A model generated the notes under the pieces. It did not search any database and had not been told where the DNA came from. It saw nothing but the letters and a program-made list of their open reading frames with translations. Shown here piece after piece: positions 1 to 64,000 of a stretch of DNA of 64,000 nt (within the stretch, counting starts at the first letter, position 1; every line of letters begins with the position of its first letter). A program made the position numbers and the translations under genes. Origin of the DNA: Nemertoderma westbladi. Taxonomy: Eukaryota > Animalia > Xenacoelomorpha. The stretch lies in contig JAUCBJ010004109.1 in NCBI GenBank assembly GCA_032718475.1, forward strand, positions 1 to 64,000. Reading direction: 5' to 3'.

Positions 1-2279
1 AAATCCTCTAGATCGAGAGAAATCAGTTCGTATATCTCGGTATTACTATTTCGTCTGGGCCCTTATTCTTAAATTGAACTAAACCGTCGTCGCGTCGTCA
101 AGGATATCCCTCGTACTGAAGTTGACTCGGTAGCACTAAGGTAGGGTGTCCTGCTCCGTAGTCAATCATAAACCCTGGTCCGTTGTTGCTTATAAAACCC
201 AGCCTGTAGTCGCTATGGGACCCGGTCCAGTAGTTGCTAGGGATACTGGTCCGTTGTTGATTACTATTATTATTATTATTAATATTGGCTTTTATTCCCG
301 TATATGGATATATAAAGAGGAATATAATAGGTATATGATAGGGAACCCAGTCCGTTGTTGCTAGGGAAACCGGACCGTTGTTGCTTAGGAATCGGGTCCG
401 TAGTTGTGGTTGCAAGCAGGGAATCAGTTCCGTTCTCGCTAATGAATCCAGTAGTCGTTTCCAGCTGAGGAACTCCATCCGTTGTCGTTATGGACTGGAG
501 GAGCTCCCTTCCGACACCGCTAACTAACCGCGGCAGTGAAGCAGCTTATCAGGCAGTTGTCAGGAGGCAATGGGCTGCTCATGCTTAACCTTTTAATGTT
601 TTGCAATAAATAGATTGAAAAGTTAGGGTAATGAAAACGAGAGAAACTGTCTTTCAGTATAGTGTAGTCGTTGATAATGATGTGCAAACCCCATACAGTA
701 GAGAATAGGCCCCCACCACTGACCCGCCCAAGGCCACCCACCACTCATAATCCGGCGCTGAGTAACGTGATTAAAACGTAATTTTAATCACGCTTGTATT
801 TGGATGCGCGTAAAAATATTTCAATTTATGAACAAAAAACATAACTTTTAAGAACAAAAGTTTAATTACTTAGTTTTAAAAACACAAGTTGCTATACAAT
901 GATAAAACTTGACGTTTTTTCGGTATGTATAGACTTATTAGATATGACAATTGCTGGCTTAGACGACGACTTCCTTACCTGTTTTTTTTCTATTTGTATA
1001 ATTAAACTACACAATCCCAAATATATCACTGGAAATAATATAATGTAATAATCACATAGCAATGGTATACTATTCTATTCCTTGGCGTTACTCAAATATA
1101 TAGAATTGTATATAATATCTAAAACATCAACATTTGGCTTATCTGCCAAATCCCGGCGAAAAATGTAATCAAATAAATTTTCACAGAATTTAAACAAGGG
1201 GCACTTCGTGTCCCTGCTTAAATAAAATGATAACTACTTACGGTTGAACAGATAGGAACATGTTGTTTCTCTGTTTCCAATGAATTTTACTTGCTTGATA
1301 TTGGTCTGTCAAAAACATATTTCATTCAACCCAAAATTATATTTATGAGACGGTATCATGATGAACGTGGTTGTTTAAAATGCGTTCCTATTACTTTATT
1401 GAATTGTACTGTATAATATCTAGCATTCACGACTCCCTCTGGGAAAAGCAACTCTTTACCATAATATCGTACAAATCATTTCCTGTAATAATGAAAATAA
1501 AAATTAATAATGAAAATTACTGCCAAGATCTTTGTTTATTTAGACCTTTACTTGGTAACTGAAGTAAATTCATTGCATATTATGCGAAATTTAAACCCGA
1601 TTTCCAATAACAATTTCTTACAATATACACAAAAATAAAAATAAAATATATATGTATATGTATAGATAGAATATAGTATATTATATTGCCTACTGCAGCG
1701 TAAACTATACAAATAATATAATAATAATATTCATGAGAAAAAAACTATTTCATAAATAATATCTGAAAGTCCATATCGTGGGGCGGGTGGTAAAACGTCC
1801 TAAGTCTAAAAAAGTTGTTCTGAGAAAACACGTTTTTTGTTTACTATTTTAACAAAAATGCACATTTACACTGTTTTATTTCTCTTTCTAACTTTAAAAG
1901 GGTGTTGAATCGTTTTCTGATACCAGAAATACAGATAAACAGCCCCCTTGTAGGGCTTTTTGACAAATTTGCAACATAGGACGTTTTACCAATTTATATT
2001 TTAATGCGACATAGGACATTATATAACCAATCTTTTTTATGTTTATAACATAGGACGTTTTACCATCTTAAATATTTATGCGACATAGGACATTTTACAA
2101 ACTTTTTTCCAAGAAGTTTCGCAAAGCCCCCCCCCCCCCCCCCCCCCCCTCCGAATTATTAGGAGTAATATACAATTATACAAATAAATGTTTTGTTGTT
2201 GTTTAATATTTATTGTTATTTTTCAATAGTTGTATTGTTTATAACAAAATTATCTAAAGATAAACCAACATAAAGTTTA

Positions 2280-4680
2280 ATCACTTTCAATTTCGTCATT
2301 TCCCGCAACTATGATATCATCATTCACGAATTGAGATTCCGACAGTGTTTCGTAATATGCCCCGTTTGTTTTTTATATAAGACCTTGTTGGCAAATATCA
2401 AGTAAATCTTTTTTTTTCTTTAGACTAATCTTACGGGGACCAGTGAAAGCTAGAGACAGAGATGGGAGATTCTTACCTGCTGCATAAACTTCTTTACCTG
2501 TAGCTTTTCCTTTAAAATTTTGCTTTTTCCCCTTTCCTTTACTACATAGATTGCATCTGTCTCCAACTTTAGTTTCAGCTTTTGGTTTAATTTCAACAAC
2601 TTTAAATGGTTCATCCTCAGCACTAAAGCTGTATTTAAACTGAATGATGTTAGTATTTGTTTTCTGAAACCTCATCCATTTGACCTTAAGCCAGTTAACA
2701 TACTGTTTTTTCTGTTTTTTACAGCTCCGTTTATTGATCATTTTACCAATTTGGTCACCGACCTGTTCACCATTACATTCACCAATACGTCCACCCCTTT
2801 CTTCAACGACCTGTTCACCACTCCGTCCACCAATACATCCACCCCTTTGTTCAACGACCTGTTTACCACACCGTCCACCAATACATCCACCCCTTTGTTC
2901 AACGACCTGTTCACCACTCCGTCCACCAATACATCCACCCCTTTGTTCAACGACCTGTTCATCACTCTATCCACCAATAAGTCACCCCTTTCTTCACCGA
3001 CCTGTTCAAAACTCCGTCCACCAATACATCCACCCCTTTCTTCAACGACCTGTTCACCATCACCACTCCGTCCACCAATACATCCACCCCTTTGTTCAAC
3101 GACCTGTTCATCACTCCGTCCACCAATAAGTCACCCCTTTCTTCACCGACCTGTTCAAAACTCCGTCCACCAATACATCCACCCCTTTCTTCAACGACCT
3201 GTTCACCATCACCACTCCGTCCACCAATACATCCACCCCTTTGTTCAACGACCTGTTCATCACTCCGTCCACCAATAAGTCACCCCTTTCTTCACCGACC
3301 TGTTCAAAACTCCGTCCACCAATACATCCACCCCTTTCTTCAACGACCTGTTCACTACTCCGTCCACCAATACATCCACCCCTTTGTTCAACGACCTGTT
3401 CACCACTCCGACCACCAATACATCCACCCCTTTGTTCAACGACCTGTTCACCACTCCGTCCACCAATACATCCACCACTTTGTTCAACGACCTGTTTACC
3501 ACACCGTCAACCAATAACCAATACATCCACCCCTTTGTTCAACGACCTGTTGACCACTCCGTCCACCAATACATCCACCCCTTTGTTCAACGACCTGTTT
3601 ACCACTCCGTCCACCAATACATCCACCACTTTGTTCAACGACCTGTTTACCACACCGTCCACCAATACATCCACCCCTTTGTTCAACGACCTGTTCATCA
3701 CTCCGTCCACCAATACATCCACCACTTTGTTCAACGACCTGTTTACCACACCGTCCACCAATACATCCACCCCTTTGTTCAACGACCTGTTTACCACTCC
3801 GTCCACCAATACATCCACCACTTTGTTCAACGACCTGTTTACCACACCGTCCACCAATACATCCACCCCTTTGTTCAACGACCTGTTCATCACTCCGTCC
3901 ACCAATAAGTCACCCCTTTCTTCACCGACCTGTTCAAAACTCCGTCCACCAATACATCCACCCCTTTCTTCAACGACCTGTTCACCACTCCGTCCACCAA
4001 TACATCCACCCCTTTGTTCAACGACCTGTTCATCACTCCGTCCACCAATAAGTCTACCCCTTTCTTCACCGACCTGTTCAAAACTCCGTCCACCAATACA
4101 TCCACCCCTTTGTTCAACGACCTGTTCACAACTCCGTCCACCAATAAGTCTACCCTTTTCTTCAACGACCTGTTCACCACTCCGTCCACCAATACATCCA
4201 CCCCTTTGTTCAACGACCTGTTCACCACTCCGTCCACCAATAAGTCTACCCCTTTCTTCACCGACCTGTTCAAAACTCCGTTCACCAATACATCCACCCC
4301 TTTCTTCAATGACCTGTTCACCACTCCGTCCACCAATACATCCACCCCTTTCTTCAACGACCTGTTCACCACTACATTCACCTATTCGTTCACACCTTCG
4401 TTCACCATTCACCTGTCCACCACTCCCTACACCAACCTCTACACTGATCTGTTTTTCGACTGTATCATTGACACTAATGTCACTTATTACACGACGGTTA
4501 ACAATAAGAACCTTACATAGTTTCTTGAAATCGTAGATATCACTTTGTTTTAACAAAGTGATCTTATATGGATTATTTCGCCTCGCTCCTAGAATTATAT
4601 TTGTCCAATCATTAGGAACTTCTACTACCTGATTAGATTTAGCATACTCTATTGCGGAGTGCATGCTGTCCCCTTGAATT
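2280..4680 (-). pseudogene. C-terminal remnant of a Sola1-type DDE transposase split by a tandem array
   Basis: Motifs GDSMHSAIE...PNDWTNIILGARRNNPY...DIYDFK (ORF 3507..4664) and VNWLKVKWMRF...FKYS...KKKKDLLDICQQGLI (ORF 2373..2741) match, from memory, the Sola1 transposase C-terminus. The N-terminal part is missing and there are stops and frameshifts. Confidence 0.7.
2755..4400. repeat. 48-bp tandem minisatellite (~34 units, with 47- and 51-bp variants)
   Basis: Unit ~TTCAACGACCTGTTCACCACTCCGTCCACCAATACATCCACCCCTTTG. A 16-aa periodicity appears in all overlapping ORFs. Confidence 0.95.
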
Positions 4681-5120
4681 AGTTCTGTCTAGAATACTAA
4701 ACATTGCGACATTTTGGTCTTTTTGGAATCACTAAATGCCATTCAGCAAGAAATACTAACTATTAATAGTAATGGAACTCCTGTCTTGACTGACCTTTAA
4801 CGTGACAAAACGTCCTATGTTTCACTTTTAATTTGTTATTTGTAATCGTTTTTTCGACTTAGGACAACTTACCACCTTAAGTATAAAGTTAGGACGTTTT
4901 ACCATCCGTAGCCTTAACTTAGGACAACTGAAAATTTGCAAATAACTCCGTTAAACTGTTATTTTATCACTAATCCTTTGGTAGAAAGGAGGGAAATTCA
5001 ATTTTATACCCAATTCACTCAAAACATGAATTTTGAGAAAATTTGACTTAGGACGTTTTACCACCCGCCCCACGATATAAGGAATCAAATGCAATGGCTT
5101 TCACAATGCCCTTCTTTACT

Positions 5121-5230
5121 ATCACAACCAATCAGAATTACTCGCTGTCCCCCTCCAAGGCCTCAGCTAGCCAATCACAACCAATCAGATTTACTCGCTG
5201 TCCCCCTCCAAAGCCTCAGCTAGCCAATCA
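5121..5230. repeat. Short tandem duplication (~54 bp x2) containing CCAAT motifs
   Basis: ATCACAACCAATCAGA(A/T)TTACTCGCTGTCCCCCTCCAA(G/A)GCCTCAGCTAGCCA occurs twice in tandem. Confidence 0.85.
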
Positions 5231-6676
5231 ACTTCGGATACATCAGCCTCCCCATCATCGCTGGTTGTCTTGAGAAGTTCTGAATACTGAAAGAAATAGT
5301 CAGATGTATTACAAAGTCATATAAAGTTAAACTATAAAAGTAAACAGGTGATTCACATATGTCTGTAAAAACTGTTCCTGTATCATGACGATTTCAAAGA
5401 CATGATTTTGTCTCGAGCAAGTTCGTCAAAGGAGGACCGTTTTAAAGAAAATTACCTGCACCATTAACTAATTGTTGTGTCTGCCAATTGGGCTCCCTGT
5501 TGCGGGATAAATCCATTAATAATTTAAATATTAATAAGGGCATGCATGACGGGCTTTAGCTTGTTTGGATTGAAGCGCAGGGACCATCAGAGAGGGATAT
5601 AGGTGTAAATTGTTGGGAGAGCGTCTGGTTATTGAGTGTGAGGGAGAGAGAGAGAGAGAGGGAATCTGTATTGAGCTGTGATGGTTAGATTGCAATGGCG
5701 CGAGGTGAGTGGTAATTAAAAGGTCGGGTGAAGGGCAATGTAATAGTATGCTGAGGGGGGGAACCTGTTACCGTGTAGAAACAAGCCAATAAAAATAGCT
5801 TCCTGGTTGACACGGTAGGGAGTGCCTTATTGCTAAAAAAGTTTGGTTAACCAATCAGGATGCAATATAGATAGATAGGAAAATCCAATCTTGTTTTATA
5901 TACGAACAATATATTATTCTTGATGTAAATTAATTAGGACAGAATCCCCGAGAGGATGCAATGATTTGTAATGGGGCCCTTTGGCAGAAAAACCGATTAG
6001 CATCCTGTTTGGTTTTCCATAATTAAATATATTATTTACCGGTGAATTATTAGTAAATTAATTAGTATTAACTGAAATAACTAAAAAGGAAGAATGAAGA
6101 TAAACTATCATTTTGAATAGTACGTAATTTATGGGACGAGCCTTACGGGCGGGTTTTCGGTCAAACCCATATACCGTGTAACCACTGAGGGGATTCCAAG
6201 AACACTCCCACAATGCATTACCAATCGGTTATATGCAGTCTTCAAGTCATACTCATACTATTTTAATAGTTGAAGGCTAAAAACTCCATCGTTTATTAAA
6301 ATATTATAATTTTTTGTTTTTTAAACTACACCCCCAAACGGGGTAATCTGTATAAATATGATAATGATGACAATGCGTTACTGCTGACTTAATACATCAT
6401 TAATGGATTTTACCATTTTGCAAAATAGGCTGGAAACCTCACATCTGAGTTTGTTTTCTTTATGGAATAATATGATAATGACATCTGTCGCATTGTTTAA
6501 TCTAATTCACTCCTATTGTTTTGAACAGGGTTGTAGTAAAGTAACGTTGTAATTAAATAACCAATTAATATCAACAATCAACTACTCCCTTATTAATACC
6601 ATTCCCTTACAGCGAGATGATTTCTTACAAATATTTACTTTCCCCCTGTGCCACCTTTAGTTTTCCCCAACCTAGT

Positions 6677-8854
6677 TGTTACGGTATATGGCGCTGTATC
6701 CACAGTATTAGTCCATTATGCAGTATGCAGTATTAGTCCATTATGCAGTATGCAGTATTAGTCCGTTATACTGTACGTAATATTAGTCCGTTGTGCAGTA
6801 TAATTATTTAGATAAGGCGCAGTGTGGTGACATTTAGGTAAGGAAGTTAAAACGCCCATATATTTTGCATCCATTCATTTTGTATAGTATGTAGCCCTAC
6901 CTACGTAATTTTGTATTAGGATATATGTAGATAGTTCCAGGGTAGCGAGTTTACTCGGACCCTGGATTTTGTGCTTGCTGATATTAGTTTGATAGGGCTA
7001 GCATATAGGGACGCTGTCCTGGCCATTCAGCAGCCAGAGACGTGATCCATTACCATATATGGTAATAATTTGAGGGCATAGGGCTACAATCCGGTCTCCT
7101 TATTGGATTAACTGCTTCCAGGTTGGTTTAATGCTAGCATGGACTGGAGAGCCAATGGGAGAGCGATTGAGTCACCTTATTGCATCACCCCATCCGGATC
7201 ACCTATAAATTGGCGGTGTGCCGGTAGGGCCTTTGTTGTTCATATGTTCATGCCTTATCACATGACACACCCTTGTTACAATTTACTTGCTGAGCTGTCT
7301 CTAATTTCGTATTAGGATATCGTATTTTCTGCAATTTGCTAATTTTGATTAATTTCTTGGAATGATTTGCTAGTGCGATTACTTTGCTTGTGTTTCTCAA
7401 TAATTCCTTCGATTACTGCTAATTACAATTGAACTATGATTTCTACCTTTGATTAATGGTTCTATGTGATTCTTTTCTGCGCAATAATCCCAAGGGATTC
7501 CTGAGACTGTCAGACTTTGTGATTTGCATGCGCCGCTACAGTAGCTATTAGCATCATGGAGGGCTAAGGTGCCAGTGGGCGGTGGGCGCATCGGGGGGTT
7601 GAGCGACTAGGAGAGAGCGGAGGATTCAAAGCGGGCAACGCTGGCCAGGGTCACCGTTGCGGGCGGGTATCTTGCACTGCGGCACGCAGACCGATCGCCG
7701 GTACAGTATCTAGGGGGCTGATGATCCAGGTTTTGTCTCTATTTAGTATTAGGGGGGCAGGAATTGGGTTAGTTAGGAATCCTAGATGTACCCGGGAGAG
7801 GCCTGCGCGTATTATAACGTTGAGTGTGGAGTACGAGTAGTGAATTGCACAATTGTAAACTGTGATTTCTAACGCTGATTGGTGTGTTATTGAAGTGTGC
7901 CTAAGATTACGAATGCTTAGATAGGCGCTCTTTTTCCTTTGATTGATTTCTATTTCTTAGTTACAATAATTAGTTATTGATTAGGTCAAAGTAATACGGC
8001 AATTTAGGCTATTACTAGCGAAACCTGTTGCGTGATAAATTAGAATTACGTATTCTGGAACTCTTAGTAATTAGTACGCTGTTAAATATTTGTGACTGTA
8101 ATTAATTAGTAAAAATTAAGAATTAGTACGCAGCATAGCGGAGAGTAGCTAAGGTAATAATTAGTGTACTGTAAACTATTCACGCTGAGCGGTTATTTGC
8201 ATTAGCGGACAATCAGCTAGAACGCACTATTCGGTACGCACGATACGCTAGTAATTTTGCTGGCCTAAAGCCAGTCGCGGGCAGTTTTAGACTCGGAGTG
8301 GTATTATCCACGTAGAAACAGATACTGTACCATTTTGATATTTTAAATATTCTCGCATTCACACATTACGTTAGGGAACCTCCAGTATTCGCGATTAGAA
8401 AGACGTAGGTAATAGCGTGCTTTAATAGTGATAAAATTAGGCGTAAGAATACTCTGAGTGCAAGGCCTCTCGCACTCGTCTTAAGTAAGCTTAGGGAGCC
8501 GACTCGGGTTTATTGTTTTGGTTATTCCCGCGTGGCTCATAGATTCGAACAGTTAGCTCTCTATCGAGCGATCGGTAGAGAAAGGAACAAGCGATTTTGC
8601 AGGAGTTGTGTAAAATTAGTAAAATATATTAGTGGACGGCAGATTAGCGCCATCTAACGGTAAGTAGCGGTTTTGTATTTAGCAACCCTTACAATTTAGT
8701 AATAGCACGCTCCTGATCCCCTTTACTTAACAGTAGAGCAGTCTTTGTGTCTTATTGGATAGGCGAGAGCTTATTAGGTTGGCAGAAGGATATTAACGGG
8801 TATTGGTCTGTTCAACAGTTCTGCTGTTAGTATAGAGGTCGCGGTTGTTTATCA
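6677..8854 (+). repeat. 5' LTR (2178 bp)
   Basis: Starts TGTTACGG and ends TTTATCA. Direct repeat of 24624-26801 at offset 17947; only two mismatches noticed by eye. Candidate TATA (TATAAA) near 7204. Confidence 0.97.
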
Positions 8855-8866
8855 GTAATACGCGCA
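8855..8866 (+). promoter_or_regulatory. Non-canonical primer-binding site complementary to the element's own LTR
   Basis: The sequence after the LTR is GTAATACGCGCA, with no TGG. Positions 8856-8866 are the exact reverse complement of TGCGCGTATTA at 7804-7814. Confidence 0.65.
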
Positions 8867-10044
8867 TATTGCTTTGCTGTACCGCGTACAGCAAGGCAGA
8901 GAGTATTCTTAGGCTGTTAGTAGTATCATAGTATTAGGCAATAAGTTAGAGCACGTGATCGTCTGCTGTAGGCTATAGGCTAGCGTACAGTAAGACATTG
9001 AGTTTATTCTATTAGGTTGTTAGTTTATATTACTGTATTCACTGGCTGCGTACACTAGTACAGTAGTACATTAGGCTGATTGCTGTTACTGCGTACGGTA
9101 GAAGGACATTTGTTTGCCGTACCACACACACAGTATCATTAGGCTGTTAGGTTGGTGTACTGTTTTACTTACTGTACTGCATACAGTGGATGTACGGTAG
9201 TGCGTTTTGCTAATTGCGAATACAGCAGTTCCTTAGGCCTTAGGGCAAACTGTAATTAGTAAGTTTTTTGAAAATTTTTAGCTAGGTTTGCGAGAATTCA
9301 GTTTTCGGTCAAAATTATTTGTAAAATTCTAGAGTTTTGTACCGGTATGTTAGGTAACCGCTTAGTTATTTTATACCATCTGGAGATACATGGCAAGACG
9401 GAACTTCTGAGTTTGGGGTTCGTGTGGGTCTGCGGGTTCGGTTTGCAATCAGCGAAGGGCCTGAATCTTTGGACGCGGACGTGGAATCTCACAGCAAACA
9501 AGGTTAGTTGTTCTGTTGGCACCAGTGTGTTTGTGGAAGCAGTAAAAAATTATCGGTTGTTTAACTGCGAAGCTGAACTCAATTTATTAGTTAGGATATT
9601 TAGGTTTAGCCGGCCATGGTTTTTTGAATCGCTCAAGTTAGAGAGAGAGTTAGAGAGAGTCGCAACCCGAAGATGTAGCCACGCGCTAGTGGATACATAT
9701 AATATTTGAAATTAAAATTACGTTGATTAGAGCTATATATAAAATTAGAAATATTCGGGTGGCAAGTTTATTTGAATATTTTGTATTAGATTCAAGGTTA
9801 TTTTGTGCTATACCGGTATTTAATATTATATAGTAGCTATATAATAATATTTTTGTTTAAATATTGTGTTAGTATTTGCTATAACTATATACCCCATTAA
9901 ATTCACAATATTGCATTGCGAATTTATTTTGACATTTGGACCAACTGATTATTTGACAAATAATTTGACCGTATTTCGGTTAAATTATAATTATATCTCG
10001 AACTTTTGCGAGATTTTTGCCGGAAGGCAAATATTATTTAGACT

Positions 10045-12327
10045 ATGAGTGTCTCAGACAAAGAGGCACTAGAGGACAGCTATGAGACGGCGGCTGGACC
10101 GCCGACTGACGATAGCGTCAATATTACTGTTGATGACAATGCCGACTATGACGACGCAGCGAGCGACGCTGACGTAAGTGAACAGGAGGACGAGACAGTG
10201 ACTAGTGAGGAAGAACAGCAGCCTCAGGTAATAGTATTAGGATCCCCTACCGCTACTGATAGGAAGGACTGTACGGCAGCCCGGACAGAGGTGAGTGATA
10301 GGGAGGGTAGTGTAGCAGAAGCGAGAGCCCGGAGCCCGGTTTCCAGACCTGTGGGTATGGTAAGTGCCGTGGTCCCGACGGCTGTTAGGAGTACCCGTAG
10401 TTCCCGAAATAATCCTTCAAGTCCACCGAGCGTAAGTCAGGTGAGTGATAGAGAGTTCGATATCGCGATAAAGAAGAAACTTCGCGCGCATGCCGGACAC
10501 ATAACCCGGACGGCGGACAAGGTAAGGAAGATGTTAGCTGACTCAGCGAACATCGGGAGGGTAGACTTAGTAGAGATTAGAAGAGGATATAACTCAGCGT
10601 TATTCAAGCAGACGGAGGAGCTTGCAGTCCTAGCGAAGAAGGCAGTAGAGTCTCAGTCGAGCGACGTAGCAACGAGGATTTACGACAGGGTTTTAGCAGC
10701 CTTGTTAGAGCACCGCGAGTTATCGGAGCGATTCCGACGAGTTAGGACGGAGAACTGGCTGCTATGGACATCACAAGCGCAGGCGACTCAAGTGAGTGAC
10801 GCAGAGTTGAGAGAGTTAGTGGAGCGAGAAGAGATCCAAGACAAGGAGGAGCGCAGGTATCAAAGGGAAGTTACTAGCTGGCTGATGCAGAATGGAGTGG
10901 TGGTACCAGGTCAGGTGCTACCGACGACGGAGAACATCCAACAGAGGACGTTGACTCCACCCGATGATGCATCTAGAGACAGCGGCGATTCCCAGGTTAG
11001 TCACGTGCGAGGTAAGGTAATATGTGCTAGATCCCTTGTTTCTCACAACTCGGCAGAGGAGAGAAGACGCCGACTAGACGAACAGCAGGCGGAAGTTTTG
11101 CGTGCATCGGAAGCACGGAAGGAAGCCGAGCGGGAACGGGAGCGAACACGTAAGTTAGACGCAAAGTTGCGAGAGTTGGAAGACAAAGGTAAGCGTGAGC
11201 AAGCGGAACGCGAACAGGAAGAACGAGAACTCCAACTTGAACGTGAACGCGAAGAGCACGAACTCCAACTCCAACGCGAACGCGAACTCCAACTCCAACG
11301 CGAACGCGAAGAACGTGAACTCCAACTCCATCGCGAACGCGAACGGGAAGCTAAGGAACGCGAGCAAAGAAGACGCGAACTCCAACTCGAACGCGAGCGC
11401 AAGGAGCGCGAACTTGAGCGCGAGAGGGAGCGACGGGCGTTGTATGAAGAGAAGGCGCGTGTAGAAGAAGAGGGCGCAGCACGACGAGCGAGGGAAGAAG
11501 AAGAACGTAAACTGGCGCAGTTGGAAAGTGCGAGATTAAGTTTAGAAAGCGAAGAACGGACTAGGAAGGCGAACGAAATCGCCGAGAAGGGGATGCGAAT
11601 GATCGAAGAATGTGGGGCGAGTGTAGGGACTGAGTTGCGAGAACTGTTCGCACTGCAGAAGGCCGAACAGGAAGCGAGAACTCCGACTATACGCGAGTCG
11701 ACGACGACCAGAATTCCTATACCCGGTCCAGCTATTACGAGTACACGGATCGCTAAACCATTCTCTACATATCGCACGCCAGTTGGTATTAGTGCTTCAC
11801 CTATCGCGCAGAATCCACGTCATCGGAACACCGCACCACTGCACACCGAACACGACGATGAAGAATTTAGAGAAGAAACTCCGACGGGCCGAGTATTTGG
11901 CGAACCGAACCCGCGGGTTTGGAATACGCAGACGGAGCGCCGACCCAGTTCGACGGAGAACTTCCGGGTTAAACCGGAAGAGGGATCATATGAGAGACAG
12001 CGGATTACTCAGATAGAGCCGACTATACAACAGAACCCTAGCCAGGAATTTATTACGAGGGATGAGTTAAGTGCTAGTTTAGCGCAAGCTATATCGCCGC
12101 ACATCCAACCTATAACGGACATGCTTAGCAACCTACGGTTAAAGGAAGCAGCCCAGGTAAGGAGTAATTCTAATCCCAGCAGGCCTGAGTTAGATAAAGT
12201 CCAGCCTAGTCAACGAGTACGCATATCGGAGGAAACTATACCACATAGACCTCAGGTAAGGACGCCTGTCCCGAATATCCATAATCCCAATTTCGAAAAT
12301 TCGGCAGAAAGATACCTAAAGAGGTGA
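10045..12327 (+). CDS. gag: BEL/Pao Gag N-terminal part (putative exon 1, 10045-12313; 760 aa if unspliced)
   Basis: Acidic N-terminus, helical KKKLRAHAGHITRT region and long E/R coiled coil, as is typical upstream of the BEL Gag core. The stop TGA (12325-12327) lies inside the putative intron's P1 loop. Confidence 0.85.
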   Translation: MSVSDKEALEDSYETAAGPPTDDSVNITVDDNADYDDAASDADVSEQEDETVTSEEEQQPQVIVLGSPTATDRKDCTAARTEVSDREGSVAEARARSPVSRPVGMVSAVVPTAVRSTRSSRNNPSSPPSVSQVSDREFDIAIKKKLRAHAGHITRTADKVRKMLADSANIGRVDLVEIRRGYNSALFKQTEELAVLAKKAVESQSSDVATRIYDRVLAALLEHRELSERFRRVRTENWLLWTSQAQATQVSDAELRELVEREEIQDKEERRYQREVTSWLMQNGVVVPGQVLPTTENIQQRTLTPPDDASRDSGDSQVSHVRGKVICARSLVSHNSAEERRRRLDEQQAEVLRASEARKEAERERERTRKLDAKLRELEDKGKREQAEREQEERELQLEREREEHELQLQRERELQLQREREERELQLHREREREAKEREQRRRELQLERERKERELERERERRALYEEKARVEEEGAARRAREEEERKLAQLESARLSLESEERTRKANEIAEKGMRMIEECGASVGTELRELFALQKAEQEARTPTIRESTTTRIPIPGPAITSTRIAKPFSTYRTPVGISASPIAQNPRHRNTAPLHTEHDDEEFREETPTGRVFGEPNPRVWNTQTERRPSSTENFRVKPEEGSYERQRITQIEPTIQQNPSQEFITRDELSASLAQAISPHIQPITDMLSNLRLKEAAQVRSNSNPSRPELDKVQPSQRVRISEETIPHRPQVRTPVPNIHNPNFENSAERYLKR

Positions 12328-13502
12328 GGTCTCTATAGGGGTGTCTTTAGCAGGCGGCGGCGGACTCGTGAGGGTCTGGGGGCACGTTAAAATCTGCCGT
12401 ATAGTGCAAGGGAGTTACTTAAGGCCCTCGTGTCTAACGAACCATGAATCGACATGGTGCCGTGGTATCGTCTAGTCGGCCTGTTGCCGTACTGCCAGTC
12501 CTGTACACAGTAGGGGTGGTGGCATGGCGTGATTTGTGGTTCATGTGGTGTGAACTGTGATTTGTATGTGGGCGACCAGTGGCAGTTAGCTTTGGGGCTT
12601 GGATGTGTGCCATTGACCGTCAGCTGTTCCGTTTTTTTGATACTATATGTTATTGTCTCCATGTTCAGCTGATTGGTCCTTGGAGTGTGTTTAGGTCTGA
12701 GATGAGCTTTCTGTTGCTGTGGGTACGTGAGTACACGTGATTGTATGTGTGGCCACTGCGAGTGAGTGTGGGAAACCTTGCCGGTTGGCCCAGACGCCGC
12801 TGGTATTAGTAGGACCATACTTTACTGCGCCCCAGCATACTTTGTGCACACAAGTTATTTTACCCTGACGGTAAAATAAGGTACTCTCGACTTTCTCATT
12901 CTCTCTCAAGTCGATACAACTAGTCCCTCCCGATTTTGACCCCGATTTTGTCTTTCCCGATTATGTCCTCTGTGTGTGCATGGTATGTGTCAGATTTTGT
13001 GTTTACCGTAGTGTACTTGATATTGTGAACATCTGTTGAGTACACGTGTATAGGACTGGTAAGTGGTTACTTGTTCCTAGCTTTCGAGCTAGTCAGTATT
13101 GTTTGCGGAACTTACTTCCCCTCAATACTGCCGGCGAGGCGGGTGAAAATGTGTCAAAATTCCATGTGGGGTAGCGCAAGCCCACATGGGACAAGACCGT
13201 CGGTTAGGCCCAAGGGCGACCTTGGTGCTTGATCGCTATCGACTGGTCCACCCGCCGGTTGACTCTCTGAGTTGGCTCAATGTACAGTCAGGCCACAGTG
13301 AGTTGACAGTAGCGGCCCATCTGGCTACACGTTCGACGAGCTGTGCCGGTGTGATCGGGGGACCGAAAACAGAACCCGGGAAGCATCGGGCCACCCTCCG
13401 GCCCGGTCTGATAATAACATCAGTCAGACTGGCCCCAGGGGTGGTGGAAAGGTGTCCGCCTCGTGGGTGCGCCTCGGGGAGGAGCCCAGAAGGACACAAG
13501 CG
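12314..13502 (+). ncRNA. Putative group I self-splicing intron within gag (3' end uncertain)
   Basis: P1 AAAGAU(12308-13)/GUCUUU(12343-48) with U.G; P3 GGCGGGUG(13138-45)/CACCCGCC(13249-56); P4 13149-55/13195-200 with A-rich J4/5; P5 13160-91; P6 CGGUUA(13201-06)/UGAUCG(13230-35) plus a GCGA-capped P6b; J6/7 CUA; P7 U-C(bulge)-GACUG(13239-45)/CAGUCA(13285-90); P8 13257-77; J8/7 CAAUGUA; several P9-region hairpins; candidate terminal G at 13502. Confidence 0.8.
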
Positions 13503-16500
13503 TTATTGAGGAAGCTTGGGTCAGGGCCTCGGCGCGCAAACCATCGCGAGCGCTAAGGACTGACACTGAGTCAAGCGATGAAGAGGAAGAAATGAGACGT
13601 CAGAAGTCCCGAAACTATAAGGAAAGAAGGACGGACGCGGAGCAGGTAAGTTGGAACCACCGGGAAAGGACCAGACTTAGCAACCCTGCGGAACTAAACC
13701 ATTTGTTAACCCGGAACGACGCAACCCTTAGAGACATAGGTAAGTTTGCTGCTAGGCAAGGACTGCCGACGCAACAACCCCAGAAGTTTATGGGTAACCA
13801 CAAGCACTGGAGGACCTTCAAAACCTATGTCGACGAGCAGCTAACCAACAGCACCTTTACTCCCAACGAGAAGTTCAACTATTTGCTTCAGATGCTCCAT
13901 CGAGAACCTAGAGCCATTGCTGATAACTTCGTCGGCAATGAACGGGCATTCGAGTTAGCGATGAAGACGCTTAGTGACATCTACGGGAATAAAACCAAGA
14001 TGGCGCAGTCGATAGTAGAAGACTTGGGTAAGGGCGGAAGGATTACAACTCCGTTAGAGCTGTTGAACTTAGCGAACGCTATTTCGAACGCATTGGACAT
14101 CTTGAGGACGGTGAATCTACCTCATCATGGTGATCACGCCGAAGTTTTGAAAAGCGTAATAAGACGTTTAAACATGCGTTACAGACAGAAATGGCGCAAA
14201 TTAGAGAATAAGTTGGAGGGCCAAGGTAAAGTATTGACACTTCAGCATATTCATGACATGATAGCCACAGACGCAGTAGCAGATATGAAATCAAACTTCT
14301 CAGAAGAGAATATGAGGGAGTCTAAACCTGTTACCGGTAAGTCTATGGTAAGTTTTGACGATGACAGGACCACTGTGACATTTAACTCAGTAGACAGATA
14401 TAATTCGAGTACCCCAGCCTTTAGATCAGACTCGCGAGTATGGTCAGGTGAGCGGTTAGATAGACCTAGGTTAAAGCAACAGGAGTTACCGGATGGATTT
14501 GTAGGTTGCCAATACTGTTTACTAAAGGAGGTAAGATCTGACGACCATAAGTTAGATAGTTGCAGACGGTTCAAAGAATTAAATTCGGAACAGAGAAGAG
14601 TTCAAGTGCGGACGTTGGACACCTGTTGGGCATGTCTTGCGCCAGGTCATGTACGGCGGCAGTGCCCTAACAGCAAGGACGGATGCATGGAATGCGGCAG
14701 ACTACATCACAAGTTGCTACATGCGGATTTCCATACCCCAACGGACCGTTACTTACAGCGAAATCCTCACAGGAAGGGGAGCAAAGAACCCGTATCGATA
14801 AGGAGGAATACATACACTGGCATCCGGGACGATGGTTACCAACCAGGTTCGTCGGACGAGGATGGCGAGTCGAGCGCGAGAGAAGTGACCTGCCAAGGTT
14901 TCACCGCGGATAGTTCATCGACCAGCGCGCGGACGTATTTATCATCGGCCACGTCGGAAATATTTAGCGTGATTCCGGTGAAACTCACTGGCGATAAGGG
15001 ATCGAAGCGAATATATGTGATGTTGGACACTGCGTCCACATTATCATATATCGACGAGGAAGTGGCGAGAGCCGTTTCTAGCTTCCAGGACGCCGAGGAG
15101 ATCCAAATAGAGTTGAAGTCTATGCATGGGGTAGGAGACCTCAAGGGACACAGAATTTCGGTGGAACTAGATTCCCTACTTCCGAGAGACCAGCATACTC
15201 GACAAGAACGGAAAGCTTTGCCATTGGACGGATTTAAGTGTCTAGCTATGAAGGGATTCGGCAGGCAGTTAGGTAAGGTGCCGCCGATGAGTCCCATAGC
15301 ACAGGAGTATTTTGACAAGCTCAGGATACCCAGACACCAGGTAGGTTATAGGAATGTTTCTATGTTAATTGGTGCAGAACAGCTGATCGCACACCAGATA
15401 TGGGAAACGAGACCAGCTGAGCCGCATGTCAATGGACCACATGCCCATAGGACCATACTAGGTTGGTATACACGAGTACCCATGTCTTATGAGTTTACAG
15501 GTGGCGACAAGCCAATGGACAGATACGACGAATTACAGCCTATAACTCAACCACCGTTAGTAGAACCACCAGACATAGACGAGTTTAGGAGAACCTGCAT
15601 TGACCACTATAGTGACTTTAGCGAGTCGGACGAGGAGTTGATTCCCGATAATGTTAGGTTGTCGGAACCACTTCATAACGACCGGACAGATAGTGAACCC
15701 GAGGACTACTGTTATCAGACCCGTGGGTCTGGTTCAGCGGCCCACGCTACCTATTTGACTAACGTTTTGACTTATACAGACATAGTGGAGGGTCAAGTGG
15801 CTAAATATCGAGACCTAGACATTTTCCAATACAGTGAGGAGGAATTACAGAAGGAATTGATACGCCAGGACCTCGAGACAGGAGCCAGAACCGTCGAATG
15901 GCTGGATAGGGACGCAATGGAACCCGGTGGATATGACCTAGCCATGTCTACTGATGAGAAACGGTCGCTGGAGATGATGGAAGACACCATACGTCTGCTA
16001 CCGACTGGACATTTTGAAGTTGGAATGTTGTGGCGTCGACAACCACCTAAGTTGGAGAACAACTACAACTTAGCCTTGAAAAGATTGAACGGAGTAAGGG
16101 CTCGGTTGTTGAAGAATCCGGACATTAGGGAGAAGTATTGCGCCCAGATCAACAACTATTTCGCCAAGGGATTTGCTGGGAAGGTAGAGGACCCTGACTT
16201 AGTGACAGACCAGACTTATTACCTTCCACACCACTATGTGACTCACCCTGACAAGCCAGACAAAGTCCGAGTAGTCAACGACTGCGCAGCAGTCTATAGA
16301 GGTATGTCCCTGAATTCAGAGTTGATGGATGGTCCCAACCTGAATAACTATTTGATAGGAATACTGTTGCGTTTTAGACAGCGGCGATTCGCATTTACTT
16401 GTGACATCGAGGCGATGTTCCACCAGGTAAGAGCCTGTAAGGCAGACCAGGATAGCCTTCGCTTTCTCTGGTACGAGAACGAAGACTTATCCGGCCCAGT

Positions 16501-18364
16501 GGTTACATACCAAATGTACGTTAGGATATTTGGCGCCCGCGATAGTCCGAACGGCACGCTGTTTGTTCTAAAGAAAACGGCAACAGCCCAGATTGGTAAG
16601 TACCCAGTAGAAGTAATCGAGTCCATCTTGAGAAACTTCTATATGGACGACGGATTGGTGTCCAAGGACACGGCGGAACAAGCCATAGAAGTGGCTCACG
16701 GCCTGCAAGAGTGCTTGGCTACAGGGGGATTTCCTCTGACCAAGTTCACTACTAATTCGGAGGCCCTATTAGAATCGTTCCCGGTAAAAGATCGCGGGAG
16801 CGGAGACATAGAATTGGGGGTAGAACCAATCCCCATGGCGCGAGTACTGGGACTCGCTTGGAATCCGAATTCAGACAAGTTCCAGGTAAGAGTTAGATTT
16901 GAGCCCAGTAGCCCAGACAAAGTTTTGACAAAGAGGATTTGCTTATCGACATTAAGTAGAATATTTGACCCGATGAACTTTATCAGTCCGGTTATATTAC
17001 AGGCACGAGCGTGCATGAGGAAAATTTGGTTGTCCGACTTAGAGTGGGACGAACCAATATCTCCTATACATGCAAAGCAGTGGAGGGAGTGGGAAGCCGA
17101 GTTGCATCTGTTGAAAAATATAGATGTACCCCGTTCCTACTTTCCGAATCAGTTGGTATTTCCAACTGATTTAGAGCTGCACCTATTTAGTGACGCAAGT
17201 GACACCGGCTTTGGTATGGTAGCCTACCTTCGCCGAGAGGTAAGTCAGGACAAGTTTGAGACGGCCTTTGTGACTTCTAGATCAAAGACAATGCCGGTCA
17301 AATATATGACTGTCCCTCGTGCAGAGTTACAGGCGGCTGTAGTTTCGGTCGAGGTAAGTAAGCAGATAATTGAGGAGTTAGACACGACATTGACCTTATT
17401 CTATTGGACGGATGCATCCTTGGTGTTAGTATACATTGCGGCCGACAATATTGCACTAAAGACATTTGTGGCCAATAGACGCGCTCAGATCGTTGACTTT
17501 TCAACGAAGGAACAATGGAGACATTGTCCGGGAGTGTTGAACCCGGCCGACATAACTTCGAGAGGTGCAATGCCGGCGGAATTCTGTCGGGAAGAGTCGC
17601 AGGAGTTTTGGTTGCATGGACCTGATTTTCTAACAAGGACACAGGAACATTGGCCAGAGCGACTAAAGATAGTGACCAATCCGATGCCTGAAGATGCAGA
17701 AGTCAAAGTGGAGAAAGTCTCTAAGTCGAAGTCTAAAGCCAAACTTAAGTCATTGGAGCGGCCTGAAGAGTCATTGGAGCGGCCTGAAGAGTTATTGGAG
17801 CGGCCCGGAGACCTGTCAGACCAACAGACTTACGTGACTACTAGGTCAGGAAGGGTAAGTTATGACGTAAAACCACCCTTACAGACTAAACCGGAGTCAC
17901 AGTTGGTAAGTGACGGACAGAAAATGACCGACACAATGGAGCCTTTGGTTTCCAAACCTGCGGGTTTGGATTCGAAACTTCCATTGGTCAGCGGACAACC
18001 GTCGCTGGCATTAGAGTCATGCAGTATTTATGACAAATTACTAAATTCGTCTGCCTCTTGGCTGACAATTTGTAAAAGAACTGCGTGGTTAAGCCGATAC
18101 GTTTCGTACCTTTGTTTAAAACATTCGAAACATTTGAGAGAACCATCGAGCGCCAATAGTGAGCGAATTCGGAAATTGAAACAACCTCTGACAGAGGATG
18201 AGATTGATCAAGCGGAATTAAAGCATTTGAAACACTATCAAATGTGTGCCTTCCCAAAAGAATTCCATCTATTATCGGCTCAACGACTAGTTCTCTATAA
18301 ACCCCTTAGAAAATGGAGTCCATTAATCCATAAGGGTTTGATTTGTCATAGATCGAGAATCTAG
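13503..18364 (+). CDS. gag-pol: BEL/Pao Gag core, zinc knuckles, protease, reverse transcriptase and RNase H (putative exon 2; ORF track 13463..18364)
   Basis: Gag core KFMGNHKHWRTF...EKFNYLLQML; knuckles CQYC..H..C, CWACLAPGHVRRQC, CMECGRLHHKLLH; PR LDTAS; RT DIEAMF and YMDD; RNase H FSDAS, ELQA, WTDA, NPADITSRG. No convincing own start (the track start is GTG). Confidence 0.95.
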
Positions 18365-19615
18365 ACTGTCGACATAAACTCACAGTTTCGGTTCCCAGTG
18401 ATAATCCCTAGTCACCCAATAGAATTGCAAAGAGCGATTCTATGGGATATACACAAGAGGTTGCATCACGCGGGAAAGTTACACTGTCTGTCGGCAGCGA
18501 GACAGCGATTCATTCTATTGCAGCCAAGCAGGGCAGTAGGCACTATGTACGACGCCTGTCTGGTTTGCAAGAGAGTGAACGCCAGAGTATTGGAACAGGA
18601 GATGGCTGAACTCCCGGAAGCGAGAGTGCAGGCATATGACCCACCCTTTACGAACACAGGGGTGGATTGTTTTGGTCCGATTGAGGCAAAGAGTGGACGG
18701 CTGACCCACAAGCGATGGGGTCTGCTACTGACATGTATGGCGAGTAGAGCCATACACATCGAGCGTGTGGCAGACATGTCGACCAAATCTCTGCTCCTGG
18801 CCTTAAAGAGATTTATGGCCAGGAGAGGACTAGTAAAGGCGTTCTACTCTGACAAGGGTACAAACTTTGTCGGAGGGAATAGCGAGTTGAACGCGGCTCA
18901 TAAAGCAGCACAGAATAAGGAAATTTCTGCAGCACTTTTGCCGCAACGAGTAGAGTGGAGATTCAATACTCCAGAAAGTCCTTGGAGAGGAGGAAGTTGG
19001 GAGCGTTTAGTTCGCTCTGTAAAGCAGGCCATTGCTAAGACGTTGCCTGTAAACAAACAACTTACCGACGACGAACTGGTTACAGCTTACATTGAAATCG
19101 AGCATACCCTAAACTCGAGGCCGATAGCTATGTTGCCAGACGGTGTTGCATTAACGCCGAATCATTTGCTAATGCAGAGTCCAGCATTTCTTGTGCCGGC
19201 ATCAGAACCCATTAGTGCCGACCTATATAGTCGTAAGAGCTGGAAAGTAACACAGTTAGTGGCGTACACATTCTGGGAATATTGGCGGGAATACTATCTT
19301 CCCACCATATCTACCAGAACAAAGTGGTACAAGACGGTTCGGAGTCTCCAAAGGGGAGATTACGTGTTGATAACCGAGCCGATTATCAAGAGAAAGTATT
19401 GGGAGACAGGAGTTATCTTGCACACACACCCAGACGCGCAAAACATAGTGCGCACAGTCACTGTGAAAATTAGGTGCAAGTGTCCGCACCCAAAAAAGTG
19501 TAAAACTGATGGTTTGCACACCTTGGACCGACCGGTCCAAGATATTGTGTTATTAGAGGAGACACGTATCGAGACGGGAGATTATAATTTGTCTCCTGCC
19601 TCAAAACAGAGTTAG
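18365..19615 (+). CDS. Integrase, same frame as pol, separated by a single TAG
   Basis: HHCC (IHKRLHHAG...CLVC), DCFGP, SDKGTNF, GGSWERLV. The frame continues RSRI*TVDINSQFRFPVIIP across TAG 18362-18364. Confidence 0.93.
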   Translation, partial: TVDINSQFRFPVIIPSHPIELQRAILWDIHKRLHHAGKLHCLSAARQRFILLQPSRAVGTMYDACLVCKRVNARVLEQEMAELPEARVQAYDPPFTNTGVDCFGPIEAKSGRLTHKRWGLLLTCMASRAIHIERVADMSTKSLLLALKRFMARRGLVKAFYSDKGTNFVGGNSELNAAHKAAQNKEISAALLPQRVEWRFNTPESPWRGGSWERLVRSVKQAIAKTLPVNKQLTDDELVTAYIEIEHTLNSRPIAMLPDGVALTPNHLLMQSPAFLVPASEPISADLYSRKSWKVTQLVAYTFWEYWREYYLPTISTRTKWYKTVRSLQRGDYVLITEPIIKRKYWETGVILHTHPDAQNIVRTVTVKIRCKCPHPKKCKTDGLHTLDRPVQDIVLLEETRIETGDYNLSPASKQS

Positions 19616-20373
19616 TGTTGGACGCAACTCACTTCGTATGCATTCCTCGTATGCAAATACAAGGAAATGCATAGGAGCGGGGTTGTGGTGATTTGCGTTG
19701 AGTTTTGTCTGGTGGGTATCAAAACAAAATTTTATTTCAAAAATTTTGGAAAAAATTAGAAAATTTTAAAAATTAGAAGTGAACCCAAGACAATTCCAGA
19801 CGCTGTGTATAGACGCGTTTTAGAATTCGTCTATAGATAACAGTAATTTGAAAGTCGTGAAGCCTGGAAAATAGCATTTAGAAACCATGGTGACGGCTAT
19901 ATTACGTAGGAGTGTAAATTGAGTTTAGCAACTTCCACAGATTGGTGCCAACAGTGCAACTAAGGTGCTAAAGGTTAGTAGCACCAGAGGCGTGCACGGA
20001 CCCCACTCAGTAGTTTGCAGGATGTGTGATGTTCGATTATCAAACCTGTGGGTTTGGTATAGTCGAGTATTGTGGCTATGGTCCTTTCTAACTACTGTAG
20101 TTTAGTACGAGTAATGGGAGTAGTTTGGGCATCAAAAAGTGAGTTGGTCACGGCCAGTTTATCTCCAAAGTTTTTGCGCTATGCATGGGAATAGGTTAGA
20201 GGATAGTTAGTTAGGAAGAGACGGGATCTAGAGAGTCGAACCTGAACTGCTGGAAGGCGGGGGGGGTTCGGGAGGTCTGTCCTTCGGCGACATCTAACTG
20301 ATTTACCCACAGTGTAGTTGGTTACGTAACGGCACTTATTGGGATATATATATATGTATATACGCGTAACATA

Positions 20374-23300
20374 ATGGAGAGGGATATTAGAGCGCAACCG
20401 CGCAGAGGATTTACTGCCAGAGAGGAGGCGGAGCTACCATTCGCGCGACCAGGATGTAAAGACTCTAACATTTACTACCATGGGCGGTCCGTGATGGAGC
20501 TGAACGGGAAGTACAAACCAAGTTATGATAAAGAATTACGGAGAGAAAGAATGAGAGCGTTGGGGGACCGGATGGAAGTCTTGCGGAGAGAGTATCGCAC
20601 GCGGTATCCCTACGACTTTGCTTTGGACGTGTGCGACATTAGCGCAGATCCGGACGAGGAAATCGCACGACTATACCATATGAATATGTATTTACGACAT
20701 GAGGAGCCTCTACCTGCAGTCCGAGACCAGTTCGACGGAATGCACCTGTATCGGAGGACTCGAGGCGAGGATCAGGAGACGCCGAAAGTCTTCGGCGTAT
20801 ACAAGCTCTTCTACAAGTGTGGTGAATGCATGAATAAACAGGACGTGGCGATTCCCGACCGATTAGACGAGCAACATCCGGAACCGATATTAACGCGATG
20901 TCCAGCTCACCAATTCCTTAGATACAACGAGGGAGGTTACCCGATGAGCAACCCGATGATCAGTATCGACTTCAGCGGAAAGCGACCTCCGAGACCCATT
21001 ACGCCGACCGTTACGACATTAGATCCGTATACGGAGATTAAACCCTGTTCGACACCCAGTTTGATAGAGACGGCAGCGGCCATTTCGCTGTACCGAGCCT
21101 ATAAGGATCTAGAGGCGCGGCGCGAAGCGGCGCGGGACTCGGGTACCAAACCCGCGGGTTTGGAGCTCTCGAGTCCCTGGACTGCGTTTACTTCACCTCA
21201 CCGAGTGAGAAGCCTCACGCCTGAGCATCAGGACGACATAGACGCGTTGCGGCAGGAGGAGCGAGCGGCGAAGGCGAAAGAGTTATTTGAGAACAGGATA
21301 GCGGAGTATAATAAGACCGCGGATAGACATCAAGAGGAGACGAGGAGAGTGACCGGATTTGTTCCACAGGTCGTATCTCAACCCGGACCGGTGTATTATT
21401 CCGACGGCACCGAACCTGCGATATTAGTAGATCATCCGGAGTCGCGAGAAGCGATACGATTCTTGCCGATGGTAAGAATGGCGGACCATTGGAACGTTGA
21501 CTGTCTACGGGAAGTTTTATGCGCGAAGTTCTTGCGTGATGTCCCAATGCAGATCACAGATTACGACACTTTGGATAAGATTGGAGCTCCGGGGAAGGAG
21601 AGTAAACTATTCGGATGGTTGGATAAGTACATCAAGGTATGGGTCGCGGTGGCTACATTCCCAGACGACGAGGAGGTAGACCAGACGTGGCTGAGGAGGA
21701 AGGGTTCTTATACCCGATATGATGACCACAAGGCTATCGAGCGCATGTGGACCCCATCAGATGAGATTCAGCGTCAGTGGAGGAAAACGGAGGAATCACT
21801 GCAGGATTGGAGAGTGATGTTCTACGACAATGAAGGAGGGTCCCATCAGGAATGTTTGACCAGCAAGTGTATTCAAATTCGTGCGGCCGATGGTGTGACT
21901 CATGTGTTTATGCGTATGAGGGCGGATCGAGAGAGACCGGAGCCCATCATAACGACACAATATCGGAAAGGGAAGGATCCTAGGGAACCGATTTTGGAGG
22001 TATGCAGGCGAGGAGGTATGCACGGAGCGGAGCGTATCGACGCCAGGATGTTACCCAAGAAAGTTAGAGAGGCTATTCTCAACCAAGATTACGTCAAGGT
22101 GGGATCGGGAGCCCAGAGCGATTTGGAGAGCGACTTCAACGCCATGACTGATCTGGAAGATAGATTGCCGAGACCGTTTGTCGACACCAAGCTATTGTTG
22201 CTATGGGCACAGGATATTGGAATTTATAGGGAGTATCCCAACTCTGCCAAGACTGGTATGGGCTTTATAGCACACTTGTTGTATAATTGGGACTTTAAGT
22301 TAAAGACGCAAAAGAAGTACGAGGAGGCGTATGGCGAATACAACACGCCACCGGGAGCGGAGTTCAAATCCCACTTCAAGCGGCAAGCGTTAGTGTATTG
22401 GAACATTTGCGCGCCACCCCGTGCGTCGCTACAATATTATTTGGTGCTTGAGTCGAACACGGTGACTTGTTTATTAGCGGATATCGTTGCGCGAGTTTTG
22501 AAGCGTCATCCATTGGTATTCGGAGGAGATCAATACGTTCGCTCGAAAAGGGGAATCCAATCCGACGTGATGAAGCGTTTCTTAACCCCGTTCTTCAACC
22601 AATCGTTAGAGAATACGTCGATGGTGAGGAGAGGATTAGCGATATTCGAAGGAGTATATCGACAGAACATCGGAGATTTGGGAGACCGACCGTCGATGGA
22701 ATATCCGACGCCAGAAGCTTTGGAGAAGTGGTTCGGGAATCAAACCCGCGGGTTTGGTACTCCCTTCCACTCGGAGGCTGATAGACCTGTTAAGGAGGGC
22801 TGGCCGGAAACGTTAGTAGAGGTGTTCGGAGTAGATCTTCCGGTGGAGAAGACATATCCGAAACGAACGCGGGAGGAAATATTGGAGATAGAGGACAAGG
22901 GCGAGGATGTTTACTTTGTTCCGGATCGACAACCGTTGACCGGAGAGGACGACATCGTATTAGACATTGGGAAGGAAGGAAGTGCGAAACCGATTGGAGA
23001 CCTCATATACGAGAGGGCCTGGTTTCCACAAGCGCGTAGGTGCAAATTGTGCGGCAGCACAAGGCACAATCTAAAGTCGTGCGACGCGGTAATAGAGGCG
23101 GCGCATAAGGTCTGTCGTTGGTGTAATGAGACCAACCATTCGTTTCACACGTGCACCGTCTTCATTTCTCAATGTGGATATTGTGGAGTAAAAGGACATC
23201 GTAGCGCGAGATGTCAGCTGCGAGATGATTCCTTTCAAAACCATAGCGCTAACCTACTTCGGGAGATGTTAGACAAGTGGGAGAGTGTGGCGGATTACCA

Positions 23301-24210
23301 TATTCAAGCGCAGATGCGTTGGTTACCATTTAAAGCGGGATATGGGTTTTGGGCGGTAGACCCATCGCATGTTGCGTACGAGCCATATCTTCAATCGCTA
23401 CCACAATATCAGGAGCTCATCCTAACTGCTCAAGACCTTCCACAGAACACTGGAGTTATCGTAGTCCGAGAATACTTCAGACAATTGAACATGGACAATA
23501 AGTACACATGGAACTTCGTTGCTATTTGCGATCGCATCACGAAGGGTGTATTTACGGAGACTAGAAAAGTGGTACGCGCGCGAGGTGATTGGAGGATGGC
23601 GGCTATACAATACCGCAACGAATTCTTGTTGACTCATGTGCCAGTGGGTTCATTGACCGCCGAGAGGATACAGGAACAAAGGATCGCAGCGACCACAGCG
23701 ACGACCGCTGGAGCTCAAGGCTCGCGGAAAGAACCAGGAGGAGGGGTCCAAGACAAGCGTCAAGTCAAGGACGACCACTACCACTCCATTATAGAAGCTC
23801 AACGGTTGCAGCGCAAGGCGCAGGGGGCGTCTGAGAAAGCGCGTGTGCAACTGCAGAAGGAAGAGTTGGCGGAAGCGACCACGGGAGCGCGACAATTGGG
23901 ACGAGGCCGAGGGAGAAGTTCGAGCCGAGAATCTGTCGGGGCTCAGGGAACGTCGTCGTCGGTTCCGGGGAGTGACGCCTCACGGACGCCGTCAACGGAG
24001 TCGACTAGAGGTAGATTAGTGTATCTTGGGAAGGGGACGAAAGAGAGGAGCGAGCCCATAGAACCCAGGAGCGGGTCGATAATACATTATGGCACAGGGC
24101 GACAGACTCTAGATATATACATCATCGTCGCTCTGATGTATATTGTAGCATTTGAAAATTTTCGACTAGACTCGTATACACTAGTTGAGTTATTTGAATT
24201 TATATTATGA
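20374..24210 (+). CDS. Accessory ORF3 (1278 aa): DEDDy 3'-5' exonuclease-like domain plus three CCHC zinc knuckles
   Basis: ExoI VMFYDNEG (~21814-21837), CIQIRAADGVTHVF, ExoII LPKKVREAILNQDYVKVGSGAQSDL, FVDT, ExoIII-like W..APPRASLQYYLVLE (to ~22452). Knuckles CKLCGSTRHNLKSC, CRWCNETNHSFHTC, CGYCGVKGHRSARC (23041-23214). Intact ORF inside the LTRs. Confidence 0.8.
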   Translation: MERDIRAQPRRGFTAREEAELPFARPGCKDSNIYYHGRSVMELNGKYKPSYDKELRRERMRALGDRMEVLRREYRTRYPYDFALDVCDISADPDEEIARLYHMNMYLRHEEPLPAVRDQFDGMHLYRRTRGEDQETPKVFGVYKLFYKCGECMNKQDVAIPDRLDEQHPEPILTRCPAHQFLRYNEGGYPMSNPMISIDFSGKRPPRPITPTVTTLDPYTEIKPCSTPSLIETAAAISLYRAYKDLEARREAARDSGTKPAGLELSSPWTAFTSPHRVRSLTPEHQDDIDALRQEERAAKAKELFENRIAEYNKTADRHQEETRRVTGFVPQVVSQPGPVYYSDGTEPAILVDHPESREAIRFLPMVRMADHWNVDCLREVLCAKFLRDVPMQITDYDTLDKIGAPGKESKLFGWLDKYIKVWVAVATFPDDEEVDQTWLRRKGSYTRYDDHKAIERMWTPSDEIQRQWRKTEESLQDWRVMFYDNEGGSHQECLTSKCIQIRAADGVTHVFMRMRADRERPEPIITTQYRKGKDPREPILEVCRRGGMHGAERIDARMLPKKVREAILNQDYVKVGSGAQSDLESDFNAMTDLEDRLPRPFVDTKLLLLWAQDIGIYREYPNSAKTGMGFIAHLLYNWDFKLKTQKKYEEAYGEYNTPPGAEFKSHFKRQALVYWNICAPPRASLQYYLVLESNTVTCLLADIVARVLKRHPLVFGGDQYVRSKRGIQSDVMKRFLTPFFNQSLENTSMVRRGLAIFEGVYRQNIGDLGDRPSMEYPTPEALEKWFGNQTRGFGTPFHSEADRPVKEGWPETLVEVFGVDLPVEKTYPKRTREEILEIEDKGEDVYFVPDRQPLTGEDDIVLDIGKEGSAKPIGDLIYERAWFPQARRCKLCGSTRHNLKSCDAVIEAAHKVCRWCNETNHSFHTCTVFISQCGYCGVKGHRSARCQLRDDSFQNHSANLLREMLDKWESVADYHIQAQMRWLPFKAGYGFWAVDPSHVAYEPYLQSLPQYQELILTAQDLPQNTGVIVVREYFRQLNMDNKYTWNFVAICDRITKGVFTETRKVVRARGDWRMAAIQYRNEFLLTHVPVGSLTAERIQEQRIAATTATTAGAQGSRKEPGGGVQDKRQVKDDHYHSIIEAQRLQRKAQGASEKARVQLQKEELAEATTGARQLGRGRGRSSSRESVGAQGTSSSVPGSDASRTPSTESTRGRLVYLGKGTKERSEPIEPRSGSIIHYGTGRQTLDIYIIVALMYIVAFENFRLDSYTLVELFEFIL

Positions 24211-24616
24211 AAGAGGCGAAGGAAGTGATTGGGGAGACAAACCTGCGGGTTTGGCTTACTCCTTTCACTTGCCCTAGCAAAATTTTATATTTGATTTTGT
24301 ATGTAGTAATCATTATGTAGTAAGAATGAACGAGAAACAATATTTTGTAAATTTAATTTGTATGTAATAATCGTTAAACAGTGAGAGAGATAATATTTTG
24401 TAAATTTAATTTGTATGTAATAATCGTTAAACAGTGAGAGAGATAATATTTTGTAAACTTAATTTGTATGTAATTCATTATGCAATATCTATGGCAATAT
24501 TTGTAAATAGTAGAATTATTATGTTATTTAGATTGGTTGGAAGAAATTTATTTTGTTTTGTATACATCACCTTATACTCTTCTACAATTGGAGGGAAACA
24601 TTATATGATTTCCCTT

Positions 24617-24623
24617 GGAGCGG
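24617..24623 (+). promoter_or_regulatory. Short polypurine-tract-like motif before the 3' LTR
   Basis: GGAGCGG directly abuts the TG of the 3' LTR and is preceded by a GAGGGAAA...TTTCCCTT hairpin. Confidence 0.55.
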
Positions 24624-26801
24624 TGTTACGGTATATGGCGCTGTATCCACAGTATTAGTCCATTATGCAGTATGCAGTATTAGTCCATTATGCAGTATGC
24701 AGTATTAGTCCGTTATACTGTACGTAATATTAGTCCGTTGTGCAGTATAATTATTTAGATAAGGCGCAGTGTGGTGACATTTAGGTAAGGAAGTTAAAAC
24801 GCCCATATATTTTGCATCCATTCATTTTGTATAGTATGTAGCCCTACCTACGTAATTTTGTATTAGGATATATGTAGATAGTTCCAGGGTAGCGAGTTTA
24901 CTCGGACCCTGGATTTTGTGCTTGCTGATATTAGTTTGATAGGGCTAGCATATAGGGACGCTGTCCTGGCCATTCAGCAGCCAGAGACGTGATCCATTAC
25001 CATATATGGTAATAATTTGAGGGCATAGGGCTACAATCCGGTCTCCTTATTGGATTAACTGCTTCCAGGTTGGTTTAATGCTAGCATGGACTGGAGAGCC
25101 AATGGGAGAGCGATTGAGTCACCTTATTGCATCACCCCATCCGGATCACCTATAAATTGGCGGTGTGCCGGTAGGGCCTTTGTTGTTCATATGTTCATGC
25201 CTTATCACATGACACACCCTTGTTACAATTTACTTGCTGAGCTGTCTCTAATTTCGTATTAGGATATCGTATTTTCTGCAATTTGCTAATTTTGATTAAT
25301 TTCTTGGAATGATTTGCTAGTGCGATTACTTTGCTTGTGTTTCTCAATAATTCCTTCGATTACTGCTAATTACAATTGAACTATGATTTCTACCTTTGAT
25401 TAATGGTTCTATGTGATTCTTTTCTGCGCAATAATCCCAAGGGATTCCTGAGACTGTCAGACTTTGTGATTTGCATGCGCCGCTACGGTAGCTATTAGCA
25501 TCATGGAGGGCTAAGGTGCCAGTGGGCGGTGGGCGCATCGGGGGGTTGAGCGACTAGGAGAGAGCGGAGGATTCAAAGCGGGCAACGCTGGCCAGGGTCA
25601 CCGTTGCGGGCGGGTATCTTGCACTGCGGCACGCAGACCGATCGCCGGTACAGTATCTAGGGGGCTGATGATCCAGGTTTTGTCTCTATTTAGTATTAGG
25701 GGGGCAGGAATTGGGTTAGTTAGGAATCCTAGATGTACCCGGGAGAGGCCTGCGCGTATTATAACGTTGAGTGTGGAGTACGAGTAGTGAATTGCACAAT
25801 TGTAAACTGTGATTTCTAACGCTGATTGGTGTGTTATTGAAGTGTGCCTAAGATTACGAATGCTTAGATAGGCGCTCTTTTTCCTTTGATTGATTTCTAT
25901 TTCTTAGTTACAATAATTAGTTATTGATTAGGTCAAAGTAATACGGCAATTTAGGCTATTACTAGCGAAACCTGTTGCGTGATAAATTAGAATTACGTAT
26001 TCTGGAACTCTTAGTAATTAGTACGCTGTTAAATATTTGTGACTGTAATTAATTAGTAAAAATTAAGAATTAGTACGCAGCATAGCGGAGAGTAGCTAAG
26101 GTAATAATTAGTGTACTGTAAACTATTCACGCTGAGCGGTTATTTGCATTAGCGGACAATCAGCTAGAACGCACTATTCGGTACGCACGATATGCTAGTA
26201 ATTTTGCTGGCCTAAAGCCAGTCGCGGGCAGTTTTAGACTCGGAGTGGTATTATCCACGTAGAAACAGATACTGTACCATTTTGATATTTTAAATATTCT
26301 CGCATTCACACATTACGTTAGGGAACCTCCAGTATTCGCGATTAGAAAGACGTAGGTAATAGCGTGCTTTAATAGTGATAAAATTAGGCGTAAGAATACT
26401 CTGAGTGCAAGGCCTCTCGCACTCGTCTTAAGTAAGCTTAGGGAGCCGACTCGGGTTTATTGTTTTGGTTATTCCCGCGTGGCTCATAGATTCGAACAGT
26501 TAGCTCTCTATCGAGCGATCGGTAGAGAAAGGAACAAGCGATTTTGCAGGAGTTGTGTAAAATTAGTAAAATATATTAGTGGACGGCAGATTAGCGCCAT
26601 CTAACGGTAAGTAGCGGTTTTGTATTTAGCAACCCTTACAATTTAGTAATAGCACGCTCCTGATCCCCTTTACTTAACAGTAGAGCAGTCTTTGTGTCTT
26701 ATTGGATAGGCGAGAGCTTATTAGGTTGGCAGAAGGATATTAACGGGTATTGGTCTGTTCAACAGTTCTGCTGTTAGTATAGAGGTCGCGGTTGTTTATC
26801 A
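24624..26801 (+). repeat. 3' LTR (2178 bp)
   Basis: Near-identical to the 5' LTR and followed by TSD CTAGT. Confidence 0.97.
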
Positions 26802-29800
26802 CTAGTTTATATCTGAAACATATCGAGATGAAAAATAGAAACAAAATTTATAATTTATTTTTCCTACTTTTTGTTTTTGATCGTGGAAGGAAAATCGGCA
26901 TATAAGTAGAAGAAGGAGACCCCAGAATAGGATAACCCCGGCCCATATTCGGTAGACGACCGTGGTACCGAGAAAGTCGAATAGAACGCCATTGATTATG
27001 GATCCTAGACCAAGTCCAAGGCCGGTGTGAATATTGTTGACCAATCCTATACTAAGTCGATCCAGACCTGTAAAAAAATTATTATCACAACAAGAATTCT
27101 AATGAAACGAAATCAGCAAGTAATTTAAAACAAAAATATATTGGAATAGGTTACTTTATCGAACATTAACCTCGCATATTATACCATCCTTCCGTTTTTC
27201 TTCCAAACACTTTGTTTCCATAACAACATAACATTAGCGAATGCTGAAACTGAAGAACGTGCACCCACAATCACTCAACCCAGTTGTAAGGTACAATTCT
27301 TCTACTAGTAGCCCACTCAGTAAATCTATCACGCTGTAATTCCTTCTATTCACACTTATAACTTATATGTTAGTCCGACTTCTCTATTTCTATAGGCCTA
27401 TTACATTCTGTAATCAATAACTAGAGGAAGTTACCCATGTGTTACCGTGACACGCCTAAAACCTACCCTAACAACCCAAGGTCATTCTCCATAGTCATAA
27501 TCTCATAAGAATTTAAAAATCCATATTAAAAACAATAATTGAGAACAAAGCAAGGGCATGATGTACAATGATGATGATGATACTCACTCATATACCGGGT
27601 AGATTCATATACACACTCCAAACTACAATGTTATTCACTGGTTATAATCCCACACACTCAGCATAATAAGCCGCGATAATTGTCGTATTATATAAGGCTT
27701 TTAAATAGCGAGTCAAGTGTGGAGAAAATCATCAATGTTCCTCGGCCAGGAAATCGTTGTCCTCTCATCGTATTTACTTATTTAATGATTGAATGTGATT
27801 ACACGATGAATATTGCTTGAAAGATAAGCTACTATGTCACATATAATGTAAACAATAAGGTCATGACAAATAATTAAATGATAAGCATGTCCCTTTGGGG
27901 CAGCATCGTGCTTGATACTGTATGACAAATTATTTAGGATATCCATGGATGTCAAGGAAATAAGATGTTCATGTATCAGAAGTACTGGAGTTTCCTCTGG
28001 GGAGTATAGTTTTGGGGGGACCGCACTTGAAATAAGTCGTCAGAATTCGTGCGTAATCACCGGTCTAACGGCCAATGAAAACGTTACTTTACTTTACTTT
28101 TACTTTGTGCATTGAGAATAAATATAAACCTCATGCACCACAGCACACAAGCATACTTACTGAATATACAGTTATATCATAAGAATCACATACCTGGAGG
28201 TGCTGTGTTTTCTATGTGGTGCGCCACAACAACCCATAAAGCGCAACTTCCGGCAACATTGAGTATTTGCACCGGCACCACGGCCCAGGAATACCACAGC
28301 AAACTGTAGTACACCAACCGTAGAAATGTTGTTAAACAATAAACTATAACTACACCGAGCGGAGTCAATTTCTTTAACAATACTGAGGCTGCGAAAAGTG
28401 TGACAACCTCTGACATTGTGCCAGTCGCAATGGAAACGCCATTAACCAAATCGGAACCTTCCAGATCCTGAACAAGCCAATATAAGTAATTCAACACGGC
28501 GCTTAGAATGAAACCATCGAATATAATAGTGGCGATATACAGAATTGAAAGCGGTTCTTTGGGTAGAAGTCGTATGGCTTTGATGAGTTTCGGTTTATGT
28601 TTGTATTTGCTGGGTGGAGGGGAGGGGTAAAAGATACCCATGATAAAGGCCAAACTAGCGAAGGTGCAGTATAGGTAGAGGTGGATGGTGTAATGTGAGA
28701 TATCGAATGATAGATGGCATGGCGTCACAGTGATTATATAAGAGGACAACATGGATCCAATTATGAAACCTAATTTGCAGTAATACTTGTGGATATTAAA
28801 CTTTTCAATTTCGTCCAAGTTATCAATGTAGATATATAGCGATTCCGAAGCAACCGTATCTATAGGAGAAGATAGTACTTCACCAACAATAAAAATACTA
28901 ATTATGATAACAAACGACTTATTGCTAAGTTGGTTCATACTTTCGGCCAAATTGTTAACACCTCCAGTCCAACCAACATTAGTTTTAATCCATCTAGCTT
29001 TAATATCTATTCCTCGCGCAAACCTTTTAAAGTAATTATCTGGTGTAGAATCACTATCATTGTCAGTAGTTGATACGTTATCATTAGCTAAATTTTGCAT
29101 TTTCTCTATTACACCTTCCAAAATTCCATGAGTTTTTTCTAAATCTTCTTCAAAGGTATCATAAGAAGCTAAAGGTGTTGTAGAAGGACTTACGATTGAA
29201 ATGTTGTTGAAAAGATGCCCATTCGTTCCATTGCTTCCATTGCTTCCATTGCTTCTATTGCTTCCATTGCTTCCATTGTAAATCTCTAATGTTGAAGTTG
29301 TAAATGTCGCTGTCGTTCTATTTAGACTTGGTTGCGTAGCATTTAATTCTTGCGGTAAATGCAAATGATTTGTATGATTATCAGATGCAATAAAGGTTTC
29401 GTTACTTTCTACAAAGTTATTATGATCAGATAAAACAGTATCTGAGCCGGTGTTCGAATCTGTTTGACAGTACATTAGCTGATGGTCAGACCGAGTTGTG
29501 GGTACTAAGGTGAGTCCCAGGTACATCGAGACAGTGGAAAATAAACTGATCATGAGGAGCAGTTTCAGTTTGTCGTGGATCAGAGCTTGGCGACATAGAA
29601 GAGGTGACGCAATGGATGACACTATAGCCTAGAACATAACAAAAACATGGCCAAACAAATATAAGTTTCTTAAGATATCAAAAAAAATTAAAATTCAGTT
29701 TATAATGTTCTCAAAATTAATGTAAATATAATTTGTATTAAAACATGGCATAGACGTAATATAAATTAAAATTATGTCATCAAAACTCTAAACTGGCAAA

Positions 29801-30222
29801 AACTGAAATCCTTTCAAGGGGAGAAACGACTCAAATTTCAGGATTACGTGCAAATATGAAACTATAACCTGTGCTTTTTTACCGTTTATTGTTTTGGTTA
29901 GAATATCTAGCTTGACATTGGAACCTGTTCCTTTCACAAAATTAATAATTAATATTGTTGATTCGACATAGGGAAATAAATGCCGTCAATAGTCCCCTGT
30001 ATCAATGGTCCTCTAATATAAATGATGATGTCAAAACTCACCTGTATCCCCACAATAATACCAGTTTCCGCCGCTGTGAACCCAACATGTCTCAAGTAAA
30101 GAGTCAGAAACGGGAAGAGACATCCTTTAGCTACCCAGAGTAGGAAATGGAAACCGTTAGCAATCAGTAAGGCTCTCTTCAGGTCGTATTGTTCGAAAGA
30201 TCTGCTCGTTTGTGTGACTTTA
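26802..30222 (-). CDS. MFSD6L: MFSD6-like major facilitator superfamily protein; exons 30222-30042, 29628-28194, 27067-(26802 or a donor near 26868); start exon not found
   Basis: YDLKRALLIANGFHFL...FPFLTLYLRHVG resembles the MFSD6L N-terminus. GT-AG junctions join in frame (GIQ|AIVSS and APPG|LDRLSIGLVNNIHTGLGLGLGS). Multiple transmembrane segments. Confidence 0.8.
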
Positions 30223-30269
30223 CTGCAATATAAAATATGGGTTTTATTCAACCCATTGTTGTGGGAATG

Positions 30270-30910
30270 TCTCTTTGTGGACAAAGATTGTCCCTCAGGA
30301 AAAGAATACAAATAAGTTGGTCCCTGCCCCAAAGAACGGCAACCTAACAAGCCGTGGATCATTTCGTGGAATCTCGTTGATCTCGATTGCTGCAAACCTA
30401 TGCAATAGAATTCTTGAAAGAATTGACAGCCCTCAAGAAATGTCACCTCAAGGTTCGATTATTTAGGGCAGCAGTAGTACCAGTACTCTCATGGGAGTAC
30501 ATGATGGGCTCTAACTGCAGAGGATACCAAATCGCTGAGCCGCTAGCTGAATGGTTAGAGCGTGAGACATCCAATCCGTAGGTCACCAGTTCGATCCCGC
30601 CAGAACGTCATTGCCATCTTTGCAAAGCTGTAACCAACAAAAGTTATAAAATCTTAACAAGAATGCTACGCCGGGTTCACTGTGTGAAGTACAATAAACT
30701 CATCTCCAACCAGACACTATACAACATTGGAGATGTTTCATTAGTCTTCCCTTATTTGACACTTGAAGGAAGCTGCCTCTGCTTTGCAGGACATTGCTTT
30801 CGCCTTGAGGACCAGCGGTGCATAATCTTGTGCTTTGGCAGCCTCATGGAGTGAATAAACATGGTGAACGGACCATGACTTTCATGAGACGCATCTTAAA
30901 GGACACTGGA
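30270..30910 (+). mobile_element. Degenerate, internally deleted RTE-clade LINE fragment
   Basis: NKLVPAPKNGNL..GSFRGISLISIAA, LKVRLFRAAVVPVL and MLRRVHCVKYN...FAGHCFR are near-identical to the RTE ORF at 35756-37366. Confidence 0.85.
30537..30655 (+). mobile_element. tRNA-derived SINE or tRNA pseudogene nested in the RTE fragment
   Basis: A box TAGCTGAATGG and B box GTTCGATCC at tRNA spacing; acceptor and anticodon stems do not close. Confidence 0.55.
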
Positions 30911-31089
30911 AACTGCATATTACCATATCGATTACTATATATTTTATTTTAGCAGGAGAAATAAATCATTGTCCATAGGGTTAAACTTTCTTTAATATCT
31001 ACTAAATAACCCGTTTATCAACAAGAGTTTTTTCCATTTTTATTTATTATAAATAATAATAGTTTGGAAAAAAATAATTAAACCGCACG

Positions 31090-31400
31090 ATGAACTGGAG
31101 CTCCGACAATTCGCGCCCTAGCGGCAGACGGAGGATCTGTAAAAGTCTGTCTGTGTGTAGAAATTCTAATTAAGCAATGCTAGTAGGTTACTACTACCAA
31201 ATTTCAGATGAATCTGATGGTTGGTTCTATAATTCAACTACTTTTACGTTCCTGTCAATTCGCCACCTAGCGGCAGATAGAGGAACTAATAATCTGTCTG
31301 TGTGTAGAATTTCTAAACTTTTGATAGACTACATGTGTACAAAGTTTGGTTCCATTTCATCCATTATTGAACGACTTAGGCGTTCAAACATCCCTGCCTG
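31090..31400 (-). repeat. Fragment of the same repeat family as 48038-49313
   Basis: Two TTCG...CCTAGCGGCAGA units, the reverse complement of the TCTGCCGCTAGAGGGCGAA unit motif. Confidence 0.5.
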
Positions 31401-31495
31401 CCACAAACACAGCCAGCCAGCCTCACACTGCAGGAACTCGAGCAGATCTCCAGTGATTATTAAAATACTCCTGACAAAAGCCACCACCTCTTTCG

Positions 31496-31790
31496 GCTGG
31501 GCGCAGTGGCGAGCGCCTGTAATCCGAGCGACTTGGAGGCCGGGATTGGAGAACCGCTTGAGTTTGGGGCCCCTATCGGGTTCTGTGCTATGTCGATCGA
31601 GCGTCCGTGCTAAGCTCGGCGTCAATATGGTTGGCCTGTCGGAGGGCGGGCTGACCAGGTTGTCTAAGGAGGAGTGAACCGGCCCAGGGCGGTGACGCAG
31701 CAGGCAAAAGCCCCCACGTTGTGCAGTAGCGGGATAGCGCTTGTGAATAGGCAGGTTCGGTAGCCCAGGCAATAGAGTGGGACGCAATCC
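31496..31790 (+). ncRNA. RN7SL: 7SL signal recognition particle RNA (metazoan type)
   Basis: Alu-domain start GCTGGGCGCAGTGGCGAGCGCCTGTAATCC; helix 6 GGAG loop; helix 8 CCAGGGCG-GTGA-CGCAGCAGG; GGGATAGCGCTTGTGAATAG; ~295 nt long; AT-rich box TTATTAAAA about 35 nt upstream. Confidence 0.95.
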
Positions 31791-31799
31791 TTTTTTTTT
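31791..31799 (+). terminator. Pol III terminator (T9)
   Basis: T-run immediately after the 7SL 3' end. Confidence 0.85.
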
Positions 31800-34700
31800 G
31801 CGGGGTGTTTTACGTTTGTTTTTCATCCTACATTGTATTCAGAACAACTGACCTTTTCGAATTTCCTGGCTGCACGTATCCCAAATATTCTTGATCTACT
31901 CTCTTCCACAGTAATCCCATAGAAGTCATTAGATTTATATTTTAAAAAGCCCGCGTAAATAAATATATATATTATTTTATTATCACTTGTAAGCAAATGT
32001 CAGTGAAAAAGGTTTAGCCAGTGCCGCGCAATCAACAATATACTACAAATTAAACTACACCGCAAATAAACTATTCCGCAAACGCGTTGCCTCTAGAAAT
32101 ACAGTATTTTGTGGAAGCATTTATTTCAAGCTGTGGGAGAAACAGCCAGCGTATATATCACTCGATAAGAGGCACTGCTGCTGCAAACCTTTCCCTATTT
32201 GCCCCCCATTTAATATGATACACCACTGTGAGTATGGCAAGATCTAGACACTGTCACACCACTCTATATTATGCAGTTGTTAGTTGATAACCATTATGAG
32301 TCATAGAATTTGTAGCCAATCATAGTTCACCGTGTTTCTCATATGATATAGGTTGGGAAACGTGGAAAATAGGGGAGGTTTACAGCTCGGAAATGCTTAG
32401 GAATATTGATTGTACTATCTTTGTTGTGATATGATGGGTGAAATTCAGTTCACGGTGTGGACAGAGTGCATTGTTGGTTGGAATGAATAGTTCAAAGTTC
32501 AAACAAATGTTCGAACACAATTAATGAGTGCGAGAAATGAGCTGCACCGACCATCTGACATGTTTAAATTTTAATATTCAAATTGTAGGTTAATTATTAA
32601 ACAGCCGCTTTGGTCTAGTAAGTGTAGATAATCCTGAGAAACCCCGGACGAAGTAACACTGTTTGGGCTGCAGTGACAGTCTATGAATGCTGCAGGCCTG
32701 CTCGATCGATTCAGGGTTTTCTTTGGGAAGACGATGGGAAAGTAGTTTATGGCACATCACCTATGTGGTGAACAGGCATTGGCTTATAAGCTCTAAAGAG
32801 TCCCTCGTTAATAATTTTTAACCTTTAATTACCATACATATATCGGCGTCGTCACGAGATGATTCGCCTGCCGCGCCGGCTCCTCAACTCAACACCTACT
32901 ACACACTACACAATGGAGAATACCTGGATTTCAGTTTCCGGTCGAAATTTTGTAACTGTAAAGTACTTTGCAACAAGTATTTATGAAGTTTTATTCCAAA
33001 ATTTAAATATTACGAAATGATTGTACATATATTATAAGTGATAGAAGCTGCACAAATTAAATTATTTGCTGTATAAATAAATGTAAAAGTGACATAGATT
33101 ATGATATAAAAAAGTTAGCTTATATTTATGGTGGCGTTTGGAGCCATGTTAATGATATAGCTACTCGTTATTAATAGCTATACCCCGCCTATCGGTATGT
33201 AATGCAGTAGGTATATCTGGCTGTCAGGCAAATTTCCACCTATTGTTTACGTGGTACCCAATGACGGCGTTAAGTAATGTCCACTAACGGGACATTACTT
33301 AACTGATAACACCAAATACAATACTAAATGTACAGGCCAATACAATGCTGTAATGTCCTCAAAAGTTGTAAAGTGCTAAATAACAACTCGCTATTAATAC
33401 TAACGGCGTTGAGTAATGTTACAATTTTGGAATAATAAATAGTAATATAGATATATAACAAATAATTTTTTAAATTGACGAAAAATGACATGAGTGCTTT
33501 TCCTGACTAAATATGTTTGTAAAATCTCCTATATTTGAGATTGGAACTTGGAGAGGACGTACTGTAATTACGATTAATAGCAATGCAAAATATATAGTCA
33601 AAGCATTATTGTAAATGTAAGATGGCGGTGCAGTGCGGCTGCGGTGCAGTGCGGACTACGGAGCGTTCCCAAACGTAATCTGTAGGAAAGATCAAGACAG
33701 CTATTAGACGTAGTGCACTGCAGTTAGCTCGCCCATTAATCGGAAATAAACCCGAAGGTACCAGATGGTTTTAATCTTTGGTTTCCCTATTGTTACACCC
33801 ACCCATCAGCCTCCAGCCTGGCGCCAGAACAACGCCACGCAATTATCTCGGCAACAACTTCACTAATACGACGATATATAATATTCGGTAGCTCCGAACC
33901 GACTTGCACACAATTCAAATCTAATACCAAAGTGAAAACCCGAGAAGACAAGATAAGGAATATTGTTGGTTTGATAATCTTTTGTGACTTCTAGAAATCA
34001 TAAGACAAATGACTACAAAACTGATGTGTTGACAAAAATAATAGGCCTAATGAGGGGAATAATTTCTTCGGTTCATTAATTAAGCATTAATAATGTATAA
34101 TTAATAATATAATTTAATTATATATAATATTATGATTAATAATTAAGTATCAATTAATTATTACATGTTCACCCCCATGGCTGGTCTTCAGTTACGCTTT
34201 TTTCTCGAATAAATTCACAATGTTGCATGTAGGATAAATCGATAAGGTAACTGCCGGCTTCCCATAGTGGCTATTGGCTATTAATTATACATATTTACTG
34301 AACATTACGTGCAGTACAGTACACGCGTCCCGATTAGTTTGCTTTCTATCTCCCTTTTGTACTTCCCTTCATTGATTTATTTCTTGCTGGACATCCTGAG
34401 AATGCCTTCCATTTTGGGGCGAAGCCGAACCGACCAACTAACAACACAGTGAAATAATAATAATCATTACTGATTCTATGCAACACTAGCTAGATTAATG
34501 TTTCCTCAGAATAAAAATAATAGGCCTACACATAAAAGTGTTTCAATAATGGAAATGGAGTTGGTGGTAGCAAAGCTAGAAGAGCATGTACCGTACAGCA
34601 CAATAGATATTAGCTTGATAATTAAAATATAAGAACAAATTCGAATCAGCTACTAACAATGTATTTAATCCTAGACCTAAGGGACGGCCCGATAAAAATT

Positions 34701-35755
34701 TGAAAAAAATTAATTCTAGGGGGTCTACGGGGCCAACGAAGCTTTCCGATTGGACGATATTATTTTCGCCTATTACTACGGGAAGGAACGGTTTTAAGTT
34801 AAAACATGTACAAGAGATATGGTCGGGAAGCTCGAGCTCTATCCAACGGAAGCGGTCCCGGGATCGTAAATTAAGAAGTTCTAGAGATATAGAGGAAAAT
34901 TAACGAATCGTTAAAAAATGCAGTAATTAGCAATTATCGCTAATTAAGAGCGAATTAATTAATCGAATCTCGAAATTAACAGTGCCAATCGATGGGAAAC
35001 AACGAGAGGAGCTCGCCAATTTTTTAAATTTTCGAAAAGACCCAGCGGAAGCCGAGATAAATGGATTTTCGTAAAATCGGGGTCCCGACCACCTAGTCGA
35101 ATAACGGAGGCGAATCACCACCTTTGGGAAATAGGCGAAAATATACCGAAAAAGCAAAACGAGCGATATTGATTTAAAATTCGAAACTTTTTGGTCGATA
35201 CGGGTTCGCTAGTGGACGATATACACTATTTTAGTTAATTTATCCAAAAGGGTCATTTTTATGATCTTTGATCATGATCTTTATGATCTTTGGCCTAAAG
35301 CATGGAATAAGAGTATTTTTATATCTAGTTTTAATTCATACGTTATACGCAAAGTCTATGGGAACATTTCCAGATATACTTTAAAATTTAGCTTTGAAAT
35401 TTATATCATTTGTTCACCCAGCCATGCAATGGCTGGGTGAACCACCAAAATTTTAAGTGATGATATCCGCAAAGCCTTTAAATACATTATAGGATATAGG
35501 GTGGTGGGTGGGGATAGTGATTAGTGTTTATACATATAGTTAGGTAATTATTGTATATAAAGCAAGTTGTTATCAAAGGAAATGGATATAGCTTTATGTT
35601 ACGAAAGTCAATGAATTTAGATTTTCCAAGTTACGAATAATACACTATCGCCACCTTTTAGCATAGGAGAGCATATATACAACTAGTTTAAATCTATGTA
35701 CGTGGAATATAGCGGAACACTACTAGGATCGGCATGCTGCATTGCAGCTGCATTT

Positions 35756-37630
35756 TTAAGAATGCTGTGCCGGCTTGTCAACAAAATTGCACCGCCACAA
35801 CTCCCTATCACCCATGACATTTGCTAGATCATCCGCATCTTTAAGGCCAGTGTCCTTTAAGATGCGTTTCAAGAAAGTCATGGGCTGTCCACCATGCTTA
35901 TTCACTCCATGAGGCTGCCAAAGTACAAGATTATGCACTGGCTGGTCCTCACGGCGAAAGCAATGTCCTGCAAAGCGGAGGCGATTTTGTTCTAGTGTCA
36001 AGCTTGGGGGAACCAATGAGACACCTCCAATGTTATATAGTGTCTGGTTGGAGATGTGTGCATTGTACTTGACACAATGAACCCGGCGTAGCATTCTTGT
36101 GAATGTGCCATCCAGAGATTTGGTGTCCTCAGCAGTTAGAGCCCAGCATGGACTCCCGTAGAGGAGTACTGGAACTACTGCTGCTCTAAATAATCGGACC
36201 TTAAGTTTCCGATTAATTCTCGGTGACTTCCAAATCCTGGAAAGCCTATTCAAGGCTGCCCATGCCTTTCCCTTACGTATTCGAAGGTCCTCACCTGACT
36301 TCCGGATCCATGATCCCAGGTAACAGAAGTCGTCCACATGCTCAAGCATACCATCCTTTGAGCTTATGCTCATCCGATCAGAGACTTGCTGAGGACTTTC
36401 AAAGTTAACTGTCAGAATTTTGGTCTTTCTGGAGTTAATAAAAAGACCAACACTAGAAGCAGCATGTTCTAATGAGCTGAGGAGCCGTTGGGCTCCCTCT
36501 AATGATTCTGAGAGTACTCCTAAGTCATCAGCAAAGTCTAGATCAGTTAGGTACTTGGCAGGATTTCCTCGACTTCTGGAGCCAGTAGGTGGAGTTATCA
36601 TCACCCCATCATCATTATGATGATCTAAGGACATGCGTAGAACATAGTCAACCACAATAATGAACAAGAATGGTGCAAGTGTGTCTCCTTGGAGGACGCC
36701 CCATAACACTTCAAATGGTTCTGTGTCACCGTCAACAGTAGACACAAATGTTGTCGAACCATCGTATACTGATCTGATTGCTGCAATAATTTCATCAGGA
36801 ATCCCATATAATGAAAGTATGCAGAACATACGTGAGCGAGAGACTGAATCAAAGGCCTTGAAGAAGTCAACAAAGATAACAGCCAGATGCCTGTCTTTCT
36901 TTTTTGATAATTCTTCAATTATCCTTCTAAGTGCCAAAATGGGCTCCATGGTCCCACGACCCTTACGGAACCCATTCTGATTTCCACGGAGCAGTCTCTC
37001 AATGGGATCCCTGATGCGATTTAATAGAATCCTATTGTATAGCTTTGCAGCAATCGAGATCAATGAGATTCCCCGAAAAGAACCATAGAGTGTTAGGTTG
37101 CCCTTCTTGGGAACTGGCACCAACTTATTTGTTTTCATTTCTTGTGGGACTCTTGTTGTACGGTACATGTCTACTATGATGGGATAGATGAGCTTTAAAC
37201 ATTCAGGTATTTTAAAGACCTCAGGGGGAACACCATCTACTCCACTGGCACGATTGGTCTTAATGCTCTTTGCAGCAGCCTTCACTTCTGCAAAGGAGAT
37301 ATCACCAATGGGAATATCTGGGAGTACAGACTCAGACACCTTTACTTCTATAAAGTTATCAGGCAATACCCTGTCATTATTGAGGAGCTTTTCAAAGTGG
37401 GCTTTCCAACCATTGAGGCGATCGGCTGGTGATTCAGCCTTGACCTTGGTGGTTGGTTGGCTTTTCCGCCCAGTAAGCAGATTGATCGATTTCCATGCCT
37501 GGGATGATTGCCTGCTGTCGTCAGCATCATTGATGGCATCAACCTGTCGGTTTATTTGCTCCTGTAGATTAACAGAGTACTGCCTGTTCAGGGACCTAGA
37601 TGCAGCCTTGATAGCGGAACAACTATGTAC
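35756..37630 (-). mobile_element. 5'-truncated RTE-clade LINE with intact reverse transcriptase domain
   Basis: QNGFRKGRGT, FVDFFKAFDSV, GVLQGDTLAPFLF, FADD, YLGS, LLYGSPCW, LRFAGHCFR. The endonuclease domain is absent. Confidence 0.92.
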
Positions 37631-40333
37631 GAGATACTTCTTTGACTAATAGAACAATTACTATAGCTCTTTAAACTAATTCTAGAACTATATCTACCTA
37701 CTAAAAAAACAGTTAAATATAAATATTAACAACGCCTAATTAATAATAAATCAATAATGATGAAGAATAAATGATAAAAAAACACATATCTCTGGACCTA
37801 AGGGACAAAGTAAAATTATTTACTTTTCATTCATACCGGACATCGTAAACTCACTTTGCTTTAGATTTAAACTCACTTTGCTCTAGATTTTCTGATAATG
37901 AATGGCATTGCCATGCTCGTCTCTAATAGATTGAGTGGGTCTATCGAGTGCGTTAAGTGATGACAGACTGACTGACCTTCAGATTTAGTTAAAACCTCAA
38001 CACAAAGTGAATCTGCAGTGGTTTATTATATAGAACCTTTTGAACTGTTGGTTCCAGAATCTGAAAAATAATAAAAATTATACAGTAATTCGTTGGTAAG
38101 ATACATGGTGAGATACGCTGGTAAATATATTTCGGATAGGAAGTGGGGGGAGGGGGGGGCGGGTGGTGACGCATTAAAAGATAATACAGTAGGTAGCCTA
38201 CTTGTAATGGGAAATTGACACAATGATTGTCAGTTTGTCGTGCGTTATTAGATTGGGTAAGATCAATTATTGTTATTGATCATAATTGAAAATATTAATC
38301 ACTACTGCGTATCGTACTATCGATATCGTACTATCAATAGTAATCGGACTTACGTTACTTGCTATCCACTGATATGCCATCACAACAGCCTGATCAAATA
38401 TAATTCAGATTTTCCTAAACATGGTGAGTACTCTGTACCATTAATAATTACGGTACTGTATAACGAACACTCAATCTGAATATGGTTAGATTCTCAATGA
38501 GTTGAATCAGTACAGTAGAATTAATAATAGACCACGGTTCCACTGGAAAAATGTTTGTATTGACTTTATATAACTGCTATACCACTTTACGGAACTATAT
38601 CCTATTCGCAGTAGTTATAAACTAGGCCTACATATAGTAAGTAGGATCCACAGTTGCTTCGGCATATTAGAGGGGGGTCCTACGTACGTTTATTATCAGT
38701 GCACAAGGAAGAGAGAGAGTATATATATTTCCCCAGCTCTTTAATGATCTACCTTAAATGGCAGACAGGGCCGATGTTGTTGGCTAGCTGTCCAATAAAA
38801 CCCTTGAAGGCGCGAATACTTCCCATATGCCTACCAATACATATAAATAAATATACAGTAGGCCTACTGTATAAACTTGTCCTGAAACCCTAAATCTTAG
38901 AAATTTCGTGAAATTTCTTAGATTACAGTCTTAGCCTTATGACTTAGGGATAGGGTTACATGACACTTTTAATAAGGGTTTGCCCCTGACCAAAAAAACA
39001 AACAATTAAATCCAAGTTAGTGCTGGCTAGGCCTACTGCAGTACAGTACTGCATTATTACTGTACTTAGGTCTATAGGGAGGAGGGGGGGGGGGGGTGGC
39101 ATTCCGCGCGGCGGGACATATTCGCCAAGGACACCGGTATTACTTATTATAATACCGGATGAAATATCACTGTAATTAAATTATTCAGGATTCGTTGTAT
39201 TGCGCGAGCGTGAATGAATGTCTCGTATAGTCTTGAAAGAAGGCTCCGCCAGCGCTCCGCTCACATATTTTACCTGTGCGGATATTTGTGTTTATCTGTA
39301 GGCCTACTTTGATATACCGGTTCTGTGTTTTTAGTTTGACTGTAATCAGAGTCTGTTTGTATATTTATCACTTCTGTGCTTGTATAACCCAAGGATCCAC
39401 AGTCTGCTGTTTAGGCACATTATTGTTATGTTTTATTATTAATATACTGTCGCTCGCTTAACTCTAGCTTTGATTGGCCTTAACGAAACTACAACAGTTA
39501 CAGTAAAAAAAGTAAAGTTTGTTATATATATTATATTATTACTCACAGTATATAGAATTTTAGAGAATATTATTTAACAATATAAAAATTCCGTGATCTA
39601 CATATTATAGAAACAATAAGCTACTGATTTGTATTACATGCAAGGCACCCTAAATAACACTTTTTGTATATTGTACTTTAGTGTTGATACTTTATGGTCT
39701 TGAAAAAATTCAAAACTTTGGCTTGCCTGCGTATTTTTGGAGGGAACCCACAGGATGTATCGGGGACTGATATAAGAAAAATTGCTAAATCTTCGTTATT
39801 ATCTGCCCGCTGCGAATATTTCGGCCTCCTTTTTTTTATCGTTATACAGTATGTTTAAATTATCACCACCTTTTCTCAAAATTTCGCTGCCTCACTTAAA
39901 TAATAATACTTTTCGTTTCAATCATCGTACCATCAAAATAGTACAACCGAGATATCTGAAATAAGTACGGACAACAGAGTTTCATCATATCACTAATCAA
40001 ACTTTGGAATAATTTACCCCAAAAAGGAATCAAAAATTATAATTTCAACTCATTTAAATCAAAATTAAGCGAAATAAAATTAACTCGTTACGCGCGCAAA
40101 GAGGTGACGTAGCTGATCGTACATTTTAAAATTAATATTTTGTGCCACTGTCTACTAATTTCCCTATAGTTTGTAAACGAATTTCCATTATATTGGGTTT
40201 ATTGTAGGTGTCTGAGTAGGCCCTACCTGTATTTCTTTGTACTGTATATTTCCTAGCTATTTTAAGGTACACTGTATTTTGATGTCGACTGCGGCCTAGC
40301 CGCTGTTCCCCCTGACGTTTATTCATAACCATC

Positions 40334-41626
40334 GGATCTAGGACACTTCCCCCCCGGACACTTCCCCCCCGCCCAAGTAGGACACTTCCCCCCCGCCCAA
40401 GTAGGACACTTCCCCCCCGGACACTTCCCCCCCGGACACTTCCCCCCCGGACACTTCCCCCCCGCCCAAGTAGGACACTTCCCCCCCGCCCAAGTAGGAC
40501 ACTTCCCCCCCGGACACTTCCCCCCCGGACACTTGCCCCCCGGACACTTCCCCCCCAGTTAAAGTGTTAAAATTAATCTGGGTGCATCAAAGCAATAAAC
40601 AAAAGTTAAAGATGGTTACAGGACAACTTGTATCTAGACAAGTTTTTTCAAAATTATAAAAGAAACATTTTTATAGTCAAATTTTGTTTGTTTTTCTTTT
40701 AATTCCTTTAATTCTTTTAATTTCTTTTAATTGGGGACTGCCGCCCCCAAACCCCCGCTTCTTTTCTTGGGGGCTGCCGCCCCCAAACCCCCGCTTCTTT
40801 TCTTGGGGGTTATCGCCCCCAGACCCCGGCATTTCCCTGAGTGCCCGTGGTGAAAAACTTAAGACCACTTTGAAATAATTAATTCATGTTTGTATCATCA
40901 GATAATAAATTGACTAAGCCTAAAGTAGGAGCTGTATTGAATGTTAACCAATTTAATATATAAATTACTACAATATTATATAAATCAACAAAATCCTATT
41001 AAAAATATTGCATGTAACCAGGAAATTTAATATATAGTGTGTATAATATCTATATAGTACTGTATGTATAGTAGTAATATGTATATCAATATGTAATGCT
41101 GAACACAGAATACAGGTCGACGCATGTCGATTTTACCCTGGAGAGGTATAATTTTGATTGCAACAATAATATTCATCCCCATCTGCTACAATTTGAAGAA
41201 GACTATTACATAATAATACCTATTAATAATTAAAACAATTAATTATTATAATTCTATAGTTAATAAAAACAGTATATCATTCCGGGTATGGAATTTATAG
41301 GTCATCTAATATAATTAATTGTTTAAAGATTAGCAAACAATACGATGTAATTGCATTGATAAAACCCATAAATAAAACTTGGATATAAAATGTTAAATCG
41401 GGATGCAAAAGATCACTTTCTGAGCTACGAAAGGAAAATTGGATACAACTTATCTGGATACAAGCGGTCCGTTTACCTTACAAAATGAAAATTACGAATG
41501 TGCGAAGTTAAGAACAGTCGGGGGGGGAGTGTCCGCGGGGGGGAATTGTCTGGGGGGAAGTGTCCGGGGGGGAAGTGTCCTACTTGAGCGGGGGGGAACT
41601 GTCCGGGGGGGAAGTGTCCGAACACC
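40334..41626. mobile_element. Non-autonomous MULE/Mutator-type foldback element
   Basis: Exact 9-bp TSD ATAACCATC (40325-40333 and 41627-41635), GG...CC ends, and TIRs built from GGACACTTCCCCCCC subrepeats and their inverse. Confidence 0.9.
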
Positions 41627-43061
41627 ATAACCATCAGCTAGGGTTGTTGCTGTCTTCTGGGGCTGCCTCGTGCAATTATATTTTGTTCTATTGTTCTGTT
41701 TTTTTTTGTTCTATTCTATTTGGTTTTGTTTTACAGGCGATGACTCGTAATACTAAATACTGTATAATTTGAAAAATATGGCAATTCTTTAGTTAGTGGC
41801 AATATATTTATTAAATATAATACAGTATATATTTATTCAACAATATATTTATTCAGTGATCTACTTATAAAACAAGTAAAAAAATGATTTAAATTATTTA
41901 TGTAAGAACGACAATCTGTTTATTTACCTACATACTGTAATATACTTTATAACCCCCCAACAGTATATAACTTTGAAGATAGGCATGTTTTTCTACTATA
42001 TTGTACTGTACCTACCCCCCCCCCCCCCCTCCCTATATTTAATACTACAGTATTTTGTTGTATATTGTGAGATTTTCGACAATATTTATTCGGTAATCTA
42101 TAAAACAATAAGTATATCATTTGTGGTAAATAAATAAGTATTATTATTATCTATGTATTATCAATCTAAAGATTGAATTTGTCATTGACAATTATTATTA
42201 ATAACACGTCAACGGTAATAATAAAATAATGAATTATAATTTATAATAATTATTCAACTGACATGATAACACAAGTTTTCGGTGTAATCACACTTTTAGT
42301 TGTGTTGAATTCCTTTGGAAAAACTTTTTATGGTATTTAAAATAAAATTGAGAAAAAATATGTATATTTACAAGGCCCTGCAGTAATATTATTAATAATA
42401 CAATATCATTTAACCTAGACTCTGTAGGCCGAACAATATTAGCTGTGATATAAGAACATTGTCTTACCTCAACAGGATCATAATAAACATTAAACAGATG
42501 AACTGGAATATTGGTGCGCCGTAAAAACAACAACAACAAACGATTATAAATAATTATTGTAAAAATGAATCAAAACATAAATAAATAATATTGGACACAA
42601 AAGCAATAATTAATTGGGTTGGCTGGAATATGTCATTGCAACACAACGGTGGGATTCTGGCTATTATTGACATCTGTGGCCTATTGTACTGCCTGACCAA
42701 CAACAACCCACATAACGTTTGTGAATTTATAATGGTGGAATTATTAATTCCATTGTCATCAAGTCATAGGGAGGAGGCCTGTAACTTAGTCAGAGTCATA
42801 AAGCCTTTTACCCCATCTGTAGGCCTACAGTAGGCCTATAACTACAGTAACTACGTTGCAAAAAAATGGATGTAGGGCCTACAGTAAAAATATACAGGTA
42901 CAATTATAAATATATTTATCTTTATAGAAAACCAATTCATTCATTTCTATTAAATAATTCATTTTCTTTGTAGTAAATTCTACGGAGGAAATGTCGGGAT
43001 GAACGCATATAGACGGCGGCAGAGAGGAAAATGGTGGCATAAATATTAATAATGGTGAACT

Positions 43062-43766
43062 GGTATTGGTGAAAAATATCGAGACTTGAAAAATATCGCG
43101 AATAAAAATACCGCGAGTAAAAATATCGCGAATAAAAAATATCGAGAGTAAAAATATCGAGAGTAAAAATATCGAGAGTAAAAATATCGAGAGTAAAATA
43201 TCGAGAGTAAAAATATTGCGATTAAAAAATATCGAGAGTAAAAATATCGAATACATTTTTATGGTAGCTAATGTTTTACAAACCACACCTATAGCTATAA
43301 AACAAATTATTTTTTTTAAATAAGACGTTGTTTATTTTATTTTCACTATGGTATTATAAAGTTTCCTAGCATTTTCATTGTAGCTACATAGAGTTTTTAC
43401 ATAAACAATGTTTATTAGTGTTTTCATTGTAGCTTTTGATAGTAAGATGGTAGCTAGCAAATAATTATATTACCGTGTAAATAAAACACATAAATGGGTA
43501 AATCCCAAATGGCGGGAAATTCAAACCGATATTGGTATATGGTATTTCAGTCTGCGTGTGGTTTATTGTAGCTAGTGTTTTCGTTGGTAGCTACTGTACT
43601 CTAGTGTTTCATTCCAAAAATTATAGCTAATTTTACTTGCGTTATTTTTACTATCGATATTTTTACTCTCGATATTTTTACTCTCGATATTTTTACTCTC
43701 GATATTTTTACTCTCGATATTTTTACTCGCGATATTTTTCATGTCTCGATATTTTTCAATATAACC
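43062..43766. mobile_element. Foldback (MULE-like) MITE with 16-bp subrepeat TIRs
   Basis: AAAAATATCGAGAGTA repeats at 43070-43255 and their inverse at 43630-43760; GG...CC ends; TSD not exact. Confidence 0.7.
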
Positions 43767-44704
43767 ATTAAACTCGGTTTAAGGTTAGCGTTACATAAAG
43801 TTAGGCGTTAAAGTTACCTATAAGATTAGGCGTTACTAGAGTTACATAACCCAGTGAAAATGCGCATGCGTCCCGCAAGTGATATTAAAGCGTCATGCGT
43901 TTTTATTATGGCTCATTAAATACTCTAGCGTTAAAACTCTTGTGATTCGCATGTTAAAAATACGGACGCGATTCCGCGCATGTGATTCACACCATATTTC
44001 ACGCATATTTTACACCATGATTCCAGTAAATTCCCTTGTGAATCGCATGTTTTTAATTACACTAAAGATTATAATTAAAATAAAGTTGCCTATTAAGAAA
44101 CAAATTTATTTAAAATATAAAATTGGTGAATATGAATTATCTAATATGGCTGTCAAATACAGATATTATATTAATATAATTTATAGAATTGAAAATTATA
44201 GGGAATAGTTAAAAGTGTAGGCCTATCATGGTTATACTAATATGTTTGTATTATCCTGTATATAACCAACAATTTCTAGTTTTGATTCATACAGATATCT
44301 AATAATGTTCTATGTCTAGAGAGTGTAATGTAATGTAATTACCGTAGGCAGATGGTATGGTAGCCCATAGTATCAAACAGTTAGTAATGGAATAATCAAC
44401 TACAGAAGGCCATCCTATCATATTTTATGTCCCTAGACAGTTTCAGTATTATTATAAAATTACACAAATATCACAACCAACAGATTTTTGCGATATTTTT
44501 GCGTCGTAACGCATGTAAGTCGCAAGTGAACCACAGGCTTTAGGCACCTGAACGCAAGTTGTTGCGATATTTATGCGACTGAACTCAAGTTGTTGCGATA
44601 TCTATGTAACATAACTTAAGTAGTGCGTTTCGTAAAGGGTCGGCCATAACTCTTGAGAATCAGAACAATTACGCTTGCTATACGTTTGCGCACTTTTAGC
44701 TAGA

Positions 44705-45570
44705 AAAGTTAGGCGGTAGGGTTACATAATCAAATGTTAGGCGATAGGGTTACATAATCAAATGTTAGGCGATAGGGTTACATAATCAAATGTTAGGCGA
44801 TACGGTTACATAAGATTAGTCTTAGGATTACATAAGATTAGTCTTAGGGTTACATAAGATTACGCGTTACCTACTGTAACATTAGGCGTTAGGGTTACAT
44901 AATGTTAGGCGTTAGTGTTACATAATGGTATGCGTTAGGGTTACATAAGGTTTGGCGTTATGGTTAAATAAGGTTATTTGTTTGGGTTCCGTAAAATTAG
45001 TCTTAGGGTTACATACGATTAGGCGTTACCTACTGTAACGTTGGGCGTTGGGGTTATATAAGGTTAAGCGCTAGGGTTAATTAAGGTTAGGCTTTAGGGT
45101 TACATAAGGTTAGGCGTTAGTATTACATAAGGGTAGGCGTTAGTGTTACATTAGGGTGGGCGTTAGCGTTTCATAAGTTTGGGCGTTAGGGTTACATAAG
45201 GATAGGCGTTATGGTTACATAAAGTTAGGCGTTATGTTTACATAAAGTTAGGCGATAGGGTTACAATAAGTTAGTCGTTACATAAAGGTAGGCGTTAGGG
45301 TTACAAAAGGTTAGACGTTATGGATACATAATGTTAGGCGTTAGGATTACATAAAGTTCGGCGCTATGGTTACATAAAGTATAAAGCGTTATGGTCACAT
45401 AAAGTTAGGCGTTAGGGTTACATAAAGTTAGGCGTTAGAGTTACATAAAGGTAGTAGTTCGGGTTATAAAAGTTTACGCGTTATGGTTACATAAAGTTAG
45501 GCGTTGGAGTTACATACTTTTAGGGTTACATAAAGTTAGGCGTTAGAGTTACATACTTTTAGGGTTACAG
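44705..45570. repeat. 22-23-bp minisatellite with telomere-like hexamers
   Basis: Unit ~AAAGTTAGGCGTTAGGGTTACAT; a few further units at 43780-43850. Confidence 0.9.
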
Positions 45571-46526
45571 TACAGAAATTATTTTCAGCTTAAATGATAG
45601 AACTTTCGCATGTTATCCACCCAAGGTCTGATGGAGTAGCCCCCAAAAAAAGTCACTATAAAATAGATATATTATTTAGCTATTAATATTATTTAGATAT
45701 ATTATATTATTTATTTATATTATTTATTCTTATAGCGGAATATTAAAACATGGGTGGGAATGAATGTGACACGATTGTCTGGCCTCCCGGTTACAGGACA
45801 GTGCGAAATTCTCCAAATCCATCAGCCCTGGGTATCTTAGTTGCCATCTGCGGTAGTAGCGAGTGGATCTGGAGAGTGGATCTATATATTACTGTATCGT
45901 TTCTGTATTCTTCGCTAAAAAGTTAAGTTAGCAGAAGCTGCTTTGGAGATTATAAAATTATCAGAACAATAATTTATTACTACTGTACTATATACAATAT
46001 TCTGGTAAATAAACTGTTTTCAATCTTAATTGATGGTGATTATTTTTGGCGATAGTGAGTTGAAATGAGTAAAACATTTTGGTTGAATATTACTATCGGA
46101 CAATTTAACATTGTTAGCAATTTAGTATTTTGTTTTGTTTATGGTAACTTGGTGATTTGACTCATACCGCGCTAATTATCAATAAATAATAACAATAATT
46201 AATTTATAATACAACCGTTACATAAGAAATAAAAAGATTACATTACTAACTACTTTAAATTTTTGAAATTGTTAATAAATATAGTAATGATCCGAGGTGG
46301 GAGGAGCAGGAGATGAGAGAGGGGGGGGGGGGGGGGGGGGTTCGACGCGATGAATAAAAATTTGATCCCTCACCAGGAAAATTCGACACAAATAACAGCG
46401 GTTACTTCCAAAAATAAACTGTAACCTGTATAAAAAAATATAAATATAAATTCGTCGAAATGGGGTTTGCGTCAAGTTTTCCCTCCCCTGTCTGCAAATG
46501 CTAAAATGAATTCTTATACAATTTAT

Positions 46527-47660
46527 TCAAAACTTTCGAAGACTGGTGGTTTCGGTAACTTCGTTATCTGTTTGAACTTCTTCATTAATAATACTCCTAT
46601 TAACAGTTTCGTTTCTTTCAGCGCAACGAGACCGGCAACAACACATTCGTTTCATTAGGCTGCACGATTTAATATGCCACGAATTCGGCAAAACCAACAA
46701 AACAAAACTAAATATTATCAAAACCGATCCGCCAGCTTTTAGCGCCCCGAAATAAACGCTTCTAAATATAGCGTCAATGGCAGCGTTGATAGGTATTCCA
46801 GTTAGCATTCCTATCGTAATAAACAGCGGGTAGGTGTAAATAACACCAAAATTGACAAAGAAATTAAAAGCTAGACCGGTGGCTGACATACCCATCAGCA
46901 TCTCCCATGGAATATCACTCCATTCCCAATGTTCTGTTCCAGACATTTTTAGCGCCAACACCAAAGGAGAAAAAATAATCATATTAAATATACTGAGAAT
47001 AGAAATAAACAAAGCCACTTGATAAAGAGATGCATCGCCTATTATTTTCTTGAATAAAACATTGTATAGCGCTGACAGAAACGCAGCCAACAAAACCAAA
47101 GAGACAGAAAGGGCGGAAGGACCTTTAAATCCATCTTCTGACACAATAAGAACAACACCTCCGACAGAGAGAAGCACTGAACATAACTTTAAAACGAGAA
47201 CAGACTCTCCTAGAATTATCAGCGACAAGATGTAAACGAAAACGTTATTTACGGAAAATATTGCAGTAACGTCTGTTGCTGCTTTGGTTTCTAACGCTTT
47301 CATGTAAGTGACGTTGGCCACCAACCAGATCACACTGAACAGACCAACTTTGAAAAGGAAACTTTCAAAGGTTAACCCATTTACGGAAAACACAGTGGCG
47401 GCATCTCTGTACATATCGAATAGAGACAGATCTCGTCGTCGTTTGATTAGTCTTGGTACGCAGACGATCGGGAATAAAAAGCAACCCCAGTTGGTGGTGA
47501 ACCAAATCATAAATAAGGGGGCCTGGAAGTTTTTAGTCAATGTGGACTTCCCTATTTGGGTGTTGGTGGAAAAGGTAACGGCAATAAGAACCACGAGCAG
47601 TATTCCGTAGCACATCTTCTGCCTTGTTCTAACTTCAGGTTGAGGCGGCGGTGGTTCCAT
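46527..47660 (-). CDS. SLC35F3/F4-like drug/metabolite transporter (single coding exon)
   Basis: About 10 transmembrane segments; FQAPLFMIWFTTNW, ATDVTAIFSVNNVFVYILS and FNFFVNFGVIYTYPLFITIG match the SLC35F3/F4 family from memory. Confidence 0.85.
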   Translation of the reverse strand: MEPPPPQPEVRTRQKMCYGILLVVLIAVTFSTNTQIGKSTLTKNFQAPLFMIWFTTNWGCFLFPIVCVPRLIKRRRDLSLFDMYRDAATVFSVNGLTFESFLFKVGLFSVIWLVANVTYMKALETKAATDVTAIFSVNNVFVYILSLIILGESVLVLKLCSVLLSVGGVVLIVSEDGFKGPSALSVSLVLLAAFLSALYNVLFKKIIGDASLYQVALFISILSIFNMIIFSPLVLALKMSGTEHWEWSDIPWEMLMGMSATGLAFNFFVNFGVIYTYPLFITIGMLTGIPINAAIDAIFRSVYFGALKAGGSVLIIFSFVLLVLPNSWHIKSCSLMKRMCCCRSRCAERNETVNRSIINEEVQTDNEVTETTSLRKF

Positions 47661-48037
47661 CTTCTTATTTATTTTATAGCAAGTTTAATATTTAATAAAC
47701 GTAGTGGTACTGGTACATACTTATTATACTTTGAAGAAAGTCGATAAGTTACTTTACACCATGACAGTATGGTTGTACAAAACAAACCTACCGAAATAAA
47801 AGTGCTAGCTAACTACGAAACGCGCAAATTACCAAGATTTAATTGGTACAATAATGAGTAGTCCAGTATATTGAAACAGTGAACAGTACCGGTACCTGAT
47901 ACTGCTGACAGTTGGCTGAGAAAACAAATAAACGGACGTTTTCTTCCTAAACCAAGGAAGTATTTCAAATATCCCGCCTTTTGTAGGAATGCCTACTGCC
48001 CAATGGTTCGCTATTGGCTAAATTGATTAGTGATGGT

Positions 48038-49313
48038 TTGTTGTGGGGCGAGCCACGAAGTTGGCGGAGCCTTAGCGAATTGACACTGTTAGGGGGTGGG
48101 TCAATTTATGCAAATAGTTGTCGTCGTCGTCGTCGTCGTCGTTGTCGTCGTCGTCGTTGTCGTCGTCGTCGTTGTCGTCGTCGTTACGATTTTGACATGC
48201 TAATAACTTTGTCGGATTTAAAGCTGCCAAGTTGAAAATTTGTAGGTATCAATATAAGCAAAAGTTGAGATTTTTGAGAGACTTTCAGACACCATCAGTG
48301 CAATGGTCTCCCGCTAGAGGGCCACATGTCTAAACATTAAATGGCCACCCATTTCTTTGCTTTTAATCCGTTTAAGCTGAAACTTGGGAAGTATGTACTA
48401 GACCATTAGCTGTAAATTTCAAAGGAGGCTAATCTGTCTGCAGTTCTCCAGTCTGCCGCTAGAGGGCGAAATGTCCCGAATGTGAAATTATTCTTCCATT
48501 TAGTTGTTTATGATCTGATTACGCTGAAACTTGTCATATATGTACTAGATGACATCCTGAGTCTTTGTGTGGATTGTAATCGGTCCGAAGTTTTCCAGTC
48601 TCCCGCTAGAGGGCCACATGTCTAAACATTAAATGGCCACCCATTTCTTTGCTTTTAATCCGTTTAAGCTGAAACTTGGGAAGTATGTACTAGACCATTA
48701 GCTGTAAATTTCAAAGGAGGCTAATCTGTCTGCAGTTCTCCAGTCTGCCGCTAGAGGGCGAAATGTCCCGAATGTGAAATTATTCTTCCATTTAGTTGTT
48801 TATGATCTGATTACGCTGAAACTTGTCATATATGTACTAGAAGACATCCTAAGTCTTTGTGTGGACAGTAATCGGTCCGGAGTTTTCGAGTCTGCCGCTA
48901 GAGGGCGAAATGTAGGAAAGTGATAACCTTTGCGAATTCCTTGATCTTAATCTATTTAAGCTGAATTTTGGAATATACAGTACCGGTATGTACTAGACCA
49001 CATGCCTCGTCTTTGTGAGGAAGGTGATCGATCCGTAGTTCTTTAATATGCCGCTAGAGGGCTAAATGTATGAAAGTGAAAACCTTCCAACATTTCGTTA
49101 TTTATGATCCGTCAATCGGAAACTTGGTAGATATGTAATAGACCATAGGCTGTGGCTTTGTAGGGAAACTAATCCTTCCTTCTTCAGTTACCCAGTCTCC
49201 CGCTAGAGGGTTAACGTTTTCCGGGAAAATCTTCTCCTATGTTTTTATAATCCTTTCGAGTTGATACTTAGCATTAACTCATTTCACGTGCTGCGCGAAG
49301 GCCCCACTTCGTG
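48038..49313. mobile_element. Helentron/HINE-like non-autonomous element with (CGT)n microsatellite and ~146-bp internal tandem repeats
   Basis: Subterminal inverted motif GTGGGGC (48044) / GCCCCAC (49301); (CGT)n at 48118-48185; CCGCTAGAGGG-anchored units with a near-exact 292-bp dimer repeat (48307 vs 48599). Confidence 0.6.
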
Positions 49314-49322
49314 TATCTGAAT

Positions 49323-50173
49323 GGCTCTCATGGAAAATTCGAATAGGGTTATTGCGCAAAAATAATTGTTGGGCTAGAAACAATTAAATAAGGTGTTATG
49401 AATCGAGTGGTGGGGTGTGTTTTTTTGTAAAAACATGAAGAAACGGTCGAAATAGCGTGTTTAAGGAGGGGTGGGGGGTCAGCACACCCCAAAATGTAAC
49501 CTTACATTTTGGTTTCCCTGGTCCCTAAAATTGGGTGGAATTTATTTATTTATTTTTGAAACTACTAAACATCGTCTGGGTAGTTTAAGAATACAGTAGA
49601 CAAACAAAATATTTTTAAAATTGTCCCCCAAATGGCTCTATAATGGCCAAAAGTGCCTTTTTGCGCCAAAGGCTATTTCTCCATATTTCTTTAATATACT
49701 TCATGTAGAATGTGTACTTCATGCGTAGAATATATGTTCGGAAGACCCTTGCTTCCAATTCTTCTGAACGTTTTTAACTGAAAATTGTTTGGGGTCACTT
49801 TAGACCAAAATGGTCCAAAAAAGGGCTTTTATGGGCCATTTTGATGAAAAATTGCATTGCCAACCAAATTTGTTCACAAGAATTATGGACAAGGGTGTTC
49901 TGAACAAGTGCACCAAATTCCAACTCATTTCAGTTAATACTAGTCGGAGAAATAGCCCTTTTCATGAAAAACCGCCAATCTGAGATAAAGGTGTTTAGTT
50001 TAAGGACCAATTCAAACCGTCCCGCTTTTAGATAATTCTATTTTTCTTTGTGGAACAATATCTTTGTCAAAAATGAATGAAATTCAAGAAAATTTCTTGT
50101 TTGCCAAACATATACTGTATAACTAATAAAACAACTTTTTAGGAATTATATTTATATCTGTACCATGAGAGCC
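49323..50173. mobile_element. Possible MITE with 11-bp TIR
   Basis: GGCTCTCATGG ... CCATGAGAGCC; no clear TSD. Confidence 0.4.
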
Positions 50174-51527
50174 TTTTGATGAACAGGTTTTGAAAGTCTT
50201 TGGTTTGAAAAAGGTTGAAAGTTTAGAAAACTGATTGCAGATTTGAAATCTCCATTAAATTCGGCACTGTATAATAAAAAAAGTTTTTTGACAATTTACA
50301 AAATAGGCGGTTTGTTGTAGCAAAATAAGTAGAGAATTGTAAGATCCAGGCTGCCACTGAGGCCAGCAGACAGTGTTGACAGTAGGCCTATTACAATAAT
50401 TATCGTACCAAATTTCGCAGCACTATTAATAATAAATTAGTTAATAATAGTATTTTGTGTTGGAGACGACATAATAGTTCAAATGTCAGTAAATATAATA
50501 AAAAATCTATTATTATTTTAATTAAAATAATAATCATACACCAGGCTCAGGAATATTTTTATTTATTTTATATTAATATTAATTTTAGTTTTATTTCAGG
50601 TACACTAAGCCGTCTACTAATTTTCTAAAATGTTCTTAATAAAATTGCATGAAATTTGAAACAGAGATAATTTGTAAAATTTCTACTTTGAGTTCAAATA
50701 TTATGAAAAAAGTGAAGGTCTTCTCCGACTGCTGTAGTTACGGGCCTTACTGCCGTTGCACGGCAGATATTCTTCGAAATCTTCGTAATAATGTTGGTGC
50801 TGATGGTAAGATTGCCTTACTTTAATGATCCTAATGTGTAAATTAATATGAATTTTGTTGACAAATAGGAAATAGCCGAAATATAGAGGCCGTGGCGTGT
50901 GGAACTTATATGTTTTACTCAGGGCGATACTAGGGCGTATTTATAGGCCTAGGTAGTATTCAAAAAAAAAATATTCCGGAATAATATATCATTATTTTAT
51001 TCCAGAAAATTACAGCTTTATTTTAACTTATTTATTTTTAACAGACAGCGGACGAAATTCAATCTCCTCCAGGGGAAAATCGACGAAAATATCAGCTGTT
51101 TACTCTCAAAAATGAAATTGTTACCTGTTCTTATTGACTTTTGTTTATTGTTTTGGTTAGAAAAAGCGCCACTGGACTGTAACCTGATCCTTTACCTTAA
51201 CTGATTGTTTCACATTGAGACGATATATTAATTCGCCGAGTAGAACTCATCTCCATCTCAAGGTCAAAGGGATAAAAAGACTATATATTCCCATCTAATT
51301 AATAGTTATATTTTGTTCCAGGAAATTTTGTTCGTCAATTCTAAATAATAAAAGTTAGCTGATCCAAAATTCCATAGTGAAAGTGGAAACACTCAGAGAA
51401 CTGCAGCCAGAAATATAAGAAAAACAGGAAGAAAACATTATTAAATTTTTAATTTCTTTTTCATTTTTAATTTCGCAACTAGGAAATAATAATAATAATT
51501 ATAATATAAAGTCAATATTGTCAATTA

Positions 51528-52758
51528 CTAGGCGCCATTACTTAGCATAGCTATAATAGTCTGAAAGACTTCGGGGTTGTAGTTAACAGGTTGCGAGTCG
51601 CCATAGTTACAGCGTTCGTACAAGGCCTGGTCGGGGAGCCACCAGACCATATTGCGAACCCCGGTGTCGGTGGAATCCAGATCGAGGGAGTTCAACTGGA
51701 AGACGAGAAAGTGGAACAATCTACCGTCGGTGGCGATGGCCTGAGTGACCACGGGGAGGTCGGATGGGCGAGTTAGGGCGCGAGACAACGCCCCGGAGAA
51801 TGCGGCGAATAGCGCCCGGGCGAAGAGAATCGGGGTATCGGACCAGGGCGAGTTGGGGAAGCGGCGATGGAACGGGGCGACGAACTGGGTGTGCATCGCC
51901 GGGTTCTTATAACCCGAGGAGAAACCAGTGGATATCTCGTAGTTATCTGAGTAGTCGTAGACTCTGTGTAGATCTACCGTAGGGCTGGCGGGGTAGAAAC
52001 TCTCGAATCTACGAGATTCAGTAGAGAGAATCTCCCGAGAGTCCGATATTATTGGCGCTAACGGCTGCTCGCAGGTGAGAACTCTACCGAACTTCCCGAA
52101 GACTTCGATTAGTTTCCCCTCTCGTGTCCACCGCACACGAGTCCGCACTCCCTCAGCGCCGCCCCGTTTCCATAGTTCCGGCATCCACCTCCCCAGGGTG
52201 TCTGTGAGTCTGAGGATACTCGCGACAAGATTCCCGATCCATATATCTTCCGGGACGCGCTCCAACTGGTTGTCCGTCAGTTTTGCGTGGACTATAGCGT
52301 TACGTAGCATCGCGTCTTGTATTGGGACTTCATAACGGCCCCGTAACCCTTTAATGGATGCTGGAAGGTCGTAATCGACTATTATAGATTTGGTTAGATA
52401 TAGACCCTGTTTTGGTCCTTCCCACAGGATAGATCTACTGTCTCTGAATTGATACAAAGGTTCCGACCGAAGAGTTTTAACCTTCGGATTCTACAGGATA
52501 AACTCGGTGTTCGTCGTCCACAATCTCCAACTCAGGTTTGCCTTCTAGCACTCCCGATTCCAGAACTTCTTTCTCTAAGGTCGCCCGGTTGTCAATCATT
52601 CGCTTTACAACGAATTCGTAGTTTTTCTCCGGATCATTGTCTAGCAAACTCAAGCAGAACTTCCGATTTTGTTTGACTTTGTTTGGTATTAATAATGTTC
52701 TCGTTTTATGCATCGGATTAGAAATGGCGGCCCTTTTAGCTGCCAAATTCAGCGCCAT
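51528..52758 (-). CDS. MRPL37: Mitochondrial ribosomal protein mL37-like, split in two frames near 52490
   Basis: WEGPKQGLYLTKS, HTQF, and LPVVTQAIATDGRLFHFLVFQLNSLDLDSTDTGVRNMVW...YNPEVF resemble mL37. The N-terminal 93-aa ORF is one frame off. Confidence 0.8.
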
Positions 52759-53098
52759 CCTAACTGCCTAAAGATTTAATACCGAGGAACCCATGCAGCA
52801 ATGCTATGTCGAGAGTCGAGCTTGTTTATTTAGAAAAATGCGACTGAATGGGCCTACTACGACTACCCACATACGATGTGATGTGTACCTGTATGCGAAG
52901 CTGAACTGAAATAATAAAATTTGTGTTCAAAACAGCAAAATATCAAATTTCCCGCCGCTTTTTTGTCAATGTTAGATGGGTGTTTTATTTGACATGCGCG
53001 AAATCGCGCAAAGGTCCGCGTCTACTAACGCATAAACTGTCTCCTTGAACGGCGTACTACCATTCTTCTACCAAAATATTCACCACAAATTACAAAAT

Positions 53099-53160
53099 GG
53101 GATTGAACTCGGTACCTAGAGATTCCAAGTCCAACGCTCAACCAACTTCGCTACTGCGCC
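53099..53160 (-). pseudogene. tRNA-like SINE head or tRNA pseudogene
   Basis: Reverse complement GGCGCAGTAGCGAAGTTGGTTGAGCG...TTGGAAT...GAGTTCAATCC has A and B boxes; the stems are imperfect. Confidence 0.5.
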
Positions 53161-55045
53161 GTTAGAATCCCAAGTCCAATGATCTTCCAACTTCGCTATT
53201 ATTAATCCTTATAAAGCCCAACTGGAAATTCACAACAAAGACCAACAACGGAGTAAACTAGTGTAGAGGTCTCGTTACGCGGACCTAAAAAATGTAGGTC
53301 ACTATACTGTATCCTCTAGTACTTAGACTAAAGAACTATAGAGATACTGATCCCGATGTTAAAACTCATTCGGTACACCATGTCCTGGAACAGTGTCATA
53401 CAGTAATTCACCACCTAATTAATGCTCATATCCATATGGCCCATATTAAATACTGTATGAAACAAGGCCGAGAGCGTTCGGCACACTTTGTTATTTAGAT
53501 TGCAACAGTAAAACAAGAATGGGCCATTATGTCGAGTAACCAATTTCAGATATGAAATCCCCATTAAATTTAGGTTTTTCTTAAGTTTATGTGTCGTGTC
53601 ATCTACTCAGTGATGTAATATAAAATATGTAAACATTTGTGACATTATAATATTCTTGAATCATATTATATATAAAACATTACATGACTATAACACCACA
53701 TACATGCATACCGGCACCACAGTATAATATTATACAGTATCTGAGTGAGATATATTGTAGGCCTAGGCCTAGCCTAAACAATAATCCTTATATAACAGTT
53801 TTGAATCGATCAGATAAAACAACTATTTTTAGGCCCGCGTAGCATTGTTGGTGTTGTTGTTTGTTGGTAGCGTTGTTGGTGTTGTTGTTAATATCCAGTT
53901 GGGTTTTGGTTTTAAGATTTCATACGGCGCAGTACGTAGTGACAAAGTTGCACAGCTACGCTTACAGCTTCAAATACTTTCGTACAATATACTTTCATTT
54001 CGCGCGGTTATTCGAAAAGCAAAATGTATGTGCTACCATGCAAATGGCATTACTTTAAGTTGCAAACTAGACGTAGATACGCTAGTAGACTGAAACCAAC
54101 CTTTTAAATATTTTCAGTACCAAGACGTAAACGTTGAGAAAACATAAAGGATCATAATAATTATATCATGCGGCGGTCCACCCACACTCCAAAGTACCCA
54201 GCAGATTCTGTGGTATTGTTTAGTTTGTTGTTTTTATATAAATTTTGAGGAAATAAATAAATTCAATTCAATTCACTTTTCAGCGTTTTATGGTCCGGGT
54301 GTAATTACAGTAGCCTATGTGTTCTAGGAATATAATGAATTTGAGTTGACCTGTTAATGCAACTGTAATATGATGTAATAACGAACCTGTCTTGATGGCG
54401 TTCTAGTATATAATGGGTTAGTTCAGAAATGGTGAAAATTGATAGGATATAATAATATGCTACTTTATTTGTACTTTATTTACTTTATTTGTACTTTATA
54501 CTTCTATTTTACTTTACTTTATATGTACTTTATTTGTACTCTTTTTCACTTTATTTATTTGTACTGTTTATTTGTACTGATCAATAAGTGGATTAGATGA
54601 GAGAGTATGGAGTGTCAGGGGGAAGTGGCTGAACTGGTTTGTCCTACTGATGAGGCAACTTCTGAACAACTTATTACAATATCATTCATTAAAGTTGCAT
54701 TAAAAGCTCAACTACGATTAATTTATTTATTAATATCACCTGGCAGCAATACTCGAGCTGAATATTTATTTATTTCTACTTCCCTCCTGTTTCACTCTAA
54801 CTGAGGCTGAAATAGTTAGCGCTGCTGATGAGGCATACATATAGCGCTGGTTCAACCCCCGGTGAGATGCTTACTAATTTTTTCCAATTTTTCTGTACAA
54901 ACCATAATATTACATTATATATATTATACCGAGCCGAACGAGAGCAGCGAGAGAGGTTTACATAAATATAAAAGGGTCATAAACGCTAATTGGCCTTTTA
55001 TGATTTTATGAAATTTGGTTACTATGTCACTTATACTTAATAATA

Positions 55046-58000
55046 CTCTGGAGTCCCGAATAGACGGGGCGACACGGTTGTTAATTTTTGAAAAAAAATT
55101 CACCCACAATTATCTTATTCCAGACACCCCGACTATTATTTTTTTCTAAAAAAATTAGTACAATTTTTATCATGAGTAAATAAACGTTTGTTCTCATAAT
55201 AATTGAGAGTTGAAAGTTAAAGAAAACAAAAACCGTGTACCGAGTATACCACCGGTAGCCGTAGGTACTACTGTACTTGTACGCCTATCTATACTGTATG
55301 TTAGTAAGTATGTTAAATTTTCCACCCACTACTTTAATTCCAGCCACCCCGACTATTAGCATAATGAAATTTTTCAACCCACCCCGTTTATTCCACCCCC
55401 ACTCCGTTTATTCCACCCCCACCCCGTTTATTCCACCCCCACCCCGTTTATTCAACCCACCCCGTTTATTCCACCCCCACCCCGTTTATTCCACCCCCAC
55501 CCCGTTTATTCCACCCACCCCGTTTATTCCACCCACCCCGTTTATTCCACCCACCCCGTTTATTCCACCCACCCCGTTTATTCCACCCACCCCGTTTATT
55601 CCACCCACCCCGTTTATTCCACCCACCCCGTTTATTCCACCCACCCCGTTTATTCCACCCACCCCGTTTATTCCACCCACCCCGTTTATTCCACCCACCC
55701 CGTTTATTCCACCCACCCCGTTTATTCCACCCACGCCGTTTATTACACCCACCCCGTTTATTCCACCCCCACCCCGTTTATTCCACACACCCCGTACATT
55801 CCACCCACCGCGTTTATTCCACCCACCCCGTTTATTCCACCCCTACCCCGTTTATTCCACCCCCACCCCGTTTATTCCACCCACCCCGTTTATTCCACCC
55901 CCACCCCGTTTATTCCACTCACCCCGTTTATTCCACCCACCCCGTTTATTCCACCCCCACCCCGTTTATTCCACCCACCGCGTTTATTCCACCCACCCCG
56001 TTTATTCCACCCACCCCGTTTATTCCACCCACCCCGTTTATTCCACCCCCCACCCCGTTTATTCCACCCCCACCCCGTTTATTCCACCCCCACCCCGTTT
56101 ATTCCACCCACCCCGTTTATTCCACCCCCACCCCGTTTATTCCACTCACCCCGTTTATTCCACCCACCCCGTTTATTCCACCCCCACCCCGTTTATTCCA
56201 CCCACCCCGTTTATTCCACCCCCACCCCGTTTATTCCACCCACCCCGTTTATTCCACCCACCCCGTTTATTCCACCCCCATCCCGTTTATTCCACCCACC
56301 CCGTTTATTCCACCCACCCCGTTTATTCCACCCACCCCGTTTATTCCACCCACCCCGTTTATTCCACCCACCCCGTTTATTCCACCCACCACCCCGTTTA
56401 TTCCACCCACCCCGTTTATTCCACCCCCACCCCGTTTATTCCACCCACCCCGTTTATTCCACCGCCACCCTGTTTATTCCACCCACCCCGTTTATTCCAC
56501 CCACCCCGTTTATTCCACCCACCCCGTTTATTCCACCCACCCCGTTTATTCCACCCACCCCGTTTATTCCACCCCCCACCCCGTTTATTCCACCCACCCC
56601 GGTTATTCCACCCCCACCCCGTTTATTCCACCACCCACCCCGTTTATTCCACCCACCCCGTTTATTCCACCCACCCCGTTTATTCCACCCCCACCCCGTT
56701 TATTCCACCCACCCCGTTTATTCCACCCACCCCGTTTATTCCACCCCCACCCCGTTTATTCCACCCACCCCGTTTATTCCACCCACCCCGTTTATTCCAC
56801 CCCCCACCCCGTTTATTCCCCCCACCCCGTTTATTCCACCCACCCCGTTTATTCCACCCACCCCGTTTATTCCACCCCCCACCCCGTTTATTCCACCCAC
56901 CCCGTTTATTCCACCCCCACCCCGTTTATTCCACCCACCCCGTTTATTCCACCCACCCCGTTTATTCCACCCCCAACCCCGTTTATTCCACCCACCCCGT
57001 TTATTCCACACCCACCCCGTTTATTCCACCCACCCCGTTTATTCCACCCACCCCGTTTATTCCACCCACCCCGTTTATTCCACCCCCCACCCCGTTTATT
57101 CCACCCACCCCGTTTATTCCACCCCCCACCCCATTTATTCCACCCACCCCGTTTATTCCACCCACCCCGTTTATTCCACCCCCACCCCGTTTATTCCACC
57201 CACCCCGTTTATCCACCCACCCCGTTTATTCCACCCACCCCGTTTATTCCACCCACCCCGTTTATTCCACCCCCCACCCCGTTTATTCCACCCACCCTGT
57301 TTATTCCACCCACCCCGTTTATTCCACCCCCCACCCCGTTTATTCCACCCACCCCGTTTATTCCACCCCCACCCCGTTTATTCCACCCACGCCGTTTATT
57401 CCACCCCCGCCCCGTTTATTCCACCCCCACCCCGTTTATTCCACCCACGCCGTTTATTCCACCCACCCCGTTTATTCCACCCACCCCGTTTATTCCACCC
57501 ACCCCGTTTATTCCACCCACCCCGTTTATTCCACCCACCCCGTTTATTCCACCCACCCCGTTTATTCCACCCCCCACCCCGTTTATTCCACCCCCACCCC
57601 GTTTATTCCACCCCCACCCCGTTTATTCCACCCACCCCGTTTATTCCACACCCACCCCGTTTATTCCACCCCCAACCCGTTTATTCCACCCCCCACCCCG
57701 TTTATTCCACCCACCCCGTTTATTCCACCCCCCACCCCGTTTATTCCACCCACCCCGTTTATTCCACCCCCACCCCGTTTATTCCACCCCCACCCCGTTT
57801 ATTCCACCCCCACCCCGTTTATTCCACCCCCACCCCGTTTATTCCACCCACCCCGTTTATTCCACCCCCACCCCGTTTATTCCACCCCCACCCCGTTTAT
57901 TCCACCCACGCCGTTTATTCCACCCACCCCGTTTATTCCACCCACCCCGTTTATTCCACCCCCACCCCGTTTATTCCACCCACCCCGTTTATTCCACCCA

Positions 58001-58367
58001 CCCCGTTTATTCCACCCCCCACCCCGTTTATTCCACCCCCACCCCGTTTATTCCACCCCCAACCCGTTTATTCCACCCACCCCGTTTATTCCACCCACCC
58101 CGTTTATTCCACCCCGTTTATTCCACCCACCCCGTTTATTCCACCCCCCACCCCGTTTATTCCACCCCCACCCCGTTTATTCCACCCCCAACCCGTTTAT
58201 TCCACCCCCCACCCCGTTTATTCCACCCACCCCGTTTATTCCACCCCCCACCCCGTTTATTCCACCCACCCCGTTTATACCACCCACCCCGTTTATTCCA
58301 CCCCCACCCCGTTTATTCCACTCACCCCGTTTATTTAATTTAATTTAATTTACATTTAACTCCAGAG
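55046..58367. mobile_element. TA-flanked Tc1/mariner-type MITE carrying a large minisatellite
   Basis: TA|CTCTGGAGT...ACTCCAGAG|TA ends. The left subterminal AATAGACGGGG is approximately the inverse of the repeat core CCCCGTTTATT. Confidence 0.7.
55375..58335. repeat. ~3-kb 18-21-bp C-rich minisatellite
   Basis: Unit CCACCCCGTTTATTCCAC with variable C-run length. Confidence 0.97.
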
Positions 58368-60126
58368 TACTTACGTTACTTATCAGCGTTTTGAATTCTA
58401 AATTATTCGCTTAAATATTGAAAGGTTTAGGAATATAAATGAAATTCATAATTCATATCCCTTTTATGCCTTTAATTCCTGTTACTGTAACAACTCTATG
58501 GTAAATAATCCTACACTTAGCCTACAATGGCCATCATCAATGGATAATTAATACTCAAGACGTGTTCTAGATGTTTAGTGTTACAAGGTTAGCGAATACA
58601 TAGCAGCGTTACGACGCTATCACCACCAGACGGCTGATACAATGTATCTAAAATTTTATGATTTGTTCAGTGAAATATATAATTTTAGCATAACAACATG
58701 ACGCAAACATATTATATTAACTATAAATTAATTATGTGTAGGATTATTTAACTAGTGTAATAATTCTACTGAAATATATATGTAGAATGTAAATGGTGCA
58801 ACTAGGTTAGCTAATTGTTCAAGCAATCCAATCTGCTACTAACAGTTCCGCGGATACTATTTTATGTGCATTAGGGGCGGGACATAAATATCTGGTTGCA
58901 TCACGATTGTCTTAGTACAACGGATGCTAATAAAAAGTTATTAAAGAAATATTATAAATAATATGTAAAACCGAATACTATTTCATTAGATTAGCATTAG
59001 CATTGTGATTGTATGTATGTATGTATACTATAAAACTATATTTCATAACTAAACTAAAGAAAATTAAAGAATAAATATTGAGATTACCATTAACGCACTA
59101 TTAATACTTAGTACACAATGGCCGGTAATATCGTGTCCGTTTCGGAACGTTACGTACCTAGCAGTAGTTTATATTACAGTTCATGGTCTATATATTAGTA
59201 ATTGAAAAGATTACACAATTTTCGGTAGCACAATGAATAAATTCAAGTATTAATAGACTGCAGACAAACTAAAACTTAAAATCTAAAACTTACAATATAC
59301 CTGAAGGGGTTAACGTGAGACGGATGTATTATAGACATAAATACCGTAAAGTAGATAGTTAAAGTAAATAATATTAGTGAGAAAGTTTATAAATACATCG
59401 GTGGGGGGAAGAAATGGAATGAATGGTGAAAAATTGTCGTCAAAAGTTTTAAGACTTATTGTAAAGAAGTGGCCAATGTCCGGTATTCTTGTTATAAACT
59501 GTTAGAAGTTCTAAGGTCTAAGGTACCGGTATCACTTTATTAAAGGTTTCTAGTAAATAATTCAATAAATTAGAATAATGTAGCCGCTATTATTATAATG
59601 AATGCTTCACAAACTGAGTGAATATAAATGTGAGTAAAAGTTCTAAAACAATTGAAACATTTCTTTACGATAAAATTGTAACTATAAATTAGAAGGAACT
59701 TCAACTGTATGTGATTATCTTCTTATAGGGGGTGTTGCGCTAATGTTTGTACCGCACCGAGTAAATAATAATCATTCCAGATATTTGTTGACCAACACAA
59801 TTCGAAAGAAGGGATTTCTAGTTAAAAAAAAAAAGTTGGAAAAAATTAAAAAAATAATATTGAACTGTTTTTGTTTTGTTAGCAGAAAAATAATGAAAAA
59901 AATGTGAAAGGGAAGAAAAGTTATATACCTTTTCACCTCACTCGGCAGTAAAGAAAAGTCTCAAAGGTTGAAAAAATTATTTACTTTTTAAATTTTAACA
60001 GGTCTTGAATGGCGGCAGCTTTACCGTCCAATAGAAGACACCTATTCTTGTATTAACTATTTGAGATTATTTGGTCAGTTTACTGCAGTAATACTGTAAT
60101 ATAAAGTCATACAACCAGACTGCTGA

Positions 60127-60753
60127 CTACCGACGCATTAATAGATGGAGTGAAATGACCACAACAAACCCAGTGAGTATAAAGTGATAGAATTCTCGAT
60201 TGGTTCGTTCGATTTCCCGACGTTCCAAAACGTTTACGCGCTGCCGCAGGGAGAACATCTGGGTTTGCAACGACTGCTCCTGGGGCGGGTTGTAATACTC
60301 CTTGGAGCCGTAACCCGGGTAACGTGGGGTCGTGACGTCATCGCGTCGAGGTAGGTGACCGTTCGGTCCACCGGGAGGCGTTTCCAGAGGCTCCGTGTAG
60401 TAGTTGGCGTCTCCGTGTCCGTGATCCAAATTTTGTTTAGCCACGTTGTCGTCGTCAATATCTTCCTCGGCGAGAATTATTTTCTCGGGGATTTGCATAA
60501 TAGAACTTTGTTTAGTAGCGGTGTTCTCTTGCTCCCTCAAGTGACGCAAAGAGGAATCATCTGCGAAGCTTTGGACTTGCTCCTTACCGACTTGTATTCT
60601 GTCGGGAACGCGCATTTGGCGTTCTATCTCCGGGTTAAAGACGACAGGATTCATTCCGATAACGGAGGGATGCGGGAGACCGAGTTCGGATGGGTGGGGC
60701 ACTCGGCGTGGATTAGTTCGAGCGCCGGGGGCGGGGGGGTTGGTGGATGCCAT
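60127..60753 (-). CDS. MFF: Mitochondrial fission factor (MFF/Tango11) homologue, single coding exon
   Basis: Two Drp1-binding repeats MRVPDRI and MQIPEKI, an LETPP motif, a C-terminal coiled coil and a tail-anchor TM ending LLMRR. Confidence 0.88.
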   Translation of the reverse strand: MASTNPPAPGARTNPRRVPHPSELGLPHPSVIGMNPVVFNPEIERQMRVPDRIQVGKEQVQSFADDSSLRHLREQENTATKQSSIMQIPEKIILAEEDIDDDNVAKQNLDHGHGDANYYTEPLETPPGGPNGHLPRRDDVTTPRYPGYGSKEYYNPPQEQSLQTQMFSLRQRVNVLERREIERTNREFYHFILTGFVVVISLHLLMRR

Positions 60754-61080
60754 CGGATGGAATCTGCTCTTGTATGTGTCTTCTTACTGTCTTACAGTCT
60801 TAGGCCTAGTCTTTCGCTTATTTAGTATCTAGTACCCGGTAGGCCCTATCAGATTATATTGGTATCAGAAAATGGACAGTTCTGCAGTTGAATTCCGGTA
60901 TGTACCATAACCATACTGCCATACCAACCAACTACAGAACTACAACTGGTACCTACGGTACCGGTACATAAATACATACACTGCAGTACAGCAGTACGTT
61001 ACAGTCTGACAGTTGTTCATTAGGGGGGTCCAAAAAAATATTTTTTTCCGAATTTCAACTCGGGAGCAGTTCGCACATCT

Positions 61081-62374
61081 GGGGCGGTATTCATAGAGTT
61101 AGTATTAGTTACAGCTACTTAGTGACAGCTTTTAGTAAGAGCTGCAACTATGTTTAGTAAGAGCTATCTGTTACTAAAAACAACTGATTTTAGTAAGAGC
61201 ATTGACTTAACTTAGTTTCAACTAACCCTTAAAAAATATCAGTATTCATAAACTGTTACTAAACTTAGTTCTAGCCTATTAGTACCAGTACCGGTACTTT
61301 AACTTATGTGTATCAAAAAGCTTTCAGTTTCAACTTAAGGACGGTAGTTATGCCCTGCATGTCTCTATGTTTACTGTTTTACTAGTATTTGTAGCCTACA
61401 TTAAACCCATTAATTTTATTGGTCACTAAAACAATTCCTGTTTTCCAGTAAATTTTTTTCGTTATCAAATATATATTTCCACATATACATTCCCATATAT
61501 ATATATTATCACTAAAATATATTTTTGAATAATCAAAAATAAATCTGTTACGGCCTGTTGTAATAAAATCCCTTCATTATTTAGGTTAGAATAACGTGGC
61601 ACTGTAAGCTGCCCTTTCCCACATTTTAGCAATAATTTATAATTAATAGATTTAATGTTAATTAATAGATTTTAGTGGAAACTGAATATTTTAGTGATTT
61701 CCTGTAAAAATTTTAGTGAAAAAGTATTATTTTTAGTCAGTAAGTAAGGCGATAAATCAATTGGCTACCATTATCGAATACCATTATTTACATTCGGTAA
61801 TAGAGATGAAAATAATGAAGTGGGAACGCTACCGCTTTTTCATCTTGCGAAAGTTCGCCAATGGTAGAATTCTTTAGCGAAACACATTTTCAATGGACGC
61901 GGAACGTTCGGGAGCAATCTCACCATTCAAGAATGTACGCTAAAATTTGCAAATTTAAGTCGGATATATGTTTAAAAAACAAAAAGCTTTATGACGTTAC
62001 ATTTGACAGTTTCTCTGCAACAACACATTTGCAATGAACACAGAATGCTAGAAAAACAAGAGAGAGTATAATGTGGCCAGAGTCATCAGTAACATAATAA
62101 CCATACTGTATGTATGAAGGCCAACATAGAATAAGTAAGCGTTCTTACCAACTTAGTCACATCTTCATGTGACAAGAAATTTAAGTTACATCTAATACTA
62201 ACTTAAGTAAGACTAAAGTCTATGAATACGAGTTTAGCAACAACTAGTACTAAATACGTTAGTAATAAGTACCACCAACTTCTCTGAATACCGAATTAAT
62301 ACAAGCACTTACTAACTTGCTGTGAATAGGTCTAAGTTCCTACAGTAGTTAGTCACATTTATGAATACCGCCCC
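61081..62374. mobile_element. PIF/Harbinger-like MITE
   Basis: 15-bp TIR GGGGCGGTATTCATA ... TATGAATACCGCCCC; TSD unclear. Confidence 0.65.
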
Positions 62375-63796
62375 CTCAGGTCATCAAATGGGTCCAAACT
62401 TCGATAGATACCAACATTTTGATTTGGGGATGACAGGAAATATTCCCACCGGCACAAGGCCATTTCCCACTCTTATGCTTTGGCGCAAGTGCGTCATATT
62501 CCCAGTTTTTATGATGATCAACTTATAGTATTCCTATACTGCATTGATATTATGCTCTTTAGAACCGCAATGACCGATTTAGTTGGTGTAGACACCTTCA
62601 AAACAATCATAAGAGCGAATAGTTTTTAAGATATTGCAGATAATGTGAAGTCCGGCATAAGTCAACATTAGCGCCTTGATGCCATATTGACAAATACACT
62701 AAAATTGATACAATTCACACATAACTGCAATGCTCAATTTAGGGGATGTTGACACTCTAAAAATATGAGTTGGTGATTAGTATTCGGTTAGAGTTATTGT
62801 TAAACTTTTTTTAAACGTTCTTTTAGTCTTAGAGTCTACTCTAGGCCTATTTTAATTCAATATTATTTTTTGATGGAAGAGTAGGTAATATTATTGCAAA
62901 AAACTTAATTTTATTGAAATTTATATTTGTTGTTAAACTTTCTGATGTTATATAACATCAGAAAGATTAACAACAAATATAACTTTTATTGTGTATTTCA
63001 CTTTGCAGTACCCCATGTGAAGGAAGAACTATAGGTTTTCACGAAAAACCGCAGATAGGAAGACTTTCGACGCAATAAAAATTCATCCCTCTTCAGGGGG
63101 AAATCGACTCAAATAACAGCTGATGAAACTCAACAGTAAAACAGTAACCTGTTCTATTGACTCTCGTTTATTGTTGTGTTTAGATTAACTAACATGCCAC
63201 TGCAAAGCAAACTGCTTCTTTCCCCAAATTGACAATTTAACATTGGGAGCGAGATATTAATTCGCCAAGATGGGATTTGCATCCAGTTTCCAACTGTCTA
63301 AAAAATCGAGGTTACGAGGTTCGAGGGCTGAATAAAACCAAAACAATAAACAAATTATGTAGTATCTGAACGGGTTATAAGGAAGATAAGCGACCCTTCA
63401 TAAAGATAAATTAAAAAAAAGACGTAGTCTTCATATATAAAATGCCTATCAGCAGAGTCGACCAAATGTGAAAACCTGCGAAAAAAATTGTATTACATTC
63501 GAATTTCATCTCACAAAAACATAATTGGCTAAAGAAAAGCTATTTTAATGATTGCATTACATAATGTGCAGACTAGACTAGTCGGGCGGCCTGACTATAT
63601 GCGTACCTTCAGTGCATAAAACTAACCTACTGTATCTGTGGGAACAGCCAATTAGTGAGCTCTTATCATTTCTCTCTATGTACCAGCCGCTATATCTTTG
63701 TACTGTATATAACATAAGAAAGCTACTAAAACGTTTCACCGCAATAGCAGTTTGGCAAAGAAGTGCTGGCTGGCCATTGAAATTCTTGGGTAAAGG

Positions 63797-63900
63797 GGTA
63801 CGCAGCAATCTTCGCCCGCGAGCAATCTTCGCCCTCAAAACAACAAACTATCGACCGGCGAAAACATTTGCCCAAAGGCAATCTTCGCCCACTAAACAAT
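63797..63900. repeat. Probable left arm of another foldback/MULE-like element
   Basis: GG-starting segment with repeated GCAATCTTCGCCC subunits; the partner arm is not in the window. Confidence 0.35.
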
Positions 63901-64000
63901 TATTATTTTGGTTAAAAACAACAGTCTTTGTAACCTGCCCCTTTCCCTCAATTGGTAACTAAAATGGTTATACAGTACTAACACAAATCTTATAGGGCGA

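Follow-up and report, generated by a model that had tools for sequence, protein, structure and literature searches.

A self-splicing intron should be lost from a retrotransposon through reverse transcription of spliced RNA, which raises the question of how such an intron persists in the element found in the window, a 64,000-nucleotide stretch of a Nemertoderma westbladi contig. The preliminary description of this DNA proposed that unspliced RNA is selectively packaged and that the intron divides the transcripts between a Gag-Pol mRNA and a genomic RNA that also encodes a Gag. The element spans 20,125 bp (6677-26801); BEL/Pao elements are usually 5-10 kb long. As described earlier, its LTRs are near-identical (2 mismatches in 2,178 bp) and its target site duplication (TSD) is intact; the copy is young and the family is high-copy. 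On sequence grounds the element is assigned to BEL/Pao (Belpaoviridae), given its Gag-PR-RT-RH-IN order, the Pao-type Pfam domains DUF1759, Peptidase_A17, Integrase_H2C2 and DUF5641, the TG...CA ends of the LTRs and the 5-bp TSD. The best relatives of the element are 25-38% identical and harbor the identical Pfam set. Reverse transcriptase relatives are absent from the viral contigs searched, and metagenomes contain 19 such loci with 34-42% identity, none with the intron core, though most of them stop short of gag. The features of the element are listed in Table 1.

Table 1. Features of the BEL/Pao element and its group I intron, in window coordinates.
Feature	Position	Strand	Evidence or remark
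Left TSD (5 bp)	6672..6676	.	same 5 bases at 26802-26806
5' LTR, 2,178 bp, TG...CA	6677..8854	+	2 mismatches vs 3' LTR
LTR stretch complementary to PBS, candidate self-primer	7804..7815	+	11 Watson-Crick pairs and one G.U
PBS, not of the usual tRNA-3'-end type	8855..8866	+	complement of own LTR
gag exon 1	10045..12313	+	no Pfam above cut-off
Eight 16-nt palindromes/hairpins at 10344, 11906, 15716, 17953, 20041, 21147, 22741, 24238	10344..24253	+	
P1, U12313.G12343 at 5' splice site; guide 12330-12338, P10 with 13503-13511	12308..12348	+	
Group I intron, 1,189 nt, no homing endonuclease	12314..13502	+	core and intron-less contigs
5' peripheral block, common to viral introns	12439..12489	+	76-86% identity
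Catalytic core P3-P4-P5-P6-P7-P8; G-binding pair G13241-C13289, bulged C13240	13138..13290	+	
3' peripheral block (P9 region), common to viral introns	13319..13386	+	
Exon 2: capsid-like DUF1759, zinc knuckles, protease, RT (YMDD), RNase H; ends at in-frame stop	13503..18364	+	
In-frame stop between RNase H and integrase; stretch continuous in a relative	18362..18364	+	
Integrase (H2C2, core, DUF5641)	18365..19615	+	
ORF3, 1,278 aa: DEDD-type exonuclease fold ~21800-22600; three CCHC-like knuckles ~23030-23210	20374..24210	+	
3' LTR	24624..26801	+	LTR pair comparison
Right TSD	26802..26806	.	matches 6672..6676

The proposed division of transcripts depends on what each RNA encodes. In unspliced RNA, ORF1 runs to the stop at 12325-12327 and specifies an acidic, coiled-coil protein of 760 aa, the layout of which resembles the Gag N-termini of relatives, yet without a significant match; an atlas search with ORF1 also returned no match. 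Both exons are long open frames, and removal of the intron fuses ORF1 in frame with gag-pol, as anticipated. The fusion comprises 2,376 + 417 = 2,793 codons, which agrees with the ~2790 given earlier only if the in-frame stop ahead of the integrase, absent from that account, is counted as a codon. The window copy is probably non-autonomous because of this stop. The 760-aa product contains neither capsid nor nucleocapsid domains, and because DUF1759 and the zinc knuckles are encoded 3' of the intron, unspliced RNA would yield only an N-terminal piece; the suggested switch between Gag and Gag-Pol is not supported by this arrangement.

The segment that splits gag is recognized by sequence and fold as a group I intron predicted to self-splice, in line with the ribozyme claimed at the outset. 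It is preceded by U and terminates in G, and DNA contigs without the intron establish both boundaries independently; U12313 pairs with G12343 in P1 at the 5' splice site, and P10 forms 8 of 9 pairs with the 3' exon beyond the terminal G13502. The P1-P10 core is complete and includes the P3/P7 pseudoknot, J3/4, J6/7 and J7/3 of 3 nt each, a J8/7 of 7 nt and A-rich J4/5 and J5/4, all canonical in core and joining lengths. A descriptor of this core has one match in the window, both strands scanned, and recovers 1 of 30,312 shuffles of the intron and 0 of 732 shuffles of the element. No homing endonuclease frame is present in the intron, the longest frames being 118 (+) and 144 (-) codons. Two other ribozyme candidates were rejected, a group II intron (no D5 seen by eye) and a hammerhead in the LTR (no Rfam match). 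The intron may resemble subgroup IE, a subgroup with its own P7/J8/7 sequence and peripheral pairings. The Rfam model RF00028 gives no match at the gathering threshold in the window, nor in the viral loci submitted (16 of 27); according to the available text of PMC2238919, the 2007 seed of the group I model lacks IB1, IB2, ID and IE.

The same core is carried by ∼28 contigs of large DNA viruses (IMG/VR loci L020-L074). Identity between the window and viral cores is 70-83% over 105 core columns, for viral matches picked by patterns taken from the window intron, and a profile of the viral rows alone recovers the window core with an E of 3e-26. In an alignment of 14 cores, 98.5% of 518 cells are paired and 14 of 37 pairs display changes on both sides (P3, 5/8; P5, 3/4; P8, 6/9), which none of 500 shuffles reaches, with slid controls at 24-49%. 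P4, P6 and P7 are nearly invariant and hence uninformative on covariation; the G-binding site in P7, a bulge followed by a G-C pair, is identical in all 14 cores. The five viral homologues examined are all U|...G| inserts of 402-519 nt that interrupt conserved motifs in the genes for DNA polymerase B, for D5 helicase and for capsid, the last with best PDB matches to 6ojn/7yjl, which we take to be iridovirus capsids. Self-splicing introns of eukaryotic viruses were reportedly described by Yamada et al. in 1994. The viral introns share with the element intron the core, both peripheral blocks, the splice-site rule and a protein-coding host gene; they differ in their shorter length and in a P4 that lacks the extra U of the element intron, whereas the element intron resides in an animal nuclear LTR retrotransposon, the RNA of which is reverse-transcribed. 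The viral sequences point to a family of group I introns missed by Rfam, and the element intron is, by core comparison, closely related to it. The tree of cores has little resolution, with 1 of 11 branches starred and the window core on a long branch. A longer exact intron pattern matched 0 viral contigs, the phage collection gave chance matches only, and a single match in prokaryote genomes, within a reading frame, was judged unrelated.

Evidence on other copies comes from unphased contigs of samples X1 and X3 (studies P1 and P2) and of a third sample, X5; X4, presumed to be a low-depth RNA run, was set aside for splicing. The family is present at hundreds of copies in X1 and X3, with the intron and with its exact absence, as read from contig depth, the sum of which is not equivalent to copy number. 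Four sequence variants of the intron-less joint connect exon 1 with 13503, all with the length left by removal of 12314-13502, at depths of 1213, 382 and 430 in X1 and 2017, 619 and 72 in X3, compared with 16 and 24 for unique flank. The comparison of intron-bearing with precisely intron-less copies that was proposed earlier, made here by contigs, therefore finds both forms to be abundant.

These observations are best explained, with a probability of about two in three, by a virus-related group I intron in the gag of a young BEL/Pao element that likely self-splices, with spliced as well as unspliced RNA likely serving as template for the reverse transcriptase to give intron-less and intron-bearing insertions. 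The basis seen directly is the intact core, the U.G and terminal-G splice rule, the exact intron-less DNA copies and the in-frame fusion. Splicing in vivo would be slow or partial, leaving part of the packaged genomes unspliced, and no preferential packaging of unspliced RNA has to be invoked. Because the same family exists with the intron exactly missing, copying of the element's RNA into DNA is the likely means by which the intron is lost and spread. Unspliced copies would provide neither capsid nor Pol and would require either splicing or proteins supplied by copies that lack the intron, for which reason the intron may be a hitch-hiker rather than a regulator of the Gag:Pol ratio. More tentatively, a large DNA virus may have been the donor, the intron arriving by reverse splicing with subsequent reverse transcription, and the same route may take it into other 3' contexts. 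Three X5 contigs continue past 13502 into unlike sequence, one X5 contig joins 13502 to 23808, and one X3 joint leads from the intron end to 19249; site 19248 pairs at 5 of 6 positions with the intron guide, a pairing equaled at 617 of 3,694 U sites.

The intron-less copies could alternatively represent an ancestral, never-invaded state, the intron being real but acquired in a single invasion and spliced RNA contributing no copies. Any invasion presupposes an intron-less precursor, and some intron-less joints carry diverged exon letters. However, the deepest joint (12313 to 13503; 3 contigs each in X1 and X3) has exon flanks that resemble the intron-bearing window copy, and every round should yield intron-less copies anew if the intron is active, so that this account is unlikely.

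Less likely again is a dead or nearly dead ribozyme, in which case intron-bearing copies would be non-autonomous and moved in trans by intron-less ones, and the intron would never be lost. The intron has an extra U in P4, seen in 0 of 13 viral cores, and ∼540 additional nt upstream of the core relative to viral introns, and each of these features might impair or abolish ribozyme activity. The stop before the integrase in the window copy is consistent with such dependence, as is X5, where intron bins have depths of 1665-1725 and gag-pol bins outside the intron 0-66. In contrast, all core pairs are retained, including in P3, where window-specific changes fall on both strands of the helix and pairing is kept; P1 and P10 are compatible with the exons as they now stand, both of which are open; and nearly all other copies differ at position 13150 in the direction that improves P4.

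The selective packaging of unspliced RNA proposed in the preliminary description would account for the persistence of the intron in a sizeable fraction of copies, the depth of intron bins being about half that of pol bins in X1 and X3, and an intron packaging signal would explain its enrichment in the Pol-less contexts of X5. Exact intron-less copies are nevertheless abundant in the DNA of two studies, the capsid-like domain and knuckles belong to exon 2, and all 8 hairpins, the best candidates for packaging signals, are exonic; the proposal is accordingly given little credence. Removal by the spliceosome, with an incidental ribozyme fold, is highly implausible: a GT at 12324 and an AG at 13500 fit in pair and frame, but the intron-less joints among the 15 of 90 listed all end at 13503, which implies AC...CG ends, and the group I rule also holds for the homologous inserts of viruses. 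A one-off chimera or assembly artefact, for which nothing in favor was found, can be set aside because hundreds of copies carry the intron and ORF3, with 30 of 30 element bins deeply covered in both X1 and X3, a 172-nt ORF3 contig identical to the window copy at a depth of 7,733 versus 24 for flank, and the TSD intact.

The element intron differs from known nuclear group I introns in host and in means of copying. A review, in its available text (PMC3679873), restricts nuclear group I introns to the rRNA genes of eukaryotic microorganisms; it proposes reverse splicing with reverse transcription as a mobility route and notes a lack of evidence for the complete pathway. The rDNA introns of protists and fungi covered there are likewise nuclear and of the same ribozyme class, whereas the element intron lies in an animal protein-coding gene and has reverse transcriptase supplied by its host element. 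Animal group I introns are placed in the mitochondria of sponges, corals and placozoans in the available parts of two reviews (PMC3679873, PMC11835236). Endogenous Polinton-like viruses of protists, in the accessible portion of PMC12220804, also harbor group I introns outside rDNA, in a mobile-element protein gene of a nuclear genome; these are introns of 309-376 nt in DNA elements, detectable by Rfam and with no RNA-to-DNA step. A literature search retrieved no publication that describes an LTR retrotransposon with a group I intron. The locus is significant as a high-copy case of a group I intron within a protein-coding gene of an animal nucleus, in a host element that provides reverse transcriptase, and the finding points to an exchange of ribozymes between retrotransposons and large DNA viruses. 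Since copies with the intron coexist with copies that exactly lack it, two old questions, intron loss by reverse transcription of spliced RNA and intron spread by reverse splicing, can be tested directly in one genome. A bolder reading, short of an even chance, is that a virus-derived ribozyme has colonized the animal element and acts as an RNA parasite that splices out to permit gag-pol expression, disappears whenever spliced RNA is reverse-transcribed and returns to this and other elements by reverse splicing that reverse transcription fixes in the chromosome; if true, the complete mobility pathway at the RNA level would here be exemplified in nature.

Of the remaining traits, the hairpins, ORF3 and self-priming probably predate the intron in the element and are probably independent of it. 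The earlier view of all four traits as one system is not sustained, as DEDDy ORF3s are published in other LTR elements (PMC5408684, available text) and no link to the intron was found. The apparent self-priming signature is real at the sequence level: PBS positions 8856-8866 form an 11-nt perfect complement of LTR 7804-7814, a match equaled by 3 of 15,700 internal 11-mers, and nearly all other copies differ at 7815 to give a Watson-Crick twelfth pair. This complement is contiguous, so that a primer assembled by splicing need not be assumed. The sole TATAAA lies 600 nt upstream. A PBS complementary to the LTR over 11-12 nt is shared with self-primed Tf1/sushi elements, which the available text of PMC6317226 assigns to Ty3/gypsy and some copia lineages; the present element belongs to BEL/Pao, and its complement lies 1,127 nt into the LTR.

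ORF3 is modeled to carry an RNase D-like DEDD-type fold and is a predicted exonuclease, consistent with the exonuclease named in the original description; its capture from the host would be conjectural. A profile search matched EXD2 (E 0.0035), and structure comparison retrieved NrnC and Nibbler (Z 9.4-9.6, rmsd ∼4, 182-187 aligned) from a low-confidence model with a mean pLDDT of 47; a single-sequence fold, at pLDDT 33, was useless. ORF3 has no Pfam match, word searches with it were empty and Foldseek gave no row at E <= 0.001. Putative catalytic acids, identified by eye as DxE, a D and YxxxE, fall in a stretch where the alignment is poor, and eight relatives are 26-33% identical. The Juno/Vesta elements of bdelloid rotifers (PMC5408684, in the part available) similarly have an extra ORF past pol with this exonuclease fold, whereas the present ORF3 has a BEL/Pao host, 1,278 aa and three CCHC-like knuckles. 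The palindrome is absent from all 75 loci examined. Within the element, its repetition is as reported earlier, with 8 sites against 0.28 expected by chance, all in the internal region and none in the LTRs or the intron.

The intron at 12314-13502, between gag exon 1 and exon 2 of the BEL/Pao element (6677-26801), is, as judged from its sequence, a group I intron, and its presence in the element is real and unusual. The preliminary description had proposed a ribozyme, and a full group I core, P1 through P10, can be drawn. A core descriptor composed after the sequence had been inspected has a single match in the window, against a match in 1 of 30,312 shuffled introns and in none of 732 shuffled elements. 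Rfam searches of the window at three settings return no intron match.

Reading frames of the element and helices of the putative intron core (window coordinates)
Feature	Position	Strand	Remarks
ORF1	10045-12327	+	760 aa
ORF2	13418-18364	+	open frame
In-frame continuation of ORF2	18365-19615	+	
ORF3	20374-24210	+	open frame
P1			contains U12313.G12343
P3	13138-45/13249-56		8/8 paired
P4	13149-55/13195-200		one bulged U
P5 and P6			P6 stacks on P4
P7	13239-45/13285-90		bulged C13240; pair G13241-C13289
P8			present; core joins of 3, 3, 3 and 7 nt
P10			8/9 paired

Two core patterns retrieve 27 and 28 stretches from the IMG/VR viral collection, in nearly identical sets, and a single, unrelated match from prokaryote genomes. 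When the window core is aligned with 13 viral cores, the distinct near-duplicate locus L041 being excluded, 98.5% of 518 cells are paired (24-49% in slid controls). Both sides have changed in 14 of the 37 pairs, a count that kinship among the cores inflates and that none of 500 shuffles equals; these changes are located in P3, P5 and P8, as the core model requires. A profile built only from the viral rows recovers the window core (E 3e-26). Homology reaches beyond it to flanking blocks at 12439-12489 (5') and 13319-13386 (3'); from the first of these to the core, the window intron is ~540 nt longer. The viral cores split genes for the major capsid protein, DNA polymerase B (PolB) and D5 helicase, and all five inserts examined (402-519 nt) are preceded by U, end in G and split a conserved motif. 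Identity to the window core is 78-83% for capsid introns with best PDB matches 6ojn and 7yjl, which we take to be iridovirus capsids, 78-80% for PolB introns, 75% for the D5 intron and 70-74% for loci L020, L025 and L039; a tree of the cores singles out no donor for the window intron.

None of the 16 viral loci submitted to Rfam gave an intron match, and loci L020-L074 appear to represent a group I intron family of large DNA viruses, in capsid, PolB and D5 helicase genes, that Rfam has overlooked. Several lie near the 3' end of the capsid gene, where they could give wrongly annotated C-termini, and a single capsid gene ends with two of them in tandem (L027 and L037), spaced 555 nt. DUF7487 ORFs adjoining such introns in L021 and L042 may be mobility nucleases.

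All or part of the stretch occurs in six sequencing runs, none of them recorded as RNA, and contigs of four of the seven runs listed were compared with it. Intron-bearing and intron-less copies of the element coexist in DNA contigs of sequencing runs X1 and X3 (studies P1 and P2), one of which may be the window's own source; 30 of 30 bins are deep. A 172-nt ORF3 contig identical to the window copy has a depth of 7,733 versus 24 in unique flank, which implies hundreds of family copies. Among 15 of 90 joints listed and one further table, exon 1-exon 2 joints come in four sequence variants, with 0, 5, 8 or 16 unplaced letters, each of which, with those letters counted, corresponds to precise removal of 12314-13502 (depths 1213, 382 and 430 in X1; 2017, 619 and 72 in X3). 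In both runs, bins over the intron and over ORF3 reach about half the depth of pol bins, a ratio good to an order of magnitude only, as summed depth is not copy number. Intron removal places ORF1 (phase 1) and ORF2 in frame, with 2,376 codons up to a stop and then 417.

The element's RNA would lose the intron by self-splicing and double as the reverse-transcription template, spliced RNA yielding intron-less insertions and unspliced RNA intron-bearing ones. Partial splicing would suffice for both DNA classes, and the selective packaging of unspliced RNA envisaged earlier becomes unnecessary. That the intron-less copies instead reflect ancestral absence of the intron is the less probable reading, and a dead ribozyme, with intron-bearing copies mobilised in trans, is a little less probable still. 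The proposed switch between Gag and Gag-Pol is disfavoured, as unspliced RNA codes only for the Gag portion preceding the capsid-like domain.

Inspection of the intron's reading frames finds no endonuclease ORF, so DNA homing is unlikely unaided; reverse splicing combined with the element's reverse transcriptase is the simplest route of entry. In X5 (study P4), intron bins are up to 1665-1725 deep versus 0-66 for gag-pol bins outside the intron; three contigs continue past 13502 into unlike sequence and one more links 13502 to 23808, a pattern that suggests spread of the intron into other contexts. A joint in X3 leads from the intron end to 19249, preceded by U, a frequent type of site (617 of 3,694 U sites pair equally well). 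Other X5 joints, on 6739-9056 and 20261-22246, suggest deleted, non-autonomous family derivatives.

The ribozyme class is already known. According to earlier surveys, nuclear group I introns are confined to rRNA genes of microbes and their complete reverse-transcription mobility pathway is unproven (PMC3679873), multicellular animals among 42,459 introns comprise only placozoans, corals and sponges, mostly mitochondrial (PMC11835236), and protist Polinton-like viruses carry group I introns (PMC12220804). The literature searched, largely by title and abstract, which covers few subscription journals and excludes Repbase notes, reports no group I intron from an LTR retrotransposon and gives no account of such introns in the homologous viral capsid genes. 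An animal LTR retrotransposon host with intron-bearing and exactly intron-less copies is likewise absent from it.

Self-comparison and inspection place the LTRs at 6677-8854 and 24624-26801 (2,178 bp each, TG...CA). As described previously, they are near-identical (two mismatches) and flanked by an identical 5-bp target duplication, so the insertion is young. In Pfam, ORF2 matches DUF1759, Peptidase_A17 and, weakly, a zinc knuckle, and its continuation matches Integrase_H2C2 and DUF5641; ORF1 and ORF3 have no match above cut-off. Peptidase_A17 occurs in all 17 relatives found (25-38% identity), most with the full Pao domain set. The stop at 18362-18364 falls within a stretch uninterrupted in P0001, one relative, so without read-through the window copy probably makes no integrase. 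At 17700-18010, between RNase H and integrase, it has ~100 codons more than P0001; a 21-nt tandem repeat and a single palindrome lie there. The start of the LTR has 25-nt tandem repeats (6702-6801), and 24271-24623 contains AT-rich 53-nt tandem repeats, then an atypical polypurine tract preceded by a hairpin.

ORF3 has eight relatives among 1.84 billion representatives; three CCHC-like knuckles and a region resembling exonucleases are common to the family. Its profile matches EXD2 (E 0.0035) as well as the knuckles of Lin28 and nucleocapsid, and a low-confidence structural model aligns with NrnC, Nibbler, Egalitarian and RNase D (Z 8-9.6). The captured exonuclease proposed earlier is retained as a predicted exonuclease-like fold, with nuclease activity and capture both putative. 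Rotifer LTR elements carry DEDDy ORF3s (PMC5408684).

The suspected self-priming is borne out to the extent that the primer-binding site (8855-8866) is complementary to one contiguous LTR stretch, 7804-7815, a candidate primer, through 11 Watson-Crick pairs and one G.U; only 3 of 15,700 control 11-mers match as well, and nearly all other copies carry at 7815 the letter that perfects the pairing. GC-rich long stem-loops immediately 5' of it (7652-7801) could help set the primer 5' end. Self-priming is known in Tf1/sushi and some plant lineages (PMC6317226 and PMC3601003); the literature search returned nothing on it in BEL/Pao.

The repeated palindrome likewise persists, with eight occurrences versus 0.28 expected by chance, all exonic and spanning all three codon phases. 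Seven of the eight sites fold better on the + strand, owing to G.U pairs; we read them as probable RNA hairpins that may serve as dispersed signals for packaging or protein binding.

The element's neighbours, an SRP RNA gene, MFS and EamA transporters, mS30 and Mff, fit an animal nuclear chromosome. The SRP RNA gene (31496-31793, 251 bits) is of metazoan type. A reverse transcriptase frame of non-LTR type (RVT_1, DUF6451) occupies 35756-37645 on the minus strand, and long tandem arrays lie at 2745-4435 and 55320-58335, the second open in several frames.

Follow-up and report, generated by a model that had tools for sequence, protein, structure and literature searches.

A BEL/Pao retrotransposon that likely primes reverse transcription from its own LTR

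Introduction

How does a BEL/Pao retrotransposon begin minus-strand DNA synthesis when no tRNA-type primer-binding site (PBS) stands behind its 5' LTR? The question is raised by an LTR element in the 64-kb stretch of DNA that was analysed as a whole and is called the window below. According to the ICTV profile, the Belpaoviridae carry an 18-nt PBS for tRNA-Arg or tRNA-Gly, and their replication is poorly understood (PMC8742986). Achilles carries a tRNA-Tyr PBS (PMC4580426). Self-priming is described for Tf1, where the RNA's first 11 bases serve as the primer and are released by an RNase H cut (PMC7175516), for Tj1 (PMC4600332), and for Tcn1 and the copia TAR lineage (PMC6317226). Three further papers, as far as their accessible text extends, name it only for the Ty3/gypsy Tf1/sushi-type, Tcn1 and copia TAR groups (PMC3601003, PMC6934838, PMC5443660). 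The literature search, which covered listings and the beginnings of abstracts and had Repbase reports, subscription journals and bioRxiv supplements outside its scope, returned no paper on self-priming in BEL/Pao elements or on a splice-built primer, and a passing remark in print is possible. The available main text of three BEL surveys (PMC3118150, PMC554778, PMC6238403) and of PMC12440569 does not mention primer or PBS, and their supplements may list PBSs. The results presented here indicate that the element's minus-strand DNA synthesis likely uses as its primer not a tRNA but a piece of the element's own RNA, LTR positions 7804-7815.

Structure and coding content of the element

The element spans 6677-26801 of the window (20125 bp, about 20.1 kb) and shows the structural traits of BEL/Pao elements, namely two TG...CA LTRs, a target duplication and a PPT position (Table 1). 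The 5' and 3' LTRs differ by two mismatches in 2178 bp, at 7540 and 8246 only. LTRs that differ at just two places, together with CTAGT at both ends, indicate that the insertion is young.

Table 1. Coordinates of the element and of its predicted or candidate features in the window
Feature	Position	Strand	Remarks
Target-site duplication, left	6672..6676	+	CTAGT
5' LTR	6677..8854	+	2178 bp, TG...CA; direct repeat with 24624-26801
CCAAT (7152) and TATAAA (7204), candidate early promoter	7152..7209	+	motif scan
GC-rich stretch with two GGGCGG boxes, candidate second promoter	7577..7776	+	GC 0.67 and 0.52 in two 100-nt bins
Putative self-primer	7804..7815	+	11 Watson-Crick pairs and one G.U pair with the PBS
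PBS position	8855..8866	+	without TGG; begins with GT, as in 11 of 12 relatives
Predicted 13-bp hairpin	8869..8897	+	folding; directly 3' of the PBS
ORF1	10042..12327	+	761 aa, long charged repeat region
Gag-protease-RT-RNase H frame	13418..18364	+	1648 aa; stop codon precedes integrase
Integrase frame	18365..19615	+	416 aa; PF17921, PF18701
Extra ORF3	20302..24210	+	ATG at 20374, 1278 aa, Cys/His knuckles
Short purine-rich tract GGAGCGG at the PPT position	24617..24623	+	directly before the 3' LTR
3' LTR	24624..26801	+	second primer-site copy at 25751-25762
Target-site duplication, right	26802..26806	+	CTAGT

The interior of the element holds four long plus-strand frames in the ORF listing. 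ORF1 had no Pfam match and, from its position, is probably the N-terminal part of Gag. The frame that follows matched PF03564 (E 3e-9) and PF05380 (E 1e-39) in Pfam, and its translation contains LDTAS and YMDD motifs; together with the integrase frame the order of the Pol domains is PF03564, PF05380, PF17921, PF18701, that is, protease-RT-RNase H-integrase. PF05380 was present in 120/120 homologs of the RT-RNase H part among the matches listed, the best being 42% identical, and the named homologs among these matches are from marine animals, sea urchins, corals and molluscs among them. Judged by the sequence of its Pol, the element is a BEL/Pao retrotransposon.

The gag-pol region is split in three pieces (12328-13417, 18362-18364) although the LTRs are nearly identical. 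One contig of the X1 set, whose RNA status is a guess, skips 12300-13502, so copies of the element differ there. X1 contains 35% of the words, with 45 contigs along the element that are mostly 95-99% alike. Among the 40 of 164 rows listed, there is no splice joint in the LTR and no difference at the primer site or the PBS, which is evidence in neither direction.

Complementarity between the PBS position and the LTR

Positions 8856-8866 (TAATACGCGCA) are the exact reverse complement of 7804-7814 (TGCGCGTATTA), with 11 Watson-Crick pairs. The base before them, G8855, is the first after the LTR and adds one wobble pair with U7815 (12 pairs); the predicted duplex energy is -15.4 kcal/mol for 11 pairs and -16.8 for 12. 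In this pairing the would-be primer has its 3' end directed towards the end of the LTR. Both the complementarity, including its wobble extension, and this orientation had been pointed out in a first-pass annotation of the locus, and the coordinates of the two LTRs confirm them. The annotation had also reported that a tRNA-type PBS is missing; indeed, no TGG follows the 5' LTR, so the 3' end of a mature tRNA is not matched as a primer. In the window, the only further complement of 8856-8866 is the copy in the 3' LTR (25751-25761).

The probability of such a match arising by chance had been put at about 5e-4 (0.05%), which proved too low because start offsets and the real base composition had to be allowed for. 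A match of at least 11 nt was obtained in 29/5000 dinucleotide shuffles of the LTR with offsets 0-4 (about 0.6%, ten times likelier than first stated) and in 18/5000 with offsets 0-2, and 3/3146 five-base blocks of the element's own interior matched the LTR over at least 11 nt. The 11-nt match is well beyond chance for a single element.

Between the primer end and the LTR end there are 1040 nt, compared with roughly 75-360 nt in relatives. When four candidate transcripts with their 3' end at 8960 were folded, the predicted probability of the duplex was 0.00, a value to be read with the unreliability of folding over 1 kb. A free 12-nt primer was predicted to bind the U5-PBS-leader region, gaining a net 9.4 kcal/mol; the PBS was among the more open stretches (93rd percentile), and the primer site was locally paired (17th percentile). 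Scans of viral contigs found nothing, and Rfam returned one chance match (E 0.74).

Several signals in the LTR bear on where the RNA could start. The consensus TATA[AT]A[AT] is matched only at 7204, within the candidate early promoter. The GC-rich stretch, with its GC boxes at 7577 and 7661, lies just upstream of the primer site, and TATTATAA at 7810-7817, which overlaps the primer site, is TATA-like and could be a TATA box. Neither AATAAA nor ATTAAA was found in the LTR, and R therefore cannot be placed.

A perfect GTAAGT donor is located at 8660, with acceptor-like sites downstream (8660-8830), about where relatives have an LTR intron; TTTATCAG at the LTR end (8848-8855) is acceptor-like as well. 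A primer built by splicing was considered for the window element and rejected: the best junction match is 8 nt, compared with 11 nt for the contiguous site, which indicates that the element is not of the spliced type. Neither the strongest donor (8660) nor the acceptors at 7746, 8682 and 8830 gave a match to the PBS.

Own-LTR pairing in distant relatives

A metagenome scan yielded 343 relatives among 468 candidates. The best 80 of the 343 (35-43% identity) were used and fell into 42 families, and three further loci from genome contigs raised the number of families or loci to 45; the best RT-RNase H identity to the window element was 43% among the matches listed, which included no close relative. 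The count was restricted to the 12 of 45 in which the LTR end was fixed by comparing the 5' and 3' LTRs. In 12/12 of these families, a stretch of 10-15 nt that begins 0-5 nt behind the LTR pairs with the family's own LTR. The paired PBSs are 11 distinct sequences, as F017 and F024 share one, and the arrangement of the window element is thus seen in distant relatives with other letters.

The pairing runs across a GT..AG junction in 10/12 families (match lengths: F001 10, F005 15, F008 10, F009 11, F017 11, F024 11, F035 11, F043 11, F058 10 and F064 14 nt), and the donor is GTAAG or GTGAG in nine of these ten. It is contiguous in 2/12, the L020 family (10 nt, conserved between two LTR variants that are 79% alike) and L082 (11 nt). 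TGG is missing in 11/12 families; F001, which has TGG one base behind the LTR, is ambiguous. The GT at the start of the paired PBS is shared by the window element if the wobble pair is counted. A G.U pair also stands at this end in L070.

The PBSs and LTRs of the window element and ten families were compared in an 11 x 11 matrix, for which the list of donors was set after the junction matches were known. Own pairs reached at least 10 nt in 10/11 cases and foreign pairs in 3/110, two of the three being F017/F024. Under the strict acceptor rule of the matrix F058 reached 6 nt, and under a looser rule 10 nt. The window PBS matched at most 7 nt on the 10 foreign LTRs, and the 10 foreign PBSs matched at most 9 nt on the window LTR.

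Locus L064 lacks a 117-nt GT..AG intron in its 5' LTR and retains it in its 3' LTR (1-214 compared with 6935-7265), and with the resulting junction the match to the PBS extends over 14 nt. The contig has at least 83 nt upstream of this junction; in the L064 family the primer site is therefore internal and does not comprise the first bases of the RNA. In the L017 family, one of the two copies with a PBS carries an uncompensated PBS mismatch. L047 has a plain tRNA-Met PBS at 70-85, the exact complement of a tRNA-Met end listed in PMC13524379, so both modes of priming occur among the relatives.

Looser scans of 9 + 23 loci, in which the LTR end was not fixed, gave junction matches of 11-14 nt in eight families (L063, L052, L042, L056, L034, L050, L051 and L070). 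These were left uncounted because reversed or complemented controls reached 9-11 nt. The matches of L015 and L060 were treated as chance; L049, L075, L078 and the remaining loci of the looser scans, many of them incomplete, showed nothing clear. L081, L082 and L083 are BEL/Pao elements in contigs filed as bacterial MAGs, most likely through animal contamination. Of L082 the whole element is present, and its two 320-bp LTRs are identical.

Phylogenetic placement was obtained with FastTree (81 rows) and with a quick IQ-TREE search (56 rows, most of the P rows left out). In both trees the window element forms a very long branch outside the splice-type clade, which has a support of 99-100 and contains all 13 labelled splice-type families. 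FastTree joins the window element with L072 and the group containing the tRNA-Met-PBS relative L047, and IQ-TREE places it beside the contiguous L020 family at a weak support of 46. Reference elements of the named BEL/Pao clades (Pao, BEL, Tas, Suzu, Sinbad, Sparrow, Surcouf, Dan and Flow) occur neither among the homologs listed nor in the two trees.

Discussion

By analogy with known systems and with distant relatives rather than members of its own family, the window element is probably self-priming in a way that is Tf1-like in principle, its primer site possibly being internal rather than the 5' end of the RNA. There are good grounds to propose that the RNA would include 7804-7815, pair this stretch with the PBS and be cut at about 7815/7816, after which RT would start from the 3' end so formed and proceed into U5. 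For transcription across the site, for the cut and its enzyme and for the poly(A) site, this scheme follows the model of Tf1. The transcript would start at or upstream of 7804, which would place the primer site in R. Pairing of the site with the PBS would bridge a loop of about 1040 nt, or the primer might come from a second RNA molecule. The cut, probably made by the element's own RNase H as in Tf1, would free a 3'-OH, and RT would copy U5 and then R back to the cut. The first strand transfer would be made possible by the part of R that extends from 7816 to the poly(A) site.

The first-pass annotation had proposed self-priming in a BEL lineage, with the transcript starting or being cleaved near 7804. 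The lineage part of the proposal is supported by the BEL/Pao Pfam domains and by own-LTR pairing in all 12 of the distant families; the strict Tf1 picture, in which the primer is the first 11 nt and the RNA starts near 7804, may or may not apply. The CCAAT and TATAAA motifs at 7152 and 7204 would allow an earlier start, and the sequence upstream of the spliced primer site in L064 likewise limits the case for a start near 7804.

An explanation that does without self-priming would have a fragment of a host tRNA, of the half-tRNA type of the Osser, Bryco and Bianca copia lineages, or another host RNA as the primer, the LTR match being due to chance. The border of the D-stem and the anticodon stem of many tRNAs carries a GCGCGU-like stretch, which is a point for such a primer, and the position of the tRNA-primed L047 near the window element in one tree is another. 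Half-tRNA priming is also on record (PMC6317226). This explanation is nevertheless unlikely, since a chance match of this length appears in so few of the shuffles, a complement in the own LTR is the rule among the relatives that have no clear tRNA site, and the missing TGG leaves no mature tRNA 3' end to be used. Moreover, four 8-9-nt pieces of the site are absent from the seven supplements of PMC13524379, which cover the last 12 nt of metazoan tRNA ends and not internal stretches. No tRNA gene was found in the 64-kb window.

The pairing might also be real and selected and yet act over a long range as an RNA switch that controls packaging, dimer formation or translation, with priming left to something else. 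The unusually long loop, the stable hairpin behind the PBS and the 5' leader of about 1.2 kb up to ORF1 would suit such a role. It is, however, very improbable in view of the geometry: in the window element and in 12/12 relatives, the pairing begins no more than 0-5 nt behind the LTR and is directed at the LTR end, the place at which a primer has to terminate, and no other primer site is visible there. Least credible is a start downstream of the site, near 7840, driven by the TATA-like TATTATAA with the GC boxes at 7577 and 7661 upstream of it; the 5' copy would then be untranscribed, and the match would be a relic or would stem from the copy in the 3' LTR. The TATA consensus is matched only at 7204, and priming from the 3' copy would presumably leave no shared R for strand transfer, so that hardly any room is left for this possibility.

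Self-priming from 7804-7815 would make the window element the contiguous form of a mechanism for which most of the relatives examined would build the primer through removal of an LTR intron by splicing. It appears reasonably plausible, and we lean towards it, that a large branch of the BEL/Pao elements of marine invertebrates normally primes itself, in a contiguous and a splice-assembled form. A fuller scenario would combine this branch-wide, two-form self-priming with a contiguous 20-kb element that cuts its primer 1 kb from the PBS and trims the primer 3' end with its own DEDDy-type ORF3. As a whole it is unlikely, and it is the exonuclease part that lowers its standing below that of the branch-wide proposal.

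ORF3 had no match in Pfam, PDB or two homolog searches. Atlas (language-model) scores of 0.84 and 0.90 point weakly to a DEDDy/EXD1-like 3'-5' exonuclease, and a single-sequence fold was unusable (pLDDT 32). On this language-model lead ORF3 might be a DEDDy 3'-5' exonuclease; a role in primer trimming is speculation. The bdelloid LTR elements Juno and Vesta have an ORF3 with a DEDDy exonuclease (PMC5408684). The window element resembles them in its extra ORF behind pol, for which such an exonuclease is the best lead, but the homology is clear in Juno and Vesta (PMC5408684), whereas here there is a language-model lead in a BEL/Pao element.

Compared with the Belpaoviridae of the ICTV profile, the window element is alike in its LTRs, its PR-RT-RH-IN order, its Pao-specific Pfam domains and the extra ORF behind pol (PMC8742986). 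It differs in having no tRNA PBS in place of the 18-nt one and in size, its LTR of 2.18 kb and length of 20.1 kb being about twice the upper values given there (LTR 0.2-1.2 kb, genome 4.2-10 kb; PMC8742986). Its ORF3 also has no env match. With the Tf1/sushi elements it shares a PBS that can pair with about 11 nt in the own LTR. Nevertheless, Tf1/Tf2 of S. pombe, Tj1 of S. japonicus and the Tf1/sushi and Tcn1 groups have a Ty3/gypsy chromovirus Pol, while the Pol of the window element is of the BEL/Pao type; by its sequence, the element works like Tf1 self-priming and is not a Tf1/sushi member. It also departs from the Tf1 type in its loop of about 1 kb, and most of the relatives examined would need intron removal for the primer. 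For the TAR lineage of Ty1/copia (Houba, Osr-1), too, self-priming outside Tf1/sushi is predicted from PBS-LTR complementarity (PMC6317226). These are plant copia elements and belong to another superfamily with another domain order.

Self-priming in BEL/Pao would be a departure from the textbook description of the whole superfamily. If it is true, self-priming occurs in all three superfamilies of LTR retrotransposons, which bears on whether tRNA priming or self-priming came first and on how often elements switch between them. It would also account for the many marine BEL elements that tRNA-based PBS finders overlook, and would offer a simple rule for annotation. The RNA attached to strong-stop DNA should then derive from the LTR. 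In the relatives a further step would come in, the building of the primer by host splicing.

Other features of the window

Outside the element, the minus strand holds a second RT (PF00078, 35756-37645), probably of the non-LTR type, an MFS transporter (28186-29628), an EamA transporter (46527-47684) and a PDCD9/MRPS30 match (51528-52490). Minisatellites with units of 48, 15, 23 and 18-20 bp are located at 2637-4535, 40317-41620, 43061-43767, 44704-45547 and 55095-58336, and two minisatellites stand in an inverted arrangement, like the ends of a foldback element or a MITE.

Follow-up and report, generated by a model that had tools for sequence, protein, structure and literature searches.

The window analysed here, a 64,000-nucleotide stretch of contig JAUCBJ010004109.1 from Nemertoderma westbladi (positions 1 to 64,000, forward strand), holds a BEL/Pao LTR retrotransposon whose gag gene is interrupted by a 1189-nt block. 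The features of the element are as follows.

6672-6676 and 26802-26806: 5-bp target-site duplication
6677..8854, + strand: 5′ LTR, TG...CA, 2178 bp
10045..12313, + strand: 5′ exon, with the AUG and the N-terminal low-complexity part of gag; its last base, U12313, opens a split codon
12314..13502, + strand: group I intron, 1189 nt, with no detected protein family
13503..18364, + strand: 3′ exon, with capsid DUF1759, CCHC knuckles, protease, RT and Peptidase_A17/RNase H
18365..19615, + strand: integrase (Integrase_H2C2, DUF5641), frame kept past the stop
20302..24210, + strand: third ORF, 1302 aa, with no Pfam family
24624..26801, + strand: 3′ LTR

The interrupted element and the architecture of the insertion

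Membership in the BEL/Pao group is indicated by DUF1759, Peptidase_A17, DUF5641, an integrase downstream of RT/RNase H, TG...CA LTRs, and the 5-bp duplication. Searches for close protein relatives of the element came back empty within the length limits applied and gave no exact match, the best representatives being 40% identical, and no Pfam family matched the 5′ exon. The element is a young copy, as only 2 of 2178 LTR bases differ, and a metazoan SRP RNA and an Mff gene nearby supply an animal context. In unspliced RNA, a stop codon at 12325-27 lies four codons inside the intron; excision of 12314-13502 leaves a single open frame of 2376 codons, counted from the AUG at 10045, with 1619 open codons 3′ of the intron. 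This copy also carries a TAG at 18362-64, ahead of the integrase. Within the intron and its P1 exon strand, the following elements were assigned.

12308..12348, + strand: P1, pairing 12308-12313 (5′ exon end) with guide 12343-12348, including a U12313.G12343 wobble
12349..12495, + strand: conserved multi-helix P2 domain, common to viral and retroelement relatives (blastn, RNAalifold)
12486..13065, + strand: lineage-specific peripheral insertion, a predicted self-closing long stem without blast coverage from relatives
13133..13294, + strand: catalytic core, P3-P4-P5-P6-P7-P8
13138-45/13249-56: P3, 8/8 pairs
13149-55/13195-200: P4, one U bulged
13161-70/13181-91: P5, simple hairpin
13201-15/13220-35: P6
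13239-45/13285-90: P7, C13240 bulged
13258-65/13269-76: P8
13291..13502, + strand: P9 domain and terminal G13502; P9.0 pairs 13292-93 with 13500-01

P1 forms all six of its pairs, with a 3-bp extension (12314-16/12340-42) and an inner hairpin (12320-23/12331-34). The stacked P4-P6 helices are flanked by a J3/4 and a J6/7 of 3 nt each, and P3 and P7 make a pseudoknot that includes P8 and is supported by covariation. The guanosine site of group I introns is the G:C pair that follows the bulged base of P7 (Tetrahymena numbering, bulge rule), which predicts G13241:C13289, after C13240, as the guanosine-binding pair here. P5 is a simple hairpin spanning 13161-13191, so that the P5abc extension of subgroup IC1 is missing; where subgroup IA introns have P7.1/P7.2, between P7 and P3, the window and our alignment of family cores (A1) have 3 nt. 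The intron ends at G13502, where the conserved family tail and P9.0 finish, and all of the block-skipping joints listed from public sequencing runs have exactly the 12314-13502 length, giving termini AC..CG rather than GT..AG. Seventeen ORFs of at least 30 aa overlap the peripheral insertion, the longest on the sense strand being 67 aa; no endonuclease or transposase ORF was found in the intron, with the Pfam scan covering the two longest ORFs (antisense) of the insertion.

These results agree in most respects with a preliminary description made from the letters of the window, which had placed P1, P3-P8, J3/4, and J6/7 at the positions recovered here, set the splice sites at U12313 and G13502 with a non-GT-AG junction and an open frame across it, noted the missing P5abc, and recognized an animal nuclear LTR retrotransposon. 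Its alternative in-frame terminal Gs (13493, 13514, 13520, and 13526) are rejected by the run joints and the family tail.

Evidence for group I identity

A loose structural descriptor is by itself weak evidence, as it also fits 16 of 2000 dinucleotide-shuffled versions of the block and two further sites elsewhere in the window. At the level of sequence, homology to a family of similar introns was the decisive test, and it confirms the block as a group I intron of a family for which no model exists. First, 54 cores, not including the window, were used to build a covariance model and an HMM; run on the 64 kb, each gave a single match, to 13133-13294 (130.2 bits and E 1.3e-29 for the covariance model; E 1.9e-32 for the HMM). 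The 5′ domain (12314-12495), which is absent from the collecting patterns, also matches relatives by blastn, down to E 3e-32. Second, 97.7% of 1727 cells are paired in the 54 cores without the window, compared to 24-47% in slid controls. The covariation check proposed in the preliminary description found compensatory pairs at 7/8 positions of P3 and 6/8 of P8; in alignment A1 the search pattern itself dictated P7 and some stretches of P4 and P6. In the P2 domain, RNAalifold on 17 sequences showed two-sided changes in 23/36 pairs. Third, a pattern confined to P4 collected viral cores from 74 loci (56 distinct), of which 45 could be placed, 38 with the S element and 35 with 6/6 P7 pairs. Among these 35, for which the script required the letters GAC and GTC, the first P7 pair was U-A in 15, C-G in 10, A-U in 7, and G-C in 3, and the bulged base tracked it, being C with U-A or A-U and A with C-G or G-C. 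Finally, P1 pairs 6/6 with its own exon in 11 of 12 introns (mean 5.83 versus 3.23 for swapped exons, a contrast inflated because the 5′ splice sites were chosen by best pairing), P9.0 is paired at 97.9% in 24 tails, and P9 pairs show compensatory changes in the family, counted on the alignment from which the P9 structure was derived.

P10 is an accessory helix that some group I introns lack. Across 12 introns, pairing with the own exon averaged 4.75/8 versus 4.55 for swapped exons, and 6 of 132 swaps equalled the 7/8 of the window. We thus rejected P10 as a family feature, own-exon pairing being barely above that of swapped exons; the strand at 12331-38 that had been proposed for it serves as the 3′ arm of the conserved inner P1 hairpin.

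Rfam model RF00028, suggested earlier as a check, gave no match in the window at its gathering threshold or up to E 10, an outcome that the preliminary description had listed as refuting. Viral members of the family are missed likewise (0 matches in 20 loci; in a second test of 20 viral loci, the one match was to a different, neighbouring intron), so the missing match is uninformative. The single Rfam group I model is said to cover subtypes poorly (PMC6125680).

Removal and spread of the intron

As a whole, the explanation that we consider probable is that a group I intron of an unmodelled family, likely self-removed and needed out of the way for gag-pol expression, has likely spread at the RNA level. 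Guanosine-initiated self-splicing between U12313 and G13502 likely removes the intron from element RNA, a step that would be needed for capsid, protease, and reverse transcriptase. The preliminary description had tied pol expression to intron removal, and pol does lie 3′ of the intron; its scope was too narrow, because capsid, knuckles, protease, and RT are all 3′ and whole functional gag-pol would depend on removal. Splicing is probably incomplete: unspliced RNA would still be copied, giving intron-bearing copies such as this young one, and spliced RNA would give intronless copies, with element RNA presumably partitioned between the two fates.

From the sequence we infer that catalysis could be protein-free, the core, P2, and P9 being complete and conserved with viral members that sit in many unrelated genes. 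The same observation counts against a reading that we regard as possible but not probable, in which the intron splices not as naked RNA but only with host or element proteins, such as the Gag nucleocapsid acting as an RNA chaperone; that reading draws on the long peripheral insertion, the missing P5abc, the unsupported P10, and an account of myxomycete introns whose large insertions accompany failure to self-splice (PMC3679873).

The intron is not a singleton; by sequence it is a member of a family common to giant viruses and other LTR retroelements. Its relatives interrupt NCLDV capsid, DNA polymerase B, helicase, and RNA polymerase genes as well as Ty3/gypsy gag and pol, at many sites. Compared to 20 uninterrupted homologues, two loci (L028 and L036) cut DNA polymerase B at YGDTD/S and one (L109) cuts a gypsy gag, in each case within a conserved motif and without a scar. 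The 120 metagenome loci have 36 distinct tails, nearly all with a different 3′ exon. Most retroelement relatives are fragmentary or degenerate (in L070 the frames are off by one base). A tblastn search of the 120 loci with the BEL/Pao proteins gave no match, and hence no second BEL/Pao case; an exact 22-nt core pattern hit 0 metagenome contigs, and annotated phages yielded nothing beyond a 35-nt match at E 3. Prokaryote genomes gave 10 matches to an exact pattern, a kind of scan that cannot show absence; 4 loci on 3 contigs are real by the model, and the flanks on 2 of these 3 contigs read as giant-virus genes. In a tree of cores (59 rows, 35 unlabelled), the viral and retroelement groups each require 5 label changes; the starred branches force only 1, and we therefore claim no donor or direction.

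Because no homing endonuclease was found, we propose that spread occurs at the RNA level, likely by reverse splicing into RNA at a guide-matching sequence and copying of that RNA by the reverse transcriptase of the host retroelement. The viral and jumping-gene relatives point the same way, making it likely that such introns spread by riding on retrotransposon reverse transcriptase; the route is what we infer. A rather doubtful alternative is spread at the DNA level, through a homing endonuclease acting in trans or virus-host recombination, with retrotransposons merely tolerating the intron. The family is indeed common in giant-virus core genes, and one report (PMC5871332) considers endonuclease-less offspring introns of a giant virus to have homed in trans. 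Insertion sites, however, share no common sequence beyond guide complementarity, and the identified non-viral hosts are reverse-transcribed elements (among 80 loci with flanks, 9 lie in or beside LTR-retroelement genes and 3 are giant-virus loci, the remainder being without host assignment).

Public sequencing runs and known systems

Both allele types are present in public runs, none of which is recorded as RNA. The exact joint of 12313 to 13503, anticipated by the preliminary description, occurs in runs X1, X2, and X3 at depths of 1213, 2017, and 1312 (3 contigs each), and five runs, four from organism A and one from organism B, contain intron pieces. This joined form lies alongside intron-bearing copies in DNA-type runs, where it demonstrates intronless copies and does not by itself establish splicing. 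None of the rows listed spans an exon-intron border with 31 bases on either side. Two differences that extend across whole runs, at 13168 and 13230, sit on paired positions, with partner changes absent among the rows listed.

One further run, X5, has a depth of 31 over the 5′ exon, of 286-5243 over the intron, and of 8.5 and 0 over the 3′ exon, with the intron roughly 10-100 times deeper than the exons. A contig in this run begins at 12314 behind a loose end, which we take to be a template-switch adaptor with one G more than such an adaptor carries, and three contigs diverge from the reference at 13502. X5, tagged 'DNA?', is apparently a cDNA run, to judge from this putative adaptor. In this single run, the ends point to a free, linear form of the intron RNA that carries one added, untemplated G. 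An extra G could also come from a capped transcript. The lone junction contig in X5 (depth 25.6), whose 5′ exon pairs 5/6 with the window guide, may come from an intronless copy. The adaptor contig has three variant letters at 12346-48, also present in part of the X1-X3 depth; this variant guide pairs poorly with the exon here, and a second insertion site matching it was sought within the element and not found.

On another reading, the intron is dead or nearly so in this lineage, intron-bearing copies being non-coding passengers moved in trans by intronless ones and the X5 intron RNA coming from other loci or an internal promoter. Copies without the intron are indeed common, and their flanks vary more; this copy has a stop before the integrase and departs from other copies at 12420, 12468, and 13150, and the guide of the X5 contig that begins at 12314 differs from that of the window; yet the RNA ends match both predicted splice sites to the base, all helices are kept, and the 1619-codon frame downstream is open, and we judge a dead intron unlikely. 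Spliceosomal removal of the block, an unrelated structured insertion, and an assembly artefact are scarcely credible readings and largely refuted: in-frame GT and AG pairs do lie near both ends and Rfam gives no match, but no GT..AG joint crosses the block among those listed (15 of 16 joints in one search, 3/3 in another), the joints being AC..CG, and family homology at E 1e-29 or better and intron pieces in runs of both organisms stand against them.

Our literature search turned up no description of a group I intron in an LTR retrotransposon of an animal. In animal mitochondria, group I introns occur in cnidarians, sponges, and placozoans; set beside the intron of the window by description only, they too interrupt animal protein-coding genes, but they are organellar, whereas this one is nuclear. 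Nuclear rDNA introns of fungi and protists (IC1, IE) share with it the P1 U.G, the P3-P7 core, the terminal G, and the nuclear location; in contrast, the intron of the window lies in a protein-coding gene of an animal retrotransposon, lacks P5abc, and escapes RF00028. Two sources report nuclear group I introns from no genes other than the rRNA genes of microbial eukaryotes (PMC3679873, PMC9548176). Group I introns are also described in protein genes of giant viruses (a chlorovirus IB intron, PMC7019647; Bodo saltans virus, PMC5871332) and in Polinton-like viruses of protists (PMC12220804). Viral introns likewise interrupt mRNAs in eukaryotic cells, and the nearest relatives of our intron include those of NCLDV genes; its host, unlike theirs, is an LTR retrotransposon, which resides in a chromosome and replicates through its RNA. 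IStrons are group I introns fused to IS605-family transposons (PMC13521648, PMC10690162) and are thus also tied to a mobile element, but in IStrons the transposon genes lie within the intron, which conceals the element from its bacterial hosts, whereas the intron here has no ORF and interrupts a gene of the mobile element itself. Hammerhead ribozymes of Penelope elements and retrozymes (PMC4209133, PMC7761336) similarly place catalytic RNA in an RNA cycle; those are small self-cleaving motifs, and ours is a putative splicing ribozyme inside a coding frame.

The rRNA-only rule is broken by a group I intron that is conserved, apparently expressed, and part of an animal mRNA. Because the family is invisible to Rfam, interrupted giant-virus and LTR-element genes may be annotated as broken though intact, and the family offers new candidate ribozymes for splicing in animal cells. 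By one account (PMC3679873), evidence is lacking for the whole route from reverse splicing through reverse transcription to integration; as this element has its own RT and both copy types occur side by side, the full RNA-level route is testable from population and RNA data. A broader reading, for which we find the balance even, is that the family parasitizes reverse-transcribing elements in animal nuclei, shuttles between these elements and giant viruses, reverse-splices at guide matches, and is fixed by the RT and integrase of the element, the BEL/Pao ribozyme acting as a switch between translatable and genomic RNA. If true, a complete RNA-level mobility pathway would be operating in nature today.

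The intron core and its relatives

The 1189-nt block at 12314–13502, which interrupts the gag-pol frame of a BEL/Pao element, is almost certainly a group I intron. All of the helices proposed in the preliminary description were found at the positions assigned there. The 3′ part folded better than shuffled sequences (z −3.8, 0/100), and the 5′ part had a weak advantage (z −1.7, 12/200). A loose group I descriptor also matched 16 of 2000 shuffled sequences and two further sites in the window, and the Rfam search suggested in the preliminary description found no group I intron in the window, even at E 10, so homologues were needed. Rfam also gave no matches in 20 loci containing relatives.

First, a 20-letter pattern from P7 and J8/7 of the window retrieved 22 viral loci (19 real members), and a second pattern retrieved 28 viral loci (28 real) and at least 120 metagenome loci (115 real among those listed). 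We aligned 54 cores with less than 90% identity, drawn from 120 usable segments with the window left out. The pseudoknotted structure of the preliminary description paired 97.7% of 1727 cells, compared to 24–47% in a control with slid partners, and two-sided changes occurred in 7/8 pairs of P3 and 6/8 pairs of P8. Second, because these patterns had dictated P7 along with portions of P4 and P6, we made a P4-only collection, which added 74 viral loci (56 distinct cores, 45 placeable, 38 tabulated). P7 formed 6/6 pairs in 35 of the 38 and was misplaced in the other three; in those 35, the first P7 pair took four forms, and the bulged base changed with it. Third, with the window excluded from model building, a covariance model and an HMM each had a single match in it, the P3–P8 core at 13133–13294. 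Finally, the 5′ domain, untouched by any pattern, matched relatives down to E 3e-32 with covariation at 23/36 pairs, and the P9 domain (24 sequences, 93.8% paired) covaried at 31/39 pairs of a structure predicted on the same alignment. The segment at 12486–13065 was without counterpart in relatives and is predicted to close on itself; its two longest ORFs contained no endonuclease.

Splice sites and sequencing runs

The guide G of the relatives is located 7 bases 5′ of a conserved motif and pairs with its own host exon, which ends in U. Pairing was 6/6 in 11 of 12 introns, with a mean of 5.83 versus 3.23 for swapped exons, a contrast inflated by picking sites by pairing. Conservation stopped at the terminal G after P9.0 (36 distinct tails among the 120 metagenome loci listed), and the tail of the window intron aligned with these, ending at G13502. 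The P10 pairing envisaged in the preliminary description left no family-wide signal. The same rules place the introns of loci L028 and L036 exactly in the DNA polymerase B motif YGDTD/S, with 3′ ends set by frame, and that of L109 in a gypsy gag where 20 homologues are uninterrupted.

Unspliced RNA has a stop at 12325–12327, 5′ of capsid and pol, and excising 12314–13502 gives 2376 open codons. Guanosine would attack at U12313·G12343, the exons would be ligated at G13502, and gag-pol would then be translated from the ligated RNA. Splicing in vivo is likely, and protein-free splicing is predicted with moderate confidence.

Six public sequencing runs, none recorded as RNA, matched the stretch, and five (X1–X5) were analysed. 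The exact joint of 12313 to 13503 was present in X1, X2, and X3 at depths of 1213, 2017, and 1312. Other block-skipping joints listed had the same length, counting replaced letters, and T at the 12313 position; none of the joints listed was a GT..AG joint across the block. X4, from organism B, contained one intronless contig and intron pieces. X1–X4 look like DNA, and thus intronless and intron-bearing copies coexist, with depth not a measure of copy number. At 12468 and 13150, other copies have Watson–Crick pairs where the window has G·U; the differences seen in the runs at 13168 and 13230 affect paired bases, with partners not among the differences listed.

In X5, the 5′ exon had a depth of 31, the intron 286–5243, and the 3′ exon 8.5 and 0. 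One contig started at 12314 behind an adaptor-like loose end, presumably a template-switch adaptor, with one G beyond expectation, and in three contigs, agreement with the reference ended at 13502 and discordant letters followed. This pattern, that expected of accumulated, excised, G-extended intron RNA, is suggestive. However, the run is labelled 'DNA?', a cap could likewise add an extra G, the junction contig possibly comes from an intronless copy, and the contig starting at 12314 has a variant guide (12346–12348). Some of the DNA-type data share this variant, which may represent the same intron inserted elsewhere.

Host element and hosts of relatives

Features of the window, with strand where assigned
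6677–26801: BEL/Pao LTR retrotransposon with DUF1759, Peptidase_A17, Integrase_H2C2, and DUF5641 domains
20302–24210, + strand: third ORF of the element (1302 aa), occupying the place of an envelope gene and bearing Cys/His knuckle-like motifs
28186–29628, 46527–47684, 51528–52490, 60127–60783, − strand: host genes with long open frames and MFS_1_like, EamA, PDCD9, and Mff domains
31496–31793, + strand: Metazoa_SRP RNA, 251 bits
35756–37645, − strand: non-LTR reverse transcriptase

Mff and BEL/Pao are chiefly animal, and we take the window as animal nuclear DNA based upon the BEL/Pao element, the Metazoa_SRP RNA, and host genes including Mff. Several satellite arrays are also present. The element's LTRs (2178 bp each) differ at 2 positions, and have TG...CA ends, and a 5-bp target duplication flanks the element. 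At 20.1 kb, with 2.2-kb LTRs and a leader of ~1.2 kb, the element is of unusual size, and its best identity to protein-library relatives was 40%, with no close one found. The third ORF had no Pfam family and no match among 150 BEL/Pao relatives. At the expected tRNA primer site, the 11 bases 3′ of the 5′ LTR (8856–8866) are the exact complement of LTR-internal 7804–7814 (also 25751–25761), resembling Tf1-type elements, which are self-primed. An in-frame TAG (18362–18364) separates RNase H from integrase in this otherwise young element; it could be either damage specific to this copy or a site of readthrough.

Among the viral members, the interrupted genes are those for NCLDV capsid, polymerase B, and helicase. 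Among 80 metagenome loci with flanks, hosts were assigned for 12.

Hosts assigned among the 80 metagenome loci
NCLDV-like genes (3/80): L053, L091, L127
In or beside LTR-retroelement gag (part of 9/80): L070, L109, L090, weakly L067
In or beside LTR-retroelement RT/RNase H (part of 9/80): L058, L068, L056, L123
In or beside LTR-retroelement integrase (part of 9/80): L071

The L070 RT matched, at up to 84%, intact gag-pol proteins whose domains are in the Ty3/gypsy order; BEL/Pao proteins matched none of the 120 metagenome loci listed. In an exact-pattern search of 185,579 prokaryote genomes, 3 contigs proved real, and the flanks of two of them read as giant-virus genes. Large-DNA-virus capsid genes carry pairs of tandem family introns at their 3′ ends (L014/L041 and L175/L176, 555 and ~840 bases apart). 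Canonical RF00028 introns lie near family cores at L185:950–1237 and L172:2649–3019; L185, where the family-core P7 is not placeable, is a possible nested intron. At L057, L061, L064, L065, L066, L075, L094, L113, L114, and others, one family intron recurs as many almost identical, decaying copies that share their non-coding flanks across two metagenome data sets, resembling a dispersed intron-carrying repeat. Cores beside a collagen-repeat ORF (L129:19–429) and a histone ORF (L073:2–370) hint at chromosomal DNA of an animal or another eukaryote.

Spread and significance

An LTR element copies its own RNA, and spliced templates would thus yield intronless copies; this very young intron-bearing copy would mean that unspliced RNA was recently copied or the intron regained. 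Spread could occur by reverse splicing followed by reverse transcription by the element's RT. Trans-acting nucleases are the main rival, but reverse splicing with reverse transcription is the most economical route, because no endonuclease was found, the many insertion sites are unrelated and fit nothing but the guide, and the identified non-viral hosts are reverse-transcribed. On balance, we slightly favor RNA-level spread of the family. Viral and retroelement members are intermixed in the core tree; this grouping is unsupported, and we therefore claim no donor.

Two papers restrict nuclear group I introns to rDNA and describe the complete RNA-level mobility pathway as unproven (PMC3679873, PMC9548176). 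Others describe archaeal introns undetected by RF00028 where subtype models found them (PMC6125680) and group I introns in giant and Polinton-like viruses (PMC7019647, PMC5871332, PMC12220804). Our search of mainly open-access literature found no report of a group I intron in an LTR retrotransposon of an animal. The evidence for excision is suggestive and the route of spread is testable. The block is a real group I intron at a location where none has been described, and it belongs to an intron family missed by standard models.

Follow-up and report, generated by a model that had tools for sequence, protein, structure and literature searches.

Structure of the element

The window, which is the whole 64,000-nucleotide stretch of Nemertoderma westbladi DNA analysed here, contains a BEL/Pao LTR retrotransposon of 20.1 kb (Table 1). 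Its domain order (Gag, PR, RT, RH, IN) is of the BEL type, Peptidase_A17 is matched at E 1e-39, and the TG...CA LTRs are 99.9% identical; the element is young and multi-copy. A single TAG closes the frame that ends in the RNase H region, and the integrase frame comes next. The gag region is interrupted by a gap of 1.26 kb. ORF1 gave no significant Pfam match and is probably the N-terminal part of Gag, and an Rfam search of the element found no RNA family.

The position usually held by env is taken by ORF3, which an earlier note on this DNA had described as an intact frame encoding an exonuclease with zinc knuckles. The intact frame of 1278 aa was confirmed, and the three CX2CX4HX4C knuckles are exact, starting at residues 890, 914, and 934. 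ExoI (D-x-E) was recovered as D485-N-E487 and ExoIII, with Glu in place of Asp, as Y689-x3-E693. The ExoII motif is also present (KVGSGAQSD583), but its spacing is KVGS-G and not the KVG.G given in the note, and the portion lacking an assignment is closer to 860 aa than to the 700 aa estimated there.

The note had further reported neither a signal peptide nor a furin or fusion pattern. The N-terminus is indeed hydrophilic (the highest 19-residue hydropathy within residues 1-1240 is 1.34), but one furin-type R-x-K/R-R sequence does occur, RSKR at residue 723, with no fusion peptide downstream. A borderline hydrophobic stretch in the tail (residues 1245-1263; 1.65) coincides with a region where other copies carry frameshifting indels. 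An Env identity for ORF3 was rejected on the basis of this N-terminus, the lack of a strong hydrophobic stretch in residues 1-1240, and the folded domain (residues 462-745), which is a nuclease in the predicted model.

Table 1. Features of the BEL/Pao element and of its ORF3 (window positions)
Feature	Position	Strand	Remarks
Target-site duplication, 5 bp	6672-6676 and 26802-26806		flanks the element
5' LTR	6677..8854	+	2178 bp, TG...CA
ORF1, 760 aa	10045..12327	+	charged, repetitive
Gag C-part (DUF1759, knuckles), protease, RT (YMDD), RNase H region (Peptidase_A17)	13592..18364	+	
Integrase frame (Integrase_H2C2, DUF5641)	18365..19615	+	stop at 19615
Branch-point and 3' splice-acceptor-like motif	20294..20312	+	predicted; 61 nt 5' of ORF3 ATG
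ORF3, 1278 aa	20374..24210	+	uninterrupted; between integrase stop (19615) and 3' LTR (24624)
ORF3 residues 1-461	20374..21756	+	without counterpart in the homologues compared
CxxC...CxxH candidate (C149xxC152...C176xxH179)	20818-20910	+	within ORF3 residues 1-461
DEDDy 3'-5' exonuclease domain (predicted), residues 462-745	21757..22608	+	from profile, fold model, and variants
Catalytic codons, ExoI and ExoII	D485 21826-21828; E487 21832-21834; D583 22120-22122	+	
Catalytic codons, ExoIII	Y689 22438-22440; E693 22450-22452	+	
Three CX2CX4HX4C zinc knuckles, residues 890-947	23041..23214	+	
Post-knuckle module (E-x2-A-D ... G-F, then Tyr)	23245..23418	+	conserved; family signature
Low-complexity C-terminal tail, residues 1100-1278	23671..24207	+	weakly constrained
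3' LTR	24624..26801	+	99.9% identity to 5' LTR

ORF3 homologues in BEL/Pao elements

Looking for homologues in other BEL elements, as the earlier note had proposed, was productive. Eight distant homologues have the same exonuclease-knuckle layout, and BEL pol lies directly upstream of the homologue in eight of the twelve loci fetched. The ORF3-bearing elements form three BEL lineages with integrase identities of 29-42%, in all of which ORF3 is separate from gag-pol. ORF3 is an accessory gene that a group of BEL/Pao retrotransposons has conserved. Word-index searches with residues 440-1010 and with the first alignment (A1) found no homologue, while a further one returned eight proteins, mostly resembling the L004-L012 family. 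No ORF3 relative was found in viral contigs, or in a metagenome search with homologue P0008 alone. The exonuclease tree is star-like, with one of eight inner branches supported, and therefore carries no claim on origin or co-evolution.

Conservation is uneven along the protein. The N-terminal 470 aa have no aligned stretch in any homologue compared, whereas the region after the knuckles is a previously undescribed conserved module that matches no Pfam family. Queried alone, the ORF3 protein had no significant sequence match in Pfam or PDB; HRDC was not matched in a Pfam search that also misses the exonuclease. Being invisible to Pfam, the ORF3 family is probably unannotated in many genomes.

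The predicted exonuclease domain

Residues 462-745 very probably adopt a DEDDy exonuclease fold, judging from the predicted model and from profile comparison. The family profile matches EXD2 (E 0.001), WRN (E 0.003), and, more weakly, Egalitarian (E 0.079). Single-sequence AlphaFold was uninformative (pLDDT 34), and the alignment-based model is of middling confidence (pLDDT 63.5, pTM 0.66, with pLDDT <50 at 73 of 284 residues). In alignment A1 ExoI is out of register, while E-INS-i and a second alignment (A2) place it with the D-x-E of the homologues; A2 was trimmed to that register, on which the fold result depends. With this model the DnaQ-like fold anticipated in the earlier note was found: the top Foldseek match is EXD2 (E 8.6e-4), the top VIA match is Aedes Nibbler (Z 12.0, rmsd 3.7, 179 aligned), and the 50 VIA matches listed are without exception DnaQ-like domains. 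The fold search does not discriminate between RNases, DNases, and inactive relatives: Z is 9.7-11.8 for NrnC, Egalitarian, EXD1, and the proofreading domains of Pol A. Leads from the ESM Atlas were DNA_pol_A_exo1 proteins with or without zf-CCHC (0.86-0.91).

ORF3 has acids at all four DEDD positions, in the form D-E-D-E. Across an alignment in which five rows represent one family, the ExoI D-x-E is kept in 11/11 rows that cover the site, the ExoII acid in 14/14, and the ExoIII acid in 13/13. The last of these is Asp in 10 of 13 rows and Glu in the window ORF3, P0002, and P0006; the Tyr four residues before it (Y689 in ORF3) is present in 12 of 13. In the L004-L012 family it is the third acid that is Glu. 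The ORF3 protein is predicted, with reasonable confidence, to be an active nuclease. A literature search found no paper showing a functional Glu at ExoIII.

Alternatively, the nuclease could be weak or dead and ORF3 an RNA-binding adaptor that localises or protects element RNA, like Egalitarian, EXD1, or Maelstrom. The Asp-to-Glu changes at ExoII or ExoIII are consistent with such a role, as are the matches to Egalitarian by profile and by fold (Z 10.7). Homologue P0001, which also fits an adaptor, lacks the ExoI Glu and combines a degenerate nuclease domain with a duplicated knuckle module, and P0012 has D-x-K at ExoI; these two indicate that the nuclease can decay. Retention of four acids across sequences 20-30% alike would nevertheless be unusual for pseudo-nucleases, and an adaptor is considered improbable.

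Selection among copies

Purifying selection among copies, the other check put forward in the earlier note, is evident in the nuclease domain, where 32 of 37 variants found among other copies are synonymous versus 32.5% expected (dN/dS ~0.08) and none falls in a catalytic codon. In residues 1-461, 10 of the 14 variants listed are synonymous, and the C-terminal tail carries frameshifting indels in other copies. ORF3 is maintained by selection. As homologues, fold, and synonymous bias agree, it is real beyond chance.

A captured host gene carried as an unused passenger would account for the failure to find a close relative and for the unique N-terminal 460 aa. The low dN/dS and the fact that three BEL lineages carry the gene led to the rejection of this reading, which retains hardly any credibility.

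Possible functions

Animal transposons are known to encode few factors that counteract host silencing. RNA is the likely substrate of ORF3 in preference to DNA. The favoured proposal, held tentatively and at somewhat under even probability, is that ORF3 trims the 3' ends of single-stranded RNA and thereby blunts host RNA-based defence; counter-defence as its overall purpose is rated about as possible, if not slightly lower. The protein, perhaps translated from a separate spliced RNA, would grip RNA a few bases from the 3' end through its knuckles, which would pass that RNA on to a two-metal catalytic centre in the manner of trypanosome RNase D. Its substrate may be immature small RNA or element RNA that has been marked, for instance by uridylation. 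Mature piRNAs are 2'-O-methylated and resistant to such exonucleases, which counts against this proposal. In its favour is the general consideration that ORF3 stands apart from the core genes and that its family members are highly diverged, and that the same kind of gene is described in unrelated retroelements (PMC5408684). In the latter, Rodriguez et al. (2017) saw no obvious relationship between possession of a DEDDy ORF3 and copy number.

ORF3 might instead be packaged with element RNA via its nucleocapsid-like knuckles and process replication intermediates, either trimming non-templated or mismatched 3' nucleotides of the cDNA as an RT proofreader or tidying ends before strand transfer or integration. 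The DEDDy domain of Dada transposases has been proposed to act in 3'-end processing (PMC3706591). Among the top matches of ORF3 are EXD2, WRN, and the proofreading domains of Pol A, and its knuckle profile matches retroviral nucleocapsids, with weaker matches to the knuckles of BEL Gag (E 6e-4 and 3e-3). The very long element of the window (20 kb) would also suit a proofreader, but ORF3-bearing relatives are of ordinary size (about 9.3-10.4 kb), and ORF3 therefore does not track genome length. Most BEL elements, moreover, replicate without such an ORF3, and its separation from gag-pol in all three lineages is likewise at odds with a part in replication, which is judged rather unlikely.

The earlier note had also suggested that the enzyme trims a self-primer or assists intron RNA turnover. 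The window element does contain a self-primer-like 11-nt match (8856-8866 versus 7804-7814; 7 of 3000 shuffles) as well as its gag gap, which could be an excised intron cleared by ORF3. However, three relatives with the same ORF3 (L003, L007, and L009) have TGG-type tRNA primer sites, and the gag frames of L003 and L009 are without the 1.26-kb gap. Neither activity is therefore the general role of the family, and for the window element itself they are very improbable.

Comparison with known systems

DEDDy ORF3s have been published for Juno and Vesta, which are LTR retrotransposons of bdelloid rotifers, and for Athena/Terminons (Rodriguez et al., 2017, PMC5408684). They resemble the window ORF3 in being non-env genes located after pol, of DEDDy type, and with one Asp-to-Glu change (DEED in rotifers). 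They belong, in contrast, to the rotifer clades Juno and Vesta and to Penelope-like elements and not to BEL/Pao. The available text of that paper notes a Cys-His-Cys motif in them and describes no triple knuckle; it shows no activity and lists the same candidate functions as considered here. The BEL/Pao genes show that exonuclease ORF3s are not confined to rotifers.

Within BEL/Pao, Malik et al. reportedly described in 2000 an exonuclease domain in Cer13 of C. elegans. If so, Cer13, itself a BEL element, would resemble the window element in having captured a 3'-5' exonuclease. The literature on Cer13 that was searched contained no statement of such a domain, and no paper on a DEDDy ORF3 in BEL/Pao was found; Cer13 is described as having Env (PMC9094657). 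The DEDDy domain of the Dada transposases found in Laccaria and Ectocarpus, for which a role in 3'-end processing has been proposed, sits inside the DDE transposase of a DNA transposon, whereas ORF3 is a separate retroelement ORF (PMC3706591).

Among cellular enzymes, EXD2, WRN, and Nibbler (Mut-7) are the best profile and fold matches and share ExoII KVG-x4/5-D and ExoIII YxxxD/E. ORF3 differs from them in its low identity (12-16%), extra insertions, and Glu at ExoIII, and carries knuckles and the new module in place of their partner domains. The profile favours EXD2/WRN over RNase D/Rrp6. A bolder version of the counter-defence proposal, regarded as doubtful, holds that an anti-silencing ribonuclease arose within BEL/Pao elements themselves. 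On this view the env slot was filled, without any tie to the rotifer DEDDy genes, by a trimmer resembling EXD2 or Nibbler whose knuckles serve as an RNA clamp. Such an enzyme would over-trim or destroy host small RNAs and would have been built convergently several times.

A close parallel in layout is TbRND, in which an exonuclease is followed by a linker and by four CCHC fingers; two of these fingers contact RNA at positions 5-9 counted from the 3' end (Gao et al., PMC7797062). ORF3 shares the exonuclease (as predicted), the linker, and the tandem C-terminal CCHC arrangement (fold Z 10.4; finger match E 5e-4). TbRND, however, is described there as a cellular enzyme that trims gRNA in mitochondria and has four fingers, while ORF3 has three knuckles. 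TbRND is absent among the 11 exonuclease-profile matches whereas EXD2 and WRN are present; orthology was rejected on this ground and on the number of knuckles, and the likeness, as far as sequence comparison indicates, is probably convergent. The combination of an exonuclease with tandem knuckles was called very unusual by the TbRND authors (PMC7797062). Its occurrence in the env slot across deep BEL/Pao lineages, under strong selection and in a young multi-copy family, offers a testable enzyme with named catalytic residues.

A conserved ORF3 family in BEL/Pao elements

ORF3 is a member of a real, conserved family of accessory genes of BEL/Pao elements, one that is apparently undescribed in the literature. 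A phmmer search with residues 440-1009 against 1.84 billion representative proteins returned eight matches (E 1.5e-8 to 5e-4; 514-727 aa), all sharing a nuclease-like N-terminal half, a linker that varies, tandem knuckles and, after these, a conserved module that matched no Pfam family. The nuclease-like half is decayed in the relative P0001 and cut short in P0007. P0001 carries two tandem copies of the knuckle and post-knuckle module after its decayed exonuclease.

Searching metagenome contigs with this module as the pattern gave 374 candidate stretches, of which 12 were confirmed. Homologues in other BEL elements, for which the earlier note had proposed a search, do exist: BEL pol or integrase lies directly 5' of the ORF3 relative in 8 of the 12 loci (L003, L004, L006-L010, L012), while three of the others are too short or begin within ORF3 and L005 is a knuckle fragment without pol. 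L003, 9.9 kb long, carries gag, pol and an ORF3 of 722 aa. P0007 corresponds to locus L001, whose contig is too short to show context, and the other seven protein matches come without genomic context. Since L004-L012 are one family from one assembly and L002-L003 come from a second, the window and the metagenome loci amount to three lineages with known BEL context (integrase identity 29-42%).

Motifs and predicted fold

The DEDDy motifs and three knuckles claimed for ORF3 are all in place, namely ExoI (D485-x-E487), ExoII (KVGSGAQSD583), ExoIII (Y689-x3-E693) and three CX2CX4HX4C knuckles at residues 890-947. The protein matched nothing in Pfam and had no significant match among PDB sequences. 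The claim that it is no envelope protein stands, except that a furin-type pattern is not wholly absent. Env was rejected given the hydrophilic N-terminus; the single furin-type motif (at 723) and the borderline hydrophobic stretch in the tail (1245-1263) are insufficient for that assignment.

A profile of eight nuclease domains gave EXD2 (E 0.001), WRN (0.003, 0.004) and Egalitarian (0.079) as the best 4 of 11 matches. An alignment-based model of the domain (pLDDT 63.5, pTM 0.66) matched EXD2 and NrnC in Foldseek (best E 8.6e-4), and Aedes Nibbler was best on realignment (Z 12.0, rmsd 3.7, 179 aligned). DnaQ-like domains made up 50 of the 50 structural matches listed, and both comparisons support a DnaQ-like fold for the predicted model; the matches lie close in Z, so the exonuclease subfamily is not fixed.

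In a 14-row alignment that leaves out P0001, ExoI reads D-x-E in all 11 rows covering it, ExoII is acidic in 14/14 (9 Asp, 5 Glu, in the register as read here) and ExoIII in 13/13 (10 Asp, 3 Glu), with the preceding Tyr in 12. Because 3 of 13 rows carry Glu at ExoIII, the Glu of ORF3 is, judged from the aligned sequences, a variant shared with relatives and no private lesion. The ExoI Glu is missing from P0001 and P0012.

Selection among copies

Contigs of two DNA runs contained 5440 and 2630 pieces matching the ORF3 region, numbers that point to many diverged copies and are not a copy count. Of the variants listed (40 of 342), 38 lie inside the ORF; 27 of these are synonymous, where 30% would be expected, and the share drops to 3 of 7 listed within the final 178 residues. 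When every nuclease-domain variant above 6% is counted, 32/37 are synonymous (32.5% expected, p about 2e-11) and dN/dS is about 0.08, bearing out purifying selection across copies; none of these variants is an indel or falls at a catalytic codon. Among 12 of 22 indels listed, several lie 5' of the ATG and in the tail, with none from the ATG to 23929, which supports the annotated start and indicates a loose tail. The window copy differs from nearly all others at three sites in the nuclease domain (residues 515, 539 and 580), all residue-changing and probably recent private mutations.

The host element

Pfam domains (DUF1759, Peptidase_A17 at E 1e-39, Integrase_H2C2, DUF5641) assign the element to BEL/Pao, a group recorded from animals only according to the available text of PMC554778. 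Its LTRs (2178 bp each, TG...CA termini) are 99.9% identical and a 5-bp target duplication lies on both sides, so the insertion is recent.

Features of the window element and its surroundings
Feature	Position	Remark
LTR element	6677-26801	20,125 bp
ORF3	20374-24210	1278 aa
Branch-point and splice-acceptor motif	20294-20312	predicted
LTR-complementary stretch	8856-8866	11-nt perfect complement of 7804-7814 within LTR
gag gap	12328-13591	1.26 kb
gag-pol frames	10045-18364
In-frame TAG	18362-18364	single; between RNase H region and integrase
Integrase-ORF3 spacer	19616-20373	758 nt, integrase stop to ORF3 start
MFS_1_like host transporter exon	28186-29553 (-)	E 5e-19; adjoins element
Minisatellite arrays	among 2637-4535, 43061-45547, 55095-58336, 30281-37159
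Long inverted pair	30281-30909 with 35847-37159	possible sign of a DNA transposon

Between the end of ORF3 and the 3' LTR lie 413 nt. The spacer preceding ORF3 is structured (z -5.7) and closes with a short upstream frame, the stop codon of which overlaps the ATG of ORF3. The first ORF3 ATG of L003 comes 2 nt after the pol stop, and in that element a single TAG separates gag from pol.

No tRNA-type primer site was found in the region after the 5' LTR. The complementarity to the LTR (7/3000 shuffles) resembles the self-priming arrangement of Tf1. The gap splitting gag has a donor-like motif at the ORF1 stop and a second half that folds more stably than its shuffled versions do (z -4.0 with 25 crude shuffles); it has no Rfam match and is absent in L003 and L009. 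The gag-pol frames are strongly enriched in sense-strand AG|GTRAG donors: they contain 7 and 9, where synonymous shuffles average 1.4 and 2.2, and neither count was reached in 200 shuffles. No such donor occurs antisense, in ORF3 or in the integrase, and L003 and L009 have no excess. The motifs may act as splice decoys, or may protect a very long RNA by binding U1.

Possible function

Donor motifs are abundant in gag-pol and their strong form is absent from ORF3; this distribution and the predicted acceptor fit a model in which ORF3 would be read from a separate spliced RNA. ORF3-bearing relatives have TGG-type primer sites, which presumably resemble tRNA-Lys sites, and no gag gap. Neither self-primer trimming nor intron clearance, two roles raised in the earlier note, can therefore be general to the family. 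A counter to host RNA defence best fits a gene that stands apart, can be dispensed with, is under strong selection and has diverged greatly, and it is tentatively placed first. Processing of replication intermediates ranks second and is rather doubtful. The relatives that carry the gene measure 9-10 kb, and it is therefore not tied to genome size in the way a proofreader might be.

In Trypanosoma brucei RNase D (TbRND), which shares the layout of exonuclease plus CCHC fingers, two fingers hold the RNA at positions 5-9, counted from its 3' end, while the exonuclease cuts, according to the available text of PMC7797062. By analogy, the knuckles of ORF3 would bind RNA and its exonuclease domain would cut it. 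That the protein binds RNA as a non-catalytic adaptor is the least probable of the three readings, and improbable in itself.

Relation to known systems

Malik et al. are said to have noted an exonuclease in Cer13 in 2000, so the priority of ORF3 within BEL/Pao is not secure. The open literature, taken without subscription papers or Repbase, yielded no published BEL/Pao exonuclease ORF, and none appears in the available portions of PMC9094657, PMC11662393, PMC554778, PMC8220671 and PMC13524379. Two reviews, in their accessible sections, name the rotifer case alone (PMC6431247, PMC5718144), as does PMC6338049. A DEDDy domain is present in Dada transposases, according to the accessible part of PMC3706591.

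The DEDDy ORFs claimed for bdelloid rotifer retroelements are indeed published: the available text of Rodriguez et al. (2017, PMC5408684) describes ORF3s with a DEED motif in Juno, Vesta and Terminons, and suggests candidate roles identical to those raised here. The concept is common to both; the BEL/Pao ORF3 differs in its host group, its EXD2/WRN-like nuclease with three knuckles, and its new module.
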